Source of the DNA: Thermodesulfobacteriota bacterium
GTDB lineage: Bacteria > Desulfobacterota_D > UBA1144 > Nemesobacterales > Nemesobacteraceae
Length of the DNA stretch: 64,000 nucleotides
Reading direction: 5' to 3'
Assembly: GCA_965232155.1 (NCBI GenBank)
Contig: OZ246948.1
Location: forward strand, 1,016,434 to 1,080,433
A program made the translations under genes and the position numbers. Below are positions 1-64,000 of this stretch, piece after piece. The notes under the pieces were generated by a model that saw only the letters and a program-made list of their open reading frames with translations, had not been told where the DNA came from and searched no databases. Numbering within the stretch: the first letter of the stretch is position 1; the number at the start of each line of letters is the position of its first letter.

Positions 1-754
1 TCTTCAGTTCCTGCGGTCCTCCGCCCTTTATGTCTTTTTGTATCCTTTCCACGGAATTAAAGAGGGTAAGCGGTTTTCTGCTGTCGACGGCCATCAGGCA
101 GTCTACGTATTCGGTTCTTTTGCGAAGGTAATCCTCATCGGTGCCAAGCGCCCTTGAGATGCTGCCTCCCGATATTCTCGAGACAAGTCCCGGGTCATTC
201 CGTCCAGACTCCTCCTTTTCCAGAAACTCTCTTACCTGTCCTGCCTCAAGGGGCTGGAAGACCACCGACTGGCATCTTGACCTTATAGTCGGCATGAGCA
301 AATCCGCAAGCGTCGTTATGAGAATTATGACGGAGTTCGGCGGCGGCTCTTCAAGGGTTTTAAGAAATGCATTCTGGGCGTTGAAGTTCATTCTCTGCGC
401 GCCGTCAATTATGAAGACCTTGTAAGGGTTCTCATAGGGCGCCAAGTGAATCAGGCGCTCTATATCCTGTCTTACATGATCCACTTTTATCGTCTTCTCA
501 CCCGGGTATCCGAACACTAAAACGTCGGGGTTAAGCCCTTTTTCGGTTTTCGCGCACGAGGTGCATTCGCAGTCAAGGTTCTCCGTTCCGCTTTCGGCGC
601 AGTTTATGAGTTTTGCGAAGCCGGTTGCGACCAGTTTTTTCCCCACGCCCTCGGGTCCCGAGAAAAGATATGCGTGCGAGATCCGGTTTTTGCGCACCGA
701 ATTTCGAAGAAATTCCTTCTGGGGTTCGTGTCCTATGATCTGTGGAAATCCCAT
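1..754 (-). CDS. holB: DNA polymerase III delta-prime subunit (HolB); N-terminal part only, gene runs off the window start
   Basis: Reverse-strand translation starting at the ATG at 754 reads MGFPQIIGHEPQKEFLRNSVRKNRISHAYLFSGPEGVGKK...CECTSC...IIDGAQRMNFNAQNAFLKTLEEPP. This is the Walker-A-like delta-prime N-domain, Zn module and sensor motifs. It is absent from the ORF track because the window edge truncates it. Confidence 0.8.
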   Translation of the reverse strand, partial: MGFPQIIGHEPQKEFLRNSVRKNRISHAYLFSGPEGVGKKLVATGFAKLINCAESGTENLDCECTSCAKTEKGLNPDVLVFGYPGEKTIKVDHVRQDIERLIHLAPYENPYKVFIIDGAQRMNFNAQNAFLKTLEEPPPNSVIILITTLADLLMPTIRSRCQSVVFQPLEAGQVREFLEKEESGRNDPGLVSRISGGSISRALGTDEDYLRKRTEYVDCLMAVDSRKPLTLFNSVERIQKDIKGGGPQELK

Positions 755-804
755 GATCTTTATCTTACCGGCAGGCAAGGATGTCTTCTATGACCGGGAG
801 ATGG

Positions 805-3654
805 TTATTTCGCATCTTTAGCCGATATGCATTCTTCGAGAAGCAGGGCTACGTGGACCGGAACTGCCCCGGTGAAATGGGAGACCTGCTCGAGACATGA
901 TACGCCAGTTACGCAGACCCTTTCCGATTCTCCCAAGTCCCTTATTTTCGGGAAAAGACCGCATTCTCCCATGGCTTTTGATATCTCGTAGTGCTCTTTT
1001 TCGTAACCGAAGCTCCCTGCCATGCCGCAGCACCCGGCGTCACTGGACCTCGCGTCGTATCCAAGCCCGTTAAGAAGGGACAGGGTCTTTTCAAAATCGC
1101 CAACGGATCTTTCGTGGCAGTGTCCATGAACGAGCATCCCTCCGCGTCCTTGCTTCCCGGGACCCAGGAAATTATCACCTTGCGCGCAGACAAATTCGCA
1201 GACCGAGTGTGTGTTCGGAAGGAGAGCGTCCAGTGATTCGTTCTCCGGAAGAAGATCGGCGTATTCATCCCGAAACGCGGAGAGGCAGCTGGGTTCTGAA
1301 AAGACCACCGGGATATTCTTTCTGGCGTAGCCTGAGAGAACGTTTACGTTATGAACTGCGTTCTCCCTGGCTTTCTCCACCATGCCGGTACTCAGCATCG
1401 GCCGCCCGCAGCATTTTCTTTTTCTCTCCAGAAGCACCTCGAAACCAAGGCTCTCAAGCACCCCGATAGCGGCTTTTCCTATCTCGGGGTAGAAAAACTC
1501 AGACCACGTGTCGTGGAAATAAACCACCTGTTTTGCCTTCCGGGAATTTTTGTTTCTTTTGCGGAACCACCCGCTGAGAGTGTCTTCGGCAATCGGGGGA
1601 AGTGATCTTCTTCGGGAAATTCCCGCAAGCGAAAGCAGCCCCCGGGGAAGAGAACTCTCAAGTGCCCGGTTTAAAAAGCGGGGAAGAGTGCTACGCACAG
1701 AACTTATCTCGTGCACTCGGGCGAACAGGCTGTCCCTTGCCGTAAACCCGGTCTTATTCTTGTAGAGCGCCAGGAACTCGGTTTTCATCTTGCCGACGTC
1801 AACCCCGGAAGGACATTCGCTGCGGCACGCCTTGCATCCCACGCAAAGATCGAAAACGTCGTAGAATCCTTTCTCATAGATCATATCTGCGTCCATGTGA
1901 CCCAGCAGAAGTTCCCGGAGCAGGTTGGCGCGAGCCCTTGTGGTATCGCCTTCGTCAAGAGTCGCCCTGTAGGAGGGGCACATTATTCCCTCGGCCGTCT
2001 TTCTGCAGACTCCCTGGCCGTTGCACATCGCGGCCGCCGCGGCGAGACCTCCCTCACGGGACCAGTCAAGAAAAGTGGTGATATCCCCTGCGGATTTCCC
2101 CATCCTAAGACTCGAGGAAGAATCGGCCCCGCGGACGACTTTTCCCGGATTGAGCACTCCCCGAGGGTCAAATATCTCCTTTAGTTTTTTCATCACTGAG
2201 TAAAGAGCCTCTCCGAAGAGTCTTTCGTTAAGATAGCTTCTCTGAATACCGTCTCCGTGCTCTCCGCTCATTACCCCCGAGTAGCGAAGGACGAGTTCGA
2301 GGGTGCGCTCTGAAAGGGCTGCCATGTCGGATACTCCCTTCTGCTCCCGAAGGTCGAGAAGGGGCCTTATGTGCAGGCATCCGGCGCTTGCGTGGCCGTA
2401 GAAAGCGGCTTTGAGACCGAATTCGTCAAGAAGCGAGATCACATCCCTGGTGTAGCGGGCTAGATTCTCCGCTGGAACCGAGACGTCTTCTATGCAGGGC
2501 ACGGGTTTCTGGTTGCCCCTGTCGCTCATCAGGATTCCGAGTCCCGCCTTTCTTAAGTCCCAGATTTTTTTCTGTTCCTCCCGCCCTAGCAAGGCAACTG
2601 CTGAATCCACGGATTTTGCGAGGTTTTTCGCCTTCTCGCCGGTATGGTTTTCGTCGTCTCCCTGGAATTCAACCACCAGAATAGACCCCGGGGTTCCGTC
2701 AATAAGGGAGAGGGAGTGCGAAAACCCTTTTTTTCTTCTCGCAAGACCTATCAGGGTTCCGTCAATAAGTTCTATCGCCGAGGGATCGTGGGAGAGAATT
2801 TCCAGGACCGAGTCCATTGCCTCCGGAATTTCGCGAAACGGGATGACGCAAAGCGCGCTTGAGAGAGGTTTTCTGACGAGATTAAGCTCAAAATCGGTTG
2901 AGACCGCGAGGGTGCCTTCCGAGGAGGCAAGAAGTTTCGCGGGATTGAATTCCCCGTCAAGAAGGTAGTTAAGTGAATACCCCGAAGCTCTTCTCCAGTG
3001 TTTTGGAAAGTCGGTTTTTACAGATTCCTCGCTTTCCTTTATAAGCGCGGCGAGTTTTTCGAAAAGACTCTCCGCGATGCCGGGTCCTACGCCGCGTCTT
3101 TTGTAATTTTCTCCGGAAAGTTCGAGAGAAGATCCGTCCGCCAGCACGACATTTGAGGAAATCACGTGATCGCCCGCCATTCCGTAAAGTATGGAGTGAG
3201 CTCCCGTGGCGTTATTCGCGACGGCTCCCCCTACGGTGGCAACGCTTGCGCTTGAAGGGTCCGGTCCGAACATGAGTCCCAGGGGCGAGAGGTTTCTGTT
3301 AAGGCTGTCGATCGAGATTCCGGGCTCAACCCTGACTTTTCTCCCTTCGGCGTCCACGTCGATCACCCTGTTCATGTACTTTGACAGGTCGAGGATCACT
3401 CCTTCTCCAACGGCCTGTCCCGCAAGGCTTGTCCCGGCCCCGCGTACCGTGACCGGTATGTCTCGGGCGGAGGCTTCGGAGACGGTGATCTCTATGTCCT
3501 GAGGGGTTTTCGGGATTACGACCGCTTCGGGGAGAATTCTGTAGTTGCTTGCGTCCGTGCTGTAGATGGTCCGGTCAACGAGGCTTTTTCTTATCTCGCC
3601 CCGGATCTGTGTGGCGAGCGTCCTGCTCAGATCTTCGATTTTTGATTTCTCCAT
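805..3654 (-). CDS. FAD-linked oxidase fused to a Fe-S (CCG/4Fe-4S) domain; glycolate oxidase GlcD/GlcF-type or YdiJ-like 2-hydroxyacid dehydrogenase
   Basis: 949 aa. N-terminal FAD-binding PCMH domain (GAGTSLAGQAV), central FAD-oxidase C-domain, C-terminal CxxCxxCxxxCP plus cysteine-rich CCG-like repeats (CGRPMLSTG, CCGMAGSFG). Confidence 0.8.
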   Translation of the reverse strand: MEKSKIEDLSRTLATQIRGEIRKSLVDRTIYSTDASNYRILPEAVVIPKTPQDIEITVSEASARDIPVTVRGAGTSLAGQAVGEGVILDLSKYMNRVIDVDAEGRKVRVEPGISIDSLNRNLSPLGLMFGPDPSSASVATVGGAVANNATGAHSILYGMAGDHVISSNVVLADGSSLELSGENYKRRGVGPGIAESLFEKLAALIKESEESVKTDFPKHWRRASGYSLNYLLDGEFNPAKLLASSEGTLAVSTDFELNLVRKPLSSALCVIPFREIPEAMDSVLEILSHDPSAIELIDGTLIGLARRKKGFSHSLSLIDGTPGSILVVEFQGDDENHTGEKAKNLAKSVDSAVALLGREEQKKIWDLRKAGLGILMSDRGNQKPVPCIEDVSVPAENLARYTRDVISLLDEFGLKAAFYGHASAGCLHIRPLLDLREQKGVSDMAALSERTLELVLRYSGVMSGEHGDGIQRSYLNERLFGEALYSVMKKLKEIFDPRGVLNPGKVVRGADSSSSLRMGKSAGDITTFLDWSREGGLAAAAAMCNGQGVCRKTAEGIMCPSYRATLDEGDTTRARANLLRELLLGHMDADMIYEKGFYDVFDLCVGCKACRSECPSGVDVGKMKTEFLALYKNKTGFTARDSLFARVHEISSVRSTLPRFLNRALESSLPRGLLSLAGISRRRSLPPIAEDTLSGWFRKRNKNSRKAKQVVYFHDTWSEFFYPEIGKAAIGVLESLGFEVLLERKRKCCGRPMLSTGMVEKARENAVHNVNVLSGYARKNIPVVFSEPSCLSAFRDEYADLLPENESLDALLPNTHSVCEFVCAQGDNFLGPGKQGRGGMLVHGHCHERSVGDFEKTLSLLNGLGYDARSSDAGCCGMAGSFGYEKEHYEISKAMGECGLFPKIRDLGESERVCVTGVSCLEQVSHFTGAVPVHVALLLEECISAKDAK

Positions 3655-3714
3655 GGAAACCGGTGCCGGCCGGAACGTTTCGGGACAGAAGACTGCGGAC
3701 GGGAGAGAAAGTCT

Positions 3715-4914
3715 TCAGGCCCCGCCGTTTTCAAACGTTTTCAGTATCCCGTAGGTCGTGTCGCGTTCGGCCGGGATTCTGCCTATTTCTCTGGTGAGTT
3801 TTCTGAACTCCTCGGGCGGGAAGTACTGTCCGTAACTTGCACCGGCGAAACGGGATATCTGCTCTTCCATCAGCGTTCCCCCGAAATCGTTTGCCCCGGC
3901 GGTGAGAGAGAACTGGGCGAACTCGGGTCCCTGCTTTACCCAGGAGACCTGTATGTTGTTTATCCATCCCCGAAGCATCATTCGGGAGACCGCGTACATT
4001 TTCAGCTGGTCAAGATCGGTCGGGCCCTTTCTCACCTTCCCCTTGGAGTGAATAAAGAGCCTCGTGTTCCAGGGAATGAACCGAAGCGGAACGAACTCAG
4101 TGAACCCTCCAGTCTCTTTCTGTATGTCCCTCAGGATTCCAAGGTGTATGGCCCAGTGATGGCGCTTGTCCAGGTGACCGTACATTATGGTCGAAGTGGT
4201 TCTCATTCCCTCCCTGTGGGCTTTTTTAACCACCCTTATCCATACCTCGGTCGGTATCTTCCTGGGAGCGATTACCTTTCTTACTTCTTCAACCAGAACC
4301 TCGGCCGCGGTGCCTGGGAAGGTGTTGTGACCGACATCCTTGAGTCTTCTTATGAATTCCTCTTCCTCTATGCCGAGAGTCTTGGCGCCGTAGTAGATCT
4401 CGTAGGGGGAGAAAGCGTGGGTATGCATCTCGGGCACGGCTTTTTTAACCGTCTTTATAAGTTCGATGTAGAAATTGCCGTCTATCTCGGGATGCATGCC
4501 TCCCTGCATGCATACTTCCGTCGCGCCTATCTCCCAGGCTTCAACGGTTCTCTCCGCGACTTCGTCCATCGAGAGGAAATACGCTCTCTCGTCGCCCTCG
4601 TCCGCCATAAAATTGCAGAAGCCGCAGTAGACATCGCATATGTTGGTGAAGTTTATGTTTCTGTTAACGACGTAGGTAACCACATCCCCGACATCTTCCT
4701 TTCTTATCTGATCGGCCGCGAGAGCCAGGGCGGATATCTCGTCTGTATCCTCTATGCTGAAAAGATGGATTCCGTCCTCAACCGAGATCTCTTTTCCCGA
4801 AAGCGCGTCCTCGATTATGCGGCCCGTTGTGCCGTTTATACGCGACATCACCCCGTCGACACCGAGGGGCCTTCTCTGCTCTATGGACTCTATTATTTTG
4901 TTTATGTCTTCCAT
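3715..4914 (-). CDS. cofH: Radical SAM enzyme, CofH-like (FO synthase subunit 2); MqnC/MqnE not excluded
   Basis: NINFTNICDVYCGFCNF radical-SAM motif and C-terminal TAGANDFGGT. It lies 3 nt downstream of a CofG-like gene, the same domain order as FbiC. Confidence 0.55.
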   Translation of the reverse strand: MEDINKIIESIEQRRPLGVDGVMSRINGTTGRIIEDALSGKEISVEDGIHLFSIEDTDEISALALAADQIRKEDVGDVVTYVVNRNINFTNICDVYCGFCNFMADEGDERAYFLSMDEVAERTVEAWEIGATEVCMQGGMHPEIDGNFYIELIKTVKKAVPEMHTHAFSPYEIYYGAKTLGIEEEEFIRRLKDVGHNTFPGTAAEVLVEEVRKVIAPRKIPTEVWIRVVKKAHREGMRTTSTIMYGHLDKRHHWAIHLGILRDIQKETGGFTEFVPLRFIPWNTRLFIHSKGKVRKGPTDLDQLKMYAVSRMMLRGWINNIQVSWVKQGPEFAQFSLTAGANDFGGTLMEEQISRFAGASYGQYFPPEEFRKLTREIGRIPAERDTTYGILKTFENGGA

Positions 4915-4916
4915 TT

Positions 4917-6176
4917 TCAGTTTACGGGAACGTATCCTCTCTCATCAACGCGTTCTCTTACCTTGCCGAGAACATAGGGGTCTATCCACCGCTCGTCTAT
5001 GTACTCGGGATATACGGGAAGCCTTTCCCGAAGCTCATAACCCAGTGCGCTTACCTCCCTTTCCATTCTCTCAACCTGAGGCCAAGGGGCCTCGGGGTTC
5101 ACATAGTCTATCGTGAGAGGCGACACGCCGCCCAGGTCGTTTACGCCGGCCGTCAGGTAAAAAGTGAAATTCCTGTTGTTAAGGTTAGGGGGTATCTGTA
5201 TGTTCATTTCCCCTCCGAATATTAGCCTCGAGATGGCTACGATCTTCAGCATCTCGAGAAAATCGGCGGGAGGGTACTCCTCCATCTTTATTCCTTCCTT
5301 GGGGTTGAAGTTCTGGATTATTATTTCCTGCAGGTGACCGTACCCGCGGGAGAGTTCAAGCAGGGCGTAAAGCGAGTCCACTCTCTCCTCGAACGTTTCC
5401 CCGATTCCCACCAGTATGCCGCTTGTCCAGGGGATACTGAGATCTCCTGCGTGCTCCATTGTCTCCATCCTGAGCTTCGGGACCTTGTCGGCGCAGCCGT
5501 GATGGGCGTTTCCCCGCTTAAGCAGCCTCTCGCTTATATTCTCTAGCATGAGACCCATGCTGGGGTTGCTTTTTCTGAACCCGGAGAGTTCTTCCGGTGT
5601 TGAGAGCCCGAGGTTCGTGTGGGGGAAGATTCCGTGCTCAAGCCCTGTTTTTCCCATGTCAATCAGGTACTCCGCCGTCGTTTCGTAACCGATTTCCCCG
5701 AGCGCGTCCCTGTATACCTGGTAGGCGAGTTCCGGCTTGTCGCCCGTGACGAAAAGAAGTTCCGTACATCCCGCTTCCGCTCCTTTTTTCGCCATGTCGA
5801 CGACCTCTTCCGGAGTCATGAACAGCTCTCCCTCTCCCGGCTCTATCTTGAACGTGCAGTACCCGCAGCGGTCCCTGCAGAGCTGGGTCAGGGGTACGAA
5901 AACGTTTTTGGAATAAGTTACGGTCTTTCCCTTCGAGCGGTTCCTGATGGCCGATGCGGCTAGAAGAAGAAAAGGGATTTCCCTTGGAAAAAGCTCCGCG
6001 AGGTAAAGTGCGTCTTCACGCGTAATGCTTTCTCCCTCTATCGCTTTTGATATTATTTTTTCAAGCTTTGGGGAGGGACTAAGCTCCGAGAAGTCTCCTG
6101 CGCCGAACGTTTCAAGCAGCATGGCGCTTTCGCTTATGCCGAATGTTTTTTCCCAAGTCTCAGATAAAAGGCCCAT
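4917..6176 (-). CDS. cofG: Radical SAM enzyme, CofG-like (FO synthase subunit 1)
   Basis: TYSKNVFVPLTQLCRDRCGYCTF carries the CxxxCxYC motif typical of CofG and the FbiC N-terminal half; TAGVNDLGG near the C-terminus. Confidence 0.6.
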   Translation of the reverse strand: MGLLSETWEKTFGISESAMLLETFGAGDFSELSPSPKLEKIISKAIEGESITREDALYLAELFPREIPFLLLAASAIRNRSKGKTVTYSKNVFVPLTQLCRDRCGYCTFKIEPGEGELFMTPEEVVDMAKKGAEAGCTELLFVTGDKPELAYQVYRDALGEIGYETTAEYLIDMGKTGLEHGIFPHTNLGLSTPEELSGFRKSNPSMGLMLENISERLLKRGNAHHGCADKVPKLRMETMEHAGDLSIPWTSGILVGIGETFEERVDSLYALLELSRGYGHLQEIIIQNFNPKEGIKMEEYPPADFLEMLKIVAISRLIFGGEMNIQIPPNLNNRNFTFYLTAGVNDLGGVSPLTIDYVNPEAPWPQVERMEREVSALGYELRERLPVYPEYIDERWIDPYVLGKVRERVDERGYVPVN

Positions 6177-6354
6177 ATCCAGAAACCACCCATTACGCTT
6201 CCCGCGACAGAAACAATTTCAACTCTGCCAACCCCGCCTCTAAGTATCTTATATGGAGGTTGTTTTTGTCAAGGAATGCGGCGAGGATTTATGAGGGAGC
6301 GGCGGAGCACTTAGTTCGAAAGCATGCTAGGTTCAGGGTACTGTTTTACCTGAA

Positions 6355-7356
6355 ATGGTTTCTCTTAATTCAGGCGGACTGTCGGGTACGCCGATTCCGC
6401 CGCGTCGGAAAAATATCCGCACGCGGGAGCGCACACGTCTGCGGCACTTCTCCCCAATTTTTTGCGGTCCCTGGCGCATCGCAACGGGCTTTTTCCTTCT
6501 TGCCGCCATCATACTCGGCGCGCAGCTGGGACCGGCCCGCGCACAGACCGACTCGGAATCGGCCACCTACACAGTAACATTTGAAGGTAACTGGAACACC
6601 GACAGCACGCCCGGCGGGGTTGTGGGCGGTGCCCATTTCACGACGCTGATCGGCGCCGTACACAACAGCGATGCGACCTTCTGGGCAGCGGGCGAGATGG
6701 CCACCGCTGGCGTGGAAAGGGTGGCGGAACTTGGCATCACGGGCGCGTTCGAGACAGAAATCAGCAATGCCGAAGAAGGAACTGTAAAATCCCTCGTCAA
6801 GCAAAGCGGCACCTCCTCCACGGGTACGAGGACATTTGAAGTCGAATTCAGCCGTACTCATCCCCTGCTTACGCTTCTGTCGATGATCGGTCCCAGCCCG
6901 GACTGGTTCGTAGGCGTCTCCGGTCTGTCTCTACTGGACAGATCGGATGCCTGGCTGCTCTCTCACACAGTAGAACTGTTTTCCTACGACGCCGGAACCG
7001 AGAACGGGGAAGAATTTTCGCTGAGCAATCCACCCACAAGTCCCCAGGAAACCATCATCAGTCTCAAGGGACAGGGCAAGTTCTCCGACACACCCATGGC
7101 AAGGTTGAGCTTCACTCTCAACGCAGAGCCTTTAACGGGGGAGATTGACGGACTGTCGGCGGAAGCCGGGGAGGTGGACGACGGCGGTGGAGGCTGCACT
7201 CTTGGAGGAAGTGATAGCGGCAGTGCGTTCGGGCTGTTTCTTGCAACGTTGGCGCTGCTTCTTGCGGTTTTGCTTAACAGAAATAGGCAGAAGACAAAAC
7301 GCATTGAGATGAGGCGAAGGCATTTTTCTGAGAACGGCTTAAGAGAAACGGAGTAA
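6355..7356 (+). CDS. Secreted Spondin_N-domain protein with a C-terminal Gly-rich/Cys, TM helix, basic-tail sorting signal (GlyGly-CTERM-like or MYXO-CTERM-like)
   Basis: Signal-peptide-like GFFLLAAIILGAQLGPARA. TYTVTFEGNW and PSPDWFVG are the spondin-N hallmarks. C-terminus is GGGGCTLGGSDSGSAFGLFLATLALLLAVLLNRNRQKTKR. The true start is uncertain because no ATG lies immediately before the signal peptide. Confidence 0.5.
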   Translation: MVSLNSGGLSGTPIPPRRKNIRTRERTRLRHFSPIFCGPWRIATGFFLLAAIILGAQLGPARAQTDSESATYTVTFEGNWNTDSTPGGVVGGAHFTTLIGAVHNSDATFWAAGEMATAGVERVAELGITGAFETEISNAEEGTVKSLVKQSGTSSTGTRTFEVEFSRTHPLLTLLSMIGPSPDWFVGVSGLSLLDRSDAWLLSHTVELFSYDAGTENGEEFSLSNPPTSPQETIISLKGQGKFSDTPMARLSFTLNAEPLTGEIDGLSAEAGEVDDGGGGCTLGGSDSGSAFGLFLATLALLLAVLLNRNRQKTKRIEMRRRHFSENGLRETE

Positions 7357-7503
7357 GTAATCTGGTTTTTATGGTGAACCTTCATCACGTGATGTATAAT
7401 TACACCCGATCAGTCTTTAAAATTCCCTTAGGGTTTTTCGTCCGACGGGATTTGAAAATTCGAAAAGATTCGTCAATCAGGTTTTAGAGAAACCGGTAAA
7501 TTC

Positions 7504-9453
<1,950 letters not shown>

Positions 9454-9554
9454 ACCGCGTGAATGGTCCGACCTGCCGGTTTTCAGACTCCTTAGCGAGT
9501 AGAAGAAAATAAAACTTTACAAATCCGGAATTGTATTCCGTAATTGTAAAGAAT

Positions 9555-9695
9555 ATGATAAGGCGAACCATAGAGAACAAGCTTCTTAGTCTGGCCCGTC
9601 GGTATCCCGTCATTACGATTACGGGGCCCCGTCAGTCCGGTAGAACAACGGTCTCGACAAAATGTTTTCCGGAGTACCTTAAGAGATCGGTTCTG
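9555..9695 (+). pseudogene. Remnant of an AAA ATPase (AAA_14/DUF4143 family) N-terminus
   Basis: MIRRTIENKLLSLARRYPVITITGPRQSGRTT matches the start and P-loop of DUF4143 ATPases (normally about 400 aa). The ORF degenerates and stops after about 70 aa. Confidence 0.3.
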
Positions 9696-9765
9696 ATCTA
9701 TACGGGTCGTGAAAAAACAAACCGGTACGGGCACAAATGCCTACCTTTCTGGAGAGTTTGATCAA

Positions 9766-10521
9766 ATGAGGCTTAACAGGTTTCTTTCCGAGTGCGGAAT
9801 AACATCAAGAAGAAAAGCGGATAACCTTATAAAGGCGGGACGGATAACTGTAAACGGGGAGGTCGTTCGTACTCTCGGTTCCGTGGTGGACGAGCTTGCT
9901 GACACCGTGGCGCTTGACGGAAAACCCGTGCGCAAGGAAAGAAAAAGATACGTGATGCTTAATAAGCCTCCTTTTTACCTCACTTCTCTCAAGTCCATGG
10001 AAGATGGAAAGAAAACGATAACGTCCTTTCTTGGAGACATAGAGCAGAGGGTTTATCCTGTCGGCAGGCTTGACTACGACTCTGAGGGACTTCTGATTCT
10101 CACAAACGACGGAGAACTTGCAAACAGAATACATCACCCCAGGTACAAGGTGGTAAAGACTTACCTGGCCGAGGTTTCGGGAGAGGTGCCAGATGAGCTA
10201 GAAACGGTACTTGGTGAAGGAACGGAAATTGAGAAACGTTTTACGAAGCCGGATTCAGTGAGTGTCCTTCAAGTGTCTCCAGGGCGCGCGCGGGCGAGCA
10301 TCTCATTTCACGAGGGAAGAAAGCATCTCGTGAAAAAGTACTTTGAGGCCTTCGGTTTTCGCGTTAGAAGGCTTAAGAGAATTTCGTGCGGCAACGTGCG
10401 TCTCGGCGAGCTTGAGAAGGGAGCGTGGCGCGACCTCAGCTCGGGGGAACTGAGGAACCTTCGAAAGATGACGGGACTTCTGCCCCGAGGTGAGGAGAAA
10501 ATGCCGGGAGGTGCTGTGTGA
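9766..10521 (+). CDS. RNA pseudouridine synthase, RsuA/RluB family (S4 domain plus catalytic domain)
   Basis: MRLNRFLSECGITSRRKADNLIKAGRITVNG (S4 domain) and VGRLDYDSEGLLILTNDG (catalytic Asp motif). GGAGAG ribosome-binding site 10 nt upstream of the ATG at 9766; the track ORF begins earlier, at 9709. Confidence 0.8.
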   Translation: MRLNRFLSECGITSRRKADNLIKAGRITVNGEVVRTLGSVVDELADTVALDGKPVRKERKRYVMLNKPPFYLTSLKSMEDGKKTITSFLGDIEQRVYPVGRLDYDSEGLLILTNDGELANRIHHPRYKVVKTYLAEVSGEVPDELETVLGEGTEIEKRFTKPDSVSVLQVSPGRARASISFHEGRKHLVKKYFEAFGFRVRRLKRISCGNVRLGELEKGAWRDLSSGELRNLRKMTGLLPRGEEKMPGGAV

Positions 10522-11126
10522 GCAGATTTATCACGTTCGAGGGAATAGACGGAAGCGGCAAATCAACCCAGGCGAGACTTCTGGCCGATTACCTTTCCAG
10601 TAAGGGAATCAAGGTGTTTCTCACAAAGGAACCGGGCGAGGGTAAACTCGGCGAGGCGATAAGAACCGAGATTCTCGACCGGAGGGATATCGATATTGAG
10701 CCCTACGCCGAACTCTGTCTTTTCTGCGCGGACAGGGCCCAGCACGTAAGGGAGCTCATACTGCCCAAGCTAAAAGACGGTTACACGGTTATCTGCGACA
10801 GGTACTACGATTCGACCCTTGCTTACCAGGGTTCGGGAAGGGAGCTTGATCCTGACCTGGTTTTCCGCATGGCCATGGCTTCGAGCCTTGGCGTTGAGCC
10901 CGACGTCACTTTTTTTCTTTCGATACCGGTTGAGCAGGCGCTTTTGAGGCTCAAGGACCGCGACAAAGAAAGAAACAAGATGGACGAGGAACCGTTTGAG
11001 TTCCACAGCAGGGTGGATGAGGGCTACAGACAACTGATTGAAAAAGGGATCCCAAGGATCAAGGTAATAGAAGCTTCCGGTTCACTCGAGGAAACCCAAA
11101 TGGAGATACGACGCTTTTTTGAGTGA
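10518..11126 (+). CDS. tmk: Thymidylate kinase
   Basis: MSRFITFEGIDGSGKSTQ P-loop and DRY motif. GTG start overlaps the upstream stop (GTGA). Confidence 0.9.
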   Translation: MSRFITFEGIDGSGKSTQARLLADYLSSKGIKVFLTKEPGEGKLGEAIRTEILDRRDIDIEPYAELCLFCADRAQHVRELILPKLKDGYTVICDRYYDSTLAYQGSGRELDPDLVFRMAMASSLGVEPDVTFFLSIPVEQALLRLKDRDKERNKMDEEPFEFHSRVDEGYRQLIEKGIPRIKVIEASGSLEETQMEIRRFFE

Positions 11127-11621
11127 TCACGCGTCCTGGACCGAATCTTTTGTCCTCTCGACTAACTGCTCCACTCTGGGATACATGTAGATATGCAGGA
11201 TGATTCCTATTACCGAGAAAGGAATCATATCTTGGGGATTTTTGCTCAGAAACGCGAGCACAAATCCAAGCAGCACAACGGTCTCGTTTATTCCCCAGGG
11301 AACCACGTGCGGGAGCAGTAGACGGTTTGAGAGTTCCTCAATCCTTTTTTCCGGTTCCTGACCCTGCGTTGAGAGAAATTTCTTGCGAAGAGATTTCTCA
11401 GAAAGGGTAAACCTGTATATAAGAAGGGAAATTACTCCAAGTGCCGCCCCTCCCAGAAGAAATACCGCCTTTACGTTTTCTGCGACATCCGGCGCCTCGG
11501 GCGATTTGAAAATAAAAACCACCGCGGCGTAGGCGAGCATGGCAAGCAGCAGGGCGAACCAGACTATTTTCAGAGCGCTCTGGTTCTTTGCGACTGATGA
11601 GACGCGGTTTTTGCTTTCCAT
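11127..11621 (-). CDS. Hypothetical integral membrane protein (4 predicted TM helices)
   Basis: 164-aa ORF with hydrophobic segments; no recognisable family. Confidence 0.4.
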   Translation of the reverse strand: MESKNRVSSVAKNQSALKIVWFALLLAMLAYAAVVFIFKSPEAPDVAENVKAVFLLGGAALGVISLLIYRFTLSEKSLRKKFLSTQGQEPEKRIEELSNRLLLPHVVPWGINETVVLLGFVLAFLSKNPQDMIPFSVIGIILHIYMYPRVEQLVERTKDSVQDA

Positions 11622-11650
11622 GACTCTGGGTGGGGGGCGAGATTGTGCGC

Positions 11651-11860
11651 TCAGGATGTGATCTTGGCGAAAACCACGCTCAGGATTATAAGAGCGACCA
11701 GGATTCCCATCATGTAAAAAGGCACGCTTGGGTTATATCCCTTTTCTATGTTCGGAACCCTTTTCTGGGACCAGATTATTGGGGCCGCTTCGTTTTCATC
11801 CGGCGCCTCGGTTTCCTGCTCCGCCATTTCTTCTGTTTTCTGCTCTTCGGTCTCCGCCAT
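11651..11860 (-). CDS. Small acidic protein with a C-terminal TM helix (hypothetical)
   Basis: MAETEEQKTEEMAEQETEAPDE...MMGILVALIILSVVFAKITS. The antisense plus-strand ORF 11630..11875 was judged less likely. Confidence 0.3.
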   Translation of the reverse strand: MAETEEQKTEEMAEQETEAPDENEAAPIIWSQKRVPNIEKGYNPSVPFYMMGILVALIILSVVFAKITS

Positions 11861-12002
11861 TTTAAGGTTTCCTAGGACTGAGCGTACGAAGAAATTATCA
11901 CGCAACCCTCCCCGAAAATCAAGTTTCCCATAGGGCCGGCGACCCTTGGGTTTCCTTGAAAACCCGGTCCCGTGTATTTATACTTACCCCAACATTGTAA
12001 AA

Positions 12003-12022
12003 GGCCGCGAAGTTCCGCGGCC
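12003..12022 (+). promoter_or_regulatory. Perfect 7-bp stem hairpin (GGCCGCG-aagttc-CGCGGCC) immediately upstream of the rhodanese ribosome-binding site
   Basis: Read directly from the sequence; no T-tract follows, so it is not a terminator. Sits in the divergent promoter region. Confidence 0.3.
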
Positions 12023-12039
12023 GGACGGAGGTTTTAGAG

Positions 12040-12882
12040 ATGGCGGATTACGCAAATCCCGATGTTTTGGTGAGCACGGACTGGGTAGAGGAGCATATAG
12101 ACGACCCTGATATCGTTATAGTGGAATCGGATGAGGATATATTGCTTTACGAAATAGGACACATAAGAAATTCGGTGAAATTCGACTGGCAGACCGAACT
12201 TCAGGATCAACTTGTAAGGGACTACGTGAGCAGGGAGAACTTCGAGGCGCTGCTTTCGGAAAAGGGAATTTCAAACGACCACGCGGTGGTCTTCTACGGG
12301 GACAGAAGCAACTGGTGGGCCTGCTACGCGTTCTGGACCTTCAAGGTTCTGGGGCATGAGAAATGCCTCATAATGGACGGCGGAAGGCAGAAATGGGTCG
12401 ACGAGGGAAGAGATATGGTAAAAGATGTTCCCGAGAGGGCCAAAACGAACTACAAAGTGTCGGCGGTCGATGAGTCAATAAGGGCCTTTCGCGACGACGT
12501 GCTGGAGCACATGGGCTCGGGCAGACCACTTGTGGACGTCCGTTCCCCGAAAGAGTATTCTGGAGAACTTCTTCACATGGAGGCTTATCCCCAGGAAGGC
12601 GCGCTTCGCGGAGGACATATTCCGGGTGCGGTAAACGTTCCCTGGGCTACGGCGGCGAACGAGGACGGAACTTTCCGCTCGGCCGATGAACTTGTCGAGA
12701 TATACGAAAAGGGACAGGGGCTTAGCAAGGATCAGGACGTGATCGCCTACTGCAGGATAGGGGAGCGCTCTTCTCACACATGGTTTGTCCTTACCTATCT
12801 TCTCGGGTTTGAGAATGTCAGAAATTACGACGGTTCGTGGACCGAGTGGGGGAACCTTGTAAGGGCTCCGATAGAAAAATAA
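12040..12882 (+). CDS. sseA: Tandem-rhodanese sulfurtransferase (thiosulfate/3-mercaptopyruvate sulfurtransferase family)
   Basis: Two rhodanese domains with active-site loop CRIGERSS in the second; typical [17 protein letters not shown]-terminus. Confidence 0.8.
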
Positions 12883-12912
12883 AAGGAGAAACGTTTTTGC
12901 GTGAATGAGAAA

Positions 12913-12951
12913 GGATGTGGTCTTAAGGGTCCGCATCCTTTTTTTTTTGAA
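12913..12951 (+). terminator. Rho-independent terminator after the rhodanese gene
   Basis: GGATGTGGTC-ttaagg-GTCCGCATCC stem followed by T10. Confidence 0.55.
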
Positions 12952-12962
12952 ATCGCGGGAAA

Positions 12963-13388
12963 ATGGCCAGCATAGAGGAAATAGTAGAGGAATTCCAGGT
13001 GGCGGACCGTCAGGGGATGATTGACCTGCTCAAGGACTACTCCGAGGAGCTGCCGGAGGTTCCCGAAAGGGTTCTCAGCCTGATGGACAGGGACGCCAAC
13101 CGTGTGCACGAGTGCGAAACCCCCGTTTTCATCTGGGTTGAGAGGGAAAACGGTGCCGTAATGATATTCGCCGACGTGCCGGGACCGTATCCGACCGTCA
13201 GGGGGCTTGTTTCGATTCTCGTAACCGCGTTTTCCGGCCTGAGCCCCGAGGAGATAGAGTCAGCTCCCCCTGATTTCATTTCCCAACTCGGACTTGCGCA
13301 GTTGCTCGGAACCAGGAGGATGTGGGGGATTTCCGCCGTCTACTCGAGAATAAAGAGCGAGGTGGGGAAAACGAAGGAGGCGCCATGA
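12963..13388 (+). CDS. sufE: SufE-family sulfur acceptor protein
   Basis: VHECETPVFIWVE aligns with SufE active-site region QGCQSQVWIV. The downstream blocks (RGLVSILVTAF...SPEEI; LGLAQLLGTRRMWGISAVYSRI) follow the SufE pattern. Confidence 0.7.
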   Translation: MASIEEIVEEFQVADRQGMIDLLKDYSEELPEVPERVLSLMDRDANRVHECETPVFIWVERENGAVMIFADVPGPYPTVRGLVSILVTAFSGLSPEEIESAPPDFISQLGLAQLLGTRRMWGISAVYSRIKSEVGKTKEAP

Positions 13389-13774
13389 TAGAAGAGCAGA
13401 GAATGAAGATGATCATGGATCACTACGAAAATCCGAGAAACTTCGGTCCGCTTGAGAACCCGACGGTGACGCTTAGAGGTGGCAACCCGAATTGCGGAGA
13501 CACGCTGAATATCTATATTCGCACAGCCGATGGGGGAGTCATAGAAGATATAAGTTTTGACGGGGAAGGCTGCACGATAAGCCAGGCCGCGGCTTCCCTT
13601 CTTACGGAGTTTATAAAGGGAAAGACTGTGGAGCGGCTCAGAGAGCTCGACTCTGACTACCTCAAGGAACTTCTTGGCAAGGACATCATGGTAACTCGCC
13701 CGAAATGCAGCCGCCTCGCCCTTGAAACCCTCAAATCATGGGCAAGGGATTTCGAGAGGGGAAAAACCGCCTGA
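13385..13774 (+). CDS. sufU: SufU/IscU-type Fe-S cluster scaffold / sulfur-transfer protein (NifU N-terminal domain)
   Basis: NPNCGD, GEGCTISQAAAS and PKCSRLALE three-Cys pattern. AGGAGG ribosome-binding site; 4-bp overlap with sufE. Confidence 0.75.
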   Translation: MIEEQRMKMIMDHYENPRNFGPLENPTVTLRGGNPNCGDTLNIYIRTADGGVIEDISFDGEGCTISQAAASLLTEFIKGKTVERLRELDSDYLKELLGKDIMVTRPKCSRLALETLKSWARDFERGKTA

Positions 13775-13826
13775 TTTTTGGTATACTTCTCTTTATTACT
13801 CAACCAGATTCAAGGAGATTCAAACG

Positions 13827-15161
13827 ATGAAAAACGGCAAACTCGATAAAACGGTTCTAAGCGAAAGGATTGAAGAAGCGCTTAAATACCCGCTTTTTGA
13901 TTCCATATTCAACAGGCGCTCAAGAAGATTCGGTCTTGGAATGGAGCTTAAGGACAGCACCCTTGAGTTCAAGTCGAACTACGATCCCGTGCCTCTCACA
14001 GAGATGGAGGAAGCGCTTCTGGTGTGGGCCGGAACGGGGCTCACCGGGCTTTGCCTCGCTGACCTGCCGCCAGAGAACGGGATAGACCTTCTATGCCAGT
14101 GGACGGGAAGAACCTGGCCTTCTGCGTGCAATAACCACGGGACTGAGCTTTTTTTCACAAATGATAACGGTCTTTACCACGTGGACGTAAAGAACATGCT
14201 TCCCAAGGAACATGAGATCGATCTGTTTTTCAAGCTCTCCCGCGAGGAGAAAATCGCGAGGGTTCTGGAACTCTACAGGGAAAGCATTAACAAGCTTGAG
14301 GACGGAAGGGCCGACATGCCCGACAAGATGCCGGGACTTTTTGAGTTTAACCAGTGGAATACAAACAAGCCCGGCACCACGCTTTTTGTTCCGGTGACGG
14401 ACGTCACCGAGGAGTACCTGAATCTTCTTACCCTTTACTGCAGCCACAGCTACGGATTCACGATCATAGACGATCTTACCGGAAAGCCCGCGGGCGTTGA
14501 GAAATGGGTGGAGACAGGCAGGCTCAAGGGCGATATAAAGCTTTCTCTATTCGATCTCGAGGTAAGAATTCTTACGGGACTTAACGTTGAGCAGGCGTTT
14601 ATCACGCAGAACATGGCCCTTGCTCTCCAGCCCCTGGGGCTTGCGGGATGGGCGTTTACGGGCTTCATACCGAGGTTCGCCATGGGAGCCGCTCCGAATC
14701 TGTTCAAGGGTCTCGGATTCCGTTTCGTTCAGCCGAAAAAAGGTACGATCGATCCTCCCACCACCGTTCCCGTAGGAAAGGACGGGGTTTTTGAAGCTTA
14801 CTGTCCACCCTACTATGAGAACATGGATGATGCGATTGATCACTTCTTGGCCCATAAATGGAGAGCGTGGGAATCCGACAAGCCTTTCCCGTACACGGAA
14901 CCCGACAGGCATCTCATGAAGGCCCCGAGGCCCACGGATACCACCATAGAGATTGTAAGGGCTGTCGCTAACTATATTTATGACACTTACGGCAGATTCC
15001 CAGCGTTTGTGGATCCCATGTACATGAGGCTAGTTTTTCAGGCGATGCACATAGACGTGGATTTCTATGACCAGTATTACCCGAAGGGTTCCTATTCGGA
15101 CAGGCATCTGCAAGCTTTTCTCGAGAACAATCCGGACCAGAGAGAGCGGTTTAAAGAGTAG
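13827..15161 (+). CDS. Enlarged nitroreductase-superfamily protein (444 aa), function unknown
   Basis: N-terminal FNRRSRRFG (RRSxRxF nitroreductase signature) and C-terminal ITQNMALALQPLGLAGWAFTGF (QNxxLAxxxLGLG), with about 250 extra residues between. Ribosome-binding site AAGGAG 8 nt upstream of the ATG at 13827. Confidence 0.5.
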   Translation: MKNGKLDKTVLSERIEEALKYPLFDSIFNRRSRRFGLGMELKDSTLEFKSNYDPVPLTEMEEALLVWAGTGLTGLCLADLPPENGIDLLCQWTGRTWPSACNNHGTELFFTNDNGLYHVDVKNMLPKEHEIDLFFKLSREEKIARVLELYRESINKLEDGRADMPDKMPGLFEFNQWNTNKPGTTLFVPVTDVTEEYLNLLTLYCSHSYGFTIIDDLTGKPAGVEKWVETGRLKGDIKLSLFDLEVRILTGLNVEQAFITQNMALALQPLGLAGWAFTGFIPRFAMGAAPNLFKGLGFRFVQPKKGTIDPPTTVPVGKDGVFEAYCPPYYENMDDAIDHFLAHKWRAWESDKPFPYTEPDRHLMKAPRPTDTTIEIVRAVANYIYDTYGRFPAFVDPMYMRLVFQAMHIDVDFYDQYYPKGSYSDRHLQAFLENNPDQRERFKE

Positions 15162-15217
15162 CGCCTGCCCTGTGAGTAGAGTTTGACCCGGTTTGCGGTA
15201 GGGGGAGAGAATCAGGC

Positions 15218-16550
15218 ATGCGCGTAGCTATCATCGGAAATGGGGTAACGGGGGTTGCGGCCGCCCTGAGTATACGCAGGCTCCAGCCCGACTGGGAGAT
15301 CATCATGATCTCGGGGGAGTCCTCTTTTCACTATTCCCGCCCGGCGCTCATGTACATATTCATGGGCCACATGAGCTACAAGGACACCAAGCCTTACGAG
15401 GACAGTTTCTGGAGGAAAAACCGCATTGATTTGGTAAGGGGATGGGTTACAGAAATTGATGCCGCCGGGAAAAAGCTCATTATGCACGAAAAAGATCCCG
15501 TTTCGTTCGATAAGCTGCTTGTCGCCACGGGATCCAAGTCAAACAAGTTCGGTTGGCCCGGCCAGGGTCTTGGAGGAGTACAGGGCTTCTACAGCCTTAT
15601 GGATCTCAGGCTTCTTTACGAGAACGTAAAAGGAGCCCGAAGTCGTCGGAGGTGGCCTGATCGGGATCGAGCTTGCTGAATGCTCCATTAAAAGGAGCCC
15701 GAAGCGCCGTTATCGTCGGAGGTGGCCTGATCGGGATCGAGCTTGCTGAGATGCTCCATTCGCGCAATATCCACGTCACACTGGTGAGAGAAGAGTCCTA
15801 CTGGATAACGTCCTTCCGATTGAGGAATCACGGATGATAAACCGCGTGATTCTGGAGCAGGGGATTGATCTCAGGCTCTTAACGGAGCTAAAGGAGATAG
15901 TAGGGGACGATTCGGGGAGAGTGCGGGGAGTCGTAACCAGCAAGGAGGAATTCATAGAATGCCAGATCGTCGGTCTTACCGCGGGAGTAAGTCCCAACAT
16001 AGCTCTTGCCAAGGCAAGCGGGATAAAGACAGGGAGGGGGATTCTGGTTGACCGCAGCTTCAGGACCGATACCCCGGATGTGTTTGCCGCCGGGGACTGC
16101 GCCGAGATAATCACTGAGGGGGATGGAAGGAACCTTATTCAGCAGGTCTGGTACACCGGCAAGAACCAGGGAAAAGTGGCTGGAGAGGCGATAGCCGGCC
16201 GACACAGCGTGTATGACCCCGGAATCTGGTATAACTCGGCTAAATTCTTCGATCTTGAGTACCAGACTTACGGTAACGTGAGAAACGTTCCTGCCCAGGG
16301 GGAGGACAGTTTTTACTGGGAGCATCCCGATCACAGCCGTTCAGTAAGAATCGTTACGAAAGACGGAGCCGTCTGCGGCATAAACGTCATGGGTCTTCGC
16401 TACAGCCACAGGGTTTGCGAGAGCTGGGTGGCGGAGAAAAGGCCCCTTGACTATGTGCTCGATCATCTGGGGGATGCCAATTTCGATCCGGAATTCTATG
16501 AAGAATGTGAAGCGGAAATAATAAGGGAGATAAGGAAACAGGCCGCCTGA
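15218..16550 (+). pseudogene. NAD(P)H-dependent FAD oxidoreductase of the pyridine-nucleotide-disulfide family (ferredoxin/rubredoxin-reductase or NirB-N-like), disrupted
   Basis: N-terminus MRVAIIGNGVTGVAAA...YSRPALMY (no redox-active Cys), second Rossmann RSAVIVGGGLIGIELAEML, C-terminal GDCAEI. The reading frame is broken by an imperfect 62/71-nt tandem duplication (15628-15760) and a 1-nt deletion near 15804 (GG vs GGG). Confidence 0.6.
15628..15760 (+). repeat. Imperfect tandem duplication (62 nt plus 71 nt) inside the flavoprotein gene
   Basis: Copy 1 is aaaaggagcccgaagTcgtcgg...gctgaAtgctccatt. Copy 2 carries an extra CGCCGTTAT and an extra G. Deleting copy 1 restores ...ENVKGARSAVIVGGGLIGIELAEMLHSRNIHVTLVREESYW. 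Confidence 0.8.
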
Positions 16551-17944
16551 TGGAACAAAATATTACAGGCTACGATTTTGACGAAGAAGCCCTTGGTTTT
16601 GAGGAACCGGAGAAGGCCCCGGACAAGCCGCTTGGAACCGGAGAAAGACTTTCTCTTGCCGTTTTGGGCTTCGGAATACTAATGTTTGCCCTTCAGTCCA
16701 TGGGTATGCCTCCGGGCGGCACGTGGGCCGGATTTCTTCTGGTATTTCTTCCTGTTTGCTTCGGTACGGCGTTTTACTTCTACCTTAATTTTAAGAGCAC
16801 CGTTCCGGGAATAAAACATGACAACATCTACTTCAGGGGAATAACCAACAAGGGGATTCTCGGCTGGCTTGTCGGCATTGTGTTCACCGGTTTCTACATA
16901 GCTCTCTACTGGTTTCCCGAATATCTGGCGGGGGGAATAAAGATCGTAAACCCCCTTTCTCAGGCCCTTTCAGGTTCTCCGGCCAACAACTGGTTTTTCT
17001 ACGGTTTTCTCTACACAGTGGCCGTTTTCGTTTTCGGCGCGAGAATGTTCATGAAATACAGGCATAACCGCTACCAGCAGATAAGAACGGCCTCCGTGAT
17101 GTTTTTCCAGCTCGGGTTCGCGTTTCTCATTCCCAACATCCTCAGGCTCTTTAACCAGCCCGAGTTCTACCTGAGCTATTTCTGGCCGCTCAAGCCCGAG
17201 TACCTGTTCCCCGGCACGTTCAGCTATTTAGTGAACCACCCCGGCGGTCTCGGAATGTTCCTTGTTTTCTGGGGAGCCGTGATGACCTTCATCGCCACTC
17301 CGCTTCTTACCTACTATTTCGGCAAGAGATGGTACTGCTCCTGGGTGTGCGGCTGCGGAGGGCTTGCTGAAACCATGGGAGACCCTTGGAGGCAGCTTTC
17401 CGACAAATCGAAAAAGGCATGGAGGATAGAGCGCTGGATCGTGCATTCCGTGCTGGTGTTTATCGTCGTTACGACGGTTCTTCTCTGGGTTAACTCCACA
17501 ACCTCGGGGGCGGTGTTCGGAGAAGCCTCGATGTCTCTTAAAAAATGGTATGGATTCTACATAGGGGCCATTTTTTCTGGAGTCATAGGAGTTGGTTTCT
17601 ATCCCATAATGGGAAGCAGGGTGTGGTGTCGGTTCGGTTGCCCTATGGCGGCTATTCTAGGGATTTTCCAGAGGTATCTTTCGAGATTCAGGATTACAAC
17701 AAACGGCGACCAGTGCATGTCATGCGGCAACTGTTCCACTTACTGCGAGATGGGCATAGATGTCAGGGCTTACGCTCAGAAGGGCGAGAACATAGTGAGA
17801 GCGTCGTGCGTTGGATGCGGGGTGTGCTCGGCCGTGTGTCCCAGGGGGGTGCTTAAGCTTGAAAACGGGGGAACTTTCAAGGACAGGTTCTCGGGGGCGG
17901 ACAAGCCGCTTGGGGCACTTATCGATTCACTTAGACATGTCTAG
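16550..17944 (+). CDS. Membrane polyferredoxin of the NapH/MauN/CcoG(FixG)-like family
   Basis: Multiple TM helices carrying WYCSWVCGCGG and RVWCRFGCPMAAILG (CxxxC-P motifs as in NapH/CcoG). C-terminal 2x[4Fe-4S] domain CMSCGNCSTYCEMG...CVGCGVCSAVCPRG. Confidence 0.65.
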   Translation: MEQNITGYDFDEEALGFEEPEKAPDKPLGTGERLSLAVLGFGILMFALQSMGMPPGGTWAGFLLVFLPVCFGTAFYFYLNFKSTVPGIKHDNIYFRGITNKGILGWLVGIVFTGFYIALYWFPEYLAGGIKIVNPLSQALSGSPANNWFFYGFLYTVAVFVFGARMFMKYRHNRYQQIRTASVMFFQLGFAFLIPNILRLFNQPEFYLSYFWPLKPEYLFPGTFSYLVNHPGGLGMFLVFWGAVMTFIATPLLTYYFGKRWYCSWVCGCGGLAETMGDPWRQLSDKSKKAWRIERWIVHSVLVFIVVTTVLLWVNSTTSGAVFGEASMSLKKWYGFYIGAIFSGVIGVGFYPIMGSRVWCRFGCPMAAILGIFQRYLSRFRITTNGDQCMSCGNCSTYCEMGIDVRAYAQKGENIVRASCVGCGVCSAVCPRGVLKLENGGTFKDRFSGADKPLGALIDSLRHV

Positions 17945-18005
17945 CTTCGGCGCCCGAAGTCTTTATTTTCCGATCCTTAAAATGCCCGACACAACAGCTA
18001 AGCGC

Positions 18006-18458
18006 TCAGATATTGAGAAACTTGACGGATTCCAGACTTTCCTTTTTCCCGCGGTCGGCTCTTTCGATTATCTCGCCGCTTTCTATGTCAAATATGAAGC
18101 AGGATATACCGGAAAGTATTTCCATGTTAAACTCCAGAAAGTTGTTGACGTATAGCTTGGAGTCTTCAACAATTTCCTTTTTGTCGGCTTTCTCCGGTTT
18201 TCTTACTAAAATAAAATACGCGCACAGAAAATCCGGAAGATCCGGGTTGTGGGCAAATACCGCTTTTGAATCGTATTTCAGGATTACATTATTGTTGAAA
18301 TAGCGCTGGTATCCAGCAATTAGCGGCTGATTCAGATGAGACAGCGCGTAAACTATTGCGCAGGCGATTTTGCTCTGGTTCTCAATCATGAAATCAAGCG
18401 CTTCCTTGTTGAACCGCTCGAGTGTTTTTTCCGCTTCCTCTTTTCTTCGTGGTGACAT
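18006..18458 (-). CDS. Hypothetical protein (150 aa) in a locally AT-rich segment
   Basis: ORF only; no recognisable motif. Confidence 0.35.
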   Translation of the reverse strand: MSPRRKEEAEKTLERFNKEALDFMIENQSKIACAIVYALSHLNQPLIAGYQRYFNNNVILKYDSKAVFAHNPDLPDFLCAYFILVRKPEKADKKEIVEDSKLYVNNFLEFNMEILSGISCFIFDIESGEIIERADRGKKESLESVKFLNI

Positions 18459-18560
18459 TTTATCCTCCTTGAGAAGTTCCCTTCGCCGGTTTTCCCCTTT
18501 AAGTGGTGGTGCTAATATACCATAAACCTTAAAGCGGGGGTGGAAGTGCCGTTGCGTTCT

Positions 18561-20117
18561 CTATGAAGCATACGCCGTTGCCCTGCTTTCCCTTATGACC
18601 ATGATTTTTATCTGGCCCGGATAAACGACCTCTTTTTCTATCTTCTTGGCTATCTCATGCGAAAGGATAGCTCCCTCCTCGTCGCTTACTTGGTCGCTTT
18701 CCACTATCACCCTTACCTCTCTTCCCGCCTGGATCGCATAACATCTCTCAACGCCGGGAAAAGAGCTGGCGACGCCTTCTATGCTCTCGATTCTTTTCAC
18801 GTAGTTCTCATACGTTTCCCTCCGGGCGCCTGGGCGGGCGGCGGAAATGGCGTCGGCCGCCTGTACGAGAAGCGGCAGGATTCCTTGGGGCTGAGGGTCA
18901 TGGGTTTTTTCAAGCGCGTCAATGATTTCGGGGGGTTCGCCGTATTTTTTGACGATGTTTGTCCCTATATCCACATGCGAGCCTTCAACCTCGTGGTCGA
19001 CCGCTTTTCCTATGTCGTGGAGTAGTCCGGCTCTTTTGGCGAGTTTCTCGTTGTAACCGATTTCGGAAGCAAGCATTCCGCAGATGAACCCCACCTCAAT
19101 TGAGTGATTGAGTATGTTCTGCGAATAGCTAGTTCTGTACTTAAGCATCCCAAGATTGTTTATCAGTTCCGGATGCATACCGCTTATGCCGAGATCAAAA
19201 AGCGCCTGTTCCCCTTCTTTCTGTATTTCCCTTTCTATTTCCTTTTCAACCTCGGTTACCACTTCTTCGATTCTTGCCGGATGAATTCTCCCGTCCGCTA
19301 TCAGACGCTCAAGCGAGATTTTCGCCACTTCCCGCCTGATGGGATTAAAGCACGAGATCACAACCGTCTCGGGCGTGTCGTCGATAATTATGTCCACCCC
19401 GGTACGAAGCTCTATGGAGCGGATGTTGCGTCCTTCTCGCCCGATAATTCTTCCCTTCACGTCGTCGCTCGGAAGATTGACGACCGACACCGTTTTCTCG
19501 CTCGTGTAGCTTCCGGAATATCTCTGGATGGCAAGGGATATTATGTCCTTCGCCTTCCGCTCGGCCGATGAATTGCACTCTTCCTCTATATGCTTGAGTC
19601 TTTTCGCCGCCTCGTGTCTTGCCTCGTTCTCAACCAGGCTTACGAGTTCGGCCTTCGCCGCCTCGCGGGTAAAACCTGATACCTCTTCTATTTTCCCCTT
19701 TATCTCTTCGATGTTCTCATCAAGAGCTCTCTGCTTTTCCTCGAGAGTCAGGTTCTTGCTCTCCAGTTCCGCCTGCGCTTTCTCAAGTTCCGTATTCTTC
19801 CTGTCAATCTCCTCGTGTTCTTTGCCAAGTTTCTCTTCCCTTGCCTTTAGCTTTTTTTCAGTAGCGGAGAATTCCTTGCGCTTTTCGCTTGACATTCTCT
19901 GCATCTGAGAGTTTTTATCCTTAACGAGTTTTTTCGCCCTGTTATCCGCTCTGTTTTTTATCTCTTCCGCCTGTTTCTCCGCTTTTCGGATTATGCCCTG
20001 TGCCTGCTCTTGGCTTTTGGTGATTCTGTTTTTCTCCATGATCATTCTGTAGATGAAATGGGCGGCGAATCCAAGTCCGAAGAGCAGCAAAAGCAGTAAT
20101 ATTGATTGTGCTTGCAT
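18561..20117 (-). CDS. rny: Ribonuclease Y
   Basis: N-terminal TM helix, long coiled coil, KH domain (GRIIGREGRNIRSIE) and HD domain (LLHDIGKAVDHE). Confidence 0.9.
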   Translation of the reverse strand: MQAQSILLLLLLFGLGFAAHFIYRMIMEKNRITKSQEQAQGIIRKAEKQAEEIKNRADNRAKKLVKDKNSQMQRMSSEKRKEFSATEKKLKAREEKLGKEHEEIDRKNTELEKAQAELESKNLTLEEKQRALDENIEEIKGKIEEVSGFTREAAKAELVSLVENEARHEAAKRLKHIEEECNSSAERKAKDIISLAIQRYSGSYTSEKTVSVVNLPSDDVKGRIIGREGRNIRSIELRTGVDIIIDDTPETVVISCFNPIRREVAKISLERLIADGRIHPARIEEVVTEVEKEIEREIQKEGEQALFDLGISGMHPELINNLGMLKYRTSYSQNILNHSIEVGFICGMLASEIGYNEKLAKRAGLLHDIGKAVDHEVEGSHVDIGTNIVKKYGEPPEIIDALEKTHDPQPQGILPLLVQAADAISAARPGARRETYENYVKRIESIEGVASSFPGVERCYAIQAGREVRVIVESDQVSDEEGAILSHEIAKKIEKEVVYPGQIKIMVIRESRATAYAS

Positions 20118-20118
20118 T

Positions 20119-20760
20119 TCAGTCTCCTTGTTTTGCCAGACAGTCGATGGCTCCCTCTTCTGTGATTATGCAACCTGTCTTAACATCGGTTTCGTCCGAA
20201 GGGACGCTTTCCAGCACTTGGAACCGGTAGGCCAGTCCGAAGCGCATCTGCCTGGGTATATCTTTTAAAAATCTGTCGTAAAAACCTTTTCCATAACCGA
20301 TTCTGTTTCCAGAGGGATCAAAAGCCACTCCCGGTACCAGTACGAGGTCGAGCTCATCACTGCGGGCGCGTTCGGCGTCCGCCGGGGGTTCCGGGATGGA
20401 AAAGCCCCCGGGAGTGAGTTCCTCAATATTTCTCGTTCTCAGGAAAACAAGATCGGAGTCTAGTGTTTTTGGAAAAAAAACCTTTTTTTCAAGATCAACG
20501 CATTCTCTGAATATTTCGCGGGTATCGACTTCGCCGTTTACGGGGAAATAAAGAGCTACGTTCAATGCGTCGCAGAAAGCCTTCTCGGAGAGAAGAAACT
20601 TGAGAATCAGGGCTGATTTTTCCCGTCGAAGAGACTGGGGAAGATTCCTTCTTTTCTCGAGAAGATCTCTTCTCAGCCTGTTTTTTTCCTTAAGGACGGG
20701 ACCCTGCGGGCTGGTTTCCCGGGGACCGTTTACGTATGTGGAACCGGAGCGGGTCTCAGA
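20119..20760 (-). CDS. 5-formyltetrahydrofolate cyclo-ligase; start unresolved
   Basis: Catalytic core ...LNVALYFPVNGEVDT...VPGVAFDPSGNRIGYGKGFYDR. The ORF runs upstream to 20934 with a low-complexity extension overlapping zapA. No canonical start codon near the expected N-terminus (about 20700-20760). Confidence 0.7.
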   Translation of the reverse strand, partial: SETRSGSTYVNGPRETSPQGPVLKEKNRLRRDLLEKRRNLPQSLRREKSALILKFLLSEKAFCDALNVALYFPVNGEVDTREIFRECVDLEKKVFFPKTLDSDLVFLRTRNIEELTPGGFSIPEPPADAERARSDELDLVLVPGVAFDPSGNRIGYGKGFYDRFLKDIPRQMRFGLAYRFQVLESVPSDETDVKTGCIITEEGAIDCLAKQGD

Positions 20761-21103
20761 AGCTGCTTCCTCTTGAGCTGAAAGGGTCTTCGGGGCTTTC
20801 TTCAACAAGGGCGGGTTCTTTTTGGCTTCCGGGCGATTCGAGCAGTCCGACCAGTTCTTCTGTTTTTCTTTGCGCGGTTCTCTTGAACTCATCAAATTCC
20901 CTCTGCAGTGCGAAGAAATCATCGACGATCTCAAGAGAAGCCAGAAAAACGGGAGGGGAAACGGTTATCGGTACGCCGTCTCCGGCTGATTTGACAATTC
21001 TTTGTTCAAGATAATCTACAATTTTCATAAGGTAACTTTTTTCAGCATCCGTAAGGACTGAATATTCCGTGCCAAAGAAAACTACTTTTATCCTGTCTTT
21101 CAT
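20756..21103 (-). CDS. zapA: Cell division protein ZapA-like
   Basis: MKDRIKVVFFGTEYSVLTDAEKSYLMKIVDYLEQRI...TVSPPVFLASLEIVDD follows the ZapA pattern (MxxVxVxILGxxYxI...E.......A..L..K). Confidence 0.6.
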   Translation of the reverse strand: MKDRIKVVFFGTEYSVLTDAEKSYLMKIVDYLEQRIVKSAGDGVPITVSPPVFLASLEIVDDFFALQREFDEFKRTAQRKTEELVGLLESPGSQKEPALVEESPEDPFSSRGSSF

Positions 21104-21309
21104 ACCGATTCTTCGCCAAGGTGCTGTTCGATTATCCGTATCATGTTGTCGACGCGTGTTCCGAGGCGCTCCTTTTCGGCTTCAAGAGAAACGACATTCT
21201 CTCTGAGCACCTTAATTTCCTCAAGCAATTTGTTGTGTTCTTCAGCGGCCTTGGCGTTTTTATCTACAAACTCTCTGATTTTTCTCTCAAGAATCTCCAA
21301 TGATTCCAT
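21100..21309 (-). CDS. zapB: ZapB-like coiled-coil protein
   Basis: MESLEILERKIREFVDKNAKAAEEHNKLLEEIKVLRENVVSLEAEKERL; 69-aa heptad coiled coil upstream of zapA. Start taken at the ATG at 21309. Confidence 0.5.
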   Translation of the reverse strand: MESLEILERKIREFVDKNAKAAEEHNKLLEEIKVLRENVVSLEAEKERLGTRVDNMIRIIEQHLGEESV

Positions 21310-21312
21310 AAT

Positions 21313-21329
21313 TGATACAAATTGTATCA
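21313..21329 (+). promoter_or_regulatory. Perfect 17-bp palindrome TGATACAA-A-TTGTATCA in the zapB/prfA divergent intergenic region (candidate operator)
   Basis: Read directly from the sequence, 4 nt upstream of the zapB start; TATAAT-like boxes lie nearby. Confidence 0.4.
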
Positions 21330-21430
21330 CTATGACTACATTATTACAAGAATCATGGCTCATGCCTCTTTACTGGGGTCGCAAAGGGAATTTTTTACGT
21401 TTTGAAGACTTTTTGTCTATAATTTCTGCC

Positions 21431-22519
21431 ATGCAGACAAGTCCTGTCGAAGATAAGAAGCTGTTTGAGAAACTCGAGGAGCTTGAGCGGAGGTTTGTTG
21501 AGCTTGAGGGGGCGCTCGGTGATCCTGACATCTCCGCTCAGCAGAGAATCAAGTGCTCCAAGGAACGCGCGGAGCTTGAGAACGTGGTCTCCGTCTACGC
21601 GCGGCTAAAGGAAGTCGCCGAGGCTGCTGAGGAGAATCGCAAACTGCTTGATGACAGTGAACTTGCTCCCCTTGCCCGCGAGGAACTCGATGAGCTCTCG
21701 GAGGAGAAAAGCGAGCTTGAAAAGAGACTGAGAGAGCTTCTTCTGCCCAAAGATCCGAATCTCGGGAAAAACGTTTTTCTTGAGATAAGGGCCGGAGCCG
21801 GAGGGGATGAGGCGGCGCTTTTTGCGGCCGACCTTCTCAGGATGTACTCGAGATACTGCGAGAACCGACGCTGGAAGGTTGAAACCATAACTCTTAACGA
21901 AACCGGGATCGGCGGGATAAAGGAACTTGTGGTAAGGATCGAAGGACGGGAGGTTTACGGCAAGCTAAGGTATGAAAGCGGGGTTCACAGGGTCCAGAGA
22001 ATACCCTCGACCGAGGCCGGCGGCAGAATACACACATCAACGGCGACCGTCGCCGTGCTTCCGGAGGCTGACGAGGTTGACGTGGGGGTGGACGAGAAGG
22101 AACTCAAGGTGGATACTTTCAGGTCTTCCGGTCCCGGGGGTCAGCATGTCAACAAGACGGATTCCGCGATAAGGATAACCCATCTTCCAACGGGAATCGT
22201 CGTACAGTGCCAGGATGATCGCTCACAGCAGAAAAACAGGGTTCATGCAATGAGCATGCTTCGCGCGAAGCTTTACGAGATTGAGGAGCAAAAGCGCGCA
22301 AGCGAGATCTCCCGCACCAGAAAAACCCAGGTCGGAAGCGGAGACAGAAGCGAAAAGATAAGAACCTACAACTTCCCTCAGGGGAGAATAACCGACCACA
22401 GAATAGGTTTCACTCTCCATAAGATGGAGTCAGTGCTTGGGGGAGATCTTGATCCTCTTCTGGAGCCTCTCGCTGCCCATTTCCAGGCCGAAAGTCTTAA
22501 GAATCTGTCGGAGAACTGA
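21431..22519 (+). CDS. prfA: Peptide chain release factor 1
   Basis: MQTSPVEDKKLFEKLEELERRF..., PST tripeptide motif region (RIPSTEAGGRIHTSTATVAVLPE), GGQ motif SSGPGGQHVNKTDSAIRITHLPTGI. The track ORF begins spuriously at 21143. Confidence 0.9.
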   Translation: MQTSPVEDKKLFEKLEELERRFVELEGALGDPDISAQQRIKCSKERAELENVVSVYARLKEVAEAAEENRKLLDDSELAPLAREELDELSEEKSELEKRLRELLLPKDPNLGKNVFLEIRAGAGGDEAALFAADLLRMYSRYCENRRWKVETITLNETGIGGIKELVVRIEGREVYGKLRYESGVHRVQRIPSTEAGGRIHTSTATVAVLPEADEVDVGVDEKELKVDTFRSSGPGGQHVNKTDSAIRITHLPTGIVVQCQDDRSQQKNRVHAMSMLRAKLYEIEEQKRASEISRTRKTQVGSGDRSEKIRTYNFPQGRITDHRIGFTLHKMESVLGGDLDPLLEPLAAHFQAESLKNLSEN

Positions 22520-22570
22520 CGACTTTTCCCGATTTGTATTTGCCGGGCCAAGCAATAGAATATAGCTTCA

Positions 22571-23374
22571 ATGAATGTTATATACTTGATTTCCGCCCTT
22601 TACCTGATTTCTTCTCTTCTTTACGGCACTTACCTCTGGTCGCAGAAAAGAAAAATCTCCCGGGCGGGCGTTTATTTCGCCGTTGCGGGAGTTCTCGTTC
22701 ATACCGCCCTGCTCGTTGTTTTCCTCATGCGCGGCGACGTACTGGCCGGAAGCACGTCAAGGCCCCTTTTTATTTTCTCGTGGCTTATAGCGCTTGTCTT
22801 TTTAGTCTCGCAACTGAGGTTCAAGACCCCCGTGCTTGGTGCGTTCGTGCTCCCCGTGGCTTTCCTCGGGACTTTGCCCTACGTGATTATTCCGGATGGG
22901 ATGATTACTCAGGACCCGACGCTTGGAAACCCATGGGTGCTTGCGCACATACTGTCCATTTTCCTTGGAGAGGCATTTTTCGCGATATCGTTTCTAACTG
23001 GTGTGATCTACATATTCCAGGAAAACCAGCTGAAATCGAAAAGAGTCGGGAGCCACCTGAAAAAACTTCCTTCCCTTATAACGCTTGACAGGATAAATCA
23101 CCTGAGCCTCCTGCTCGGGTTTCCGCTTCTCACCGTGAGTCTGGTGATCGGTTTCGTACTGGCAAAAGAGATATGGAGCGATGTATGGACTTGGGGAGCT
23201 AAGGAAACGTGGTCTACCGTTACTTGGCTTCTTTACGCTTTTTTGATAAACGGACGACTCTCCCTTGGATGGAGGGGCAGAAGGGCGGCGCTTGGAGCCG
23301 TGATCGGATTCTGTATCGTGGTGGTGACATTTGTTATGGGATATATCTTCCCGGGGCAGCACAGATTTGGGTGA
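22571..23374 (+). CDS. Cytochrome c assembly protein CcsA/ResC family (HemX-like)
   Basis: Polytopic membrane protein with the tryptophan-rich WWD-like motif WSDVWTWGAKETWSTVTWLLYAFLINGRL. Confidence 0.6.
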   Translation: MNVIYLISALYLISSLLYGTYLWSQKRKISRAGVYFAVAGVLVHTALLVVFLMRGDVLAGSTSRPLFIFSWLIALVFLVSQLRFKTPVLGAFVLPVAFLGTLPYVIIPDGMITQDPTLGNPWVLAHILSIFLGEAFFAISFLTGVIYIFQENQLKSKRVGSHLKKLPSLITLDRINHLSLLLGFPLLTVSLVIGFVLAKEIWSDVWTWGAKETWSTVTWLLYAFLINGRLSLGWRGRRAALGAVIGFCIVVVTFVMGYIFPGQHRFG

Positions 23375-23383
23375 TGCAGCCGG

Positions 23384-23413
23384 TTTACAATGATTTGGAA
23401 ATAGCGTTATAAT
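23384..23413 (+). promoter_or_regulatory. Sigma-70-like promoter for the dodecin gene (TTTACA-N18-TATAAT)
   Basis: -35 TTTACA at 23384-23389 and consensus -10 TATAAT at 23408-23413. AGGAGG ribosome-binding site at 23446 and ATG at 23457. Confidence 0.5.
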
Positions 23414-23456
23414 ATATTCCCCAATTAAGACAAAAACTGTTTTAAGGAGGACTACA

Positions 23457-23660
23457 ATGGCTGTAGCTAGAGTAACAGAGGTTATAGGATCATCCGAGAA
23501 GTCATGGGATGATGCTGTGCAGGAGGCTCTTGACAGGGCCAACAAGACGATAAGGGGTCTTACCGGAATCGAGGTGACGAAAATGAACGCCCATATAGAG
23601 GACGGAAAGATCACCGAGTACCGTTCCCACGTCAGGATTACCTTCATTCTGGAGGATTAG
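23457..23660 (+). CDS. Dodecin (small flavin-binding protein)
   Basis: 67 aa, ARVTEVIGSSEKSWDDAVQEALDRANKTIRGLTGIEVTKMNAHIEDGKITEYRSHVRITFIL. It aligns along its whole length with Thermus and Halobacterium dodecins (KVxELxGxSxxSWxxAxxxAxxxAxKTxR...YR...V.F.L). Confidence 0.85.
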   Translation: MAVARVTEVIGSSEKSWDDAVQEALDRANKTIRGLTGIEVTKMNAHIEDGKITEYRSHVRITFILED

Positions 23661-23699
23661 CATCTTCTTCCGGAATATTTTCCCAAAACTGAAAACGAC

Positions 23700-24598
23700 G
23701 TGATGAATTGTTTCGTAAAATCACACGGGTTGGGAAATGACTATATCGTCCTAGACAGTGCCGAAATAGATTTTGATCTCGGCAAATCCGCCATAGAACT
23801 TATATGCCACAGGAATTACGGCATAGGTTCGGACGGCATACTGCTTCTGGTTCCCCCTGCAAGGGGGGATTTCGGGCTCAGGATTCTCAATCCTGACGGA
23901 AGCGAGGCGGAAAAAAGCGGAAACGGGCTCAGGATTTTCGCAAAGTATCTCTACGAGAGAAAACACGCCTCGGACAAGACTTTTTCCATAGATACTCCCG
24001 GCGGTCTTGTTACTGCCGAAGTTGAGGAAGAAGACGGAAAAGTCCACCACGTCACTGTGGAGATGGGCGCTGCGACTTTCAGGGCGGATGAGATACCGGT
24101 AGATATAGAAGAGGAAGAAGCGGTGGCGCAGCGTCTGGTTCTCGGCGCGGGAGAATTTGATTTTACCGCCGTTTCGGTGGGGAATCCCCACTGCGTTATT
24201 TTCTTCGAAGAGCTAAGAGAAGATCTGATAAGAGAACTCGGACCCGAAATAGAAACCCATCCCGTCTTTCCTAACAGAACTAATGTTCAGTTCGCCCAGG
24301 TGATCTCGCCCGACAGTGTTCGTATTTTGATCTGGGAGAGGGGGGCTGGCTACACTCTTGCCTCAGGAAGCAGTTCCTGCGCGGTCGCCGCCGCGTGTGT
24401 GAAGTCCGGTCTTACGGACCGGAAGCTCAGGGTGCTGATGCCTGGCGGGCATCTCGACATAAGCGTCGGGGAGGACTGGGCGATCACTATGCGCGGCGAG
24501 GTGGAAGAAGTCTTTCTCAGGAATGTTAAGCGACGATCTTCTTTACAAGCTAAGAAATCCTTCCTCTATAAACTTATAGGGCAACCGGTTCATTTTTT
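23700..24598 (+). CDS. dapF: Diaminopimelate epimerase; no stop codon before the downstream amidohydrolase start (apparent in-frame fusion)
   Basis: NCFVKSHGLGNDYIVLD, GNGLRIF, SVGNPHCVIF and ERGAGYTLASGSSSCAVAAA: both DapF half-domains with catalytic Cys residues. Frame continues ...GEVEEVFLRNVKRRSSLQAKKS...MERLLLAADVV. Confidence 0.85.
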
Positions 24599-25855
24599 GA
24601 TGGAGAGACTGCTTTTAGCGGCGGATGTGGTGATTCCGGTAAGTTCTGAACCGATTCGCAATGGAGCCATCGTGGTGGACGGGGGACGTATCATTGACAT
24701 CGGAACATCAGATAGAATCGAGGCTGACTATCCCGGCTTGCAGAAAATAAGAAAGCCGAACTCTATAATACTCCCTGGGTTCGTAAACGCCCACACCCAC
24801 CTTGAACTCAGTTGGACAAAGGGGAAGATCAGGGGTTTCGAAGATTTCACCGGATGGCTCGAGAGGCTGATCACTCTTAAAGCCGGCGGGGTTGATCAAG
24901 ATCTTGTGGAGGATTCAATGAGGGCGGGGATTCGCGACGTCATTGAGAGCGGAGTCACCACAGTCGGAGAGATATCTTCCCTGGATTTCGGCGGGAGGGA
25001 GATTCTTAGAAGCTCGGGAATGAGAATTATTGCATTTCTTGAACTTTTTGACCGCATCTCCCAAGACTTTCCTCGCTCGAATTTCAAAGAGAGGGCCTCT
25101 ATGAGGAAAGACCTTTTCCTCATGCGCCTTATTCCTGCGGGCCGGGGCTTCTGGAGGCGGTTTTTGCCTGTGCGCGCGAAAACGCGGTTGCGGCGGGAAT
25201 CCACCTGGGCGAGAGTCCCGATGAAGTCGATTTTCTGAAGAACCTGCCCAATGAATTTGAACGGAAAATCTTTCCGCTCATAAAAAAAGAAATCTTCAAA
25301 AGGCCACGGGCCGATACTCCGACACGCTACATAAACAGATTCCTCCGCGGAAAAAACATAAGACTCTCCGCAGTTCACATGGTTCAAGTGGCGGATGAAG
25401 ATATGGAGATAATCCGAGGCGCCGATATCGGCATTATTCTCTGCCCAAGAAGCAATGTTTTTCTCAGAGTGGGCAAACCTAACCTGAGCCAGATGCTTGA
25501 TCATAAAAGAGTAGGGCTCGGGACCGACGGACTTTCAAGCAACTCGGATCTTGATTTCTTTCAGGAGATCAGGTTCCTGCATGAAATTATGGTTGAGCAG
25601 GGAATACGGCAAAGCACCCGTCTGGCGGTCTACTTTGCGACTCTGGGCGGAGCAAGGGCTCTTTTTATCGAGAAGAAGACGGGGAGTCTTGAGGTCGGAA
25701 AAAGTGCTGATGTCATATGCATTGGGTGCAAAGGGGCAATTGCCCCGGACCCCTATTCCTCGATAGTGTCTTCAAAGCCGGAGGACCTCCAGTTCTCAAT
25801 TGTAGGAGGGAATTTCATCTACAAAAAGGACTCTCCGGCTCCTTGTGAGCATTAG
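24599..25855 (+). CDS. Amidohydrolase-superfamily deaminase (MtaD/SsnA/aminofutalosine-deaminase-like), frameshifted near 25115
   Basis: ADVVIPVSSEPIRNGAIVVDGGRIIDIGT...ILPGFVNAHTHLELS. A -1 frameshift then follows in a CCC run (should read ...RKDLFPHAPYSCGPGLLEAVF...HLGESPDEVDFL...). It continues as track ORF 25379..25855 (GTDGLSSNSDLDFFQE...GSLEVGKSADVI). Confidence 0.6.
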
Positions 25856-25872
25856 TTTCCTCAGTATCTGCG

Positions 25873-26949
25873 ATGGCTGAACCTAAGCCCGAAAAGCTTT
25901 TTGTCTATGGAACCCTGCGAAAGGGCGGGGTAAGAAGCGGGCACCTTGAGCGATGCAGGTTGCTCAGGATGATAAAAGTTCCCGGGATTCTTTACCGTAC
26001 GCCTTTTGATTATCCGGCGGCCGTGTTTGACGAGACTTCCCCGCTTGCCGTCCTGGGAGAGCTTTATGAACTTCCCCCGGATTCTGAAGTCTTCATCGGA
26101 AGCGTGGACCGTCTCGAAGGGGTGAATGAAAAGCTTTTTTCAAGATCCGTTATCTGCTTGGAAGAGGAGTTTTTTTACGCCTATGAACCCGGCCCTGAGC
26201 TCAGAAGGCAGATTAGCGATGCGGACATAATAAAAAGCGGCAACTGGTTCTCGGGCCCCGACATCTGCGGCGCGGATCCTTTTTCTTTTGCCGTCAGTTT
26301 TGAAAACATCCAGAAGCGGTATTACAGGATGAAATCTGACGGTCGCTCAGAAGACAATATTTTTCTTGAAGGCACGGTCCCGGTTCTGGTTACCTGTCCG
26401 CACTCAACCGCTCACACGAGAATGGGAAAACTGAAACGCCATGAGTTCTATACCGCCGCTCTGGGAGCCGTGCTGCATATGGTTCTCGGCTGCCACTTTC
26501 TTTACGCGAACAGGGAACAGGAAACAGACCCGAATTACTATGACGACTGCGGTTTTAAGTCTGCGCTCGGAAGAGTTCTCTCCGCGAAGAAAATAGATCT
26601 GGTTGTGGACATACACGGTACCGGAAACGAGAGGTCCGAGGACCTGTTTCCAGGCGTGGGGGTTGGAAGGGAGTTCCTTCTTTCGGCGCCTGATGTTCTT
26701 GACAGATTTTATCTTGTCGCCGAAGAACATGGAATTGTGACCGGAAGCGCCGATATATTCCCCGCCGCAAGGCAGATGACCGTGGCCAAGTTCGCTGCGA
26801 AGCGGTTTTCGGTTCCCGCAATCCAGGTTGAGATAAGCGACAGGCTCAGGATGCCATGGCGACGGGAAGATGAGTTCCGCCGTCTCATAGGATTTCTTCT
26901 CGGATTTGTTGAAAAAGTAATCTCGGAGAAAACTGGCCAGAGCGGATAA
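25873..26949 (+). CDS. Fusion of a gamma-glutamyl cyclotransferase (AIG2/GGCT-like) domain and an N-formylglutamate-amidohydrolase-like (FGase/zinc-hydrolase) domain
   Basis: N-terminus KLFVYGTLRKGG...YPAAVF...GELYEL (GGCT fold motifs). C-terminus VLVTCPHSTAHTR...VDIHGTGNERSED resembles FGase/succinylglutamate-desuccinylase-type metal sites. Confidence 0.5.
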   Translation: MAEPKPEKLFVYGTLRKGGVRSGHLERCRLLRMIKVPGILYRTPFDYPAAVFDETSPLAVLGELYELPPDSEVFIGSVDRLEGVNEKLFSRSVICLEEEFFYAYEPGPELRRQISDADIIKSGNWFSGPDICGADPFSFAVSFENIQKRYYRMKSDGRSEDNIFLEGTVPVLVTCPHSTAHTRMGKLKRHEFYTAALGAVLHMVLGCHFLYANREQETDPNYYDDCGFKSALGRVLSAKKIDLVVDIHGTGNERSEDLFPGVGVGREFLLSAPDVLDRFYLVAEEHGIVTGSADIFPAARQMTVAKFAAKRFSVPAIQVEISDRLRMPWRREDEFRRLIGFLLGFVEKVISEKTGQSG

Positions 26950-26959
26950 TGGAATAAAA

Positions 26960-27793
26960 TTACTCGCAGAGAATATCAAGCATTGGGTTCTCGGCTATGA
27001 TTCCCTTTGCGCGGGCTTTTTCAAAAAGATACTCAAGAGCCCCGGTTCCGCTCTCGCCAAGATCCCTGGTCCACTCGTTTACGTACATTAAAACGAACTT
27101 CTCTCCCGTATCCTCGCTCATCCCCCTTCCAAAGCGCATTGCGTAATCAAGAGCCTCCTTTTTGTTTGAAAGTGCGTACTCTATGCTTTCTTTGTGTACC
27201 CGAAGAACTTCGGCGTCAAGCCCCGGGGGTATGTCTCTTCTAAGCACGTTAAGTCCAAGCGGCATCGGAAGATCGGTCTCCTCGGCCCACATTGCCCCGA
27301 GATCGAACAGAAGCTCAAGCCCCGTCTCTTCGTAGGTAAGCTGTCCTTCATGTATAAGAAGACCCGCGTCCGCCTCTCCTTCCAGTACCTTGTCCATGAT
27401 CTTGTCAAAGGGCTCTTCCACAGGGATGAAGTCATCAGCATAGAGACTCAGAAGAAGATATGCGGTAGTAAGCTTTCCAGGCACCGCGACGGTTTTTCCC
27501 CTGAGGTCAGAAACTTTCTCCTTGGCGACCACAATGGGGCCGTACCCTTTCCCCATGCTGGCACCGCAGGAAAGAATCCGATAGCGGTCCTGCACGCTAA
27601 GGTATCCGTGGGCGGAGATTGCCGTGACTTCGAGTTCCGCCTTCATCGCTCTGTTATTAAGGGACTGTATGTCTTCAATCACGTGCTCGAAGTCGATTTC
27701 CTCCGAAGCCACCTTTCCGTTCGCTATGGCGTAGAACATGAACGCGTCGTCCGCGTCGGGGCTGTGCCCCAGCTTCATCATCCGTTTTTCCAT
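26960..27793 (-). CDS. mqnD: 1,4-dihydroxy-6-naphthoate synthase (futalosine pathway)
   Basis: MKLGHSPDADDAFMFYAI matches the MqnD signature GxSPCPNDTFxFxAL; MqnA/MqnD periplasmic-binding-protein-like fold family. Confidence 0.7.
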   Translation of the reverse strand: MEKRMMKLGHSPDADDAFMFYAIANGKVASEEIDFEHVIEDIQSLNNRAMKAELEVTAISAHGYLSVQDRYRILSCGASMGKGYGPIVVAKEKVSDLRGKTVAVPGKLTTAYLLLSLYADDFIPVEEPFDKIMDKVLEGEADAGLLIHEGQLTYEETGLELLFDLGAMWAEETDLPMPLGLNVLRRDIPPGLDAEVLRVHKESIEYALSNKKEALDYAMRFGRGMSEDTGEKFVLMYVNEWTRDLGESGTGALEYLFEKARAKGIIAENPMLDILCE

Positions 27794-27816
27794 TCTCGTC
27801 TCCTTTTGGATTTCGT

Positions 27817-28653
27817 CTACGACGGGTCTGTGTAGAAGTTGATTTCGTTTTTCTTCTCTATTTCGTTCAGCTCAAAAAGAAAGTCGCGGTATTTGATGAG
27901 CCCGTCAATTTTGGGACCGTCAAGGTCGTATTTAATTCTTTTTTGAAGGTAAGTCATACACTGTTCCCTGTTGAGTCCAAGTTTTCGAGATTCGATATCT
28001 ACTATCTCCGGGATGAGTTCCACTCCCTGTTCTCTTATCGAAACGAGGCATTTGCAGCCCTGCGCGGTAGCGTCATCTCCTTTTTTCATCGCCATTACCG
28101 CATATACAAAGGGAAGGGCGGTTTCCCTAGTCCAGAGTTCCCCTAGGTCGTACGTGAAAGCGGATTTTTCTGCGGAAAGGTAACGGGCCCTAAGACCCGC
28201 GTTGCCGATAAGCATCCCGGCGTCAACTCCCTCAAGGAAACCGTTTCCGGGCTCTCTTTTTACGTATTCGGGTTTAAGCCCCAAAAAGAGTTCGAGAACG
28301 ATTCTGAGCAGGGCCGTTGAACTCCTGGACCTGCTGTCAACCGATACGCTCCTTATTTCCGTTATTTTTTTCCGTGCCTTGAGTATGACACTGTCGACTT
28401 TTCCGAAAGAGGATATGGAAATGTGGGGCAGAATGCAGTAGTTGTCGGTTCTTAGAAATTCAACCGAGGGAATGGGTGCGATATCCACTACTCCTTCCGA
28501 CAGGTTCTCCGAAAGAAGGAAAGGGTCAAAATACATTATATTGAAATTGTGCTCCACAACGCCCTTTTCCAGAGGATAAACAAACGGTCGCATGTTAAGA
28601 AAAGGCGCTGCTCCGAGGTTTATCAAGGACCTGTCCCCACTTTCCTGACTCAT
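27817..28653 (-). CDS. mqnA: Chorismate dehydratase (futalosine pathway)
   Basis: LINLGAAPFLNMRPFVYPL matches the MqnA signature (GxIxYLNxxPL). Start taken at MSQESG, whose ATG overlaps the dgt stop by 4 bp; the track ORF extends to 28761. Confidence 0.7.
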   Translation of the reverse strand: MSQESGDRSLINLGAAPFLNMRPFVYPLEKGVVEHNFNIMYFDPFLLSENLSEGVVDIAPIPSVEFLRTDNYCILPHISISSFGKVDSVILKARKKITEIRSVSVDSRSRSSTALLRIVLELFLGLKPEYVKREPGNGFLEGVDAGMLIGNAGLRARYLSAEKSAFTYDLGELWTRETALPFVYAVMAMKKGDDATAQGCKCLVSIREQGVELIPEIVDIESRKLGLNREQCMTYLQKRIKYDLDGPKIDGLIKYRDFLFELNEIEKKNEINFYTDPS

Positions 28654-29720
28654 AAGTGCGCTTCCCCTGTCTCCTGGCCTTTTGTCCATCTGCTCGGAAG
28701 GAATATCTTCTGGTAAAGCGAAAGTGCGTAAAGGTCGGACATTCCCGCTATGAAGTCGCATACCTCTCTTTGCAGGGTTTCACCCTCCCGCACGGGCGAT
28801 TTACGGAAGGTCTCGCGGAAGATTTTCTCGTTCTCGCAGAAATACAGATAAAGTTCCTTTACGACTTTCTTGGATTTGTTGTGAAGCGAAAGCAGCCGCT
28901 CGCTTACGTAGACATTCTCGTAGAGATACCTTCTGAGCCCCAAAAGCGCTTCGAACACTTCTTCGCTCATCAGAATTCTCATTCTGTCTCTTTCGATGGT
29001 CTGCTCAATGATGTCCACTACCATCGTGTTTATTCTTTGCGAAGCCGTATCTCCGAGGACCGAGATATATTCTGCGGGAACGTCGCCGGGCGATATGATA
29101 CCCGAGCGGATTGCGTCATCAAGATCGTGATTCGTGTAAGCGACAAGATCCGAAATCTTGGTTACCTGGCCTTCAAGGGTAAGCGGCCTGTTTTCCTTGG
29201 TATCTATTCCTTCCTTGCCCCATCCCTTGGAATGTTTAGCTATTCCCTCTCTGACTTCGTGCGTCAGGTTGAGTCCCGTTCCGTCGCGTTCCAGCACATC
29301 CACGATCCTTACGCTCTGATGAACGTGCTTGAATCCGCCCGGGAACACTTCGTTCAGCCCTTCCTCGCCGGAGTGGCCGAAGGGAGTGTGACCGAGGTCG
29401 TGACCGAGTGCTATGGCTTCGGTCAGGTCTTCGTTAAGCATAAGTGCTTTCGATATCGTCCTGGCTATCTGGGAGACCTCTATTACATGAGTCAGCCTTG
29501 TGCGGTAATGATCGTTGGTCGGAGAGATGAATACCTGGGTTTTATGCTTGAGCCTTCTGAAGGCCTTGGAGTGAATTACCCTGTCCCTGTCCCTCTGAAA
29601 GCACGTTCTTATATCGCATTCGCGCTCGGGGTTTACTCTTCCTTTGGATTCACAGCTCAGCGTCGCCATCGGACAGAGCAGTTTTTTTTCGTTTTCTTCG
29701 GTCTGCTTTCGTATGAGCAA
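28650..29720 (-). CDS. dgt: dGTP triphosphohydrolase-like HD-domain protein
   Basis: FQRDRDRVIHSKAFRRLKHKTQVF...HYRTRLTHVIEVSQIAR...HDLGHTPFGH: dGTPase family motifs. Confidence 0.85.
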   Translation of the reverse strand: MLIRKQTEENEKKLLCPMATLSCESKGRVNPERECDIRTCFQRDRDRVIHSKAFRRLKHKTQVFISPTNDHYRTRLTHVIEVSQIARTISKALMLNEDLTEAIALGHDLGHTPFGHSGEEGLNEVFPGGFKHVHQSVRIVDVLERDGTGLNLTHEVREGIAKHSKGWGKEGIDTKENRPLTLEGQVTKISDLVAYTNHDLDDAIRSGIISPGDVPAEYISVLGDTASQRINTMVVDIIEQTIERDRMRILMSEEVFEALLGLRRYLYENVYVSERLLSLHNKSKKVVKELYLYFCENEKIFRETFRKSPVREGETLQREVCDFIAGMSDLYALSLYQKIFLPSRWTKGQETGEAHL

Positions 29721-29738
29721 TGTATCTTGAACCTCTTT

Positions 29739-30500
29739 TTACGGCAGTCTTACCAGCACCCCTTTTTTCGACAGGAACTCTTTCGCCTCGTTTATTGAAT
29801 ATTTGCCGTAATGGAAAATCGAGGCGCACAAAACAGCGTCTGCCCGTCCTTCTTCCACGGCTTCAACCAGATGTTCGAGCCGCCCCGCGCCTCCGGAAGC
29901 TATGACGGGAATGCCGACGGTCTCGGAGATGGTTCTTGTGAGTTCAAGATCGTACCCGTCCTCCGTGCCGTCCCTGTCCATGCTTGTGAGAAGGATTTCT
30001 CCGGCTCCGAAATCCTCCATCTTCGCGGCCCACCCGACGGCGTCTATTCCGGTCGGGTTGCGTCCTCCGTGGGTGAAGACCTCCCATCCGTCGCCGTCTC
30101 TTCTCCTTGCGTCTATGGCTACCACTATGCACTGGCTTCCGAATCTGTCAGAAGCCCGCCTTACGAAATCCGGGTCTGTTATGGCCGCTGTGTTGATCGT
30201 AACCTTGTCCGCCCCGGCCAGCAGAAGTTCTCTTACGTCTTCCACGGTTCTCAGCCCCCCTCCGACCGTCAGAGGAACGAATACCTCGCTTGCGGTCCGC
30301 CCGACCACGTCTATCATGGTTTTTCTCTTTTCGTGCGAGGCGGTGATATCGAGAAAGGTTATCTCGTCAGCGCCCTCTTCGCTGTACTTTTTCGCTACCT
30401 CGACCGGGTCTCCGGCGTCCCTGAGGTTAACGAAACGCACCCCTTTCACCACCCTCCCGTCCTTTACGTCAAGACATGGAATTATTCTTTTTGAAACCAT
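29739..30500 (-). CDS. hisF: Imidazole glycerol phosphate synthase cyclase subunit
   Basis: [16 protein letters not shown]...[12 protein letters not shown]...VGGGLRT; full-length HisF. Confidence 0.95.
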
Positions 30501-30502
30501 GT

Positions 30503-31225
30503 TTACTGAAACCTTTGTATGCTGTCTTCAAGATCTATGGAACCTGAGTAGAGCGATCTCCCTAATATTGCTCCCAGTAGATTGTCATTTCCGATGCGCT
30601 GTATCTCGCTTAGGTCAGAAAGCGACGCGATGCCGCCTGAAACGATTACCGGAAGGGGGCACAGGGAAAGAAAGCCTTTTATTGAAGCCACATCCACTCC
30701 CTCCATAGTTCCATCCCTGTCCACGTTTGTGTGAATCACGAGCGACACACCTATATCGCGGAATTCAAGCATTGTCCGGGAGATGCTCGTATCTATTGTC
30801 TCTTTCCATCCCCGCAGGGCTATTTTTCCTCCCTTCGTATCAACCCCGACGGCTATTTTCCCGGGGAATTCCCTGCAGATATCCTTGAGAAAATCTCTGT
30901 CGGTAAAGGCCGAAGTGCCTATTATCACTCTCTTGATGCCGACTTCAAGATACTTCTCAACGGTGGCGATTTTTCTTATCCCCCCACCGACCTGAACATT
31001 TGAGGAAACGGAGCGCGCTATTGCCTCTACAGCTTCGAAATTTCTTGGATTACCCCTGAATGCTCCGTCAAGGTCTACGACGTGAATCCACTCGGCTCCG
31101 CACCGCTCCCACTTTTTTGCGGTATCGGAAGGGTTGTTTGAAAATACGGTCTCCGTACCTTCTTCTCCTTTTAAAAGCCGTACGCAGTCTCCGTTTTTTA
31201 AGTCTATGGCGGGGATTATGAACAA
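30503..31225 (-). CDS. hisA: ProFAR isomerase
   Basis: [17 protein letters not shown]...HVVDLDGA...GGGIR; 2 nt after hisF. Confidence 0.9.
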
Positions 31226-31324
31226 TTCAAAACCTCATTGAACTAAAAACCACGGGAAATAATACACAAGCCAAGAGGTTATTATAAGAATATTTCGAAA
31301 AATACCGATTTAATTTGCTCAGTC

Positions 31325-31401
31325 TTAAGAATCACTCAGTACTTGCTCCCTGATTTCCCTGAGCGTGAACCTGCGTGACTTGAGTTCGTTTATTAATCTT
31401 A
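31325..31401 (-). pseudogene. C-terminal piece of a short MerR-family regulator gene, separated from its N-terminal piece by the TnpB element
   Basis: Minus-strand frame reads INELKSRRFTLREIREQVLSDS* and continues in frame with ...QEMVERIRL upstream of the element once the element and one TAAGAT repeat are removed. Confidence 0.6.
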
Positions 31402-31415
31402 TGGGAATTATATAC
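31402..31415. repeat. Terminal inverted repeat of the element (low-coordinate end), 1 nt from the tnpB stop codon
   Basis: TGGGAATTATATAC. Confidence 0.8.
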
Positions 31416-32666
31416 TTAGCTACCATATGGCAACCTCGTATCAATTTCACGGTTCGCAGGGACTGTGCTAATACCAGAACCCTCCCCGTGCAGTCGCGCC
31501 ATTCCCAGACGCCTTATGTTTATTGCCGCATTCGTGTCCGCATTGGACGCATAGCCGCAACTCACACACAGGAACCGTGCTTGGGTTTTTCGGTTCTCTT
31601 TATCTGTATGCCCGCACTCGGAGCATGTCTGACTCGTGTATGCGGGATTTACTTCTATTAGTCTCCCGCACTTGTACTCAAGATTTCTTCTAAGTTCTCC
31701 CAAGGCTGTATCAAGCATTGCCCTGTTAAGTCCCGCCTTCTGCTTTACGTTCTTTCCCGGATTCTCTATCGTACCCTTTGCGGAAGCCGTCATATTCTTC
31801 ACCTTCAGATCTTCCACAACTATTGTTCCGCACTTGTCCGCAATTTCCCTGGTGGTCTTGTGAATCCAGTCCTTGCGGATACTGGCTATCTTTCTGCTCA
31901 CCTTCGCAAGTTTCTTCTTCGTGTCCTTCCGCCTGTTAGACCCCTTTATCTGTCTTGCAATCCTTCGCTGATACCACTTTCGCCTTGCTTCTTTCTTCTT
32001 TAAGTCGGGCAGGAAGTAAAAGTTTCCATCCGAAGTGGCTACCTGACGTGCGTTCATGTCAACGCCCAGAATCTCACCGTCATCCGGTCTTTTCTCCACT
32101 TCCACTTCATAGAATACGAATGCCCGCCACCTGTGCCCGTCATGGCGAAGCACTACCTGCCTGGGTACGCCATCTTCCCAGGGGTTTCCTCCCCTGCGGG
32201 TCATCTTTACCCAACCGACCTTGGGGATAAGAAGCAGAGAGTATTTTTTATCAATATTTTTTATTCTGAAGTTCTCCTTGCTTGGAAGCGTGAAGCTGGG
32301 TACGTGCCTGTTTCTGCTTATGGGCTTCGGAAAACCTTTCTTGCCAGCCATCGCCTCTTTCAATGCATCCGCAAAATACTTGAGGGTATGCTTTACAGGA
32401 TTGGCGGGAAGTTCAAGCATCCACTCCGTCTCATGCCTTAGCCTGGTGAACTCCACACCGAGACTGAAATAACTGGTATGCGGTCTCTGCCCTTTGTCAT
32501 TCTTGAATGCCTGGTAGTCGGCAAGGTTCTTTTCCCTGAAATGGTTCCAGACATATCTACAGGCTCCCGCTATCTGGAACATCTTGGTTGCCTTAGCCTT
32601 AGCAGTAGGCAGAACGACAAACTCTACGGTACGTATTTGTTTAGTCATTGCAATATATCGTATCAT
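31416..32666 (-). CDS. tnpB: TnpB (IS200/IS605-family OrfB, RuvC-like RNA-guided endonuclease); alternative start at M7 (32648)
   Basis: N-terminus RTVEFVVLPTAKAKATKMFQIAGACRYVWNHF. RuvC-I GVDMNARQ, RuvC-II IVVEDLKVKNM, C-terminal NPAYTSQTCSECGH...FLCVSCGYASNADTNAAINI (Zn ribbon plus RuvC-III). All three catalytic acidic residues are present. No tnpA adjacent. Confidence 0.85.
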   Translation of the reverse strand: MIRYIAMTKQIRTVEFVVLPTAKAKATKMFQIAGACRYVWNHFREKNLADYQAFKNDKGQRPHTSYFSLGVEFTRLRHETEWMLELPANPVKHTLKYFADALKEAMAGKKGFPKPISRNRHVPSFTLPSKENFRIKNIDKKYSLLLIPKVGWVKMTRRGGNPWEDGVPRQVVLRHDGHRWRAFVFYEVEVEKRPDDGEILGVDMNARQVATSDGNFYFLPDLKKKEARRKWYQRRIARQIKGSNRRKDTKKKLAKVSRKIASIRKDWIHKTTREIADKCGTIVVEDLKVKNMTASAKGTIENPGKNVKQKAGLNRAMLDTALGELRRNLEYKCGRLIEVNPAYTSQTCSECGHTDKENRKTQARFLCVSCGYASNADTNAAINIRRLGMARLHGEGSGISTVPANREIDTRLPYGS

Positions 32667-32682
32667 TTGTAGTGGTAATTAT

Positions 32683-32696
32683 GTATATAATTCCCA
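32683..32696. repeat. Terminal inverted repeat of the element (high-coordinate end), 17 nt upstream of the tnpB start
   Basis: GTATATAATTCCCA. Confidence 0.8.
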
Positions 32697-32858
32697 ATCT
32701 TATCCTTTCAACCATCTCCTGCGCGTAGAGCTGATACCCGGCTTCGGTAATTTCGGCTACTTCGAGCAAACCTTCTTTGGTCTAGTGGCGTATGGTGGAA
32801 TTTCTCTGGTTGACCAATTTTGCCAGCTCGCCGATTTTAAGCAGGGGACCCCTGTCAT
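32697..32858 (-). pseudogene. N-terminal piece of the MerR-family regulator gene: HTH region, with an in-frame TAG at the conserved Tyr and a probable G-run frameshift after the start codon
   Basis: Minus strand reads ATGACAGGGG-TCCCC..., then (frame-corrected) PLLKIGELAKLVNQRNSTIRH-TAG-TKEGLLEVAEITEAGYQLYAQEMVERIRL. This is the canonical MerR pattern IGELAK...TIRYYEKEGLL...GYRLY; it is then cut by the TIR of the element. Confidence 0.6.
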
Positions 32859-33013
32859 AATCTGCATCATTTTTGCCTTCAGCCACCTTGAGATATATAT
32901 CAAGTGGACGGCCAACTGCCCGTGCGACAATTTGTGGACAATATTCTGGAGACATGCTTTTCACTCGATTGCTTGGTGTTGAATACGAATCCCCGCCCGC
33001 TATAATTCAGACC

Positions 33014-33427
33014 ATGAACTACTGGCTTGTTAAATCAGAACCGTTTAAGTATTCATGGGAAGAGTTCCTCCGCGACGGCTGGACATACTGGGACGGGGTT
33101 AGGAACTATCAGGCCAGAAATAACCTGAAGAGCATGAAAAAGGGAGATCAGGTCCTTTTCTACCACAGCAACAAGGGTCTTGAGGTGGTAGGCATATCCG
33201 AGGTCATAAGGGAATATTATCAGGATCCCACTACGGAGGATGAAAGGTGGGTAGTGGTGGATCTTAAGCCTTTGGAAACGCTTGAGAGTCCGGTATCCCT
33301 CAAGCAGATAAAGAACGACGAAAGACTCGAGGGCATCTCCCTTGTAAGGCAGAGCAGGCTTTCGGTCATGCAGGTTGAAAAGAAGCATTTTGACGTGATC
33401 GTCGAGCTTGGAAGAAAAAGCCTCTGA
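33014..33427 (+). CDS. EVE (PUA-like) domain protein
   Basis: MNYWLVKSEPFKYSWEEFLRDGWTYWDGVRNYQARNNLKSMKKGDQVLFYHSN is the typical EVE/YTH-like N-terminus. The track ORF 32873.. has a spurious N-terminal extension. Confidence 0.75.
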   Translation: MNYWLVKSEPFKYSWEEFLRDGWTYWDGVRNYQARNNLKSMKKGDQVLFYHSNKGLEVVGISEVIREYYQDPTTEDERWVVVDLKPLETLESPVSLKQIKNDERLEGISLVRQSRLSVMQVEKKHFDVIVELGRKSL

Positions 33428-33596
33428 CTTCCGTGAGAATGTGTAGAGACCGTCTGCTCCCGCATGCGGTCTGCCGGGGAGATTCGTTTCGGTGAAACGC
33501 TGAACGGAAGCTCCAACCTGCCGGCAAGCCTATTTTCTTACATCGGCCTCTTGCGGTTATACTTACCGAAATAACTGATTTATATTTCAACATCCT

Positions 33597-35090
33597 ATGA
33601 GCACCCAACTCATCATCAACTCGCTTTTTAACGAAACGAGAATAGCGGTTCTAGAGAAAAGCAGGCTGATCGAGCTTTTCATCGAAAGAAAATCCAGTTC
33701 CTCAATGGTGGGGAACATCTACAAGGGCAAAGTCGAGAAGATAGTCCCCGGAGTGCAGGCGGCGTTTGTCGGCATGGGAGACAGCAGGTCCGGGTTTCTC
33801 TCCGCCGAGGATGTGTATGAAGAATCGCTTAGCGAACTTTTTCTTGAAGAGGAAGAGACAAAAAAGGCCTCCAGAAAAAACCACCAGCCGATACAGAAGG
33901 TGCTGCGTCAGGGTCAGGAAGTGATGGTTCAGGTGACAAAGGAACCCACCGGAAACAAGGGTCCCAAGCTTACCTCTCACGTAGGCATACCGGGCAAGTA
34001 TCTTGTTCTGCTTCCCGGGTCAGATTCGGTGAACGTTTCCCGCAAAATAACCGACAGAAAAAGCAGGAAAAGATTTTCCGAGATCATGCGGAATAAGCCC
34101 GAAGACATGGGTTTTATAGTGAGAACGGCGTCTGTGGAAGCGGATGAGAAGGACATCAAGACCGAGATGAGAGCGCTTGTGAGAAAGTGGAGAAGGATAA
34201 AGAAAAAATATGAAGAATCGAAGACTCCGGGTGTGATATACGAAGAGGCCGATACCTGTATCAGGGTCGTCAGGGACCTGATGGGGAACGGCCTTAAGAA
34301 AATTGTCGTTGATTCCCCCAAAGCCCACGGCAGGATTACCAAGTACTTTTCTGACAAGATTAAGAAGGATGGCTTCAAAGTCGATATTTACGACAAGGAA
34401 GAACCCATATTCGATAGATACGGAATCGAGAGCCAGATCGAAAAAATGTACAGAAAAAAGGTCTGGATGAAGTCGGGAGGTTACCTGATCATAGACGAGG
34501 CCGAGGGACTCACCGTGATAGACGTTAACTCCGGGAAACTCGTCGGAGAGGAATTTCACAAGAAAACAATAATGAGAACGAACGAAGAAGCCGCAGTTGA
34601 AGCCGCAAGGCAGATAAGGCTTCGCAATCTGGTCGGAATCATAGTTATCGATTTCATAGACATGCAGTCTGTTAGATCCAGAAGAAAAGTGGAGTCACTT
34701 TTCGCAGATGAGATGAAAAAGGATAAGGCTAGGACCACGATCCAGGAAATATCGTCTTTCAGCGTAATACAGCTTACCAGACGCAGAATCAGGGAAAGTA
34801 TACTTTCCGACTTGACCGAACCTTGCGATACCTGCGAGGGGAGCGGACGGATAAAGTCGATATACACCACCTGTTACGAGATACTGAGGGATATTGATCA
34901 ATGGACAAGGCAGAGCGCTAAAGGACCTCTTGTAGTGCAGGCCAACAAAAAGGTCATAGCGAAGCTCAGAGAAATAGAAGGAAGATCCATAAGAAAAATC
35001 CAGCGGGAGAGGGGCGTAAAGATAAAGTTCAAATCGACTGAAGATGGATTCGAGGGGTTCACCATTTCCGGAGAAGGAAGCTCCGGTTAG
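33597..35090 (+). CDS. rng: Ribonuclease G/E family endoribonuclease
   Basis: S1 domain (GNIYKGKVEKIVPGVQAAFVGMG), DNase-I-like and Zn-link regions (GLTVIDVNSGK...IVIDFIDM, CxxCxGxG). Confidence 0.85.
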   Translation: MSTQLIINSLFNETRIAVLEKSRLIELFIERKSSSSMVGNIYKGKVEKIVPGVQAAFVGMGDSRSGFLSAEDVYEESLSELFLEEEETKKASRKNHQPIQKVLRQGQEVMVQVTKEPTGNKGPKLTSHVGIPGKYLVLLPGSDSVNVSRKITDRKSRKRFSEIMRNKPEDMGFIVRTASVEADEKDIKTEMRALVRKWRRIKKKYEESKTPGVIYEEADTCIRVVRDLMGNGLKKIVVDSPKAHGRITKYFSDKIKKDGFKVDIYDKEEPIFDRYGIESQIEKMYRKKVWMKSGGYLIIDEAEGLTVIDVNSGKLVGEEFHKKTIMRTNEEAAVEAARQIRLRNLVGIIVIDFIDMQSVRSRRKVESLFADEMKKDKARTTIQEISSFSVIQLTRRRIRESILSDLTEPCDTCEGSGRIKSIYTTCYEILRDIDQWTRQSAKGPLVVQANKKVIAKLREIEGRSIRKIQRERGVKIKFKSTEDGFEGFTISGEGSSG

Positions 35091-35109
35091 TCGAAAGAGG
35101 CGTTCTAAG

Positions 35110-35532
35110 TTGGGAAAAAACGGATTTCTTTATCATGTGGCGATCGCCGTGAAAGATATCAAGAAAGCTGAGGATATCTACTGCAACCTACTCGGACTTC
35201 GGGTTGTCCACAGAGAGGATGTGGTCAACTATGGGGTCAAAACATCGATGCTTTGCTCCGAATCGGAAGAGGGCACTGCGATTGAGCTTATCGAGCCTTT
35301 GGACGAGAATTCTCCGATTTCGCAGTTCCTGGAGAAAAGAGGGGAGGGCGTTCACCACATCTGCTTTCTTGTGGACGATATAGAATCTTCTCTCCGGGCC
35401 CTAGAAAAAGAAGGAGTCAGGCTTATCGATGAACATCCGAGGCCGGGATCTTACAACTGTAAAGTCGCCTTTATACACCCCAAGTCAATGAACGGAGTGC
35501 TGGTGGAACTTGCGGAGAAAATGGAGGACTGA
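35110..35532 (+). CDS. mce: Methylmalonyl-CoA epimerase (VOC/glyoxalase family)
   Basis: YHVAIAVKDIKKAEDIY...IELIEPLDENSPISQFLEKRGEGVHHICFLVDDIE...VAFIHPKSMNGVLVEL. TTG start at 35110 with AAGAGG ribosome-binding site; the track ORF starts earlier, overlapping rng. Confidence 0.7.
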   Translation: MGKNGFLYHVAIAVKDIKKAEDIYCNLLGLRVVHREDVVNYGVKTSMLCSESEEGTAIELIEPLDENSPISQFLEKRGEGVHHICFLVDDIESSLRALEKEGVRLIDEHPRPGSYNCKVAFIHPKSMNGVLVELAEKMED

Positions 35533-35547
35533 GGAGAGGGTTTTTGA

Positions 35548-35727
35548 TCAGGTGCCGCTTTGCCCTTCTTCCTTATTGTCTGAGTCGTCGTCTTTTAGAG
35601 ATTTCCTGAATCCGCTTATTCCCTTGCCGAGCGAAGACCCCAGATCTCCGAGCCTGCTTGGACCGAAGATTATAAGCAGGATTGCCAGTATCAGGATTAA
35701 TTCCCATATGCCGAATTGTCCGAACAT
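35548..35727 (-). CDS. tatA: Twin-arginine translocase subunit TatA/TatE (59 aa)
   Basis: Minus-strand translation MFGQFGIWELILILAILLIIFGPSRLGDLGSSLGKGISGFRKSLKDDDSDNKEEGQSGT matches the TatA TM helix plus FGPxKLPxLGxxLGKxIxxFK amphipathic motif. Below the 60-aa cutoff, so absent from the ORF track. Confidence 0.75.
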   Translation of the reverse strand: MFGQFGIWELILILAILLIIFGPSRLGDLGSSLGKGISGFRKSLKDDDSDNKEEGQSGT

Positions 35728-35887
35728 ATAACGGAAATAATACCCGAATACTTCTGCTTCTCAAATGTTTTCAGGGTGATACTCTGAATTTTCCGATATT
35801 GCGTCTGCACAGGCGGAACTCGGATTCAGGTCGGGTCGCTTGTGGATATCGCGTTGAACACGCAGTCGCCTGATGGTTAGCGGCAGG

Positions 35888-37978
35888 TCAGATTTTCGAG
35901 AAATCGGCAATCATGAAAAACAGATCTTTTATTTCATTGAGCAAAGCCAGACGGTTGTCTCTGATCTTCTCATCTTTGTCCATGACCATTACCGCGTCAA
36001 AGAAACGATCTATGGGAGCCGCAAGTGCTTTCATGGACTCAAGGGAATTTGTGTAATCGATCTGTCTGGGAGTTTTTTCGGGATTGTCCAGTCTTTTTAA
36101 AACCGCGGCCCGTGTCTTGGTAAAAACTTTATGGAGATCTTTTTCTTCCTTTTCTCTGAATAGTTTTTTATCAAGCCGCGAAGATGGCCTAGTTTTCGCT
36201 ATGTTGAAAACCCTTTTAAAGGCTGTAGCTAGAGTCTCAAAATCCTTTCGTTTTGCGAATTTCCCAAGCGCGTTTATCCTGCGGTAGGAGTCAAGGGGAT
36301 TATCGAAACCTGCCGAGATCACGGATTCGACGACATTTCTCTCGTAACCTGACTCTGTCATTAGGTTGCGGAATCTCTCGGAGAAAAACACGAGAATGTT
36401 TTCTTTAAATTTCTCTTCGGACAGTGTGCCATCGTGGGTTTTTTGCGCGTCCATGGAATTGAGCACGAGCCTTATGCTGCGTTCAAGCAGTGGAGAGAGA
36501 GAAATATCAAATTTCTTCTCTATAGCGATTCTGATTATTCCGAGGGTCTGTCTTCTCAGTGCATAGGGATCAGAAGACCCGGTAGGTGCGAGATCCGCGA
36601 TGAAGCATGAACAGATGTTGTCTGTTTTATCCACTATGCTTAGAAGCGCCCCGGTTTTCGTTCGCGGGAGTTCACCGGTTCTCGTAAGCGGCATGTATTG
36701 TTCCTCGATCGCGTTCGCGACGGCTTTTTTCTCCCCGGAAGCAAGCGAGTAATACTTGCCCATGACACCCTGGAGTTCGGCGAATTCAAAGACCATCTGG
36801 GTTGCAAGATCAGACTTTGAGAGTTTCGCGGCCCTTTCAAGATCGGGGCTGCCAAAGATGTCGGCGGCAAGCATCCTCATACGCTCGACTTTTTCTCTGT
36901 AGGTTCCTATATCAGATAGAAACACCATGCTCTCAAGATCTTCTGTGTGGTCGCTCAGACTTTTCTTCGTATCTTCGGAGAAAAAGAATTCGGCGTCGTT
37001 AAGTCTTGCCCTTATTACCCGCTCGTTTCCCCTTATAATTACCTGTTTATCCTTAACCGGGGTTCCGCAGACAAAAATGAAGCAGGAAAGGGGCTTGCCG
37101 GTCTTCTCAGAATAAACGGGGAAATATTTCTGGTGGTTTTTCATCACGCTTATCAGCACCTCTGCGGGCAACCGCAGGTATTTTTTCTCGAACTCTCCTA
37201 CCAGAACCGTCGGGTGCTCCACCAAGTTCACCACGGTTTCAAGCAGTTCGGGGTCTTCCTTTATGGTTCCTCCTATCTTTTTGGCAGACGCCTCTGTTCC
37301 CCTTCTTATGACTTTCTTCCTTTTCTCCGGGTCCGCTACTACGTTGTTTTTCTCAAGGGTTTTCAGATAATTTCCCCAGGATGACACTCGAAACGGTTTC
37401 GGGGAAGTGAACCTGTGACCGAAGCTTCGGTCAGAACTTTTGATATTTTCAACGCTGAATTTTACTGGCTTGCCATCGTAGAGCGCCGCTATCCACCTTA
37501 TGGGTCTTGCGAAGGTCAGTTTTCCGTCACCCCATCTCATTGATTTCCGGAAGGGAACCGATGAGATCACTCCCGGAAGAATCTCTTTTAGAACGGATGA
37601 AGTTTTTTTCCCTTTTACAGTTTTCCTTACGCAGAGGAATTCCCCGGTATCCCTTTTTGCGATGACGAGTTTCCCAACATCGACTTTCTGGGATCTGGCG
37701 AAACCCACAGCGGCCTTGGATGGCTCCCCGTCTTCGTCAAACGCTATACGTTTGGGCGGTCCGAAGTTCTCGATCGTGCGGTCTTTTTGCTTTCTCTCAA
37801 GCCCGCTTACCCTTGCCGAGAGCCTTCTCGGGGTATAGAAGATTTCCATTTCCTCAAATTCAATACCCTTGTCGCGGAGTTCTCCGCTTAGGATATCGCC
37901 CAGATCCTCCCGGGCCTTTTCAAGGAAGAGAGCCGGTATTTCCTCCGTTCCGATTTCGAGTATCAGTTCTTTTTCCAT
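35888..37978 (-). CDS. glyS: Glycine--tRNA ligase beta subunit
   Basis: [26 protein letters not shown]... full-length GlyS; start taken at the ATG at 37978. Confidence 0.95.
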
Positions 37979-38850
37979 GGGTTGTTTCTCAGAAGAGGGA
38001 ATCCCAGGTTTTCTCTGGTCTGCAGATACGAAGTCGCGCACAGGTTCGCAAGCGCTCTTACCCTCGCTATGTACGAGGCCCGCTCGGCCACCCCTATCGC
38101 TCCTCTGGCGTCAAGAAGGTTGAAGGTGTGCGAACTTTTGAGACAGTATTCGTAAGCGGGAAGGGGGAGCTGCTTTTCGATTAGGGACATGCATTCCTGC
38201 TCGTACATGTTAAATAGGTCGCTTAGCATCGCGGGATCGGATTCCTCGAAGTTGTATTTTGAGAACTGGACTTCGCTTTGATGATGAATCTCTCCGTACG
38301 TTATTCCCTTTGTCCATTCAAGATCGTAAACGCTTTCCACTTCCTGCAGGTACATCGCTATTCTCTCGGTTCCGTATGTTATCTCGGCCGATATCGGATC
38401 GAGATCTATTCCGCCGGCCTGCTGAAAATATGTGAACTGCGTTATCTCCATACCGTCGAGCCAGACTTCCCACCCAAGTCCCCACGCTCCGAGCGTCGGG
38501 GATTCCCAGTCGTCCTCAACGAACCGTATGTCGTGCTCAAGCGGGTTTATTCCGAATGACTTTAGGCTGTCGAGGAAAAGTTCCTGAATATCGTCGGGGG
38601 AAGGCTTTATTATCACCTGGAACTGATAGTAGTGCTGAAGCCTGTTGGGATTATCTCCGTATCTTCCGTCGGTCGGTCTCCTCGAAGGTTCTACGTAGGC
38701 CACGTGCCAGGGTTCGGGACCAAGGCACCGCAGGAAAGTAGCCGGATGAAAAGTTCCTGCGCCTTTTTCTATGTCGTAGGGCTGGACTACCAAGCATCCC
38801 TTGGATGACCAGTAATCCTGAAGCGCCAGAATAAGTTCCTGGTAAGTCAT
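37963..38850 (-). CDS. glyQ: Glycine--tRNA ligase alpha subunit
   Basis: [26 protein letters not shown]...[23 protein letters not shown]; overlaps the glyS start by 16 bp. Confidence 0.95.
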
Positions 38851-38971
38851 GACCGGTGAAATACTACCATTAAAATAGAAGAATCAAATATGCCGACACG
38901 TTTGTAAGGACTGTACCCGCAGGTAATTTTGATGGTCTGCAGACATGATTGCTATAAAGTTGTTTATGGTT

Positions 38972-40297
38972 TCAGCAAGAAACGGACACACGGCAAGAAG
39001 AGTTGTACGCATCTATGCTCTCCATGGCTCTCTGAGCGATGATTTCCCGCTTTTTTCGTTTCCCCATTTTCCCCTCAATCTTGGGGAAAAGCCCGAAGTT
39101 TATGTTCATCGGCTGAAATCCGGTTTTTCCCGGGGTTGAGATGTACTCAAGCAGTGAACCTGTGGATGTCTCCCTCGGTAAGGGGACAGGCGGGAGTCCG
39201 AGGGCTTTTCTCGAGGCGTTTATTCCGCAGACGATTCCGGTTGCCGCGGACTCGACGTATCCTTCAACTCCCGTGATCTGTCCGGCGAAAAAGACGCTTG
39301 GGCGGGAACTCAGGGAAAGGTCTTTTTCAAGGAGCCTCGGGGAATCTATATACGTGTTTCTGTGCACGCTTCCGTATCTTAGAAACTCAGCCTCCTCAAG
39401 CCCCGGGATCTTTCTGAAAACGGCCCTCTGCTGCGGGTATCTTAGCTTTGTCTGAAATCCCACCATGTTATACATCGTTTCTTCGCTGTTCTCCGTTCTT
39501 AGCTGCAGGACGGCAAAGGGAGTCTTGCCGGTCTTCGGGTCAATCAGGCCGACGGGTTTTAGGGGCCCGAATCGAAGAGTATCTCTTCCCCTCTCGCACA
39601 TGACCTCAACCGGCATACAACTTTGGAAATAAATTGCCTTCTCGAACTCTCTGGTTTCCACTTTTTCTCCACGAATCAGGTCGTCCACAAGCTCGTAGTA
39701 CTGATCCTCGGAGAGCGGACAGTTGAGATAATCTCCCCCTTCAGAGTCTCCGTGGTCATATCTCGACCCTCTGAAGATTTTCGAACGGTCGATTGTATCT
39801 GCGTCGATTATCGGCGAGATAGCGTCATAGAAGTAAAGATATTCCGATTCCGTGAGCGAGGAAACCTCCGCGCAAAGTGCGTCCGAAGTGAGTGGACCGG
39901 TGGCAACGATCACGATTCCCTCTTCGGGCATTTTCGCTACCTCCTCCCTTTTTAGGTCTATAAGTCTGTTATCCTGGATTTTTCGCGTTATGTAATCCGA
40001 GAATATCTCTCTGTCTACCGCGAGAGCTTTTCCGGCAGGAACCCTTGATGCCTCGGCCGCCTCGATCACAAGCGAACCGAGAAGCCTCATTTCCTCTTTA
40101 AGTATTCCGGAGGCGTTCTCCATGGATGCCGATTTAAGAGAATTGCTGCACACAAGCTCCGCGAGATCCGAGGTTCTGTGTGCGGCTGTTTTCCTGCGGG
40201 GTCTCATTTCATAGAGAGTAGCCCTTATTCCGAACTTCGTTATCTGGTTTGCGGCTTCAATTCCGGCTAGTCCTGCGCCGATTACGGTTATTGACAA
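38972..40297 (-). CDS. trmFO: Methylenetetrahydrofolate--tRNA-(uracil54-C5)-methyltransferase
   Basis: SITVIGAGLAGIEAA...LYEMRP...AELVCSNSL; TTG start. Confidence 0.9.
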   Translation of the reverse strand: MSITVIGAGLAGIEAANQITKFGIRATLYEMRPRRKTAAHRTSDLAELVCSNSLKSASMENASGILKEEMRLLGSLVIEAAEASRVPAGKALAVDREIFSDYITRKIQDNRLIDLKREEVAKMPEEGIVIVATGPLTSDALCAEVSSLTESEYLYFYDAISPIIDADTIDRSKIFRGSRYDHGDSEGGDYLNCPLSEDQYYELVDDLIRGEKVETREFEKAIYFQSCMPVEVMCERGRDTLRFGPLKPVGLIDPKTGKTPFAVLQLRTENSEETMYNMVGFQTKLRYPQQRAVFRKIPGLEEAEFLRYGSVHRNTYIDSPRLLEKDLSLSSRPSVFFAGQITGVEGYVESAATGIVCGINASRKALGLPPVPLPRETSTGSLLEYISTPGKTGFQPMNINFGLFPKIEGKMGKRKKREIIAQRAMESIDAYNSSCRVSVSC

Positions 40298-40618
40298 CTG
40301 TTTATACCACGGTCCTTAAGCTTGATTAGCACCTTCGGTTTTCCCATCACCGGAAGCAGGGAGAGAAGCAAGGCGATGAAACATAGAGCGGTAATCTGTG
40401 TACTTCATATTTGATTTCTCGTGTAATTTTCAATCTAGTATTTTAACAGATTGCGGGTCATCATATCTGTCGCGATCCTTTTTGAACGAAGGACGGACAT
40501 AAGATAGAATAACGGTCTGTGGTGTTCAGCAGTATGCGGCGGGCTTGGCGTTTTTGATTGACAGCTTCAACATAGTCGGTTCGAAAATTTTAGAGATACC
40601 ACAATTCAGTGCGGAACT

Positions 40619-41278
40619 ATGAGTTACGGAGCAGTTGTATTTGATCTTGACGGAACCCTGATTGACTCTCTTGAGGATCTTGCCGATGCGGTGAATCAGG
40701 CGCTTGCAATAAGCGGGTTTCCGCCTCGTGCGACAGAGTGTTTCAAGTATTTCATAGGAAAAGGTCCCAAGGTCATGGTGTCCAGGGCCCTTCCCGAAGA
40801 CGGAAGAAACGATGACTCAGTCGTTGAAAAATGCCTTGAGGACTTCAACAGCATCTACAGCCGGGCCTTCAATGTGAAAACCGCGCTTTATGACGGCATC
40901 CCCGATCTTCTGGACGAGATTTCGGACAGGGGCCTTAAAAAGGCGATTCTTACCAACAAGCCGCACGTGTTTACCGAAAAATACGTGGAGGACCTGCTTG
41001 CGGACTGGAATTTCGAGGTGGTCATAGGTCAAAGGGATGAAATTCCCAGAAAACCCGACCCTTCCGGAGCGCTTCGGATATCAAGGGAGCTTGGAATTGA
41101 GTCGTCACGGATGGTTTACCTTGGAGACTCCGGGGTGGACATGCGTACCGCCGTCGGGGCGGGTATGCTTCCGGTGGGGGTTCTCTGGGGGTTTCGAACC
41201 GGAGACGAGCTTCGCGAAAACGGGGCCGAGCACCTTATAGAAACTCCGATGGAACTGCTCTCGATTATTGACTTGTAG
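40619..41278 (+). CDS. HAD-IA family hydrolase (phosphoglycolate-phosphatase-like)
   Basis: AVVFDLDGTLIDS motif I, ...LTNKP..., YLGDSGVDMRTAVGAG motifs III/IV. Confidence 0.75.
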   Translation: MSYGAVVFDLDGTLIDSLEDLADAVNQALAISGFPPRATECFKYFIGKGPKVMVSRALPEDGRNDDSVVEKCLEDFNSIYSRAFNVKTALYDGIPDLLDEISDRGLKKAILTNKPHVFTEKYVEDLLADWNFEVVIGQRDEIPRKPDPSGALRISRELGIESSRMVYLGDSGVDMRTAVGAGMLPVGVLWGFRTGDELRENGAEHLIETPMELLSIIDL

Positions 41279-41288
41279 TTTCCGGCAC

Positions 41289-42443
41289 ATGGCGACAATG
41301 GATTTTGAACAGGTAAAACTGGGGATTCTCGGAGGCGGACAGTTGGGGAAAATGCTTTGCCTCGCGGCAAGCAACTGGAATCTCCGCACCTACGTACTCG
41401 ACCCTTCCCCCGATTGTCCGGCGGCGTCGGTGTGCACCGGATTTACCCACGGAAATTTCAGAAATTACGAGGATGCTTACGAATTTGGCAAGAATGTCGA
41501 CATCCTGACAATAGAGATTGAGCACGTGAACCTGAAGGCGCTTTTCCGACTCCAGGAGCAGGGAGTTGTCATAAGGCCCGAACCCCACGCGCTGGAACTC
41601 ATACAGGACAAGGCGAAGCAGAAGGAGTTTTATGTCTCAAATGGGCTTCCCACAGCAGATTTTTCGGTTTTTCCGGGGAAAGAGGCTATAGTCGCGGCCG
41701 TCGGGTCCGGGGAAATAGAAATTCCTTTCGTCCAGAAACTTTCAAGGACGGGTTATGACGGAAGAGGAGTTTATGTCGTTAGAGAAAAGGAACAGCTCGA
41801 CGATCTTTTAGAAGGAGAATCCGTCATTGAAGACCTGGTCGATGTGGAAAAGGAGATTTCCGTTATAGTTTCGCGTAACGCCGCCGGAGAAACGAAATGT
41901 TTTCCTCCGGTGGAAATGCTGTTTAACAGCCGTGCAAACATAGTTGAATTTCTGATAAGTCCCTGCGAGCTTGATGACGCGCTGTCCGCCCGGGCATGTG
42001 AACTTGCCGAGCGCACGATAAAATCTTTTGACATGTGCGGGATACTCGCGGTTGAGATGTTTGTTTCCAAAAAAGGCGATATTCTAATAAACGAATCCGC
42101 TCCGAGACCGCATAACAGCGGGCATCACACGATTGAGGCCGCCCGCACTTCGCAGTATGAGCAGTGCCTGAGATCGATCCTTGATCTTCCCCCGGGCGAT
42201 ACTGAAATACAAACTCCTTCTGTTATGATTAATATTCTCGGGCAGCCGGGTTTTGAGGGTGAGGCAAGGTACGAGGGACTTCGTGGATGCATGGGCGTTG
42301 AGGGAGCCAGGTTCCACATATACGGCAAGACCACGACCAAGCCCTACAGGAAGATGGGACATGTGACTGTGCTTGACGACGATATTTCAGGCGCACTTGA
42401 GAAGGCGAGATTCATAATGAACAACCTTAGGGCAATAGCATGA
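41289..42443 (+). CDS. purK: N5-carboxyaminoimidazole ribonucleotide synthase
   Basis: [17 protein letters not shown]..., ATP-grasp motifs. Overlaps purE by ATGA. Confidence 0.9.
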
Positions 42444-42979
42444 AACCTTTAGTAAGCGTTATTATGGGCTCTGACTCGGATCTTCCGGTTATGTCAGAAG
42501 CGGTTGAGGTCTTGGAACAATTCGGCGTAGCACATGAAGTTACCATAGTCTCGGCGCACAGAACTCCGGAACGTCTTGTCGATTTTTCAAAGAAAGCCCA
42601 TAAAAGGGGAATTAAGGTGATAATAGCTGGAGCTGGGGGTGCTGCGCACCTTCCGGGAATGGTGGCCTCTGTTTCTCCCCTTCCGATTATAGGGATTCCG
42701 ATAAAATCCTCAAATTCGATTGATGGATGGGACTCCGTGCTTTCTATCCTGCAGATGCCCTCGGGCGTTCCGGTCGCCACGGTTGCTCTCGGCGGGGCGA
42801 AAAACGCCGGCATCCTTGCCGTTGAGATTCTTTCGGTTGCCGACCCTGAACTTGGGCGCGCGGTGGCTGAGTACAAAAAAAAGCTTTCTTCCGAGGTAAG
42901 GAAAAAGGCCGCGCAGCTTGAAAAACTGGGTGCCTCGGTCTACCTTGAGCGAATGAACTCGAAGACAGAGACCTCCTGA
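42440..42979 (+). CDS. purE: N5-CAIR mutase
   Basis: [14 protein letters not shown]...AHRTPERL...[16 protein letters not shown]. Confidence 0.95.
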
Positions 42980-42986
42980 AGTTTTC

Positions 42987-43409
42987 CTACTGTATGGTTT
43001 TTTTATCCGGTTCGTAGCCTCGAACGGGGATCGGCGAGGCATGGTGAAATATCATAAGCCACCTGCCGTTTTGCTTCTCGAATATGTTTGTTGACTGAGA
43101 GAGATTAAACATGACCGGGTCCCTTTTTATGTATACCATCTCCTGCAGGCAGGTAACCCAGGCGATGTTCTCGCTTATATCCACGGTCACGTTTGAAATG
43201 CTGATGTCAACCTGATCTTCGGGGTCAAAAACGCTTTCCCAGCTCTGCCTTATTGCTTCCCAGTTGCGAAGAGCTGTCCATCCCGGGTGGACGCAGCCGG
43301 ACCTAGAGTCCTTTATCCAGACCTCTCCCATCAGCTCTAGATTTCTGGTTCCCAAGGCCTCGTAAAAAAGGTTGTTGATCTCGAGTATTTTTTCGCTGTC
43401 CTTTTCCAT
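42987..43409 (-). CDS. NTF2-like (SnoaL/DUF4440-type) domain protein
   Basis: 140 aa; ILEINNLFYEALGTRNLELMGEVW...CVHPGW...FHHAS pattern typical of ketosteroid-isomerase-like folds. Confidence 0.45.
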   Translation of the reverse strand: MEKDSEKILEINNLFYEALGTRNLELMGEVWIKDSRSGCVHPGWTALRNWEAIRQSWESVFDPEDQVDISISNVTVDISENIAWVTCLQEMVYIKRDPVMFNLSQSTNIFEKQNGRWLMIFHHASPIPVRGYEPDKKTIQ

Positions 43410-43436
43410 GGTTATCGGCTTGCTCCTAAATTAATT

Positions 43437-45023
43437 TTACCGGAAAAGGTCTAAAATTCTGCCGAACTGCGAGAATATGTCTTCGCGCATCCTGAAAATG
43501 TCGTTGTACAGGGCTGCCGCCATGATAAAAATGAGAAAGGTAAATCCGATTCGCTGGGTTATCTCGAGGGTTTTTATGCTAAGCGGCTTTCTCTTTATTT
43601 TCTCGATGGCCAGATAAAGCAGGTGCCCTCCGTCGAGCATCGGTATGGGGAGAAGGTTTATCAGCGCGAGGTTTATGCTTATCAGCGAGGTGAACTGTAG
43701 GAGATTTGATATGCCGCTTTGAGCGACGTCCCCCGATACCTTGGCGATGAGAAGCGGTCCCGCGACCGTCTTTCCGGCTGTTGCGAGCGCTATTTTCCCG
43801 GTTACGAGCTTGAACAGAAACCCGAAGAAAAGAACTGTTATCTCAACCGTCATGCGTGCCGCTTCTGCTATTCCCCTTTGAAGCGATTCAAAAAAACCGT
43901 ATTTTTTAAGCACTCTGTCTGTGCTTGGAGTGACGCCGATTATGTAGCGTTCCATGCCTTCTTGCATTTCCGCCGCCAAGCGGAAATTCATCTTTTCTTC
44001 CCCGCGCTCAATCGTGAAATCAAGTTCCTTGCCGCTGCTTTCGGCTATTATGTCCGACATATGGTTCCAGTCCGTAACCTCTACGCCATCTATCGCCTTG
44101 ATCCTGTCTCCCGGACGTATTCCCGCTCTCCATGCGGGGAAGTCCCTAGTTGCCTCCGCTATGGTTGCGTCTATGGGCCTTGCGAATCCGGTCTCTACTC
44201 TGCCATCGGGACCGGCTTCGGCGAAAAGGGTGAGAGTTCTGGTTTCGTTTCCGGTTCTTACTTCGAATTCAAGCAGTGAATCGGGATTTGAGTGAACGGC
44301 AATGTTCACGTCCTTCCAGTTTTTGACTTCTTTTCCGTTTATGCTGAGTATCCTGTCGCCCGCTGCGAATCCTGAGATATGGGCGTGAGAGTCTTTCTTT
44401 ACGTAGGTTATGTCAGGAGGATCTTCCAGATAACCTGAGACGCTTATGCCGAACATGAACACAAGGGGCATGAAAAAGAAGGGAATTATGAAATTCATAG
44501 CGGGACCCGCTATGACCACCAGGAATCTGTCTGTTATAGACTTGCCGGCAAACCCCCTGTGGTAGTCCTTTTCGTAATAAGCCTCTATATCGTGAAGGGC
44601 TGGGTCGCTGACGGTTAGAGTGTGGACTCTCCCATCTCTTTCAACTTCGAATTCTTTTTCCTGGCGGGGGTCTGATTTTAGCGCGTAGAGAAGATTTTCC
44701 CAGCTTGCATACTGCTCAAGACTGAATCCTTTTATCCCGGTAATTCTGTCCCCTGAGGCAAGTGGCGACTCGGTATTCGAAACGCTTTCGACAATTACGT
44801 TATCCTCCTTGCCCTCACCGTACATCTTCACGTATCCGCCGAGGGGAAGGGCCGAAATCAGGTATTCCGTTTCGCCTCTTACAAAAGAAACTAGTTTCGG
44901 GCCGAAACCCAGAGAAAACTTCTCGACTCTGATATTGCTTCTTTTCGCGAGCAGAAAATGCCCCAATTCGTGAAAAAAGACCAGAATTCCTATTACGAAA
45001 ATAAAAGCCAGGATAGTAATCAT
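43437..45023 (-). CDS. rseP: RIP zinc metalloprotease RseP (site-2 protease, M50) with tandem PDZ domains
   Basis: FFHELGHFLLAKRSNIRVEKFSLGFGPKL (HExxH) and LDGG motif near the C-terminus. Start taken at MITILAF (45023), which avoids overlap with dxr; the track start at 45074 is also possible. Confidence 0.85.
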   Translation of the reverse strand: MITILAFIFVIGILVFFHELGHFLLAKRSNIRVEKFSLGFGPKLVSFVRGETEYLISALPLGGYVKMYGEGKEDNVIVESVSNTESPLASGDRITGIKGFSLEQYASWENLLYALKSDPRQEKEFEVERDGRVHTLTVSDPALHDIEAYYEKDYHRGFAGKSITDRFLVVIAGPAMNFIIPFFFMPLVFMFGISVSGYLEDPPDITYVKKDSHAHISGFAAGDRILSINGKEVKNWKDVNIAVHSNPDSLLEFEVRTGNETRTLTLFAEAGPDGRVETGFARPIDATIAEATRDFPAWRAGIRPGDRIKAIDGVEVTDWNHMSDIIAESSGKELDFTIERGEEKMNFRLAAEMQEGMERYIIGVTPSTDRVLKKYGFFESLQRGIAEAARMTVEITVLFFGFLFKLVTGKIALATAGKTVAGPLLIAKVSGDVAQSGISNLLQFTSLISINLALINLLPIPMLDGGHLLYLAIEKIKRKPLSIKTLEITQRIGFTFLIFIMAAALYNDIFRMREDIFSQFGRILDLFR

Positions 45024-45025
45024 CA

Positions 45026-46183
45026 CTAAGAAATAAAGCTCTCCATTATAGAACCGGCGGCGTTCCTCGACCACCTGTCCGCCTCTAATATATTGTCAAG
45101 AGATCCCGAGTCAAGTTTGTCGTGACGTTCGAGAGTCTCCCTGACTATCGGGATTATATCGGTAAATTTTATCCTCTCATCAAGAAACGCGGTTACTGCA
45201 ACTTCGTTCGCGGCGTTTAGCACAGTTGGATAAGTGCCGCCCATCCTGAGACATTCAATTGCCATCGCGGGAGCCTCGAATTTATCTGTGTCGAGCTTTT
45301 CGAACGTGATGTCCGAGAGATCGTCCGGCGAGGTGTCAGGGCGCCCGAGATCGAGTCTTTCGGGATAGGAGAGTGCTTGGGCTATAGGTATTTTCATGTC
45401 AGCGGCGGAAAGATGGGTTATGAACGAGCCATCAACATATTCAAGGATTGAATGCACGATGCTCTGGGGATGTACCCAGATTGATATTTTCTCGGCGGGC
45501 ATGTCAAAAAACCACCTTGCCTCTATGATTTCAAACCCCTTGTTCATCAGCGTCGCCGAATCTATGGTTATTTTTTCTCCCATTTTCCATGTGGGGTGGC
45601 AGAGCGCGTCGGCGACCGTGACTTTCTCCAAGTCTTTTTTGGGGGTTTTGCGAAACGGCCCGCCCGATGCCGTTATGATGATCCGTTTGAGGAATTCGCG
45701 GTCCTTTTCAAGAAGCGTCTGGAAAATGGCGCTGTGCTCGCTGTCCACGGGGAGGAGGGTAACGCCCTGGTTTCTTGCCTCGGAAATAAGGAGTCCTCCG
45801 GCGACCACAAGAGATTCTTTGTTTGCTATGGCAACGTTTTTTCCGGCCTGTATCGCGGACAGTGTGGGCAGAAGCCCCGGGAAACCCACCATGGAGGATA
45901 TAACCAGATCGCAATCGTCTTGCGCGGCAACTGCGATATTACCCTCGTCTCCGTAATGTATCCGTGTTTTCGGACCGGCGACTTCCCGGAGTCGTTCCGA
46001 GTCCTCCTTCCGGGTAACCGATACGATCTTCGGAGCGAATTCCGCTATCTGTTCTGCAAGAAGATCAATGTTTTTCCCCGCACACAGACCCGTTACCTCG
46101 AACCTCTCGGGAAATCTTCGTACTATCTCAAGCGTCTGCGACCCGATTGAGCCGGTTGATCCGAGTATGGAGATCTTCTTCAA
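45026..46183 (-). CDS. dxr: 1-deoxy-D-xylulose-5-phosphate reductoisomerase
   Basis: KKISILGSTGSIGSQTLEIV...LLPVDSEHSAIFQ. Confidence 0.95.
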   Translation of the reverse strand: MKKISILGSTGSIGSQTLEIVRRFPERFEVTGLCAGKNIDLLAEQIAEFAPKIVSVTRKEDSERLREVAGPKTRIHYGDEGNIAVAAQDDCDLVISSMVGFPGLLPTLSAIQAGKNVAIANKESLVVAGGLLISEARNQGVTLLPVDSEHSAIFQTLLEKDREFLKRIIITASGGPFRKTPKKDLEKVTVADALCHPTWKMGEKITIDSATLMNKGFEIIEARWFFDMPAEKISIWVHPQSIVHSILEYVDGSFITHLSAADMKIPIAQALSYPERLDLGRPDTSPDDLSDITFEKLDTDKFEAPAMAIECLRMGGTYPTVLNAANEVAVTAFLDERIKFTDIIPIVRETLERHDKLDSGSLDNILEADRWSRNAAGSIMESFIS

Positions 46184-46184
46184 T

Positions 46185-46925
46185 CTAGCGCCCTTTCTCC
46201 CGTATCTGCTCTCCTGTAAGTCCGAATCTTCTTTCCCTGTTGCGGTAATTGGCGATGGCCTTTAGCAGATGCCTTTTTCTGAAATTCGGCCAGAGGGTCT
46301 TGGTGACGTATATTTCCGCATAGGCCAGTTGCCACAACAGAAAATTCGAAAGTCTCATTTCTCCCCCGGTTCTTATGAGCAGATCCGGTTCCGGCAAGCC
46401 GGAGGTATAGAGGTATTCCTGAAAATCCTTTTCGGAAACCGGTTTTTTCTTTCCCTCCGCGATTATGCTGTTCACGGCGTTGATTATCTCCTCTCTTCCC
46501 CCGTAGCTAAGAGCCAGGGTTACCGTCAGGGAGTCGCATTTTTCGGTCATTTTCATCACGCGCCCGAGAAGTTCACGTATGTCCTGCGGAAGGTTAGAGA
46601 GATTCCCGATCGCGTTCAGCCTGGTGTTCTGCGCAAGCAGCTTCTCGCCTTCATTTGAGAGGTAGTGCCTTAAAATATCCATAAGCGCGAGAACCTCTTC
46701 TCCCGGTCTGTTCCAGTTCTGGGCGGAAAACGCGTAAAGAGTTACATATTTTATCCCGATCTCCCGCGCGGCGCGGACCACCGACCTTGCCGATTTTATT
46801 CCTTCTCTGTGACCGATAAGCCTGTCAAGATTCTTTCGCCGCGCCCATCTTCCGTTGCCGTCCATTATTATGACAACGTGCCTGGGGATAGGACCCAGCG
46901 TGGAAATGTTATGGCTCTTCTGCAT
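46185..46925 (-). CDS. uppS: Undecaprenyl-diphosphate synthase
   Basis: HVVIIMDGNGRWA...TLYAFSAQNWNRP...RTGGEMRLSNFLLWQ. Confidence 0.95.
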   Translation of the reverse strand: MQKSHNISTLGPIPRHVVIIMDGNGRWARRKNLDRLIGHREGIKSARSVVRAAREIGIKYVTLYAFSAQNWNRPGEEVLALMDILRHYLSNEGEKLLAQNTRLNAIGNLSNLPQDIRELLGRVMKMTEKCDSLTVTLALSYGGREEIINAVNSIIAEGKKKPVSEKDFQEYLYTSGLPEPDLLIRTGGEMRLSNFLLWQLAYAEIYVTKTLWPNFRKRHLLKAIANYRNRERRFGLTGEQIREKGR

Positions 46926-46965
46926 TACGAGACCCTGTTTGAGATTTTCGCTGACGCCCGCCGTT

Positions 46966-47202
46966 TCAGATTGCTGCCTGATAGATGTAAGAAACGGGAT
47001 ATGCGATCAGAACGACCGTAGCAATTACCACCAAGGCCACGATCAGGGCGACCGGGCATATGAGAAGTGCCCCCAGGTAGAAAAGGGCTCTTTTCAGCGG
47101 AACCCACTCCCGGGATGCTTCGGGAAGGTCGGAAACGCAGCTTTTGACAAATCCTGATATTATTCCAGTAAAAAGTGTGGACATATAAGTGAACCGATCC
47201 AC
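46966..47202 (-). CDS. Small hypothetical membrane protein
   Basis: 78-aa ORF with one clear TM segment (LGALLICPVALIVALVVIATVVLIAY); it occupies the position where cdsA is usually found. Confidence 0.3.
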   Translation of the reverse strand: MDRFTYMSTLFTGIISGFVKSCVSDLPEASREWVPLKRALFYLGALLICPVALIVALVVIATVVLIAYPVSYIYQAAI

Positions 47203-47310
47203 CGTAAACCTATCTTATTTCCCCTTTTTCATCAAGGGCGAAAACTCTGGTTTACTCGCTTAATCCAAAAAAAATTCCTTTCAGGTAAACTACAGGAAAC
47301 GTAGGTCGCA

Positions 47311-48450
47311 ATGACAAAGCTCCGCTTTTTTTTCATAGTATACGCGTTAATTCCGGCTTCTCTTTTTTCAACCCCAATCCTCGCAAAAGAGGATACGTAC
47401 AGAGGCCTTTCCGACTTCGCAAAGGCCCTGAACCTGATAGAGAAAAACTATGTGGAAGAGGTTTCCTCCGAGCAGCTGACCCAAAGCGCCATAAAGGGCA
47501 TGTTCGATTCCCTTGATCCCTACTCGGTTTACCTTTCATCTGAGAGCCTGAGAAACCTTGAGATAGGAACCAGGGGGGAATTTGAGGGCATAGGAGTCGA
47601 GATTACGGTGCGCGACGGGGTTTTGACCGTTATATCTCCGATTGAAGGGAGTCCCGCGCAGAAAGCCGGCGTGAAATCGGGAGACGTGATCGTCTCCATA
47701 GATGGGGAAAATGCCGAAAAGACCAACATAGTTGACGCTCTTGACCGCATAAGGGGTAGAGAAGGAACTGAAGTTGATATAGTTGTCAAAAGAGACGCAA
47801 CCGAGGAAACCCATAAGTTCACCATCACAAGACGGGTAGTGAAACTTAGAAGCGTCGAGTCCAGGCTGATCGAAAAAAATATAGGTTATATAAAGCTCTC
47901 GCAGTTCCACAGGGATTCTGCGGATGAGTTTCTCAGTTCTTACAGGGTGCTTGAGGAAGAAAACGGCGCGAAGCTCGGAGCGCTTGTGCTTGACCTCAGA
48001 AATAACCCCGGGGGATTGCTTGAACAGGCGCTTGCGCTTAGTGATATGTTCATGGATAAAGGGCTTATTCTGAATGTGAAGGGAAGGTCCGAACTGACTT
48101 CGAAGGAATATTTCGCCAGGGAGGGAATGGAGATACCGACCAGTCACGTTGCCGTAATCGTAAACCGGGGAAGTGCAAGCGCTTCCGAAGTTCTTGCCGG
48201 AGCGCTTAAAGACAGCGGCAGGGCGAAGATAGTTGGCACAAGGACATTCGGCAAGGGTTCAGTTCAGTCCGTAATAGAACTTTCAGGGGAAACGGGAGTA
48301 AAAATAACCACTGCGAGACTTCTTACCCCCAAGGGCATTCTGATAGATGACAAGGGGATAGAGCCTGATATTTTTGTTGAAGGTAGCGATAAGGACGCCC
48401 CCTCGGATCCGCAGCTTGCAAGGGCATTGGAAACCGTAAAGCACATGTGA
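47311..48450 (+). CDS. ctpA: Carboxyl-terminal processing protease (S41)
   Basis: Signal peptide, PDZ domain, NPGGLL...GSASASEVLAGAL catalytic region. Confidence 0.85.
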   Translation: MTKLRFFFIVYALIPASLFSTPILAKEDTYRGLSDFAKALNLIEKNYVEEVSSEQLTQSAIKGMFDSLDPYSVYLSSESLRNLEIGTRGEFEGIGVEITVRDGVLTVISPIEGSPAQKAGVKSGDVIVSIDGENAEKTNIVDALDRIRGREGTEVDIVVKRDATEETHKFTITRRVVKLRSVESRLIEKNIGYIKLSQFHRDSADEFLSSYRVLEEENGAKLGALVLDLRNNPGGLLEQALALSDMFMDKGLILNVKGRSELTSKEYFAREGMEIPTSHVAVIVNRGSASASEVLAGALKDSGRAKIVGTRTFGKGSVQSVIELSGETGVKITTARLLTPKGILIDDKGIEPDIFVEGSDKDAPSDPQLARALETVKHM

Positions 48451-48463
48451 GGAGATAAGGCGC

Positions 48464-49354
48464 TTGAGTCAGAAGAAGCGAACGAGAAAAAAACAGCCTA
48501 CGGCAAAAACCGGCGGAAAAAAAAGCACGTTAAGGCTCACCCACGCAGTTTTAGTCCTGATTTTCTTTTTCGCCTTTTCAATTTTCGGCCTCAAGTATAT
48601 CGAAAGATTTTTTGACGAACGGTCACCCCGGGAGGCTACTCCTACTGTGGTGGATAAGATTGAGGAGAAAAAGCCCCAGCGTCCGGGAGTTATTCTCATA
48701 ATAGATGATTTGGGTCATAACAAGGAGTCGATTGACAGAATACTCAGGATTAAACAGCCGCTTAATTTAGCCGTGCTTCCGCATCTTCCCCATTCCCTGT
48801 ACGCTGCGCACGCTGCTTACCGCGGGGGAAGGGACGTGATTCTCCACCTACCCATGGAACCCAAGTATTCTTCCGGTTATACGGCCGATGACGCTGGAGA
48901 AGGAGTTCTGCTGCTCGGCTTCTCGATAGACCAGGTGAGGCAGGAGCTCAGAAGAAACATCATGGCCGTCCCAAACATAGCGGGAGTCAACAATCATATG
49001 GGCTCCAAGTTCATGGAGAATGAAGAGCTGGTAAAGACGGTAATGCAGGAACTTAAGACCAGAGGACTTTATTTTGTCGACAGCTTTACGACCCCCAACT
49101 CCCGCGGATACAGCGTAGCGAGGCAGTTTGGAGTAAAGACGCTTAAAAGGGATGTCTTTATTGACCAGAGCGAGCGGGGCAAGGAATATACTATGGAGCA
49201 GCTTGACCGGTTGGTGAGGATCGCTGAGAAAAACGGCATAGCGGTAGGTATAGGCCATCCTTACCCGCAGACGATAGACGCTCTCGAGGAATATATTCCC
49301 AAGATTGAGGAAAAGGTTGAATTTATGAAAATATCGGCGACCGCTTTGAACTGA
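48464..49354 (+). CDS. Divergent polysaccharide deacetylase family protein (YibQ-like)
   Basis: N-terminal TM anchor, IDDLGHN...LPHLPHS...NHMGS... family pattern; its position after ctpA parallels the envC-yibQ arrangement. Confidence 0.75.
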   Translation: MSQKKRTRKKQPTAKTGGKKSTLRLTHAVLVLIFFFAFSIFGLKYIERFFDERSPREATPTVVDKIEEKKPQRPGVILIIDDLGHNKESIDRILRIKQPLNLAVLPHLPHSLYAAHAAYRGGRDVILHLPMEPKYSSGYTADDAGEGVLLLGFSIDQVRQELRRNIMAVPNIAGVNNHMGSKFMENEELVKTVMQELKTRGLYFVDSFTTPNSRGYSVARQFGVKTLKRDVFIDQSERGKEYTMEQLDRLVRIAEKNGIAVGIGHPYPQTIDALEEYIPKIEEKVEFMKISATALN

Positions 49355-49390
49355 AACGGTTGCGGCGAAATCACCTGAAAGAGGATTGTC

Positions 49391-49579
49391 ATGGGACTTG
49401 TAGATGAAATCAGAGACAGACGGGATTCCTGGAACCGGAGACTTGAAGAGCAGAGGGTCTCCCAGGAGCCCTACGATCATGAATTTGAGAAACGGAACGC
49501 CCGCAGCATCGAAGAAGAAATAAGAAAGAACCGGGAGATGGTTGGAAAATTCCCGATTCTGGAAAAACAATCGAAATAG
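49391..49579 (+). CDS. Hypothetical small charged protein (62 aa)
   Basis: ORF with AAGAGGA ribosome-binding site; no homology recognised. Confidence 0.25.
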
Positions 49580-49671
49580 TCGGCGAAAAAGGGCCGCTGG
49601 CGGGTGATTTGACAATCTTTTTTTTATCCTTTAGGGTTTTTCACCCCCGTTGGGATGGAGGTTTTGATTTT

Positions 49672-49860
49672 TTGCCAGGAATAACAGTAGGTAGCAGCGA
49701 AAGTATTGACAGTGCCTTAAAAAGGTTTAAGAAACAGGTTGAAAAGGGTGGGGTTCTTTCTGAAGTAAGGAAGAGAGAATACTACGAAAAACCGAGCGAG
49801 AAGAAAAAAAAGAAGCTGTTTGCCGCCAAAAAGCGCAGTTCAAGCAGAAGAAGAAGGTAA
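49672..49860 (+). CDS. rpsU: 30S ribosomal protein S21
   Basis: TTG start giving [48 protein letters not shown]... (S21 pattern ALRRFKR..EK.G.L.E.RRRE.YEKP). GGAGG ribosome-binding site 11 nt upstream. Confidence 0.85.
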
Positions 49861-49928
49861 ACTGTCTTAGTTTGCGCGGTTTTCACCGGAAGTTATTTCT
49901 GAAGGTCCCCCCGATTAAGTCGCTTTGA

Positions 49929-51723
49929 ATGAAGAACTATTCTTCCACATCAGCGATAGCGGATATAAAAGCAAGGCTCAGCATAGTAGATGTTATACAG
50001 GGCTTTGTTTCCCTTAAAAAATCTGGAAAGAACCATATCGGGCTCTGCCCGTTCCACGACGACAACAACCCTTCCATGCAGGTAAATGATGAGAAGGGTT
50101 TTTTTCATTGCTTCAGCTGCGGAGCCGGAGGAGATGTATTCGGCTTCCTGATGAGATACAGCAATATAGGCTTCCCCGAAGCCTTAAAAGAACTTGCCAA
50201 GAAAGCCGGAGTCAGACTCCCGGCTCCGCGTCGGCGCACCGAAAGTGAGAAGAAAAAAGAGGCCACTTCGGCGAGGTTTTTCAAGATAAATTCTCTTGTC
50301 TGTTCGTTTTACAGCGATAATCTCCACAAGGTCGGGAAAAAACTCCGCGCGGGCTAGAAAGTACCTGGAATCCAGAGGAATCGGTCCAGAGATAATCGAG
50401 GAGTTCAAGCTTGGCTTTGCCCCAGACAGCTGGGATGCCGTTGTGAAATTCGCTTCAGCGAAAAATATAGGTATCAAGGAACTCGAAAAACTTGGTCTTG
50501 TCGCTGCGAAGAAGAGCGGAAGCGGCCATTACGATCGGTTCCGAAACAGGATTGTTTTTCCCATAGATGAGATAACGGGACAAATTTGCGGTTTCGGCGG
50601 CAGAACTCTGAGCGAAGATGAACCCAAACAGCCGAAATACATGAATTCCCCTGAATCCCCGGTTTTCGACAAAAGGAGCATTCTTTACGGAATTTACCGC
50701 TCGAAAAATGAAATCGGAAGAGAACGGAAAGCCGTTTTGGTTGAAGGCTACATGGATTTCATAAAGCTCTACGCAAATGGAATACGCAACGTGGTCGCCA
50801 CCTTGGGGACGGCTTTTACGAATGACCACGCCAGGCTTCTGCGACGTTTCTGCGAGGAGGTGGTGATTGTCTACGACGGCGATACCGCCGGGATACGTTC
50901 CGCTGTCCGGGCCGGAGAGATTCTTCTTGAGCAGGGGATTTCTTCAAGCATTTGCCGTATTCCCGATGGCCTCGACCCCGATGATTATCTGGAGGAGCAC
51001 GGATCTGAGAGTCTCGCCGGGCTGATCGAAGCCGCCGTTGATGTCTCGGATTTTATTATTGACGACACTTTTGCAAGGTACAGGGAAAAGAAAATGTCTT
51101 CCGGAGAGTCGATAAAATTTCTTGTGGATTTAGTTTCAAAAATAAAAGACCCGGTCAGAAGGGCTGAAGCTGTTTCCAAGGTAACAGGGCTTTTCGGGAT
51201 AAGGGAGTCTGAGTTCCTCTCTATGGTGAAGACTTCGGATCCGGGGAGAAACCGCGGGTCGCTTGCGCCGGCGACCCTGATTCCGGAAAAGAACATTCAT
51301 GAGAGAGAAATTGTTAGGATACTGCTTAAATTTCCCCACCTGATGAACGCCGAGAAGATTGAAAATATCGGTAGGCATTTTGAAAATGGTGATTTAAAGG
51401 TTATTCTCAAACGTGTGGGTGAAGGGGAGTTTACCGAAGTTTCCTCCCTGATGAGTTCTTTTGAGAAAATCGAGATGCAGCAACTGCTGAGCGAATTGAT
51501 TTTTTCTTCGGATAATTTGGTAGATGAGACGATTTCGGAGAAAATATTAAAGGACTGCGTGAAGGAGCTTGAACTGAAAAATATAGCTTTTAAGCGTAAT
51601 GAAGTAATAGAGAGAATCCGCAAGCAGCGTGACTCTTCGGATAAGAACCTCGAAAGAAAACTTGTTGAACAATACAGGGATCTGGTGAGTATGGAAAAGA
51701 CCATAAAAGAGGCTGCAAGTTGA
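49929..51723 (+). CDS. dnaG: DNA primase, with an apparent +1 frameshift in an A6 run near 50325
   Basis: Zn-finger [30 protein letters not shown], then ...[12 protein letters not shown]| after which the frame shifts to [14 protein letters not shown]... (removing one A restores the frame). TOPRIM EGYMDF...VYDGDTAGI. Confidence 0.85.
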
Positions 51724-53213
51724 ACCCAAACGACGAGACCAACGGACTGGGAAACGAAGTCGGCATGCAGGATGAAGGGGAGTTCCCTGAGTCCGGACAG
51801 GGTTTTCAAAGTCCCCCGTCTGATTCTCAAGCGGAAGACAAGCTCAAACACGTAAAGAGTCCTGATTCCGACCAAGATCCTATAAGGTCTTACATTCTCG
51901 CTATTGCGCAGCACTCCCTCCTTTCCAAGGAGGAAGAAGTTGAGATAGCAAGACAGATTGAAAAAGGTAAGAAAATAATCGCGAGAATGATAATAGAGAA
52001 CCCCTTCATGATGAAAAAGGTTCTCAAACTCGAAGAAGAGATAAAAGAAGGCACGCTCGGTGCGGGCGACAGTTCCTACCAGGGCGAGTACATAGAATCC
52101 TCCGCTGACGGCGAAACATATAGAAATTCCGCAAAGAACTTTCTTCCAATCAAGGAACTTTTTGCTGAGACCGAAGAGCTGAGAAAAAAACTCGATACTA
52201 CGACGCTTTCAGATAGCGAACGAGCGAAGATCTCTAAGCAAATCAGAAAGAACAACGAGCGGACCGTAGAACTTCTTGACGAAATCGATTTTTCCTCTGC
52301 GCAGGCCAGCAGGATATACAACCTGGCCGTCGAGTATGTGGACAGGATTGAGGGCGGGGATTGTGACTGCATTATGGATGGTTCAGACGATGGGATCGGC
52401 AATGGTTCGAGATCTGAATATTCCGAGGAGGAAATCGCTTCTCTTAAAAAGGTGCTTAGTAGGTTTGAAAAAGCAAAGAAGGCTACTAAGAAAGCCAGAA
52501 AAACACTTATCGAGTGCAACCTCAGACTTGTAGTCAGTATAGCGAGAAAATACGTTAACAGAGGCCTGCCGTTCCTCGATCTGGTTCAAGAAGGCAATAT
52601 GGGGTTGATGAAAGCGGTTGAAAAGTTCGAACATGGAATGGGATACAAATTTTCAACCTGTGCCACGTGGTGGATAAAGCAGGCAATTACGCGCGCAATA
52701 GCTGATCAGGGAAGTCTTATAAGAATTCCTGTTCACATGACCGAAAATATAAACAGGCTGAACAAAATCTCGAGATCCCTGATGCAGAAACTGGGGAGAG
52801 AACCCAAGCCGGAAGAGATAGCCGAGGCAATGGACATACCTCTTGATAAGGTCTTGAAGATCATGAAGGTGTCACGTGACCCGATTTCCCTGGAGTCCCC
52901 GATTGGCGAGGACGAGTGCAGGCTGATGGATATTATCTCGGACCCGGCTTCCGCTTCTCCTCTTGACATGCTCGAGACCAAAGAATTGAACCGTATCATG
53001 CGCAACGCGCTCTGCACCAGTCTCAGTAACGGAGAGGAAGGAGTCGTTAAAATGCGTTTTGGTATAGATGAAGACAAGGAATACACCCTTGAAGAAATAG
53101 GGAAGAAGTTGAACGTTACCCGCGAGAGGATAAGACAGATCGAGGTAAAGGCCATTAAGAAGCTTAAAAGGTTCGGAAGAGCTCTTCCCATACGGGGTCT
53201 TAACACTGACTGA
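51720..53213 (+). CDS. rpoD: RNA polymerase sigma-70 factor RpoD (alternative ATG start at 51765)
   Basis: Region 1.2 [21 protein letters not shown], region 2 [41 protein letters not shown], region 4 [29 protein letters not shown]. Confidence 0.9.
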
Positions 53214-53221
53214 TATTCCAG

Positions 53222-53250
53222 CTTGACATTACTTTTTTCAATGGTAGTTT
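53222..53250 (+). promoter_or_regulatory. Possible promoter for the 5S rRNA (consensus -35 TTGACA; weak -10)
   Basis: TTGACA at 53222-53227, about 30 nt before the mature 5S 5-prime end. Confidence 0.3.
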
Positions 53251-53258
53251 TCTGATTC

Positions 53259-53372
53259 TAGGGTGGCTATGCTGAAGGGGAAGCACCCGGTCCCATCCCG
53301 AACCCGGAAGTTAAGTCCTTATAGGCCGATGATACTGCTCCTTTCAGGAGTGGGAAAGTAGGTGGCTGCCCT
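53259..53372 (+). rRNA. rrf: 5S ribosomal RNA, not linked to 16S/23S within this window
   Basis: GGGTGGCTATGCTGAAGGGGAAGCACCCGGTCCCATCCCGAACCCGGAAGTTAAGTCC...GCCGATGATACTG...GGGAAAGTAGGTGGCTGCCC carries the universal 5S loop motifs (CCCATCCCGAAC, GAAGTTAAG, GGGAAAGTAGGT) and 5-prime/3-prime helix I complementarity. Followed by T6. Confidence 0.85.
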
Positions 53373-53402
53373 TTTTTCTTTCCTTGCTTTCTCAACTTTC
53401 CG

Positions 53403-54014
53403 GTGCCTGCGATGTCAAAGACCAACGTTGCCGTGTTTGTTTCCGGAAGCGGAACAAATCTTCAGGCAGTGATAGATTCCGGCATAGAATCTGCAAACAT
53501 AGCCGTGGTTGTCTGTGATACTCCAGGAGTCATGGCAATTGAGAGGGCCAGGAAACACGGTATTCCCTTAGAACTCGTAAACAGCAGGGATTTTGAATCA
53601 AAGGAAGAGTTCGAAAGGCAGATAGTAGCGAAAATCGACAGATATGACATAGGTCTTGTCGTACTTGCCGGGTTCATGAGGATATTTACTCCTTATTTCA
53701 TAGGCCGTTTCGCGAACCGCATCATCAATATTCATCCTTCCTTGCTTCCTTCTTTTCCGGGAACAAATTCGGTAAGACAGGCACTTGACTACGGAGTGAA
53801 ACAGACGGGTTGTACCGTCCACTTCGTGGAAGAGAAAGTTGACGCTGGTCCGATTATTTTTCAGGCAGTTGTTCCGGTTACGGAGGAAGATACGGAAAAG
53901 ACTCTGCTTGAAAAAGTCCATACCGAGGAACACAGGATACTGCCTGAAGCCATAAGGCTTTTCTGCGAGGGAAAACTGACCCTCAGTGGAAGAAAAGTCC
54001 TGATTTCCTCCTAA
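53403..54014 (+). CDS. purN: Phosphoribosylglycinamide formyltransferase
   Basis: VAVFVSGSGTNLQAV...LAGFMRI...NIHPSLLPSFPG. Confidence 0.9.
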   Translation: MPAMSKTNVAVFVSGSGTNLQAVIDSGIESANIAVVVCDTPGVMAIERARKHGIPLELVNSRDFESKEEFERQIVAKIDRYDIGLVVLAGFMRIFTPYFIGRFANRIINIHPSLLPSFPGTNSVRQALDYGVKQTGCTVHFVEEKVDAGPIIFQAVVPVTEEDTEKTLLEKVHTEEHRILPEAIRLFCEGKLTLSGRKVLISS

Positions 54015-54028
54015 TATCCGAGAAATCT

Positions 54029-55048
54029 CTAAACGGTTCTTCCAATGGCTTCGGCAACGGGGGCAGCTTTTTCCATCAGATTTTTGAATGTTTTCGGTTT
54101 AAGCGACTGAGCTCCGTCACTAACGGCTATCTCAGGATTATCATGAACCTCGACTATTACTCCGTCCGCTCCGGCGGCTATTGAAGCTAGAGTTACCGGG
54201 ATTACGTACTGCCAGTAGCCGGTTCCATGGCTGGGGTCGGCGAAAACAGGCAGATGGGTCTTTTCCTTAAGTACCGGGATAGCGTTCAGATCGAAAGTGT
54301 TTCTGGTTGCAGTCTCAAAGGTCCTTATTCCCCGTTCGCAGAGCATTACGTTACTGTTGCCCTCCGACAGTATATATTCTGCACACATGAGAAACTCGTT
54401 TATAGTTGTCGACATACCCCGTTTTAGCAAGATGGCCTTTTTTGTCTTGCCGACATGCCTTAAAAGCGAATAGTTCTGGGAATTTCTCGCTCCGATCTGA
54501 AGCACATCCGCGTATTCCTCGACCAGTTCAAGATCGTCCGGGCTCATTACTTCGGTCACTATGGGCAGTCCGGTCACTTCTTTTGCCTTGACGAGAAGTT
54601 CCAGTCCCTCTTTCCCAAGACCTTGGAAAGAATATGGGGAAGTTCTGGGTTTAAACGCCCCGCCTCTGAGCATTGACGCCCCTGAATCTTTTATGGAAGC
54701 TGCGATTGTCATTATCTGTTCTTCGCTTTCAACCGAGCAGGGTCCCGCAATTATGGGGATATTCCTGTCCCCTACTGCAACGCCTCCCACATTGAAAACG
54801 GAGGTTTCATCGTTCACTTCCCTGCTTGTTAGCTTGTAGGGCTGAAGCACAGGAACGACCTTTTCGACTCCCTGCAGCTGTTTGAGGATGTCGAGGTCAT
54901 GCGGCTTTCCTCTATCGTCTCCGACCACTCCGATGACAGTCCTGAGAATTCCTTCGATCGGATGCGGCGAATAGCCAAGTTCCTCTATAACGGATTTGAC
55001 CTTGTCTATATCTTCCTTGGTCGCCTTCTGCTTCATTACTACTATCAT
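54029..55048 (-). CDS. aroF: 3-deoxy-7-phosphoheptulonate synthase, class I-beta with N-terminal regulatory domain
   Basis: N-terminal ferredoxin-like domain [25 protein letters not shown], then [10 protein letters not shown]...[19 protein letters not shown] catalytic barrel. Confidence 0.9.
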
Positions 55049-55152
55049 TTAAAGAACCTCCATATTTTGTGCGGAACGGACAAACTTAATACATAGAACA
55101 TTCTTAATGTCAATTGCAATGGCTTTATATATCGACGTATTGAGCTTATTTG

Positions 55153-55761
55153 CTAGGGAAGATTTAGAAAAACGGCACTGAATATCTTTTGCGAGGCTTC
55201 CCTGAAATGCTTTTCGAATTTTGTTTCTGCTTCTTCTCTTGGAGCCTCAACGAAACCGGGTGGAGGGTGCGCGGGGCGGAACGAGCGACTTCTTTTGAAT
55301 TCGGACACTATCTGCTCAATGTAGCTCAACTGATCGGTCTTTATTACGATCCTCCCGCTTTTCGTAAGCACTCTTGCCAGGCAGCTTATAAATTCCCGGT
55401 TGAACATTCTGTGCTTTGAGTGTCTTTTCTTCGGCCAAGGATCGGGAAAGTTCACTAGAACAAGATCAAACATTCTTTCCCTGAAGACCTGTCTGAGGGC
55501 GATTTCAGCTTCAATGTGGAGGAACTTTAAGTTTTCCAGGGAGAGCTCTCCCGCAACACGCACCGCTTTTCGGAACCTTCCTCTCTTGATCTCGATACCA
55601 AGGTAGTTTCTGCTTGCATCGCGCTGCGCTGCGTTTAAGAGAAATTCTCCTTCTCCAAAGCCGATTTCAAGTACCAGAGGTTTTTCGTCGCAGAAAATGT
55701 CTTTTTTGCCGATGGGAAGCGAAAATAAGGAGATATCCACCGCGGGCTCGGTTGAGTTCAT
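55153..55761 (-). CDS. trmB: tRNA (guanine46-N7)-methyltransferase
   Basis: LVLEIGFGEGEFL...LGIEI...VNFPDPWPKKRHSKHR. Confidence 0.85.
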   Translation of the reverse strand: MNSTEPAVDISLFSLPIGKKDIFCDEKPLVLEIGFGEGEFLLNAAQRDASRNYLGIEIKRGRFRKAVRVAGELSLENLKFLHIEAEIALRQVFRERMFDLVLVNFPDPWPKKRHSKHRMFNREFISCLARVLTKSGRIVIKTDQLSYIEQIVSEFKRSRSFRPAHPPPGFVEAPREEAETKFEKHFREASQKIFSAVFLNLP

Positions 55762-55769
55762 TTTCCGTG

Positions 55770-56870
55770 TCAGGATCTAAAAGCGGAAATTATGGTCTGC
55801 TCCCCGATCTTTATTCCGTGATCTTCCCCATGTTTTTTCATCTTGCCTATGCACTCGGGAAGCGACATTTCTATATTGCCTTTTCTGGCTTTCTTGTCGA
55901 TCTTCATAACGTCGATTATTTTCCCGACGTTTACCCCGCTTGGAGGCTCGGTAGGAAGTCCCGCCCTTTCCAGAAGAAGGGTGAGCCTCTCCTGCTCTTT
56001 TTCGCTCCACCCTGTTTCACCAAGGGCGATTTTCCCCTCAATTACCATCCCCGCGGAAATCGCTTCTCCGTGGGAGATTGTATAGTCAGATAGCTGCTCA
56101 ATTGCGTGGCCGACCGTGTGTCCGAAATTAAGGATTTTCCGCAGATTCTGCTCCTTTTCGTCTTTCTCGACCACTTCTGCCTTGATCCTGCAGCCTGTCT
56201 CTATTACTTTGAACAGCGCTTCGTCGTCAAATTCGTAGATTTTCTCGATATTTGCTTCTAGATAATGGAAGAAATCCTCACTTCTTATTACGCCGTATTT
56301 GATTATCTCGGCAAGCCCCTCCGCGAGCTGTTTCGGTTCGAGGGTCTTAAGCGTGTCTGTGTCCACATACACTCGCCATGGCTGATAGAAGGCACCGATG
56401 AGGTTTTTTCCGTGAGGGGTATCTACAGCGGTTTTTCCTCCCACCGAACTGTCAACGCAGGCAACCAGGCTTGTGGGCACCTGAACACAGGGGACTCCCC
56501 TCATGTAAGTGGCGGCCACGAATCCTGCTATGTCTCCCACGACCCCGCCGCCGAGTGCTATGACCGAAGAGTCCCTGCCGAATCCCGATTCAAGCATTCT
56601 GTCTTCTATGAAGGACTTGATTTCTCTGGTTTTGCTTTGTTCTCCCGCCGGGAAGACAATCATACTGACTTCCGGGAGTGCTTCCTCAAGATCGCTCAGA
56701 AGTTTCGCTCCGTAGAGATCCGCCACGTTTGAATCGGTTACTAGGGCGTAGGAGTGAGCTATGGAGGCCTCGCTCAGATCGCCCGCAATCTGCCTCACAA
56801 GACCTTGCCCGATCAGTATTTCATAGGAATTATCTTCGTTTGAACTGACTTTGACTGCTATCTTTTTCAA
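55770..56870 (-). CDS. aroB: 3-dehydroquinate synthase
   Basis: ALGGGVVGDIAGFVAATYMRGVPCVQVPTSL...DSSVGGKTAV...NFGHTVGHAIE. Confidence 0.9.
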   Translation of the reverse strand: MKKIAVKVSSNEDNSYEILIGQGLVRQIAGDLSEASIAHSYALVTDSNVADLYGAKLLSDLEEALPEVSMIVFPAGEQSKTREIKSFIEDRMLESGFGRDSSVIALGGGVVGDIAGFVAATYMRGVPCVQVPTSLVACVDSSVGGKTAVDTPHGKNLIGAFYQPWRVYVDTDTLKTLEPKQLAEGLAEIIKYGVIRSEDFFHYLEANIEKIYEFDDEALFKVIETGCRIKAEVVEKDEKEQNLRKILNFGHTVGHAIEQLSDYTISHGEAISAGMVIEGKIALGETGWSEKEQERLTLLLERAGLPTEPPSGVNVGKIIDVMKIDKKARKGNIEMSLPECIGKMKKHGEDHGIKIGEQTIISAFRS

Positions 56871-56873
56871 TCT

Positions 56874-57431
56874 TTACCCCGGCATTTTAAGTAGGGACCA
56901 GACAGGGTGGGGGGAAAGGACCTCGGCACCCTTGAGCCCAGCAAGCTCTACGAGGAAAAGGTATCCTACGACGCTTCCTCCCAGTTCTTCCACCAACCGT
57001 CCGGTGCTGTGTGCCGTTCCTCCCGTGGCCAGAAGATCATCGACAATTACCGCGCTGCTTTTGTCGTTTATCGCGTCTTTGTGAATTTCCAGAACGTCTT
57101 TTCCGTACTCAAGATCATATGAAACGCTTGCGGTGTCGCTTGGCAGCTTGCCAGATTTCCTCACTAGGATTAACTCTTTTTCAAGCTTATAGGATAAGGC
57201 GGCGGCGAATATGAAGCCTCGGCTCTCGGGCGCGACAAGTGAGGTTATCTCCTTGTCGGCGAGTATCTCGGCCATCATGTCAACGGATTTTCGGAAAGCC
57301 CCAGCGTTTTTAACAAGCGTGGTTATATCGTAGAAGAGTATTCCTTTGCTCGGGAAATCGGGAACGCGTCTTATCTGGTTTTCGATTTCTTCCAGTGCTC
57401 TTTCTTTCTGCTTGTTCGGGGAGGTTTTCAT
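56874..57431 (-). CDS. apt: Adenine phosphoribosyltransferase
   Basis: FPSKGILFYDITTL...APESRGFIFAAALSYKL...VIVDDLLATGGT PRPP-binding motif. Confidence 0.9.
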   Translation of the reverse strand: MKTSPNKQKERALEEIENQIRRVPDFPSKGILFYDITTLVKNAGAFRKSVDMMAEILADKEITSLVAPESRGFIFAAALSYKLEKELILVRKSGKLPSDTASVSYDLEYGKDVLEIHKDAINDKSSAVIVDDLLATGGTAHSTGRLVEELGGSVVGYLFLVELAGLKGAEVLSPHPVWSLLKMPG

Positions 57432-57898
57432 CAGGCCTTTTCCCTGAGGGAGGATAGCTCAAAGGCTGTTCTCACTGCTTGTTCCGGGGTTTCGCATTTG
57501 ATAATTTCCTCAGAGACATCCCAGGTGTCAAGCCCGATAACAGGAATTCCGGACTTAAGTGCGAACGATATCTCCGACAGGGTGCCGAGCCTGCCTCCAA
57601 TGGCGATTATGGAATGGCTTGACTTTGCTACTATCACGTTTCTTGCTTCACCCATCCCCGTAACTATCGGTATGTCGATGAATCTGTTGGCCGACGAGGC
57701 TTCGGGGCCGGGGAGAATTCCGATTGTCTTGCCCCCGGCTGATTTCGCTCCCCGGCACGCGGCTTCCATAACTCCTCCCATTCCGCCACAGAGCAGAAAA
57801 CAATCTCTTTTGGCAATTAGAACTCCGACCTCCTCAGAAGTTCTTTTTTCCTCCTCACTTGCGTTTGCCGCTCCGATTACTCCTATGATCGTTTCCAT
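57431..57898 (-). CDS. LOG/TIGR00725-family Rossmann-fold protein
   Basis: IGVIGAANASEEE...LLCGGMGGVMEAACRGAKSAGGKTIGILP...IVTGMGEARN...IAIGGRLGTLSEI: typical lysine-decarboxylase-like/LOG motifs (GGxGxME, PGGxGTxxE). Confidence 0.6.
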   Translation of the reverse strand: METIIGVIGAANASEEEKRTSEEVGVLIAKRDCFLLCGGMGGVMEAACRGAKSAGGKTIGILPGPEASSANRFIDIPIVTGMGEARNVIVAKSSHSIIAIGGRLGTLSEISFALKSGIPVIGLDTWDVSEEIIKCETPEQAVRTAFELSSLREKA

Positions 57899-58004
57899 TA
57901 AAGTTTCACCGCGTTGTGGTTAACAAGCTTGTATAAAACGGTTAAAATCACAGGTCCCAAAGTATACCACGGGTTTAAGCGATTTATATCACGGGAAAAC
58001 CTTA

Positions 58005-58625
58005 ATGTATTGCGCAAGAACTTGGCTTACGCTTATTTTTTCAGTTTGCTTCCTCTTCCCCTTTCCTCTTGAGGGAAGCCAGGTGAATCTCAGGATTCCC
58101 CACGGTTTTGAATTCGGGATTTCTAGAAAAGACGCACTTAGTCTGATCGAATTTTCCAAACTCGAGATTATTTCTGATCGCAAATACTCGAACGATCTAC
58201 GAAAAGTCGTTCTGGGCGGTTCCTTGTCCGGAGTTGCTCTTGAACCGCCGCCCGAACATGAAACCCGGCTTGAATTTTATAAAGACAATCTTATGTCAAG
58301 CTCCATACTGTTCAGTTTTGAGAATGAGACCCGTTTTGCGTCCGCGAAAACCGAACTTGTCGGTGATCTGGCTAGTGTTCTCGGCGATGTTTTCGAGCGG
58401 GAGAAAATGTTTTCTTACGAAGTTCTGTCGTGGAATCTTTCGGACACAGTAGTACTTGCAAGCGTGAACTCTAAAAAAAGAACAATAGAAATTGAATATA
58501 TTCATAAAGCTGTTCTGGAAAAAAAGACGGCGAAGGACCTGCGCCGCAAACGCAGGGGGGATCCAGGAGACCCCGCAAGGCAGATGTTTATTGATAGCAA
58601 CTTCTCAGCGCAGAAAAATCGCTAA
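58005..58625 (+). CDS. Hypothetical secreted protein
   Basis: N-terminal signal-peptide-like segment; no recognisable domain. Confidence 0.4.
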   Translation: MYCARTWLTLIFSVCFLFPFPLEGSQVNLRIPHGFEFGISRKDALSLIEFSKLEIISDRKYSNDLRKVVLGGSLSGVALEPPPEHETRLEFYKDNLMSSSILFSFENETRFASAKTELVGDLASVLGDVFEREKMFSYEVLSWNLSDTVVLASVNSKKRTIEIEYIHKAVLEKKTAKDLRRKRRGDPGDPARQMFIDSNFSAQKNR

Positions 58626-58763
58626 CCCCCAAAAACAATTGTTCTTCTCCTGAATCTTGCGACCTGCCGCGAACTCTTAAAACCGGATCGGGTGAGTTTG
58701 AGAACTCTTCTAGACTGACAGAGCGTGAGAAAGCTAAGCGGTTCCTAATTTCCTCTTTGCGCT

Positions 58764-59084
58764 TTACGAAGGTCTTCCGTAAAGATTTAGAAGTGTTCCT
58801 ATGTGGAAAGCCAGGGCTACGTATATACCGCAGAGAAAGAGCTTCTGATAGCCGGCAAGATACTTGTTTACCAGGAATATAAGCGAGAGAAGCAAAAGAA
58901 ACCATCCTATGGTTTCTAAAATTAGATGCACGAGCCTCTGTACCGGCACTTCAGCGCTCCCGCTGGCTCTTGATCTGAAGACCTCCGGCAACTGCATGAA
59001 AACGAGAGAGAAGAAAGTCCCCAGTATATATGTACCTGCGAGAAATCCGAGTAGAACAAACAGAATGAGCAGCAAAAGCTCCAT
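58764..59084 (-). CDS. Hypothetical membrane protein (3-4 TM helices)
   Basis: 106-aa hydrophobic ORF. Confidence 0.35.
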   Translation of the reverse strand: MELLLLILFVLLGFLAGTYILGTFFSLVFMQLPEVFRSRASGSAEVPVQRLVHLILETIGWFLLLLSLIFLVNKYLAGYQKLFLCGIYVALAFHIGTLLNLYGRPS

Positions 59085-59235
59085 GGTTAAGCGACCTCGG
59101 TAAAAATAATATCATATTGCCGTGTTATTATGTATACGCGCTCTTGTTTTTGCCTCTATGCATGTGAATTGTTGCTTCTTAGGCGGTAGGGTGTAAATCT
59201 GGTATCTTTGTCCTAGGATAAGTTGCGTTTCAAAC

Positions 59236-61155
59236 TTGAATCCACGAATAGAAATGGATAGCCCTATATCTTCTTCTGACCGCAACGATAGCAGCAACTT
59301 CCCGCGCGAATTCTTCTGCATACCTCAATGCACCGCTTTTTTACTTTCGGGACTTTTTTCTCTTTTTGTGCTTTTTCCCTTGGCCTCGGACATTAGCGCC
59401 GAGGAGTTGGAGAAGGACGAAACGGTTTTTATCTCCGGGATCAAAATAAAGGGGTTAAAAGATATAGAACTCGACAGGATAAAGGACTCCATGATAACCC
59501 CTTTTCCCTCCTGGAGACCTTGGAGAAAACGTCCGGAGTTCAACGAGCAGTTTCTTGAGGACGATATAAAAAGAATAGAACAGGTTCTCAGGGAACATGG
59601 CTATTACGGTTCCACAGTAACCCATACCTTAGATTTCCGGGATGAAGACCGAAAAGTGGATATAGAAATAAGGGTGGACCAGGGAGATCCCGTAATAGTG
59701 GAGACTCTGAACATAGCAGTTCTTGGGAACCATCCGGACGATTACGTCTCCGATGTCGCCGAGGTGATTCTCTTGGAAGAGGGGAAACCTTTTTCCCAGA
59801 TAAGCTACCAGAAGTCAAAAGTTCTTATCACGGAGCTGTTTTCCGATAGGGGTTATCCTCTGGCGGATATAAAATCCGAGGCGGTTGTGAGTTTGAGGAG
59901 CAGGGAGGTCAATGTTGAATTCACCATTGATCCGGGTCAGGAGTATTATTTCGGCGACGTAATATTCAAGGGAAATTCCAATATTGCCACTAGACTTCTC
60001 GAGCGGGAGATAGAGTACGAGAAAGGGGACCTGTTCTCTCTCAAAGAGACTCAGAAATCACGGGCGAATATTTTTGAAACCGGCCTTTTTAATTCCGTTA
60101 TAGTGGACACTGATTACGACGAGCGGAAGTTCGAGGTTCAGACTATATACAGTGTTACCGAGAGAAAACTCGGAACGATAAGGCTTGGAGCTGGATACGC
60201 CACGGAGGACAATCTAAGGGTACGGCTATCTTGGAGCCAGAGGAACTTTTTTGACGGCGGAAGGACTCTGCAGATTACCTCCAGTTATTCATCCCTGACA
60301 CGGGGATTACTGGCCAGACTTGATCAGCCCCACTTAGCCGGCAGGAATTCCAGCCTTGCTTTTTTGCTTGACGTGAGAAGGGATGACTTCCCGGGCTATC
60401 AGGGTTTGAGTTTCGATTTTAACAGTACTTTGTCCAAGGAGTTTTTTGATTCTCTCACACTTTTCAGTTCCCTGGCCGTCTTATACGCGGATATAGACTC
60501 TCAAGTGGTAAGAACGCCGATTGAAAGTGCCCGCGACAGCGTCTTCCTTACGGTCGTTGATCTGGGAGTTGAGTATGACCTGACCGACAGCCTTATAAAT
60601 CCTACCAGCGGAATGCGGCTGTTTTTACTCATGGAGAAGCCGATTCAGAGTACTAGCTCCTCCCGCACCGATTACCTGAAATTTCTGGCCGAGTTAAGAT
60701 ACTACAAGGATGTTTCCGGGATCGTTCTGGGAAAAAGGGCGACGTTCGGAAATATCACCACACTTGGGGACACTGACTCGCTTGACGTACCGATTTTCAA
60801 GCGGTTCTTCGCCGGAGGCAGTGCAAGCATGAGGGGCTATTCATTTCAGCATCTGAGTCCGCTTAATTCGGATCGGGACCCCCTTGGGGGTAACTCCATG
60901 TTCGTTGGCAACGCTGAAGCCCGTTTCGGGCTTTTTAGTAAGCTTGGAGCGGTAATTTTCTTCGATTACGGAAATGTTTATTCAAAGAGTTTCGGTTTCA
61001 GTGCTTCCGATCTGAAGTACGCGGCCGGTGCCGGATTGAGATACCATACGATTATCGGGCCGATCAGGGCGGATTTCGGTTACCTTCTAAATCCCGAGGA
61101 CGAGGAGAGAGACGACAGGTTCAAGATCTTTATAAGCATAGGACAGGCTTTTTAG
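59236..61155 (+). CDS. Omp85-family outer membrane protein assembly factor (BamA/TamA-like) with POTRA domains
   Basis: Signal/TM segment, POTRA-like repeats, C-terminal beta-barrel ending ...[18 protein letters not shown]...[11 protein letters not shown] (Omp85 C-terminal signature). Confidence 0.8.
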
Positions 61156-62348
61156 GAGCCGTGGTTGTTCTGAAGTAGCTTCCTGACTCCTCTTGCCGCT
61201 TGAGTTATTCTGTTCTCGTTCTCAACAAGCGCAAGTCTTACGAATCCTTCTCCGTAGTTTCCGAATCCCACTCCGGGGGATACGGCGACTTTTGATTTCT
61301 CTATAAGAAGTTTCGAGAATTCAAGCGACCCCATTTGCGCAAACTCTTCAGGTATCTGTGCCCATACGAACATCGTGGCTTTCGGTTTCGGGATTTCCCA
61401 TCCGGCCCTTGCGAATGATTCGATCAGCTTGTCTCTTCTGGACCTGTAGATTTCCCTTATATCTTCTATAGGTTCCGGAGGTCCGTTGAGAGCGGTAATT
61501 GCAGCTATCTGGATCGGCTGAAATATTCCGTAGTCAAGGTAACTTTTTATCCTTTTCAGTGCGGAAACGATTTCCGGGTTTCCCACCATGAAGCCTACCC
61601 TCCAGCCGGGCATGTTGTAGGTTTTGGAAAGCGAATAGAATTCCACCGCGACATCTTTGGCTCTCTTTACCTGCATTATGCTCGGAGCCTTGTATCCATC
61701 ATAGCACAGTTCTGCGTAAACCAGATCGTGCACTACTATAAGACCCGTTTCATGTGCCAGATCACAGATTTTTTCGAAGAAATCAATGTCCACGACTTGT
61801 GTGGTCGGATTGTTTGGGAAGGAAAGGATAAGCACTTTGGGTTTTGGCCACACTTCCTTTATCGCTTTTTCTATTGACTCTATCAAGTCTTCTTTTTCAC
61901 CCATGGGACAGCTGTGAGTGTCTCCTCTTGCTATGATTACGGAGTAGCTGTGTATTGGGTAGCTAGGGCCGGGAACTATCGCTATATCTCCTGGGGAGAG
62001 TATGGAGAGCATTAGATGCGATATGCCTTCTTTTGACCCTATAGTGACGACGGCTTCGGAGTCCGGATCAAGGTCAACATCGTATTTTCTTCTGTACCAG
62101 TCGGTTATGGCCAGACGAAGTTTGGGCAATCCGGCGGAAGCGGAGTATCTGTGGTTTCTGGGTTCTCTTACTGCCTCGCGCAGTTTTTCCACTATATGAT
62201 CCGGAGTTGCCTGATCAGGATTCCCCATCCCGAGGTCTATTATATCCTCTCCTCTGGCGCGCGCCTGATGCTTAAGTTCATTGACTACGCCGAGTACATA
62301 AGGGGGAATTCGGTTTATCAGGGAAAAATTATAATCCGGCCGGTTCAT
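61152..62348 (-). CDS. alaC: Class I/II aminotransferase, AlaC(YfdZ)-like glutamate-pyruvate transaminase
   Basis: Aligns colinearly with E. coli AlaC: [16 protein letters not shown]...[21 protein letters not shown]..., [32 protein letters not shown] (PLP lysine). Confidence 0.85.
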
Positions 62349-62479
62349 CGTATCTGCCTGTTTTCTGGTGGCACTATTTTATAATAACCGCTTATAATCT
62401 CAAGATTTCGGGCGGTAGAACTGGTATTTCCGGCATGCCGGTGTCTGCTGGGGAGTCCGTTATGGTAAAATAAGGGCTT

Positions 62480-63145
62480 ATGATCTGGGTCAGATTTGCT
62501 GTTTTGATTGCGTTTTTTGCGGTCGGTTGCTCTTTTCCTTCAGGTTCTCCGAGGTGGGAAAGCCGGGATTTTCAGCGGCCCAAGTCGACCGATACCGTAC
62601 AGTACGGCAAGGCTTCCTGGTATGGGGACAAGGAGCATGGCAAGAAGTCTGCAAGTGGCGAGGTGTTTAACAGAAATGCCTATACTGCGGCGCACAAGGA
62701 ACTTCCTTTTGGCACTATCGTACGTGTTACCAATCGGGAGAATGGCAAGCAGGTAAAGGTCAGGATAAATGACAGGGGTCCTTATATAAGGGGCAGGGTG
62801 ATAGATCTCTCCTATGCGGCTGCGAAATCCATCGGACTTGTCAGAAGTGGTGTTGCGAAAGTGAAAATAGAGGTGCTGTCGACGCCCTCTAAAAGGTCAG
62901 AAAGCCTTTTCATCTCCCTCTACACAGTCCAGGCCGGCTCTTTTCGAAGCAAGAGGTCGGCCAACGAACTCAAAAGAAAGCTTTTGCGTGTCACGGACGA
63001 TGAGGTGAGGGTGGAATCTTTTGCCTTTGAGGGGGATACTTATTACCGGGTGAGAGTGGGCAGGTTCAAGAAAAGGAAAGACGCCGAGAGGCTTCGCGTA
63101 GTTTTGAGAAGACGTGGATACTCAGCCAGAATATACGTTGAGTGA
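62480..63145 (+). CDS. rlpA: Septal ring lytic transglycosylase RlpA family (DPBB domain) with C-terminal SPOR domain
   Basis: GKASWYGDKEHGKKSASGEVFN...LPFGTIVRVTNRENGKQVKVRINDRGPY (DPBB), then SPOR-like YTVQAGSFRSKRSANELKRKL...YRVRVGRFKKRKDAERL. Confidence 0.85.
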   Translation: MIWVRFAVLIAFFAVGCSFPSGSPRWESRDFQRPKSTDTVQYGKASWYGDKEHGKKSASGEVFNRNAYTAAHKELPFGTIVRVTNRENGKQVKVRINDRGPYIRGRVIDLSYAAAKSIGLVRSGVAKVKIEVLSTPSKRSESLFISLYTVQAGSFRSKRSANELKRKLLRVTDDEVRVESFAFEGDTYYRVRVGRFKKRKDAERLRVVLRRRGYSARIYVE

Positions 63146-63177
63146 TCCCCCGCAGCATCCAAAAGAAATAGAGTCGA

Positions 63178-63981
63178 ATGATGAAGAAGCTGAGAACAAC
63201 TGATTTTCGCAAGATGAAGGAGCGGAGCGAGAAAATCGCCATGATAACGGCGTACGATGCTACCATTGCCGCGATAGTGGACGCGGCGGGAGTAGACGTG
63301 GTTCTGGTCGGGGATTCTCTTGGTAATGTGGTTCAGGGCCTTGAAGATACGCTTTCCGTTACGCTGGATGAAATGATTTATCACACGAAGATTGTTTCAA
63401 GAGGCGTGAACCGGGCTCATTTGTGCTCGGATATGCCCTTTCTTTCCTATCAGAAGTCTCCCGAGGATGCTATAGAGAGCGCCGGAAGACTTTTAAAGGA
63501 GGGAAGAGCCGAGTCGGTTAAGCTAGAGGTGAATGACGCGTACATAGATACCGTGTACCGCATCCAGAAAGCCGGAATTCCAGTCGTTGCTCATATAGGG
63601 CTTTGTCCGCAGTCTGTTCACGTAATGGGTGGTTACAAGATACAGGGAAGTCTGCCGGGCGAGCGCGAAACGCTTTTGGACCTCGCCAAGTCCTGTGAGC
63701 AGGCGGGTGCTTTCATGGTTCTTATTGAAAGCGTTTTATCTGAGGTGGCCAGAGATGTTACCGAGAGTCTAGGAGTACCGACAGTCGGGATAGGGTCCGG
63801 GGTGGATTGCGACGGACAGGTGCTCGTTGTAAATGACATGATCGGCCTGACGCCGGAGCCTGTCCCCAAGTTCGTCAAGAAATACGCGAAGGTCTCAGAG
63901 ACAATCTCCGATTCGACAAAAAAATATGTGGAAGAGGTAAAAAAAGGGACTTTCCCTTCACAGGAGCAGTCTTATGGATAG
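63178..63981 (+). CDS. panB: 3-methyl-2-oxobutanoate hydroxymethyltransferase
   Basis: KIAMITAYDA...VDVVLVGDSLGNVVQG...VKLEG full-length PanB; a further ORF begins at 63975, overlapping the stop. Confidence 0.9.
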   Translation: MMKKLRTTDFRKMKERSEKIAMITAYDATIAAIVDAAGVDVVLVGDSLGNVVQGLEDTLSVTLDEMIYHTKIVSRGVNRAHLCSDMPFLSYQKSPEDAIESAGRLLKEGRAESVKLEVNDAYIDTVYRIQKAGIPVVAHIGLCPQSVHVMGGYKIQGSLPGERETLLDLAKSCEQAGAFMVLIESVLSEVARDVTESLGVPTVGIGSGVDCDGQVLVVNDMIGLTPEPVPKFVKKYAKVSETISDSTKKYVEEVKKGTFPSQEQSYG

Positions 63982-64000
63982 CGTGGAAGCGCTTTCCGTG

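What the first reader, a model, noticed from the sequence alone, without database searches (positions are those of the whole stretch)
6355..7356. Secreted spondin-N domain protein with a GlyGly-CTERM-like or MYXO-CTERM-like sorting tail
The TYTVTFEGNW...PSPDWFVG core is the F-spondin N-terminal (reeler-like) fold, rare in bacteria. The C-terminus GGGGCTLGG-SDSGS-AFGLFLATLALLLAVLL-NRNRQKTKR has the glycine/cysteine motif, hydrophobic helix and basic cluster architecture of protein-sorting signals cleaved by rhombosortase or archaeosortase-like enzymes. The start codon is ambiguous (no ATG close to the signal peptide).
Basis: partly seen in the sequence, partly recalled or inferred. Interest (0 to 1): 0.5.

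Follow-up and report, generated by a model that had tools for sequence, protein, structure and literature searches.

The report
Spondin protein with cysteine-type sorting tail
A Dadabacteria gene encodes a secreted protein with an animal-type F-spondin adhesion domain and a conserved glycine-cysteine, membrane-helix, basic-cluster tail that looks like an undescribed relative of the myxobacterial MYXO-CTERM surface-sorting signal, although the enzyme that would cut it was not found.

Summary
The ORF at 6355-7356 (+) is real, and its core is a clear Spondin_N domain (Pfam E=1.9e-39; mindin and F-spondin are the best matches among solved structures). Two first-reader points are wrong. The domain is common in bacteria, and it is a C2-like fold, not reeler-like.

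The start-codon doubt is resolved. An in-frame ATG (GTG in one genome) sits at the same position in all 15 orthologues scored.

The organism is Candidatus Dadabacteria. The gene occupies a hypervariable slot between conserved cofG and acs.

The tail is GGGGC, a Gly/Ser spacer, a 17-residue helix and a basic cluster. It is a conserved module. A tail profile found 28 cluster representatives among 1.84 billion proteins, all matched at or within about 70 residues of the C-terminus. An unrelated metzincin-like family carries the same G-C-A-(L/I/V) tail in 24 of 24 members. One chromosome holds at least three such genes.

Only Cys-type models (MYXO-CTERM, JDVT-CTERM) recur as weak matches. This tail scores 14-16 bits against a cutoff of 20. 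GlyGly-CTERM never matches.

No sorting enzyme lies in the roughly 630 kb I could read, and whole genomes could not be fetched. The best reading is a lineage-specific, MYXO-CTERM-like surface-sorting signal. An uncleaved membrane anchor remains a live rival.

The parts
6177..6354 (.). Intergenic region between divergently transcribed cofG (4917-6176, minus strand) and the spondin gene. It has blocks conserved in orthologous loci, including the sequence just upstream of the ATG.
   Evidence: Three-way DNA alignment with L001 and L002. One sigma-70-like site on the minus strand at 6272-6243, pointing towards cofG. No Rfam match.
6355..7356 (+). Whole coding sequence: 333 codons plus a TAA stop.
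   Evidence: ORF list. Identical protein P0001 in public data, and orthologues at 57-80% identity.
6355..6357 (+). Start codon ATG.
   Evidence: It is the only ATG/GTG/TTG between the upstream stop and the hydrophobic core. An in-frame start sits 67-71 codons upstream of the YTVTF motif in all 15 syntenic orthologues scored, and it is GTG in L003. Seven of the 15 lack any closer Met. An in-frame deletion in L002 keeps this ATG in phase.
6355..6543 (+). Export signal, residues 1-63. It has a long Arg-rich n-region (1-39), a hydrophobic core (about 42-57, IATGFFLLAAIILGAQ) and an A-R-A motif before Gln64.
   Evidence: The sequence itself. AlphaFold models helix 40-55 with residues 1-37 disordered. 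The n-region motif PPRR.DIR..R.R..L..FSRIF is conserved as protein in orthologues. The cleavage site is inferred from the -3/-1 Ala rule and was not computed with SignalP. There is no twin-arginine consensus next to the hydrophobic core.
6562..7071 (+). Spondin_N (FS) domain, residues 70-239. The last beta-strand of the fold runs to about residue 255 (nt 7119).
   Evidence: Pfam PF06468 E=1.9e-39. NF038123 covers residues 70-250. PDB sequence hits 3D34 and 3Q13. Model strands run to 249-255 and Foldseek hits the same entries.
7120..7182 (+). Acidic, low-confidence linker, residues 256-276 (AEPLTGEIDGLSAEAGEVDD).
   Evidence: Block-mean pLDDT 43-55 across residues 261-290. In most relatives this position holds one or two inserted Cache-like modules.
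7183..7209 (+). Signature motif GGGGCTLGG, residues 277-285. The invariant Cys281 is encoded at 7195-7197.
   Evidence: G-G-G-G-C is invariant in 13 of 13 orthologue tails. G-C is invariant across 22 full-length proteins and across 23 tails from at least 4 passenger families.
7210..7224 (+). Gly/Ser spacer SDSGS, residues 286-290.
   Evidence: Its composition is kept but its sequence varies among orthologues (SDSGS, SGSGG, SDKGG, SGSDG and others). It is the region that weakly matches VPDSG-CTERM, 14-17 bits against a cutoff of 22.
7225..7275 (+). Hydrophobic transmembrane helix AFGLFLATLALLLAVLL, residues 291-307, with no charged residue and no Pro.
   Evidence: Mean Kyte-Doolittle hydropathy 2.72 over 17 residues. 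A helix from residue 291 in the model. The conserved start is [AV][FLV][NG]L[FL]L, and one Leu is nearly invariant across families.
7276..7353 (+). Basic cytoplasmic end NRNRQKTKRIEMRRRH FSENGLRETE, residues 308-333.
   Evidence: 9 Arg/Lys in the first 16 residues. The long form recurs in relatives (L016/P0028 ...RRQARRIELRR...NRLRETE, and P0014, P0022, P0121, P0142). Others have a short form, KRHxAEDKTH.

Best explanation
**What it is.** This is a surface protein of a Candidatus Dadabacteria bacterium, which is a diderm: a BamA/TamA-type Omp85 gene lies in the same window.

**Shown.** The protein consists of:
- a Sec-type signal peptide with an unusually long Arg-rich n-region;
- one F-spondin (FS, C2-like) domain;
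- a short acidic linker;
- a tripartite C-terminal tail of oligo-Gly plus an invariant Cys, a 5-residue Gly/Ser spacer here (roughly 5-14 residues in relatives), a transmembrane helix and a basic cluster.

The tail is a mobile, lineage-wide module. It ends otherwise unrelated secreted proteins in the same genomes. Among curated models only the Cys-type sorting signals (MYXO-CTERM, JDVT-CTERM) recur as weak matches.

**Inferred mechanism**, by analogy with the MYXO-CTERM model of Guo, Haft and Wall (PMC11980579):
1. The protein is exported by Sec and held in the inner membrane by the tail helix, with the basic end in the cytoplasm.
2. Cys281 is modified, probably with a lipid.
3. An intramembrane protease, most likely a CPBP/Rce1-type 'myxosortase' relative, cuts just after the Cys and removes the helix.
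4. The lipid-anchored protein is moved to the cell surface.
5. There the FS domain would bind a host or matrix ligand.

The gene sits in a fast-evolving slot. This fits a host- or phage-exposed surface molecule.
For: **Domain identity.**

**Organism.** Names of relatives and of 17 genome loci are Candidatus Dadabacteria or Thermodesulfobacteriota bacterium. NCBI places the class Dadabacteria inside the phylum Thermodesulfobacteriota. An Omp85-family (BamA/TamA-type) match lies at 59236-61155, 271 bits, just under TIGR03303's 297-bit equivalog cutoff.

**Tail conservation.**
- GGGGC and parts of the helix are invariant in 13 orthologues.
- The tail profile finds 28 representatives in 1.84e9 proteins, all at or near the C-terminus.
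- Their passenger domains include fn3, Spond_N, cadherin, Calx-beta, LRR, SWM_repeat, He_PIG and F5/8-C.
- The only invariant columns in the 22-protein alignment are G, C and one Leu.

**An unrelated family carries the same tail.**
- The family is metzincin-like, with the motif HE[IL]IHGLGF.
- 24 of 24 fetched members have G-C-[ATM]-[LIV]. In 23 of them the Cys lies 39-56 residues from the end; in the other it is 76.
- A polar spacer, a helix and a mostly basic end follow.
- A joint alignment of 23 tails keeps G-C invariant.

**Several tail genes per genome.**
- Chromosome OZ245933.1 has L003 (the cofG-acs slot).
- The same chromosome has two more in L013, at 7430-10966 and 13620-15236.
- L024 also has two.

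**Model matches.**
- MYXO-CTERM is matched by 11 of 13 tails, best E=1.2e-4.
- An orthologue tail scores 21.4 bits against a cutoff of 20, and others score 19.5.
- Metzincin-type tails weakly match JDVT-CTERM, 7 of 23.

**Mechanism precedent.** The MYXO-CTERM working model and the MrtX experiments (PMC11980579), and the Cys-type signal family (bioRxiv 10.1101/2023.06.07.544157).

**Fast evolution of the slot.**
- Flanking CofH, CofG and Acs are 92-98% identical across 16 loci.
- The FS part is 57-80% identical.
- The ORF at this position runs from 322 to 1440 residues.
Against: - No cognate protease was found. There is no CPBP, rhomboid or exosortase gene in the window. None is near the tail genes in 27 related loci either, judged by Pfam tables for the 10 loci from the look-up of encoding contigs and by my own TM and motif scans for the rest. 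That is about 630 kb in all.
- This protein's tail is below every curated cutoff.
- Haft's curated MYXO-CTERM is limited to Myxococcota and Bradymonadales and often has a second Cys (GCGC). That second Cys is absent here.
- Most tail proteins also share Cache-like modules, so part of the tail's spread could reflect common descent of one modular family. The window protein and the metzincin-like family are the cases without those modules.
- No cleavage, lipidation or surface location has been shown for any member.
Confidence: 0.55

Rival explanations
1. The tail is a plain stop-transfer membrane anchor. The protein stays as an uncleaved, single-pass inner-membrane protein with its FS domain in the periplasm. 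The conserved Gly-Cys is a hinge or a disulfide or other structural feature, not a processing site.
For: - No sorting enzyme was found in any sequence I could read.
- Curated sorting-signal models are sub-threshold on this protein.
- Most family members carry Cache-type domains, which are typical periplasmic modules of inner-membrane proteins.
- The helix and basic end alone would suffice for anchoring.
Against: - A simple anchor does not need an invariant G-C at a fixed distance outside the helix. That G-C is kept across unrelated passenger families while everything else varies.
- The passengers are adhesion-type domains (FS, cadherin, fn3, LRR, Calx-beta) and a metzincin-like protease. These make little sense trapped in the periplasm of a diderm.
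- The recurring weak model matches are mainly to sorting signals. The Cys-type ones are the ones seen in both tail families.
Confidence: 0.27
2. The tail is processed by a different class of sorting enzyme at the Gly/Ser stretch that abuts the helix. That enzyme would be a rhombosortase (GlyGly-CTERM-like, cutting near SGSGG|AF) or an exosortase (VPDSG/PEP-CTERM-like). The upstream Cys would be incidental.
For: - The segment just before the helix is Gly/Ser-rich (SDSGS, SGSGG).
- VPDSG-CTERM gives weak hits on that segment in 5 of 13 tails, 14-17 bits against a cutoff of 22.
- cyano_PEP gives one weak hit.
Against: - GlyGly-CTERM never matches at E<=10.
- The Gly/Ser spacer is variable in sequence among orthologues. 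In the metzincin-like family a charged, polar spacer replaces it, while G-C stays invariant.
- No rhomboid or exosortase gene was seen.
Confidence: 0.1
3. The upstream ATG is not used, and the protein lacks a working signal peptide. The product would be cytoplasmic or a pseudogene, and the tail would have no function.
For: - There is no recognisable Shine-Dalgarno sequence before 6355.
- The n-region is unusually long, about 40 residues.
Against: - The start position is conserved in-frame in all 15 orthologues scored, with an ATG-to-GTG change in one. The n-region is conserved as protein.
- Indels in the n-region keep the reading frame.
- The reading frame is intact and the domain is under clear purifying selection: 51 invariant columns in 40 sequences.
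- The neighbouring acs gene also lacks an obvious Shine-Dalgarno sequence.
Confidence: 0.03

Closest known systems
MYXO-CTERM sorting domain (TIGR03901) with myxosortase MrtX/MrtC/MrtP (CPBP/Rce1-type intramembrane proteases) of Myxococcota and Bradymonadales
   Same: - Tripartite tail at the extreme C-terminus: a Gly-rich motif with an invariant Cys, a helix free of charge and Pro, and a basic cluster.
- Found on several unrelated secreted proteins per genome, many of them adhesin-like.
- It is the best-matching curated model, scoring up to 21.4 bits on orthologue tails.
- The host lineage is a former 'deltaproteobacterial' phylum.
   Different: - It has a single Cys (GGGGC), not the frequent GCGC.
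- A Gly/Ser or polar spacer of roughly 5-14 residues separates the Cys from the helix.
- This protein scores below the cutoff.
- The lineage (Dadabacteria) is outside the curated range.
- A handful of clients per genome were seen, rather than dozens.
- No myxosortase has been identified.
JDVT-CTERM (NF033191) with MrtJ
   Same: - A single invariant Cys and few client proteins per genome.
- Weak matches to 7 of 23 tails.
   Different: - The near-invariant Asp-Pro nine residues after the Cys is absent.
- No protease gene lies next to any of the tail genes examined, whereas MrtJ is adjacent to its client in 16 of 17 cases.
GlyGly-CTERM (TIGR03501) with rhombosortase
   Same: - Gly-rich stretch before a C-terminal helix and basic cluster.
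- Diderm host.
- Surface display proposed to go through a type II secretion system.
   Different: - The model never matches.
- The conserved feature here is Cys, not the Gly-Gly next to the helix.
- No rhomboid gene was seen.
F-spondin / mindin FS domain (Pfam Spond_N; PDB 3Q13, 3D34)
   Same: Same domain family by sequence (E about 1e-25) and by predicted fold (TM-score 0.60-0.69 on the target).
   Different: - This is a bacterial, single-domain protein with no reeler domain and no thrombospondin repeats.
- Its ligand is unknown.
Bacterial Spondin_N proteins with other sorting tails, such as Bacteroidota proteins ending in a T9SS C-terminal domain (PF18962)
   Same: Same passenger domain at 56-65% identity, fused to the secretion or sorting tag typical of the lineage.
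   Different: The tag here is the Dadabacteria Gly-Cys helix tail rather than a T9SS beta-sandwich domain.

Membership tests
Spondin_N / FS domain (PF06468, NF038123) | Profile match above the curated cutoff | tested here: met
   136.3 bits against 24. 98.9 bits against 40.
Spondin_N / FS domain (PF06468, NF038123) | Fold of the solved FS domains (C2-domain variant) | tested here: met
   phmmer hits 3D34 at 8e-26 and 3Q13 at 4e-24. Foldseek E is 1.6e-14 to 5.6e-13 with target TM-score 0.60-0.69.
MYXO-CTERM (TIGR03901) | Profile score at or above the 20-bit cutoff | tested here: not met
   The window protein scores 7 bits as a whole, and its tail alone scores 14.2-15.8 bits. Orthologue tails score 13.7-21.4 bits, and only one passes.
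MYXO-CTERM (TIGR03901) | Close to the C-terminus, with an invariant Cys in the signature motif | tested here: met
   Cys281 lies 52 residues from the end. The Cys is invariant in every alignment made.
MYXO-CTERM (TIGR03901) | Transmembrane helix without charged or Pro residues, then an Arg-rich cluster | tested here: met
   AFGLFLATLALLLAVLL followed by NRNRQKTKRIEMRRRH. A few relatives do have a Pro in the helix.
MYXO-CTERM (TIGR03901) | Carried by multiple otherwise unrelated proteins in one genome | tested here: met
   Three tail genes lie on OZ245933.1 (L003 and two in L013), and two lie in L024. The passengers are unrelated: FS/Cache type and metzincin-like. The count seen is far below the dozens typical of Myxococcus.
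MYXO-CTERM (TIGR03901) | Cognate myxosortase (NF040914 core, CPBP family) in the same genome | not testable with these tools
   Whole genomes could not be fetched. None was found in about 630 kb of held sequence.
MYXO-CTERM (TIGR03901) | Lineage is Myxococcota or Bradymonadales, as curated by Haft | tested here: not met
   The organism is Candidatus Dadabacteria, phylum Thermodesulfobacteriota. The curated range is given.
GlyGly-CTERM (TIGR03501) / rhombosortase | Profile match | tested here: not met
   No hit at E<=10 for the whole protein or for 40 or more isolated tails.
GlyGly-CTERM (TIGR03501) / rhombosortase | Rhombosortase gene in the genome | not testable with these tools
   No rhomboid-like multi-pass ORF in the window or loci. 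The rest of the genome is not available.
JDVT-CTERM (NF033191) / MrtJ | Profile match above 27 bits and a near-invariant Asp-Pro nine residues after the Cys | tested here: not met
   Best score is about 6-9 bits on spondin-type tails, and the best E is 0.015 to 0.049 overall. There is no DP motif in the alignments.
JDVT-CTERM (NF033191) / MrtJ | CPBP protease gene adjacent to the client gene | tested here: not met
   No CPBP (PF02517) gene appears in the Pfam tables of the 10 loci that came with gene tables. For the 17 genome loci, only my own TM and motif scans found none.
Twin-arginine (Tat) signal | S/T-R-R-x-F-L-K next to the hydrophobic core | tested here: not met
   The PPRRKNIR stretch lies 25 residues before the core, with many charges in between (read from the sequence). 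The whole-protein NCBIfam scan listed only two families, neither a Tat-signal model.

The most novel reading that the evidence does not exclude
Dadabacteria have their own, undescribed Cys-type C-terminal sorting system. Its signal is G-G-C-A-(L/I/V)-(G/A), a spacer, a helix starting [AV][FL][NG]L[FL]L and a basic end, and it would have a dedicated intramembrane protease.

The system would lipid-anchor on the cell surface a small set of fast-evolving, domain-shuffled proteins. These carry eukaryote-like adhesion domains (FS, cadherin, fn3, LRR, Calx-beta) and metzincin-like proteases. One client sits inside an F-type conjugation gene cluster.

That would explain how these symbionts present host-like domains to an animal host, presumably a sponge.
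Probability: 0.45. Interest if true: 0.6.

Novelty: new variant of a known kind. Interest (0 to 1): 0.45.

Why it matters
C-terminal sorting signals decide which proteins a bacterium displays on its surface. The Cys-type class was linked to its protease only recently: predicted in 2023 and shown for MrtX in 2025. It is curated for very few lineages.

A Dadabacteria version would extend that class to an uncultured lineage that is common in sponges (22 MAGs in PMC8163846). The same study reports that cadherin and fibronectin-III proteins are enriched in sponge symbionts, without a known route to the surface.

The tail gives a simple sequence handle for listing the surface repertoire of these bacteria. 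It also allows phylogenetic profiling to find the cognate enzyme. The cofG-acs slot offers a natural series of domain-shuffled variants for studying host-facing diversification.

If the tail is only an anchor, the finding is an ordinary lineage-specific membrane protein family.

Tried and rejected
**Searches that failed or could not answer the question**
1. The word-indexed search with the 47-aa tail profile returned only 6 short fragments, because low-complexity words swamped the candidate list. The exhaustive representative search replaced it.
2. The genome-collection scan with the tail alone found 257 pattern matches to [DG]GGGGC[AT][LVI]GG, but tblastn confirmed none because the query is too short and too simple. 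I repeated it with Cache-plus-tail sequences. That returned 17 loci, 14 of which are the same cofG-acs slot, so it says little about the number of clients per genome.
3. Looking up the window protein by exact sequence found nothing on record, so the window's own genome could not be extended.

**The hunt for the sorting enzyme**
4. I used several approaches:
   - NCBIfam on 10 membrane or envelope ORFs of the window;
   - a regex for the CPBP motifs EExxxR...FxxxH...HxxxN/D, plus hydropathy scans of the window and all loci;
   - Pfam on neighbours of paralogue loci;
   - Pfam tables from eight successful context look-ups.

   Nothing was found.
5. The conserved 164-aa four-helix ORF at 11127-11621 (minus strand) has an EELSNR stretch. 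It lacks the other CPBP motifs and has no family match, so I rejected it as a candidate.

**Readings considered and rejected**
6. Tat signal: no consensus next to the hydrophobic core.
7. N-terminal lipoprotein signal: no lipobox Cys after the hydrophobic core.
8. Regulatory RNA or terminator around the gene: no Rfam match, and only weak terminator-like sites inside coding sequence.
9. GVDTG-CTERM (NF058571): I considered it because many tails begin GEVDTDGGGGC. It scores only 11-12 bits against a cutoff of 29.
Full report
**The gene and its domain**

The window has a 333-codon ORF at 6355-7356 on the plus strand. An identical protein exists in public data on a 1.51 Mb contig (P0001).

Residues 70-239 match Pfam Spond_N at E=1.9e-39. 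They also match the NCBI prokaryotic model NF038123 at 98.9 bits.

By sequence, the only solved relatives are the FS domains of mindin (3D34, E=8e-26) and F-spondin (3Q13, E=4e-24).

I built an AlphaFold model from 40 homologues. It has block-mean pLDDT mostly 82-97 over about residues 91-210. By Foldseek it finds the same two entries (E about 1e-14, target TM-score 0.60-0.69), followed by C2 domains.

So the domain call is right, but two details in the finding are not:
- The FS domain is a C2-domain variant, as the 3Q13 entry title states. It is not the reeler domain.
- It is not rare in bacteria. There were 1128 hits below 1e-5 among only 8000 scored candidates, from Bacteroidota (often with a T9SS tail), Acidobacteriota, Gemmatimonadota, Chloroflexota and others.

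**Organism and neighbourhood**

The window encodes primase, a sigma factor, RseP, a BamA/TamA-type barrel, RNase Y and similar genes. It is therefore a diderm bacterium.

Named relatives, and all 17 loci recovered from species-representative genomes, are Candidatus Dadabacteria or 'Thermodesulfobacteriota bacterium' MAGs. Several of these are complete 1.5-2.3 Mb chromosomes. NCBI places the class Dadabacteria in that phylum.

Sixteen of the first 19 fetched loci are the same syntenic slot: cofH-cofG, then this gene on the other strand, then acs, a pseudouridine synthase and tmk.
- The flanking proteins are 92-98% identical to the window's.
- The FS part is only 57-80% identical.
- The ORF at this position runs from 322 to 1440 residues, because Cache-like, cadherin and fn3 modules come and go.

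The window protein is a short form in which the FS domain is joined directly to the tail.

**Start codon**

ATG 6355 is the only ATG, GTG or TTG in frame between the upstream stop and the hydrophobic core.

In all 15 syntenic orthologues scored, an in-frame start sits 67-71 codons before the YTVTF motif. It is GTG in L003. Seven of the 15, including the window, have no closer Met.

The n-region is conserved as protein (PEM.xLKS...PPRR.DIR..R.R..L..FSRIF). An 18-codon deletion in L002 keeps the frame.

The signal is therefore a long Arg-rich n-region, a hydrophobic core modelled as helix 40-55, and A-R-A before Gln64. The cleavage site is my inference from the -3/-1 rule. I could not run SignalP.

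**The tail is a module, not a one-off**

Thirteen orthologue tails keep G-G-G-G-C, G, S and several helix positions invariant.

I ran a profile of these tails exhaustively against 1.84 billion representatives. It gave 28 hits below 1e-3, every one at or within about 70 residues of the C-terminus of its protein.

Pfam on 22 such proteins shows varied passenger domains: fn3 (8), Spond_N (6), cadherin (5), Calx-beta (4), LRR, SWM_repeat, He_PIG and F5/8-C. In their 2112-column alignment the only invariant columns are the G and C of the motif and one Leu of the helix.

Most of these proteins share one or two Cache-like modules before the tail, so on their own they could be one modular family. I therefore looked for unrelated carriers. 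Scanning the fetched loci for C-terminal helix-plus-basic ends found three more proteins with G-C before the helix.

One of them is a secreted protein with a metzincin-type HELIHGLGFH motif and no Pfam match. It has about 195 homologues. All 24 Dadabacteria-type members that I fetched (of 28; the other four match only a repeat region, two being named Kofleriaceae) carry the following:
- G-C-[ATM]-[LIV], with the Cys 39-56 residues from the end in 23 members and 76 in one;
- an 11-14 residue polar spacer;
- a helix beginning [AV][LFV][NG]L[FL]L;
- a basic end.

A joint alignment of 23 tails from at least four passenger types keeps G-C invariant.

One chromosome, OZ245933.1, holds at least three tail genes: L003 and two in L013. 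L024 holds two.

**Comparison with curated signals**
- On the whole protein, NCBIfam reports only MYXO-CTERM, at 7 bits against a cutoff of 20.
- On isolated tails, MYXO-CTERM matches 11 of 13. The best E is 1.2e-4. The window tail scores 14.2-15.8 bits, orthologues score up to 19.5, and one scores 21.4.
- JDVT-CTERM, the other Cys-type bacterial signal, weakly matches 5 of 13 spondin-type tails and 7 of 23 mixed tails.
- VPDSG-CTERM gives 14-17 bits (cutoff 22) on the variable Gly/Ser spacer. GVDTG-CTERM gives 11-12 bits (cutoff 29).
- GlyGly-CTERM never appears.

Haft restricts curated MYXO-CTERM to Myxococcota and Bradymonadales, notes the frequent GCGC, and stresses that lineage-specific models are needed. 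Here there is a single Cys, a longer spacer and a different lineage. So this is a relative of that class, not a member by the current definition.

**Mechanism**

For MYXO-CTERM, Guo, Haft and Wall showed that the CPBP-type protease MrtX cleaves the tail, that cleavage needs the conserved cysteines, and that it also works in E. coli. They propose the sequence Sec export, helix anchoring, Cys lipidation, cleavage after the Cys, and then type II secretion to the surface.

I adopt that scheme by analogy. What is shown here is the architecture, its conservation and its spread over unrelated passengers. What is inferred is lipidation, cleavage, the enzyme class and surface display.

**The missing partner**

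I found no CPBP, rhomboid or exosortase gene in any of the following:
- the window;
- the 19 first loci;
- eight further loci around metzincin-type and LRR-type clients.

For a housekeeping sorter with several clients, adjacency is not expected. This absence is therefore weak evidence.

**Rivals**
- An uncleaved inner-membrane anchor is the main alternative. It explains the helix and the basic end. It does not explain an invariant G-C outside the membrane across unrelated families, nor adhesion domains confined to a periplasm.
- Processing at the Gly/Ser stretch by a rhombosortase or exosortase is less likely, because that stretch is not conserved.

**Context**

Dadabacteria are regular sponge symbionts, and cadherin and fn3 proteins are enriched in sponge-associated MAGs as presumed attachment factors (PMC8163846). 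One related locus is from a MAG named RHO1_bin_23. I could not verify the source of the window itself, so the host link is an inference.

**Verdict**

Noticed in passing
window 6355-7356 and the same slot in L001-L012, L014, L016-L018: The slot between cofG and acs holds a hypervariable gene. The flanking proteins are 92-98% identical across genomes, but the encoded protein is only 57-80% identical in its FS domain. The ORF ranges from 322 to 1440 residues through gain and loss of Cache-like, cadherin and fn3 modules.
   Followed up: partly
P0003-P0009, P0130-P0148; L019 9929-10993; L008 17745-19019: Most tail-bearing proteins have one or two conserved modules of about 130 residues just before the tail (CAVSGVTDD...RGGVYFHA... 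and ...DVYVYIMDETGRVIFDG...). More distant relatives match sCache_2 and dCache_2 (E down to 1.7e-20). These are Cache domains with no attached signalling domain, which is unusual.
   Followed up: partly
L013 13620-15236; L024 9983-11635; P0157-P0265: A Dadabacteria family of secreted proteins has a metzincin-type HE[IL]IHGLGF motif and no Pfam match. Longer paralogues add Calx-beta repeats. All carry the Gly-Cys helix tail.
   Followed up: partly
L020 10001-12613; L025 and L026 10001-12430: The Calx-beta paralogue of that family sits inside a chromosomal F-type conjugation (T4SS) gene cluster. It lies between TraC/TrbI/signal-peptidase-like genes and TraU-TrbC-TraN-TraF-TraH-TraG. This arrangement was seen in loci from two distinct complete Dadabacteria chromosomes, plus a third contig that carries the same protein as one of them.
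   Followed up: no
L019 8511-9833 and 11310-12608: Two proteins with scavenger-receptor cysteine-rich (SRCR) domains, another animal-type domain, flank a Cache-domain lipoprotein in a Dadabacteria chromosome.
   Followed up: no
L015 8252-10990 and L027 10001-12610: A second variable slot lies between a peptide-release-factor gene plus NAD kinase and an aminotransferase plus DUF2461. It holds a tail protein with different passengers in different genomes, LRR repeats in one of them.
   Followed up: no
window 6355-6471: The signal peptide has a roughly 40-residue Arg-rich n-region with a motif conserved across orthologues (PPRR.DIR..R.R..L..FSRIF). It is far longer than usual, and its purpose is unknown.
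   Followed up: partly
window 11127-11621 (minus strand): A 164-residue ORF with four predicted membrane helices has no NCBIfam match, and its L001 counterpart has no Pfam hit on record. A similar-sized four-helix ORF follows tmk on the minus strand in the syntenic loci.
   Followed up: partly
window 31416-32666 (minus strand): A 416-residue ORF ends ...NADTNAAINIRRLG..., which from memory resembles TnpB/IS605-type transposon proteins. I did not check it against any library.
   Followed up: no
window 3715-6176 (minus strand): Separate cofH and cofG genes, the two halves of the synthase for the deazaflavin core of F420, lie next to the spondin gene. They are very highly conserved across these genomes.
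   Followed up: no

Follow-up and report, generated by a model that had tools for sequence, protein, structure and literature searches.

The described systems closest to the locus reported here are: the rhodanese-SufE pair of M. tuberculosis, SseA-Rv3284, in which the SufE-like Rv3284 is termed 'SseE' and for which SseA-SufE activation has been described (PMC12375888); the SufS-SufE and SufS-SufU relays; the nitroreductase (FMN) superfamily, including the enlarged members ThcOx, BmdC, McbC and Ava_2154 (3eo7); the ferredoxin and rubredoxin reductases, together with AorC; the NapH/MauN, CcoG/FixG and YccM membrane proteins; and the Npsr/CoADR-rhodanese proteins (3nta, 8a56). Within the Aromatoleum AorABC complex (8c0z), the FAD of AorC is 9.5 Å away from a 4Fe-4S cluster in AorA, a polyferredoxin-like partner, and electrons pass directly between the two cofactors (PMC10413684).

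The present locus is a run of six consecutive same-strand genes in a Candidatus Dadabacteria genome, encoding in order a tandem rhodanese, a SufE-like protein, a short SufU-like protein, an uncharacterized 444-aa protein that we term X, an NAD(P)H/FAD flavoprotein and a membrane polyferredoxin. All lie on the forward strand of the window, i.e. the whole 64-kb stretch of DNA that was analysed. The first-pass annotation had described the genes downstream of the rhodanese as a tightly coupled set, and its coordinates are confirmed: the SufE- and SufU-like genes overlap by 4 nt, gaps of 52 nt and 56 nt precede and follow X, and the flavoprotein and membrane protein genes overlap by 1 nt. We interpret the region, with moderate confidence, as a lineage-specific mosaic of three separable, loosely coupled modules in one Candidatus Dadabacteria lineage: the rhodanese with the SufE- and SufU-like proteins (module A), X (module B) and the flavoprotein with the membrane protein (module C). 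These juxtaposed modules are probably partly co-expressed. The array is neither an obligate operon nor an obligate single machine; the signals against an obligate operon are the conserved terminator after the rhodanese gene, an extended -10 element before X, splits of the array in relatives and loci with X only.

The tandem-rhodanese thiosulfate sulfurtransferase (12040..12882, 280 aa) is of the SseA/CysA type. Pfam recovers two rhodanese stretches (PF00581, E 2.7e-35), and full-length PDB matches comprise 1uar (E 1.3e-117), 3hzu, which is M. tuberculosis SseA (E 1.6e-104), 3hwi and 3aax. The catalytic-type cysteine is situated in the C-terminal domain, in the active-site loop CRIGERS (aa 238-244, nt 12751-12771); a CRxGxR-type loop is the mark of thiosulfate sulfurtransferases. 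Upstream of the gene is a promoter-like site found by a consensus scan (11956..11984; TTGAAA, 17 nt, TATACT), which is a consensus match only, at 10/12 positions. Downstream, sequence and fold reveal an intrinsic terminator, a hairpin followed by T10 (12910..12948), between the rhodanese and SufE-like genes: the 88-nt intergenic region folds at -31.6 kcal/mol (z -4.74), and a hairpin with a U-tract is kept, with different stem sequences, in relatives (loci L006, L013, L020, L027 and L003). Both the tandem architecture and the gene's own terminator are as first annotated.

The SufE-like sulfur acceptor (12963..13388, 141 aa) matches the Pfam SufE domain (PF02657, E 4e-22, 78.7 bits vs a cutoff of 27), and has a conserved cysteine in HECETP (aa 49-54) that corresponds to the acceptor cysteine (Cys51 in E. 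coli). It misses the NCBIfam equivalog cutoffs for SufE (NF006792, 26.3 vs 160) and CsdE (TIGR03391, 37 vs 136.4). The short SufU-like protein (13385..13774, 129 aa) is recognized by the Pfam NifU_N domain (E 4.8e-27) and displays Cys36 with Asp38 (NCGD), Cys63 (GEGCT) and Cys108 (RPKCS), i.e. three cysteines and an aspartate, with lysine and not histidine before the last cysteine, a combination that is the SufU-type reading of these motifs. It falls short of the TIGR01994 SufU cutoff (91.7 bits vs 92.5), aligning over residues 8-91 of 129 only, and lacks the SufU-specific insertion, which places about 19 further residues between cysteines two and three: Cys63 and Cys108 are 45 residues apart, a distance that we take to be IscU-like. 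The SufE and SufU/IscU-type identities proposed earlier are upheld by the two Pfam domain matches.

As in the SseA-Rv3284 pair, a tandem-rhodanese sulfurtransferase gene is followed by a SufE-family gene with a conserved cysteine, outside any suf operon, and the window rhodanese is itself closely homologous to SseA; the earlier statement that the cluster matches no described operon is thus only partly true, this pairing having been described already. The window differs in that a terminator lies between the two genes and a SufU-like gene overlaps SufE; further, SufE is missing from a marine Dadabacteria clade with the arrangement rhodanese-SufU-X. With the SUF relays the window shares the SufE fold with its acceptor cysteine and the SufU-type cysteine, aspartate and lysine pattern; it differs from them in its short SufU-like protein without the specific insertion, in SufE/CsdE scores far below cutoff and in having no SufS in the 64 kb. 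That a cysteine desulfurase is absent nearby had been noted before, and tblastn of the 64-kb window with two Dadabacteria desulfurases as queries returned no match; nothing resembling SufBCD-like genes was noticed among the ORFs scanned. In module A, the SseA-type sulfurtransferase would take sulfane sulfur onto the cysteine of CRIGERS and hand it to the SufE-like acceptor, in a manner comparable to SseA-Rv3284; the latter would probably pass it on to the short SufU-like protein, constituting a persulfide relay independent of any cysteine desulfurase.

The gene for X (13827..15161) is preceded by a Shine-Dalgarno sequence (AAGGAG, 13812-13817) and, in the SufU-X gap directly upstream of the gene, by an extended -10 promoter-like element, TGgTATAcT (13779..13787). 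This element is supported by consensus match and conservation: the window and 20 close relatives all share its TATA core, with varying intergenic bases around it. No terminator is present between the SufE-like and membrane protein genes, and the surroundings of the cluster yielded no PerR box. The gaps of 52-56 nt and the lack of a terminator in this interval would also suit a single operon.

X was previously assigned to the nitroreductase superfamily, and the assignment holds at the level of the fold; HMM support for the window protein is absent, as neither PF00881 nor NCBIfam models match it, a point on which it departs from the superfamily and its enlarged members. Among X homologues, PF00881 is matched by 4 of 21, with a best E of 0.0073, which is below the gathering score, and X has no PDB relative by sequence. 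The nitroreductase α+β fold found for X superposes over only 155-177 of the 444 residues, and its most conserved loops (residues 73-104 and 282-327) are low-confidence parts of the model. The family is further marked by an invariant RRSRRF (aa 30-35) and a family-invariant Cys101 in SACNNH. From the modelled fold and the RRSRRF motif, we infer that X may bind FMN.

X has the profile of a core housekeeping gene, occurring almost throughout Dadabacteria (70-97% identical), often beside HU and def; its amino acid identity reaches 97% between genomes with 83-92% DNA identity and is still 70% at the base of the class. Of 60 loci of a paralogue, X-II, 30 have a PerR-like gene immediately ahead of it, in places along with genes for Dps-like, cytochrome c peroxidase and OsmC proteins. 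The oxidative-stress theme for X rests on these neighbours of the paralogue, not on X. With sulfur carriers or PerR around it, the X family also differs in context from the enlarged nitroreductase-superfamily members, which sit among natural-product genes.

The flavoprotein (15218..16550) is, as first annotated, of the ferredoxin/rubredoxin-reductase type, but it is not one ORF here: as sequenced the gene is disrupted and three reading frames are needed to read it. An extra imperfect 62-nt tandem copy (15628..15689, detected by TRF and by alignment to relatives) and the loss of 1 nt near 15806 bring this about, and a further 3 nt are missing near 15779; L006, L012 and L013 were the aligned relatives. 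TRF reports 15627-15760 with period 70, 2 copies and 87% matches; relative to the 71-nt copy after it, the 62-nt copy lacks 8 nt and 1 nt but is otherwise the same. The fragments with these lesions occur in one public contig only, the orthologues of relatives being intact (424 aa vs 423 aa for the repaired window protein); apart from the lesions the gene is undamaged, at 94-96% identity to them, and the other five cluster genes are intact in the window assembly. Either an error of the assembly or a recent inactivation in this strain would account for the frameshift.

Once repaired, the protein matches PF07992 (Pyr_redox_2, E 1e-48) and PF00070 (E 4e-16), with FAD and NAD(P)H dinucleotide-binding motifs at aa 5 (IIGNGVTG) and aa 146 (VGGGLIGIE); its nearest PDB entries are 1xhc, 8c0z_E (AorC, E 3.2e-32) and 3fg2. 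Its only cysteines are 228, 274, 366, 380 and 410, and the site of the expected redox cysteine (near residue 43) reads FHYSRPAL. It is thus comparable to ferredoxin/rubredoxin reductases and AorC as a Pyr_redox_2 FAD/NAD(P)H protein without redox cysteines; in contrast to AorABC, its partner is an integral membrane protein and there is no catalytic tungsten or oxygenase subunit. The resemblance to Npsr suggested earlier is limited to the Pyr_redox_2 fold, a family-level match only (E about 1e-19 to 1e-22), and to a rhodanese encoded in the neighbourhood; the analogy fails because the flavoprotein is without the catalytic cysteine of CoA-disulfide reductases. An Npsr-type persulfide reductase was rejected: the first cysteine of the protein is residue 228, a fused rhodanese is lacking, and its 424-aa orthologues comprise Pyr_redox domains only.

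The last gene (16550..17944) encodes a 464-aa polytopic membrane polyferredoxin with about 8 hydrophobic segments, matched by Pfam Fer4_5 and dicluster families. Its motifs are CSWVCGC (aa 263-269), CRFGCP (aa 360-365) and CxxCxxCxxxC (aa 389-399 and 420-430), i.e. one CxxxCP, one CxxxCxC and two CxxCxxCxxxC, set beside the two CxxxCP plus two 4Fe-4S motifs of NapH/MauN; the Fer4_5 call and the two 4Fe-4S motifs agree with the earlier prediction of a membrane protein with 4Fe-4S clusters. NapH/MauN, CcoG/FixG and YccM are likewise polytopic, with Fer4_5 CxxxC(P) and two cytoplasmic-type 4Fe-4S motifs. The window protein differs from them in its about 8 hydrophobic segments, in a long N-terminal membrane domain matching no family and in its Pyr_redox_2 flavoprotein partner; it misses the NapH/MauN and NapH cutoffs (TIGR02163, 56.3 vs 213.05 bits; NF007013, 52 vs 234), FixG_C was not detected, and no nap, cco or nos genes are nearby. 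Its neighbours are the flavoprotein gene, a hypothetical gene and rny, with no nap or mau partner gene adjacent, and a consensus scan finds a terminator-like hairpin (GCTTCGGCGCCCGAAGT) with a T-rich tail after it (17944..17970). Homologues of this gene pair only with the flavoprotein gene. Homologues at 58-65% identity are found in many phyla, and the flavoprotein-membrane protein couple stands alone, with a 4-nt overlap, in three genomes: one of Dadabacteria whose X is at a different site (L090), one of Engelhardtia (L091) and a further one (L092). It is a translationally coupled autonomous two-gene unit, occurring in other phyla without X or the relay. In module C, electrons from NAD(P)H would travel through the flavoprotein to the 4Fe-4S clusters of the NapH/CcoG-like membrane protein, for which AorC with AorA offers a structurally solved precedent; a quinone or a metal ion would be candidates for the terminal acceptor.

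We compared the neighbourhoods of about 170 related loci and mapped their architectures on the X tree. A contiguous array in the same order recurs in about 24 related Dadabacteria species representatives, and the complete contiguous six-gene set is restricted to the window's clade, a single Dadabacteria lineage, within which the spacing is tight and conserved. Within that lineage the array is not always continuous: in relatives, inserted opposite-strand genes or 12.7 kb of transposases occupy the SufU-X interval, with no part of the array lost, and where rhodanese-SufE-SufU is followed by X the spacer is 0.15-3.3 kb, with opposite-strand genes inside it in L003 and L005. Other architectures are: rhodanese-SufU-X, which typifies the basal marine Dadabacteria clade; SufU and a cysteine desulfurase divergent from X (L075); X-flavoprotein-membrane protein without the sulfur relay (L068, L072, L074 and L077); and X alone (about 35 loci). 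The array is kept although its flanks vary by clade, with tmk and rny in the window vs photolyase and priA-glnE in L003 and L005. The gene neighbourhood, whose conservation the first-pass annotation proposed to check, is co-conserved in these representatives, but its modules are separable elsewhere.

This pattern bears on two alternatives. The first, which we regard as rather unlikely, is that the modules serve unrelated purposes (handling of cyanide or sulfane sulfur, accessory Fe-S scaffolding, a flavoenzyme and a membrane redox pair) and are together purely by descent. The associations of X with SufU are all confined to one class, Dadabacteria, and inherited synteny could therefore explain much of the pattern; the solitary X loci, the tolerance of insertions between modules and the separate transcription signals of each module are consistent with this, as is the finding that none of 80 loci of X-II or other, remoter homologues has a gene for the rhodanese, SufE, SufU, flavoprotein or membrane protein. 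Against it, X recurs beside SufU-type genes in at least three arrangements, one with a cysteine desulfurase replacing the rhodanese, the array outlives turnover of both flanks, and its tight spacing is conserved in the window's clade.

The second alternative, which we consider improbable, is a single NAD(P)H-driven system to which all six products belong, with electrons passing from the flavoprotein to X directly or via the membrane protein; X would then possibly reduce relay-borne persulfides for sulfide or Fe-S clusters, or mature the membrane polyferredoxin. Same-strand contiguity with short gaps and overlaps, the order and spacing kept in about 24 representatives, persistence despite changing flanks and the independent adjacency of X to each other module in other clades would all favour such a system. 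It is opposed by the autonomy of the flavoprotein-membrane protein pair in other phyla and at separate sites of Dadabacteria genomes, the conserved terminator and -10 element, the splits in which no part is lost, the lack of a redox-active cysteine in the flavoprotein and the disruption of this gene alone in the window assembly. Finally, it is very improbable that X is a sulfur-accepting or -inserting biosynthetic enzyme for a thio-cofactor or small molecule, fed by the relay and comparable to ThcOx, BmdC and McbC, enlarged oxidases with a nitroreductase fold from natural-product pathways: Cys101, the adjoining sulfur carriers and the fusion of one family member to an MpaB/Lcp oxygenase domain would fit, but no biosynthetic gene, such as one for a cyclodehydratase, NRPS or precursor peptide, lies nearby, and X is housekeeping-like in its distribution and conservation.

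Returning to the mosaic of three modules, the most probable reading of X is a flavin-dependent oxidoreductase with a part in oxidative-stress and sulfur/Fe-S maintenance, in view of the PerR linkage of its sister paralogue and the repeated occurrence of X next to SufU-type genes. It might plausibly serve as the reductant or redox partner of the relay, which is the weakest step of the scheme. X, as a member of a large and very conserved family, is the interesting unknown of the cluster, and the mosaic as a whole is probably concerned with sulfur, Fe-S and oxidative-stress maintenance in this Dadabacteria lineage.

The cluster consists of six genes, all on the forward strand and all at the positions proposed in the first-pass annotation. 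The first three form a sulfur-transfer module (the relay): Rhod (12040-12882, +), with two rhodanese stretches in Pfam; a SufE-like gene (12963-13388, +; Pfam SufE); and a SufU-like gene (13385-13774, +; Pfam NifU_N) overlapping the latter by 4 nt. After a gap of 52 nt comes X (13827-15161, +), which encodes a 444-aa protein; a further 56 nt separate it from the flavoprotein gene Flav (15218-16550, +; Pfam Pyr_redox_2), which shares 1 nt with the membrane polyferredoxin gene Memb (16550-17944, +; Pfam Fer4_5 and two 4Fe-4S motifs). None of the cluster proteins reaches the cutoff of an NCBIfam equivalog model, the nearest being SufU with 91.7 bits against 92.5. The absence of a cysteine desulfurase, also part of that annotation, holds throughout the 64 kb. 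The parts of the cluster are of known kinds and one of the pairings is already published; the X family and the Flav-Memb pair are uncharacterised variants.

Mapping the six proteins on 85 loci arranged along the X tree revealed a modular distribution. A basal marine clade has a tight Rhod-SufU-X arrangement devoid of SufE. At one locus (L075) SufU and a class-V aminotransferase (cysteine desulfurase) are divergent from X. X stands alone across a large clade, in about 35 loci, with HU and def as frequent neighbours; some loci have X-Flav-Memb without the relay; in others Rhod-SufE-SufU is followed, after a spacer of 0.15-3.3 kb, by X with or without Flav-Memb, and in two of the related loci (L003 and L005) the SufU-X spacer carries opposite-strand genes. 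The full contiguous array is confined to the window's clade, about 24 species representatives, one of which has a 1.6 kb insertion between SufU and X. In another close relative (L173, contig of 2,441,076 bp, and L022), ~12.7 kb with hypothetical genes and transposase genes of the ISAzo13, Mu/rve and IS110 types part Rhod-SufE-SufU from X-Flav-Memb. We favour the reading that the cluster is a mosaic of three modules loosely coupled around X, and place about half of our confidence in it. That the arrangement is purely inherited synteny is unlikely. The window DNA is syntenic with, and 83-92% identical to, that of its closest relatives. The array's flanks vary by clade, being tmk and rny in the window and photolyase and priA-glnE in L003 and L005, which argues that the array is kept while its surroundings turn over. 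Converging on X at L075 (12318-15347, -) and L080 (11343-14176, -), loci from two separate Dadabacteria clades, are an AMP-binding acyl-CoA-synthetase-like gene and a 380-403-aa gene without a confident family.

Several transcription signals are recognizable as sequence features. The terminator previously proposed behind Rhod is borne out by a hairpin followed by ten T at 12910-12948 (fold z = -4.7), and relatives have a hairpin and U-tract with differing stem sequences at the same place. Consensus scans yielded a promoter-like site upstream of Rhod and a terminator-like hairpin downstream of Memb. The SufU-X gap harbors an extended -10 element, TGgTATAcT (13779-13787), also found around 9950-9990 in the related loci L006-L030; across the window and 20 relatives the TATA core of this element does not change and the adjacent bases are variable, which suggests that X has a promoter of its own. 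For the X-Flav gap RNAalifold predicts no conserved RNA structure. The presumed 5' leader of Rhod contains a perfect GC-rich hairpin, GGCCGCGAAGTTCCGCGGCC (12003-12022, +), placed downstream of the promoter-like site and ahead of the ribosome-binding site.

The Flav-Memb pair is an autonomous unit: in three genomes inspected it occurs alone, with a 4-nt overlap, among them a Dadabacteria genome with X elsewhere and Engelhardtia mirabilis. Homologues of Memb with 58-65% identity are found in MAGs labelled Planctomycetota, Zixibacteria, Acidobacteriota, Myxococcota and others; against the NapH/MauN model Memb scores 56 bits, the cutoff being 213. Flav has its nearest solved relatives in proteins of the rubredoxin/ferredoxin-reductase type (1xhc, 3fg2) and in AorC (8c0z_E). 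In the AorABC structure 9.5 Å separate the FAD of AorC from a 4Fe-4S cluster in AorA, a polyferredoxin-like protein (PMC10413684), which offers a solved precedent for a path from NAD(P)H via FAD to 4Fe-4S clusters; by this analogy, Flav probably reduces Memb. Literature searches on Dadabacteria rhodanese, YccM and NapH-like proteins or polyferredoxins returned no description of the cluster or of the Flav-Memb pair. The cluster had earlier been likened to Npsr-type persulfide reductases, an analogy that fails for Flav, which has neither the catalytic cysteine nor the rhodanese fusion: its first cysteine is residue 228, and hence it is not a disulfide or persulfide reductase of the CoADR or Npsr type. 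We regard it as clearly improbable that the six genes, contiguous as they are in the window's clade, constitute a single integrated persulfide system.

In the window itself the Flav gene is split rather than a single ORF, a point that had escaped the first-pass annotation. Alignment with three relatives reveals an extra, imperfect 62-nt copy at 15628-15689, also detected by TRF, and the loss of 3 nt near 15779 and of 1 nt near 15806. Every close relative has an undamaged orthologue of 424 aa, and the two fragments are present on a single public contig (1,513,048 bp). Two further genes are damaged relative to close genomes (window 23700-25900): dapF has gained 1 nt near 24516, with loss of its stop and read-through into the next gene, an amidohydrolase, which has itself lost 1 nt near 25061. 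This makes three damaged genes in the ~20 kb comparable with relatives. The Flav lesions may be either an assembly error or a real, recent inactivation; a long-decayed pseudogene is unlikely, since the lesions cluster in a 180-nt stretch outside which Flav is free of stops and shares 94-96% identity with its orthologues. Elsewhere the window contains an apparently intact TnpB-type gene (31416-32666, -; 416 aa) with OrfB_IS605 and Cas12f1-like TNB domains, and a lone 5S rRNA gene (53259-53374, +; 86.7 bits), with no match for 16S, 23S or tRNA across the 64 kb. It also encodes a protein (6355-7356, +) with a Spondin_N domain (E 1.9e-39), a domain mostly seen in animal extracellular-matrix proteins.

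The protein X itself matches nothing in Pfam or NCBIfam, and a PDB profile search with its alignment gave chance matches only (E above 1), with no solved relative by sequence. The earlier label of a nitroreductase-superfamily protein stands at the level of the fold, as judged from the modelled structure, and falls as a family assignment, the X family being undescribed. A profile search places the family at 1,659 clusters at 50% identity (E up to 1e-3), 189 of which reach 1e-30; among 1846 homologues none bears a functional name or a Pfam domain. Ten remote homologues compared with Pfam and NCBIfam yielded only sub-threshold nitroreductase matches and one fusion with MpaB/Lcp: in this 863-aa protein (P0309) an oxygenase domain of the MpaB/Lcp type (E 7.9e-27) precedes the X-family domain (430-858). 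The best 80 genomic relatives of X are MAGs, mostly labelled Candidatus Dadabacteria or Thermodesulfobacteriota, and few proteins of Candidatus Dadabacteria are as conserved as X. In the species-representative set, 482 genomes encode X. The family alignment has an invariant RRSRRF near the N-terminus and a single invariant cysteine, Cys101. Motifs of the RRSxRxF type bind the FMN phosphate in nitroreductases, and X is likely to be an FMN enzyme.

X has a sister group, X-II, with about 52-57% identity and frequently co-resident in the same genomes. A Fur-family gene, with PerR as its best model match, lies directly upstream of X-II in half of the metagenome loci with enough upstream sequence (30 of 60), as exemplified by L113 (PerR-like gene 6502-6951; X-II 6998-8299). 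In L088 (4746-11337) and L089, X-II is in a row with Dps-like, luciferase-like, cytochrome c peroxidase, OsmC and FNR-like genes. Rhod, SufE, SufU, Flav and Memb were found in none of the 80 loci L093-L172. X and X-II point to two contexts, one of SufU-type sulfur carriers and one of a PerR-type peroxide regulon. Scanning with the PerR-box consensus of the B. subtilis type returned one chance-level match, distant from the cluster. Several loci have a small conserved ORF (about 100-107 aa) downstream of X-II.

Among the close homologues of Rhod are the rhodanese of Thermus and, from M. tuberculosis, SseA and CysA (E 1e-100 to 1e-117). In M. tuberculosis SseA is activated by a SufE-like protein whose gene, Rv3284, lies next to that of SseA, outside any suf operon (PMC12375888); the Rhod-SufE pairing is of this known kind. 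Sulfur would flow from the rhodanese to SufE and on to SufU, and the role of X is probably tied to sulfur, Fe-S or oxidative-stress maintenance. One might go further and see in X the missing reductase of a desulfurase-free, thiosulfate-fed relay (from an SseA-type rhodanese via SufE to SufU), the flavin and Cys101 of X reducing carrier persulfides for Fe-S cluster building or repair under oxidative stress, with electrons from Flav and Memb in the window's lineage; this joint reading is a long shot. A sulfur-inserting biosynthetic role for X is highly improbable. Should all of these readings fail, the region is simply a set of housekeeping genes in ordinary juxtaposition.

An acceptor assignment for the Flav-Memb pair, uncharacterised and present in several phyla, would annotate thousands of genes. 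The significance of the region rests on X rather than on the cluster as a 'system'. If X serves a persulfide relay driven by a rhodanese as its redox partner, this would bear on the electron source for persulfide reduction in SufU-type systems and on whether Fe-S assembly can take its sulfur from thiosulfate instead of cysteine; and if the joint reading as a reductase is true, the X family, with its about 1,660 clusters lacking a Pfam model, would be a new functional class in the nitroreductase superfamily.

What the first reader, a model, noticed from the sequence alone, without database searches (positions are those of the whole stretch)
13827..15161. Doubled-size nitroreductase-fold protein of unknown function
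The protein starts with the nitroreductase N-terminal signature (FNRRSRRF) and ends with the conserved QNxxLAxxxLGLG-type dimer-interface/FMN region. It contains about 250 additional residues (Cys-containing: CLADL, CQWTGRTWPSACNNHG, YCSHSYG, YCPPYY), for 444 aa against about 200 for classical nitroreductases. This resembles the enlarged SagB/ThcOx-type or two-lobed nitroreductase-like architectures, but no YcaO/cyclodehydratase partner is present. It is translationally coupled to SufE/SufU.
Basis: partly seen in the sequence, partly recalled or inferred. Interest (0 to 1): 0.55.

Follow-up and report, generated by a model that had tools for sequence, protein, structure and literature searches.

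The report
Oversized, unannotated nitroreductase-fold flavoprotein family
This gene encodes a real, strongly conserved 444-residue protein with one nitroreductase-type flavin-binding core plus large non-duplicated extensions; it belongs to a big family that no database names, and its function is unknown but looks linked to redox or peroxide stress.

Summary

It is not a doubled or two-lobed NTR and not SagB-like. Only 140-183 residues align, even to two-lobed proteins. Profile self-comparison shows no repeat. The 126-residue C-terminal extension is all-helical with no fold match. No YcaO is nearby. The cysteines are not conserved across the family. The gene lies 52 nt downstream of SufU, so it is not translationally coupled.

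The family is large (about 1,700 clusters at 50% identity, at least 505 species) and always labelled "hypothetical". The rhodanese-SufE-SufU and flavoprotein-polyferredoxin neighbours hold only in some Dadabacteria. Other branches sit beside a PerR-like regulator, ECF sigma/anti-sigma pairs, di-haem peroxidases and animal-type haem peroxidases.

Best reading: a homodimeric FMN oxidoreductase used in oxidative or redox stress. The substrate is unknown. It is a new variant of a known kind, of moderate interest.

The parts
13827..15161 (+). Gene for the 444-aa divergent nitroreductase-superfamily protein ('X')
13812..13817 (+). Shine-Dalgarno AAGGAG, 9 nt before the ATG
   Evidence: Sequence. Conserved with the ATG in orthologues L010, L024, L030 and L033 while the spacer diverges.
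13914..13931 (+). RRSRRF (residues 30-35), the NTR-type RxSxR flavin-phosphate motif
   Evidence: Invariant in A1. R31 in 54/57, S32 in 43/57, R34 in 56/57 across the family. The role in FMN binding is inferred from known NTRs (my knowledge).
14037..14117 (+). Conserved insertion GLTG...GRTW (residues 71-97) before the PS loop; low model confidence
   Evidence: G71 in 54/57, G74 in 56/57, G94/R95/T96 in 48-51 of 57. pLDDT about 40 for residues 73-103.
14118..14156 (+). PSACNNHGTELFF (residues 98-110), equivalent to the NTR 'PS..N.QPW.F' loop and first core strand
   Evidence: Family profile aligns this region to 3hoi and 8cqs. Strand 106-111 in the model.
14607..14651 (+). QNMALALQPLGLAGW (residues 261-275): end of the long core helix and the next strand
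   Evidence: This is the region that aligns to FRP, NfsA, NfrA1 and AlbA and gives the PF00881 sub-threshold hits. G271 invariant; N262 in 53/57 and G273 in 53/57 (the window protein has Ala at 273).
14781..15158 (+). C-terminal extension (residues 319-444) with conserved CPPY, YGRFP, QA(H)H.D, FYD motifs
12040..12882 (+). Two-domain rhodanese (CRIGERS active-site loop), first gene of the co-directional cluster
   Evidence: PF00581 E = 2.7e-35. Present upstream of X in 39/80 Dadabacteria species.
12963..13388 (+). SufE/CsdE-like sulfur acceptor
   Evidence: PF02657 E = 4e-22.
13385..13774 (+). SufU/IscU-like protein; its ATG overlaps the SufE stop (ATGA)
   Evidence: PF01592 E = 7.9e-27. TIGR01994 SufU 91 bits against a cut-off of 92.5. 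Coordinates.
15218..16550 (+). Pyridine-nucleotide-disulfide-family flavoprotein, split into two ORFs here
   Evidence: PF07992 on both halves. Intact at 424 aa in L010, where the best matches are NorW, ferredoxin-NAD reductase and CoA-disulfide reductase, all below cut-off. Downstream of X in 32/80 species.
15627..15758 (+). Imperfect tandem duplication (62-nt extra block) that frameshifts the flavoprotein gene at its second GxGxxG region
   Evidence: the extra block is absent from L010 and L016.
16550..17944 (+). NapH-like membrane polyferredoxin, about 7 predicted TM segments, 2x[4Fe-4S] motifs
   Evidence: Fer4 families and TIGR02163 NapH/MauN, 3.2e-15, sub-threshold. TM prediction.
11956..11984 (+). 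Best sigma-70-like site (10/12) ahead of the rhodanese gene
   Evidence: A consensus match only.
17944..17960 (+). Terminator-like hairpin with T-rich tail directly after the polyferredoxin gene
   Evidence: The scan lists no terminator-like site in either intergenic gap flanking X; it does list one inside the X coding sequence (14768-14787, +).

Best explanation
X is a cytoplasmic, highly divergent member of the nitroreductase (NTR) flavoenzyme superfamily. It has a single NTR alpha+beta core. The core elements are the N-terminal RRSRRF flavin-phosphate motif, the PS loop, and the long helix plus strand QN..L..GLxGW. The core is enlarged by conserved insertions (about residues 71-97, 120-184, 205-240 and 278-313) and an all-helical 126-residue C-terminal extension. 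It is not a duplicated lobe.

By analogy with every characterised NTR, it most likely forms a homodimer with two FMN at the interface and carries out hydride-type two-electron redox chemistry. The donor would be NAD(P)H, or possibly a reduced deazaflavin.

In this genome it is the fourth gene of a co-directional six-gene cluster: rhodanese, SufE, SufU, X, an NAD(P)H flavoprotein (broken here), and a NapH-like membrane polyferredoxin. Elsewhere the family sits next to a PerR-like repressor, ECF sigma/anti-sigma pairs, rubrerythrin, OsmC and haem peroxidases.

I therefore read it as a stress-responsive reductase serving peroxide or oxidative-damage metabolism. In this locus it plausibly supplies or dissipates reducing equivalents for a sulfur-relay/Fe-S module.

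Shown computationally: the fold, homology to NTRs, absence of duplication, conservation, and gene contexts. Inferred: FMN binding, the dimer, the electron donor, and the stress role. Unknown: the substrate.

For: Sequence: family profile against PDB gives FRP 2.8e-5, NfsA-type 2.3e-4, NfrA1 1.1e-3, NfsA 4.7e-3, and all 15 best hits are NTRs. 25/57 relatives hit PF00881 and no other family recurs.

Motifs conserved family-wide: R31, R34, G271, G273, N262.

Single lobe.

Real and selected: 1846 homologues; 1728 clusters at 50% identity; 505 confirmed genomic stretches.

Operon-like layout: 52-nt and 56-nt gaps flank X. The scan reports no terminator-like site in either gap, though it does list one inside the X coding sequence. 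The best promoter-like site precedes the rhodanese gene and a terminator-like hairpin follows the polyferredoxin gene.

Synteny: rhodanese + SufU upstream in 39/80 species, including a 70%-identity marine clade with different downstream genes. Flavoprotein + polyferredoxin downstream in 32/80 species, including a clade with different upstream genes.

Stress theme:
- A PerR-like regulator and X form a two-gene unit in the same slot in distinct loci L002, L091 and L092. In L006-L009 the slot also holds rubrerythrin, a luciferase-like oxidoreductase, CCP_MauG, OsmC and a flavin-reductase-like protein.
- An RskA-type anti-sigma factor lies within three genes upstream in 17 species, directly upstream in 11, and an ECF sigma factor is present in 13.
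- In the soil branch, a di-haem cytochrome c peroxidase sits at +1 in 16 of 80 loci. A membrane domain, either alone or fused to an animal haem peroxidase, is among the four nearest genes on either side in 38 of 80, mostly at +1 or +2.
- One natural fusion joins MPAB_Lcp_cat to X.
Against: - The protein alone matches no Pfam, NCBIfam or PDB sequence model, so FMN binding is not demonstrated.
- The second phosphate-binding K/R of NfsA/FRP does not align to a conserved position in the profile alignment.
- The most conserved insertion (residues 73-103) is modelled with low confidence.
- Contexts are heterogeneous. 36 of 80 orthologue loci carry neither the Suf nor the flavoprotein/polyferredoxin neighbours. 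Other loci show aldehyde dehydrogenase, acyl-CoA ligase, SSF symporter, DUF2148, a TPP enzyme or a metallo-beta-lactamase-fold protein. A single physiological role for the family is therefore doubtful.
- Synteny among closely related Dadabacteria is weak evidence of function.
- NTRs are poor one-electron donors (my knowledge), which fits badly with feeding haem or Fe-S partners.
- No expression or biochemical data exist, and no paper was found.
Confidence: 0.55

Rival explanations
1. X is an NAD(P)H:flavin reductase of the FRP/NfsA type. It hands reduced free flavin to partner enzymes, namely two-component monooxygenases, or uses it to reduce Fe(III) for Fe-S assembly. This is a more specific version of the main reading.
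For: The best PDB sequence-profile hits are V. harveyi FRP and NfsA-type flavin reductases. An HpaB-like oxygenase component is directly downstream in 4 and nearby in 6 orthologue loci. A luciferase-like (LLM) oxidoreductase is directly upstream in L006-L009. SufE/SufU and a ferritin/rubrerythrin protein are neighbours.
Confidence: 0.15
2. X is a sulfur-relay enzyme. It reduces or processes persulfide, polysulfide or thiosulfate-derived sulfane sulfur passed along rhodanese, SufE and SufU. Electrons come from the adjacent NAD(P)H flavoprotein and membrane polyferredoxin.
For: The six-gene co-directional cluster has short gaps. Rhodanese + SufU-like genes are immediately upstream of X in two separated Dadabacteria clades, at >=90% and about 70% identity.
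Against: The link is lost in 41 of 80 orthologue loci. In 83-85% identity orthologues it is interrupted by oppositely oriented genes. It is absent from all other branches of the family examined. The cysteines of X are not conserved, so a persulfide-carrying role for X itself is unlikely.
Confidence: 0.12
3. X is a deazaflavin (FO/F420)-linked NTR-fold enzyme, comparable to the FbiB C-terminal domain or stand-alone dehydro-F420 reductases, rather than an NAD(P)H enzyme.
Against: No cofC/D/E genes are adjacent. The FbiB domain is not among the best structural hits. The family also occurs in Thermoanaerobacter, which I do not recall as F420-positive. FO synthase next to a photolyase is explained by the photolyase antenna alone.
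Confidence: 0.06
4. X is a SagB/McbC/ThcOx/BmdC-type azoline dehydrogenase working on a RiPP or NRPS product.
Against: NCBIfam gives no hit of any kind at E <= 0.1. No YcaO, cyclodehydratase or NRPS lies within about 8 kb in the window, and none was among the called or recurring annotated neighbours in the roughly 175 related loci. Only 168-181 residues align.
Confidence: 0.03
5. X is a two-lobed pseudo-dimeric NTR, like Acg or Ava_2154 (3eo7), made by internal duplication.
Confidence: 0.03

Closest known systems
Minimal 'hub'-type nitroreductases (BT_0217 8cqs, Reut_A1228 3hj9, BF3017 3hoi, Dde_0787 3e39)
   Different: They are 170-220 aa and are mostly uncharacterised themselves. X has about 250 more residues in conserved insertions and a helical tail. 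Identity is 13-16%. Pfam recognises them but not X.
NfsA / FRP / NfrA1 NADPH-flavin oxidoreductases
   Same: These are the best sequence-profile hits (E 2.8e-5 to 5e-3) over the long helix and GLGG strand. The FRP alignment runs on into its C-terminal extension. They share an N-terminal (H/R)RSxR motif. I recall that some members are induced by oxidative stress.
SagB/McbC/ThcOx/BmdC azoline oxidases
   Different: No cyclodehydratase, YcaO or NRPS partner. No NCBIfam hit of any kind. The added parts do not superpose, with only 168-181 residues aligned.
Acg (2ymv) and Ava_2154 (3eo7), which I recall as two-lobed NTR-like proteins
   Same: Enlarged NTR-fold proteins of unknown or regulatory function.
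   Different: I recall that they gain size through a second NTR-like lobe. X does not.
General NTR-superfamily architecture: core plus E1-E3 extensions (Akiva et al., as summarised in PMC8668982)
   Same: X follows the same principle: an FMN-binding core with extensions radiating from defined positions, thought to set substrate specificity.
   Different: The extensions of X are much larger than in the more than 14 described subgroups and include a 126-residue helical tail. The family is not captured by PF00881, so I infer it was probably not part of that classification (not checked).

Membership tests
Nitroreductase (NTR) flavoenzyme superfamily | Alpha+beta NTR fold | tested here: met
Nitroreductase (NTR) flavoenzyme superfamily | Sequence-profile membership (Pfam PF00881 at gathering score 23.5 bits) | tested here: not met
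   X has no PF00881 hit even at E <= 1. 25/57 relatives hit at E <= 1, best 4.7e-6. A family profile reaches PDB NTRs at E = 2.8e-5. Homology is supported, but formal Pfam membership fails.
Nitroreductase (NTR) flavoenzyme superfamily | N-terminal RxSxR flavin-phosphate motif and GLGG strand after the long helix | tested here: met
   R30-R31-S32-R33-R34-F35 and G271-L-A-G274-W are present. R31 in 54/57, R34 in 56/57, G271 in 57/57, G273 in 53/57.
Nitroreductase (NTR) flavoenzyme superfamily | FMN bound at a homodimer interface | not testable with these tools
   Only single-chain, ligand-free prediction is available, and no coordinates are accessible.
SagB/ThcOx/McbC-type azoline dehydrogenase | Match to the SagB-type dehydrogenase domain model (I recall this as TIGR03605) | tested here: not met
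   NCBIfam scan of X returns 0 families at E <= 0.1.
SagB/ThcOx/McbC-type azoline dehydrogenase | Adjacent YcaO/cyclodehydratase (or NRPS) and a precursor peptide | tested here: not met
   Genes within about 8 kb of X: CofG, Spondin_N, Acs, pseudouridine synthase, Tmk, one TM protein, rhodanese, SufE, SufU, flavoprotein, polyferredoxin, a 150-aa unknown, RNase Y, MTHFS, RF. None was seen among the called or recurring annotated neighbours in related loci.
SagB/ThcOx/McbC-type azoline dehydrogenase | Conserved active-site Lys-Tyr pair (recalled from the literature) | not tested
   This needs a residue-level structural superposition, which the tools do not return.
Two-lobed pseudo-dimeric NTR-like proteins (Acg, Ava_2154) | Two tandem NTR-like lobes in one chain | tested here: not met
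NfsA/FRP NADPH-flavin oxidoreductase group | Group-specific C-terminal extension and NADPH/FMN-phosphate K/R residues | tested here: inconclusive
Suf Fe-S assembly system component | Conserved co-occurrence with suf genes across the protein family | tested here: not met
   Rhodanese + SufU-like genes are upstream in 39/80 Dadabacteria species only. They are absent from the PerR-linked paralogue, Thermoanaerobacter, L090 and all soil-branch loci examined.

The most novel reading that the evidence does not exclude
The family is the cytoplasmic flavin-reductase module of previously unrecognised peroxide-handling systems. In soil bacteria it is encoded directly beside extracytoplasmic or membrane-anchored haem enzymes. 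These are a di-haem cytochrome c peroxidase, or an animal-type haem peroxidase fused to a 4-5-TM domain with one invariant His and many conserved Trp. There is also one fusion to an Lcp/MpaB-type oxygenase. X could therefore feed electrons across the membrane to a peroxidase, or reduce the peroxide or oxidised-lipid products. In Dadabacteria the same enzyme is placed under PerR-like or ECF-sigma control. In this window it is wired to a rhodanese-SufE-SufU sulfur relay and a membrane polyferredoxin.
Probability: 0.18. Interest if true: 0.7.

Novelty: new variant of a known kind. Interest (0 to 1): 0.5.

Why it matters
The nitroreductase superfamily is heavily studied for prodrug activation, bioremediation, cofactor biosynthesis and dehalogenation. 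Yet this branch escapes Pfam, NCBIfam and PGAP naming entirely. It comprises about 1,700 clusters at 50% identity. It occurs in Thermodesulfobacteriota (Dadabacteria), Firmicutes, Myxococcota, Acidobacteriota and Chloroflexota. Cultured carriers include Archangium and Vitiosangium.

It shows that the NTR core can carry extensions that double its size without duplication. Its gene neighbourhoods give concrete, testable leads: a PerR-like repressor, ECF sigma/anti-sigma pairs, three unrelated kinds of haem (per)oxygenase, and a sulfur relay in this window. These point to a new redox or peroxide-stress function.

If the link to peroxidases or to sulfur and Fe-S metabolism holds, the family would add a missing electron-supply or detoxification step to those systems. 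If not, it remains a well-defined target for a new Pfam family and for structural genomics.

Tried and rejected
- Single-sequence Pfam, NCBIfam and PDB searches found nothing. The PDB profile search with close homologues only (A1) also found nothing. The broader A2 profile was needed.
- The exact-sequence contig look-up for X found no record.
- The afdb50 fold library was unavailable, so no full-length structural neighbours from AlphaFold DB could be obtained.
- Internal duplication was rejected.
- The small ORFs just downstream of X homologues in L004 and L006 were tested as a possible conserved partner. They are unrelated.
- The membrane 'Y' domain of the soil branch was searched for in the window and all Dadabacteria loci. 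It is absent.
- There is no paralogue of X in the window.
- An Rfam scan of 11000-18600 gave only one far-sub-threshold chance hit and no riboswitch.
- Literature searches found no description of this family.
- Cysteine-based metal or persulfide chemistry was considered and set aside, because the cysteines are not conserved.
- The C-terminal His residues (H430, W434, H435 in the family consensus) are replaced in X itself (A430, N434, N435), so I did not build a metal-site hypothesis on them.

Full report
WHAT IS THERE

The window carries an ORF ending at 15161. The longest version starts at a TTG (13722) inside the preceding gene. The ATG at 13827 has an AAGGAG 9 nt upstream. That Shine-Dalgarno, the ATG and the first codons are conserved in orthologues while the spacer diverges. 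The 444-aa product is therefore the right one.

Base composition matches the surroundings. The protein has no predicted TM segment. The nearest genomes are Candidatus Dadabacteria / Thermodesulfobacteriota MAGs, and X is 97% identical in L010.

IS IT A NITROREDUCTASE?

With the protein alone the answer from sequence libraries is no.
- There are no Pfam or NCBIfam hits at E <= 0.1, or even at E <= 1.
- There is no PDB sequence hit.
- A profile built from close homologues also finds nothing.

The family evidence, however, is clear.
- An AlphaFold model built on 31 homologues is confident (pLDDT 81, pTM 0.84).
- A profile of 57 diverse family members (25-47% identical to X) hits V. harveyi FRP at E = 2.8e-5. 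It then hits NfsA-type proteins, NfrA1, NfsA and AlbA, and all 15 best hits are NTRs.
- 25 of those 57 members give PF00881 hits at E <= 1, and no other family recurs.
QN..L..GLxGW is at residues 261-275. The PS..TELF loop and strand are at residues 98-110. RRSRRF at 30-35 is nearly invariant family-wide.

It is detectable only through the family profile and the fold.

ARCHITECTURE

The QN...GLG motif is not at the end; 169 residues follow it. The extra residues, about 250, are distributed across several blocks:
- a conserved but poorly modelled insertion at about residues 71-97 (GxTG...GRT);
- blocks at about 120-184, 205-240 and 278-313;
- a C-terminal extension at 319-444.

This is how the superfamily is described to diversify: a core plus extensions E1-E3 (PMC8668982). 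Here it is taken much further.

It is not a duplication.
- hhalign between halves and quarters of the family alignment gives probabilities of 7% or less.

Family-wide invariant or near-invariant residues include R31, R34, G71, G74, D113, R161, G183, D215, N262, G271, P327-P328, G389, P392 and Y414. That pattern suggests a defined active site rather than a generic scaffold.

HOW BIG AND HOW KNOWN IS THE FAMILY?

- 1846 proteins at E <= 1e-3 in the 90%-clustered collection.
- 1728 clusters at 50% identity, of which 194 are at E <= 1e-30.
- 505 confirmed stretches in one-genome-per-species contigs.
- A second search from a myxobacterial member adds 1482 more-distant proteins from Myxococcota, Acidobacteriota and Chloroflexota.

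Every source name is "hypothetical protein", including RefSeq entries from cultured Archangium and Vitiosangium. I found no paper on it.

CONTEXT IN THE WINDOW

X is the fourth of six co-directional genes:
1. rhodanese (12040-12882);
2. SufE (12963-13388);
3. a SufU-like gene (13385-13774), whose ATG overlaps the SufE stop;
4. X;
5. a pyridine-nucleotide-disulfide-family flavoprotein (15218-16550);
6. a NapH-like membrane polyferredoxin (16550-17944).

The gaps flanking X are 52 and 56 nt. The scan lists no terminator-like site in either gap, though it lists one inside the X coding sequence (14768-14787). The best promoter-like site precedes the rhodanese gene, and a hairpin with a T-rich tail follows the polyferredoxin gene. 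These are consensus matches only. X is thus probably co-transcribed with its neighbours but is not translationally coupled to them. No YcaO or cyclodehydratase lies within about 8 kb.

HOW CONSERVED IS THAT CONTEXT?

Among 80 Dadabacteria species:
- 27 have both rhodanese + SufU upstream and flavoprotein + polyferredoxin downstream;
- 12 have only the former, including a marine clade at about 70% identity that has different downstream genes;
- 5 have only the latter, with different upstream genes;
- 36 have neither.

In 83-85% identity orthologues, oppositely oriented genes (an SSF symporter and a ComEA-like gene) separate SufU from X. In 17 species X instead follows an RskA-type anti-sigma factor within three genes, directly in 11, and an ECF sigma factor is present in 13 of them. 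HU and deformylase genes lie downstream in most of these. The Suf and flavoprotein links are therefore recurrent but not obligatory.

A paralogous clade at 52-54% identity, in genomes with the same local synteny (L002 is from the same genome as the orthologue locus L001), forms a two-gene unit with a Fur-family regulator. That regulator scores best against PerR models (141-145 bits, against 92-98 for the best-scoring Fur model, and below the equivalog cut-off). In one lineage the same slot also contains rubrerythrin, a luciferase-like oxidoreductase, a CCP/MauG di-haem peroxidase, OsmC and a flavin-reductase-like protein.

Other contexts differ again.
- Thermoanaerobacter has two DUF2148 proteins, then X, then a truncated X paralogue.
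- One metagenomic operon reads aldehyde dehydrogenase, X, X, acyl-CoA ligase, SSF symporter.

In the soil branch, 80 loci were examined.
- 16 have a di-haem cytochrome c peroxidase directly downstream (NF040606, above cut-off).
- 38 have a roughly 200-aa membrane domain among the four nearest genes on either side, mostly at +1 or +2. It has 4-5 TM segments, one invariant His and many Trp. It stands alone or is fused to an animal-type haem peroxidase.
- 22 have a TPP enzyme directly upstream.
- 10 have a metallo-beta-lactamase-fold protein directly upstream.
- 22 have a GMC oxidoreductase nearby.

One natural fusion joins an Lcp/MpaB-type oxygenase domain to X.

INTERPRETATION

Shown: X is a single-core, non-duplicated, strongly conserved, deeply divergent NTR-superfamily protein from a large unannotated family.

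Inferred from what is established for NTRs: a homodimer with two FMN, carrying out hydride-type two-electron chemistry.

Inferred from context: a role in oxidative or peroxide-related redox stress. The common denominators are PerR-like and ECF control and three unrelated haem (per)oxygenase partners. In this locus there is a possible link to a sulfur-relay/Fe-S module and a membrane electron-transfer pair.

I put about 0.85 on the fold and family statement. I put about 0.35-0.4 on the stress-reductase role in general. No specific substrate gets more than about 0.15. Rival readings are listed with their tests:
- flavin reductase for two-component oxygenases or iron reduction;
- a sulfur-relay reductase;
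- a deazaflavin-linked enzyme;
- a SagB-type azoline oxidase;
- a two-lobed pseudo-dimer.
The last two are effectively excluded.

VERDICT

Its architectural analogy (SagB/ThcOx or two-lobed), its emphasis on cysteines, the "ends with" description and the translational coupling are wrong. This is a new variant of a known kind. Interest is moderate (0.5). It would be higher if the peroxidase or sulfur-relay partnership proves functional.

Noticed in passing
window 15627-15758 (within 15218-16550): The flavoprotein gene downstream of X is split into two ORFs (15218-15679 and 15834-16550). The cause is an imperfect tandem duplication, a 62-nt extra block at the second GxGxxG region. Orthologues L010 and L016 lack the block and encode an intact 424-aa protein. 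It is either a pseudogene or an assembly or long-read artefact.
   Followed up: partly
window 3715-4914 (-) and 4917-6176 (-): CofH and CofG (FO / deazaflavin synthase) score above NCBIfam cut-offs. In the related genome L003 two radical-SAM genes (one carrying CofH_C, Pfam only) and a photolyase gene directly precede the rhodanese-SufE-SufU genes.
   Followed up: partly
L002, L091, L092, L093, L006-L009 (gene at 8001-9305 in each): A 52-54% identity paralogue of X forms a conserved unit with a PerR-like Fur-family regulator, between an aldolase gene and efp. In L006-L009 the same slot has also acquired rubrerythrin, an LLM oxidoreductase, CCP_MauG, OsmC and an NAD_binding_1 protein.
   Followed up: partly
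L098-L176, e.g. L129:4378-6939, L094:10060-10728, L101:8335-9915: The soil-branch homologues of X sit in two recurrent clusters. One reads GMC oxidoreductase, MBL-fold protein, X, di-haem cytochrome c peroxidase, 200-aa membrane domain, transglutaminase-like protein, metallophosphoesterase. The other reads TPP enzyme, X, membrane domain fused to an animal haem peroxidase, sometimes followed by patatin. The membrane domain has no Pfam match, 4-5 TM segments, one invariant His and many conserved Trp.
   Followed up: partly
protein P0185 (863 aa, metagenomic): A natural fusion joins an MPAB_Lcp_cat oxygenase domain (PF09995, 7.9e-27) to a full-length X-family domain (residues 430-858).
   Followed up: no
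L004:8402-9358 and L090:1130-3787: There are tandem paralogues. In Thermoanaerobacter, X is followed two genes later by a 318-aa truncated X-like protein (30% identity) that lacks the RRSRRF motif and the C-terminal tail. L090 has two full-length copies side by side.
   Followed up: partly
L042-L077 (e.g. L073:3241-4113, L050:3993-4577): In 17 Dadabacteria species the X orthologue follows an RskA-type anti-sigma factor within three genes, directly in 11, and an ECF sigma factor is present in 13 of them. This replaces the Suf genes seen in the window.
   Followed up: partly
L003, L036, L038, L039, L061, L067, L068, L071, L073; L090: An SSF-family sodium:solute symporter lies divergently just upstream of X in two different genomic backgrounds. 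It also lies in the same operon as X in L090. This adjacency survives rearrangement.
   Followed up: no
window 6355-7356 (+): A bacterial protein with a Spondin_N domain (PF06468, 1.9e-39), a domain best known from animal extracellular matrix proteins.
   Followed up: no
window 805-3654 (-): A 949-aa fusion-type FAD/Fe-S oxidoreductase resembling YdiJ (D-2-hydroxyglutarate dehydrogenase) with a GlpC/GlcF-like C-terminal half. All matches are below the equivalog cut-offs.
   Followed up: no

What the first reader, a model, noticed from the sequence alone, without database searches (positions are those of the whole stretch)
15218..16550. Flavoprotein gene broken by an imperfect 62/71-nt tandem duplication plus a G-run indel
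Deleting copy 1 (15628-15689) of the tandem repeat restores a perfect second-Rossmann motif (RSAVIVGGGLIGIELAEML...LVREESYW). A further missing G (tgggat read as tggat near 15804) shifts the frame again before ...DNVLPIEESRMINRV. The two copies differ by a 9-nt and a 1-nt indel. That pattern fits a collapsed strain-variant or misassembly better than a simple homopolymer error, but genuine pseudogenisation of the reductase in this cluster is also possible.
Basis: seen in the sequence. Interest (0 to 1): 0.5.

Follow-up and report, generated by a model that had tools for sequence, protein, structure and literature searches.

The report
Flavoprotein gene broken by assembly error
A conserved flavoprotein gene in this uncultured Dadabacteria genome is broken by a sloppy 62-base duplication and four small deletions packed into 180 bases, and since essential genes nearby carry similar one-base breaks, this is most likely a sequencing or assembly error, not real gene loss.

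Summary
The duplication is real in the sequence. Copy 1 (15628-15689, 62 nt) is a damaged repeat of copy 2 (15690-15760, 71 nt). The copies differ by 8-nt and 1-nt deletions, not 9+1. The downstream missing base is the C of an ACT codon (15805/15806), not a G in a run. A conserved Phe codon is also missing (15780/15781).

All close relatives checked carry one copy and an intact 424-aa gene. The five lesions lie within 178 nt (p about 0.0014 if placed at random). The two copies show no substitutions. dN/dS against relatives (0.07-0.12) matches that among relatives.

The same window also has window-specific 1-nt frameshifts in dnaG (50329), dapF (about 24512-24516) and an aminofutalosine-deaminase-family gene (25060). 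The exact broken fragments are on record on one 1.51-Mb contig in NCBI/ENA, so the public record carries them.

Best reading (about 0.75): a local consensus or misassembly patch in an indel-prone chromosome-scale MAG. Rival (about 0.17): a very recent real complex mutation. Only read mapping or PCR can decide. Low interest.

The parts
15218..16550 (+). Gene for a 424-aa FAD/NAD(P)-binding oxidoreductase (Pyr_redox_2), disrupted as it stands. It is split into ORFs 15218-15679, 15673-15837 and 15834-16550.
   Evidence: ORFs. The repaired protein matches PF07992 at 166.7 bits against a cutoff of 26.1. Homologues of 424 aa reach 93-94% identity.
15628..15689 (+). Copy 1 of the tandem duplication (62 nt). 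This is the extra, damaged copy and is absent from all relatives. It can equally be phased as 15627-15688 because of a shared T.
   Evidence: The DNA alignment with the 10 closest relatives shows it as a 62-nt insertion.
15690..15760 (+). Copy 2 (71 nt). This is the authentic copy and encodes KGARSAVIVGGGLIGIELAEMLH, the NAD(P)H-binding GxGxxG motif.
   Evidence: It is colinear and gap-free with the single copy of all relatives. Motif residues are invariant in alignment A1.
15642..15643 (+). Site of the 8-nt deletion (CGCCGTTA) inside copy 1.
15679..15680 (+). Site of the 1-nt deletion (the G of GAGATG) inside copy 1. The frame-0 stop TGA falls at 15677-15679.
15780..15781 (+). Site of a 3-nt deletion that removes a conserved Phe codon (HVT-F-LVRE).
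   Evidence: Protein alignment. DNA alignments.
15805..15806 (+). Site of a 1-nt deletion. The missing base is the C of an ACT (Thr) codon and is not in a homopolymer. It shifts the frame before NVLPIEESRMINRV.
16550..17944 (+). Intact partner gene: a 464-aa membrane NapH/MauN-like polyferredoxin. Its start overlaps the flavoprotein stop (TGATG).
   Evidence: Pfam Fer4 families. NCBIfam napH subfamily hit, below cutoff. It lies immediately downstream of the flavoprotein gene in 80 of 80 loci across phyla.

Best explanation
The lesion cluster is a local consensus or misassembly artefact in the public assembly, a 1.51-Mb single-contig MAG of a Candidatus Dadabacteria bacterium. A short stretch around 15628-15806 was built from poorly supported sequence. 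One segment was written twice (a read stutter or an unmerged overlap), and four small deletions were left uncorrected. In the organism the gene is most likely intact. It would encode a 424-aa NAD(P)H-dependent flavoprotein that (by inference) passes electrons to the Fe-S clusters of the NapH-like membrane protein encoded immediately downstream.

Shown: the lesions, that they are unique to this sequence, their clustering, and the presence of other frameshifts in indispensable genes of the same record.

Inferred: that they are errors rather than mutations, and the electron-transfer role.
For: 1. All close relatives have one copy and an uninterrupted 1275-nt gene. This holds for the 15 loci checked codon by codon and the 10 aligned at DNA level. 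The relative matched 98-100% of the repaired protein in 79 of 80 loci (96% in L023).
2. Five indel events lie within 178 nt of a 1333-nt gene. P is about 0.0014 under random placement. The other roughly 1150 nt of the gene have none.
3. The copies are 62/62 identical apart from the two deletions, so no time has passed since the duplication.
4. dN/dS of the repaired gene against relatives is 0.07-0.12. Among relatives the median is 0.079 and the range 0.050-0.122. No relaxed selection is detectable.
5. The operon partners are intact and conserved: the NapH-like gene in 80 of 80 loci, and the upstream 444-479-aa, IscU, SufE and rhodanese genes in 30 loci.
6. The same window has window-specific 1-nt frameshifts in three other genes.
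   - dnaG: +A at 50329. The repaired protein matches TIGR01391 positions 4-411 of 414 in one stretch, and more than 60 relatives are intact at about 597 aa.
   - dapF: +C at about 24512-24516. Relatives have a separate 291-aa DapF.
   - An aminofutalosine-deaminase-family hydrolase: -A at 25060. Relatives are 408-418 aa.
   Broken dnaG and dapF are not credible as real losses in a 1.5-Mb genome.
7. The exact broken fragments (153, 238, 142, 158 and 475 aa) are each on record on only one contig, of 1,513,048 bp, in NCBI and ENA. The lesions are therefore in the public record, and a single chromosome-scale contig suggests a long-read assembly (my inference).
8. Spurious pseudogenes caused by assembler, platform and coverage are well documented (PMC11017572; PMC8103633).
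Against: - No reads are available, so the error is not shown directly.
- Away from these sites the assembly is clean. About 43 kb was compared with relatives, and every other indel in a coding region was compensated in frame, a multiple of three, or at a gene end. The one exception is an unresolved difference in the Spond_N gene (6355-7356). About 50 other ORFs are full-length by Pfam. A general noise model therefore has to allow for a rare, very local failure.
- Multi-base, non-homopolymer deletions plus a duplication are not the typical residual error of HiFi assemblies. A related contig, L081, shows the typical kind: isolated homopolymer indels.
- The window gene has slightly more unique non-synonymous changes (8 against 7 synonymous) than the pooled relatives (70 against 140). 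This is not significant (Fisher p = 0.16).
Confidence: 0.75

Rival explanations
1. This is a genuine, very recent inactivating mutation: one complex event (a tandem duplication with clustered small deletions, for example from error-prone repair synthesis or template switching). It would be either fixed in this strain or present as a variant allele that the assembler happened to choose. The flavoprotein would then be a fresh pseudogene in a reduced symbiont genome.
For: - The lesions are in the public record, not introduced downstream.
- The lesion types (8-nt, 3-nt and non-homopolymer 1-nt deletions plus a duplication) are unlike the homopolymer errors seen in a related long-read contig.
- Relatives have small genomes of 1.5-2.3 Mb, in which gene loss is plausible.
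- Unique non-synonymous changes are slightly raised, including D117G and S390P at sites that are invariant or nearly so.
Against: - dnaG, dapF and a menaquinone-pathway gene in the same 64 kb are also frameshifted. That is hard to accept as biology and points to a technical cause.
- dN/dS is unchanged.
- The partner genes are intact, and the flavoprotein/NapH-like pair is conserved in 80 of 80 loci.
- There is no microhomology at the 8-nt or 3-nt deletion sites (read from the sequence).
- The region has no unusual DNA secondary structure (z = 0.05).
Confidence: 0.17
2. This is a collapsed strain variant or haplotype join. Two co-existing alleles of the segment were placed one after the other by the assembler, so the two copies are two strains' sequences.
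For: - The sample is a metagenome with many related Dadabacteria lineages.
- Tandem placement of alternative paths is a known misassembly mode (my own knowledge).
Against: - The copies have no substitution differences over 62 nt, while related lineages differ by about 10% at DNA level.
- The 'variant' allele would itself be a frameshifted, non-functional allele.
- This reading does not explain the two further deletions downstream of copy 2.
Confidence: 0.06
3. This is programmed recoding. Ribosomes would bypass the 62-nt insert, hopping between the matched sequences at the starts of the two copies as in phage T4 gene 60, and then shift frame again at 15805.
For: Only the formal resemblance: an untranslated insert flanked by identical take-off and landing sequences.
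Against: - It needs two independent recoding events, and a conserved Phe codon would still be missing.
- There is no stop codon next to the putative take-off site. The stop is 50 nt downstream.
- There is no stable local structure.
- It is absent from every relative.
- There is no slippery motif at 15800-15806 (read from the sequence).
Confidence: 0.01

Closest known systems
Spurious pseudogenes from sequencing or assembly error in bacterial genomes and long-read MAGs (Cooley & Wright 2024, PMC11017572; Cusco et al. 2021, PMC8103633)
   Same: Frame disruption of otherwise conserved genes under selection. Several such breaks occur in one assembly, including indispensable genes (dnaG, dapF). The lesions are unique to one record, while relatives are intact.
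   Different: The usual case is an isolated 1-nt indel, often in a homopolymer. Here one locus combines an imperfect 62-nt tandem duplication with 8-, 3-, 1- and 1-nt non-homopolymer deletions within 178 nt.
True bacterial pseudogenes in host-restricted symbionts
   Same: A frameshifted, truncated ORF of a gene that is intact in relatives, in a small genome from a lineage whose MAGs often come from sponge metagenomes. The host inference rests on MAG names only.
   Different: The lesions are not dispersed. Substitutions have not accumulated, dN/dS is unchanged, and the partner genes are intact. Essential genes in the same window are broken in the same way.
Ferredoxin/rubredoxin:NAD(P)+ reductase-type flavoproteins of the Pyr_redox_2 family. 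Closest solved chains: 1xhc_A 'NADH oxidase/nitrite reductase', 8c0z_E (a ferredoxin:NADH-oxidoreductase-like subunit), 3fg2_P (putative rubredoxin reductase).
   Same: Two Rossmann GxGxxG motifs (FAD and NAD(P)H). The PF07992 and PF00070 architecture. PDB sequence matches of E = 1e-35 to 1e-29 over residues 2-280/320.
   Different: It scores far below every NCBIfam equivalog cutoff. Residues of about 290-424 have no Pfam match. It is always paired with a NapH-like membrane polyferredoxin. No member of this pair has a described function in the libraries searched.
Translational bypassing in phage T4 gene 60 (from my own knowledge)
   Same: A non-coding insert of tens of nucleotides lies between matched codons.
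   Different: There is no adjacent stop or take-off hairpin. A further frameshift and a missing codon remain. The insert is not conserved in any relative.

Membership tests
Pyr_redox_2 (PF07992) FAD/NAD(P)-binding oxidoreductase | Profile match above Pfam's gathering score | tested here: met
   The repaired protein scores 166.7 bits against 26.1. PF00070 scores 59.7 against 22.
Pyr_redox_2 (PF07992) FAD/NAD(P)-binding oxidoreductase | N-terminal FAD-binding GxGxxG and a second NAD(P)H-binding GxGxxG | tested here: met
   GNGVTG (residues 7-12) and GGGLIG (147-152) fall in invariant columns of alignment A1. The second motif is in copy 2. In the sequence as it stands, that motif is out of frame with the N-terminus.
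Pyr_redox_2 (PF07992) FAD/NAD(P)-binding oxidoreductase | Uninterrupted reading frame | tested here: not met
   There are three ORF fragments and five indel lesions relative to relatives.
CoA-disulfide reductase / Cys-based NADH oxidase subgroup | Redox-active cysteine near residue 42-45, and the equivalog score | tested here: not met
   There is no Cys in residues 1-60 (sequence). TIGR03385 scores 137.6 against a cutoff of 578.8.
Named ferredoxin/rubredoxin reductases (HcaD, NorW equivalogs) | NCBIfam equivalog cutoff | tested here: not met
   HcaD scores 144.3 against 450. NorW scores 139.9 against 392.
Genuine pseudogene | Frame disruption relative to intact orthologues | tested here: met
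Genuine pseudogene | Relaxed selection or dispersed lesions | tested here: not met
   dN/dS is 0.07-0.12, the same as among relatives. The lesions are clustered, p about 0.0014. Unique N:S is 8:7 against 70:140, p = 0.16.
Genuine pseudogene | Lesion supported by the underlying reads or DNA | not testable with these tools
   The source record cannot be fetched. No same-species contig was found.
Assembly/consensus artefact | Other frame-breaking indels in indispensable genes of the same record, absent from relatives | tested here: met
   dnaG +A at 50329. dapF +C at about 24512-24516. Deaminase -A at 25060. The fragments are on record on only the 1,513,048-bp contig.
Assembly/consensus artefact | Low coverage or discordant reads at the site | not testable with these tools
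   No read data.

The most novel reading that the evidence does not exclude
The lesion is real and arose in one step. A single error-prone repair or template-switch event would have produced a tandem duplication plus a shower of small non-homopolymer deletions within 180 nt. That would catch a sponge-associated Dadabacterium in the act of losing a flavoprotein whose pairing with a NapH-like membrane polyferredoxin is conserved across at least five phyla.
Probability: 0.12. Interest if true: 0.3.

Novelty: not a real feature. Interest (0 to 1): 0.08.

Why it matters
Taken at face value, the locus would be counted as a pseudogene and as a lost redox function in an uncultured symbiont lineage. 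The evidence suggests it should instead be flagged, together with the dnaG, dapF and deaminase frameshifts, as a quality problem in a chromosome-scale MAG. This matters for pseudogene counts, metabolic reconstruction and any use of this record as a reference. There is no new biology in the lesion itself. The only mildly interesting by-product is the conserved, uncharacterised pair of flavoprotein and NapH-like polyferredoxin.

Tried and rejected
- **Finding the same strain or species elsewhere.**
  - The genome-contig scan gave 80 loci with a best identity of 94% aa, and the source was not returned.
  - Two metagenome-contig scans with window-specific 47-mer and 32-mer patterns found nothing.
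  - The look-up of encoding contigs with window proteins and with P0180 returned 'not on record'. Yet listing of cluster members shows that the fragments exist on a 1,513,048-bp NCBI/ENA contig.
  - No accession could be recovered.
- **Gradual pseudogene decay.** Rejected on the clustering, the identical copies and the unchanged dN/dS.
- **Homopolymer error.** Rejected because none of the four deletions is in a homopolymer. For contrast, L081 has true homopolymer frameshifts.
- **G-run indel.** Rejected because relatives read ACN, so the missing base is C.
- **Strain-variant collapse.** Disfavoured because the copies show no substitutions.
- **Chimeric join of two lineages at 15689.** Identity to relatives is similar on both sides, 89.0-89.6% against 89.6-90.5%, so there is no support.
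- **Hairpin-driven slippage.** The DNA fold of 15600-15830 is no better than shuffled sequence (z = 0.05).
- **Recoding or bypass.** Rejected (see rival explanations).
- **Literature search on Dadabacteria pseudogenes.** It gave nothing relevant.

Full report
**What is in the sequence.** The region 15218-16550 (+) holds three ORF fragments: 15218-15679, 15673-15837 and 15834-16550. Tandem Repeats Finder reports one array at 15627-15760 (period 70, two copies, score 193). It is the only array of that kind in the whole window. The copies share exact blocks of 16 and 37 nt. Copy 1 (15628-15689) is 62 nt and copy 2 (15690-15760) is 71 nt. They differ only by an 8-nt gap (CGCCGTTA, between 15642 and 15643) and a 1-nt gap (G, between 15679 and 15680) in copy 1. 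Outside those gaps they are 62/62 identical. Deleting copy 1 rejoins the N-terminal frame to ...KGARSAVIVGGGLIGIELAEMLHSRNIHVT....

**What the gene is.** The repaired product is a Pyr_redox_2/Pyr_redox flavoprotein (166.7 and 59.7 bits). It is below the cutoff of every named NCBIfam equivalog (HcaD, NorW, NirB, CoA-disulfide reductase). Its closest solved relatives are ferredoxin/rubredoxin-reductase-like enzymes (1xhc, 8c0z_E, 3fg2). It has no N-terminal redox cysteine (sequence). Homologues are uniformly 424 aa, and the best reach 93-94% identity.

**Where it comes from.** The closest loci are MAGs labelled Candidatus Dadabacteria or 'Thermodesulfobacteriota'. From my own knowledge of the naming conventions, several MAG names suggest sponge metagenomes, and several contig names suggest hifiasm-meta or metaMDBG assemblies.

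**Comparison with relatives.**
- The protein alignment shows the repaired window protein is one residue short. A Phe present in all 11 aligned homologues (HVT-F-LVRE) is missing.
- The DNA alignment with the ten closest loci shows four things (confirmed against other relatives):
  - Relatives have a single copy, colinear with copy 2.
  - The window lacks TTC/TTT between 15780 and 15781.
  - Relatives read TGG-ACN-AAC where the window reads TGGA^TAAC. The missing base is the C of a Thr codon between 15805 and 15806, not a G in a run.
  - The deletions in copy 1 are as described above.
- The gene therefore carries five indel events between 15628 and 15806 and none in its remaining roughly 1150 nt.

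**Real decay or something sudden?**
- Five events within 178 nt of a 1333-nt gene have p of about 0.0014 under random placement.
- The two copies have not diverged by a single substitution.
- dN/dS of the repaired gene against 15 relatives is 0.07-0.12. This is indistinguishable from the relatives among themselves (median 0.079, range 0.050-0.122).
- Window-unique changes are 7 synonymous to 8 non-synonymous, against 140 to 70 pooled for the relatives. The difference is not significant (p = 0.16).
- Neighbouring genes are intact: rhodanese, SufE, IscU, a 444-479-aa protein with no family match, and a NapH-like membrane polyferredoxin.
- The NapH-like gene follows the flavoprotein gene directly in all 80 loci retrieved, across Dadabacteria, Latescibacterota, Gemmatimonadota, Planctomycetota and others.
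- Gradual pseudogenisation is therefore excluded. What remains is a single sudden event, either in the cell or in the assembly.

**The rest of the window decides the balance.** Pfam scans of the other ORFs show about 50 full-length genes, but three more genes are broken.
- **dnaG** is split into a Zn-ribbon ORF (49929-50357) and a DNAG_N+Toprim ORF (50296-51723). Relatives' DNA shows a window-specific +A at 50329 (CCACA[A]GGTC). A repaired protein matches TIGR01391 positions 4-411 of 414 in one stretch. More than 60 Dadabacteria homologues are intact at about 597 aa.
- **dapF** has a +C at about 24512-24516 that removes its stop, so the ORF runs into the next gene. Relatives have a separate 291-aa DapF.
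- **The next gene**, an aminofutalosine-deaminase-family hydrolase, has a -A at 25060. Relatives are 408-418 aa.

Across about 43 kb compared with relatives, no other unambiguous window-specific frame-breaking indel was found in a coding region. The rest were compensated in frame, multiples of three or at gene ends. One unresolved exception is the Spond_N gene at 6355-7356.

**The public record carries the lesions.** The exact fragments (153, 238, 142, 158 and 475 aa) are each on record on a single contig of 1,513,048 bp held by NCBI and ENA. The breaks were therefore not introduced later. A single chromosome-scale contig suggests a long-read assembly (my inference).

**Interpretation.** Primase and diaminopimelate epimerase are not plausible real losses in a 1.5-Mb genome. 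Only 64 kb is visible, so second copies elsewhere cannot be excluded. Their frameshifts indicate that this record contains uncorrected indel errors. This is a documented source of spurious pseudogenes that depends on platform, assembler and coverage (PMC11017572; PMC8103633). Against that background, the flavoprotein lesion is best read as a short patch of poorly supported consensus, in which a segment was written twice and several bases were dropped. I put this at about 0.75.

It is not the ordinary homopolymer error. A related low-coverage contig (L081) shows what that looks like: isolated G- or T-run indels in the same gene and in rny. That atypical error profile is the main argument for the rival, a very recent real complex mutation (about 0.17). 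The 'collapsed strain variants' idea fits poorly because the copies differ by no substitution. Recoding or bypassing is formally conceivable but would need two separate events and still lacks a conserved codon. The region has no special structure.

**What could not be done.** No reads or same-strain sequences could be reached. The decisive test is read mapping or PCR across 15550-15850, and at 24512-24516, 25060 and 50329.

**Verdict.** The lesion is most likely not a biological feature, and interest is low.

Noticed in passing
window 49929-51723 (lesion at 50329): The dnaG primase gene is split into two ORFs by a window-specific +1 insertion (A in CCACA[A]GGTC). All relatives have an intact gene of about 597 aa. 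The broken fragments are in the public protein collection on the 1,513,048-bp source contig.
   Followed up: yes
window 23700-24580 (lesion at about 24512-24516): dapF carries a window-specific +1 insertion (C, breaking a T4 run) near its 3' end. This removes the stop codon, so the ORF runs on into the next gene. Relatives have a separate 291-aa DapF.
   Followed up: yes
window 24600-25855 (lesion at 25060): An aminofutalosine-deaminase-family amidohydrolase (futalosine/menaquinone pathway) is frameshifted by a window-specific 1-nt deletion (A between C's). Relatives are 408-418 aa and intact.
   Followed up: yes
window 15218-17944 and loci L001-L080: The flavoprotein gene is followed directly by a 464-aa NapH/MauN-like membrane polyferredoxin gene in 80 of 80 loci spanning several phyla, at 52-95% aa identity. 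This is an uncharacterised conserved two-gene redox module. In Dadabacteria it sits behind genes for rhodanese, SufE, IscU and a 444-479-aa protein.
   Followed up: partly
window 13722-15161 (probable start near 13827): A conserved protein of about 444 aa lies immediately upstream of the flavoprotein gene. It has no Pfam or NCBIfam match. It is present in 30 loci: Dadabacteria plus two 'Deltaproteobacteria' MAGs.
   Followed up: no
window 53259-53374: A 5S rRNA gene (86.7 bits) stands alone between an rpoD-like sigma-70 gene and a formyltransferase gene. No 23S rRNA lies next to it, and there are no tRNA genes anywhere in the 64 kb.
   Followed up: no
window 31416-32666 (-): An intact IS605 OrfB/TnpB-like gene (OrfB_IS605 plus the Cas12f1-like TNB domain, 416 aa).
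   Followed up: no
window 6355-7356, compared with L086 990-2213: The Spondin_N-domain protein is 333 aa here but 407 aa in L086. About 400 nt of its 3' part is missing, there is a 37-nt insertion at about 7317, and a short 21-nt tandem repeat lies at 7226-7265. The gene is absent in the closest relative, L088, so this is a variable region.
   Followed up: no
L081 (ENA ERZ24894577 ctg497854l), 2736-4011 and 6062-7011: A related 26-kb contig has the same flavoprotein gene and rny split by isolated 1-nt indels that alignment against the closest relative (L006) places at short G/C/T runs or repeats. This is an example of ordinary long-read consensus error in this group of assemblies.
   Followed up: yes
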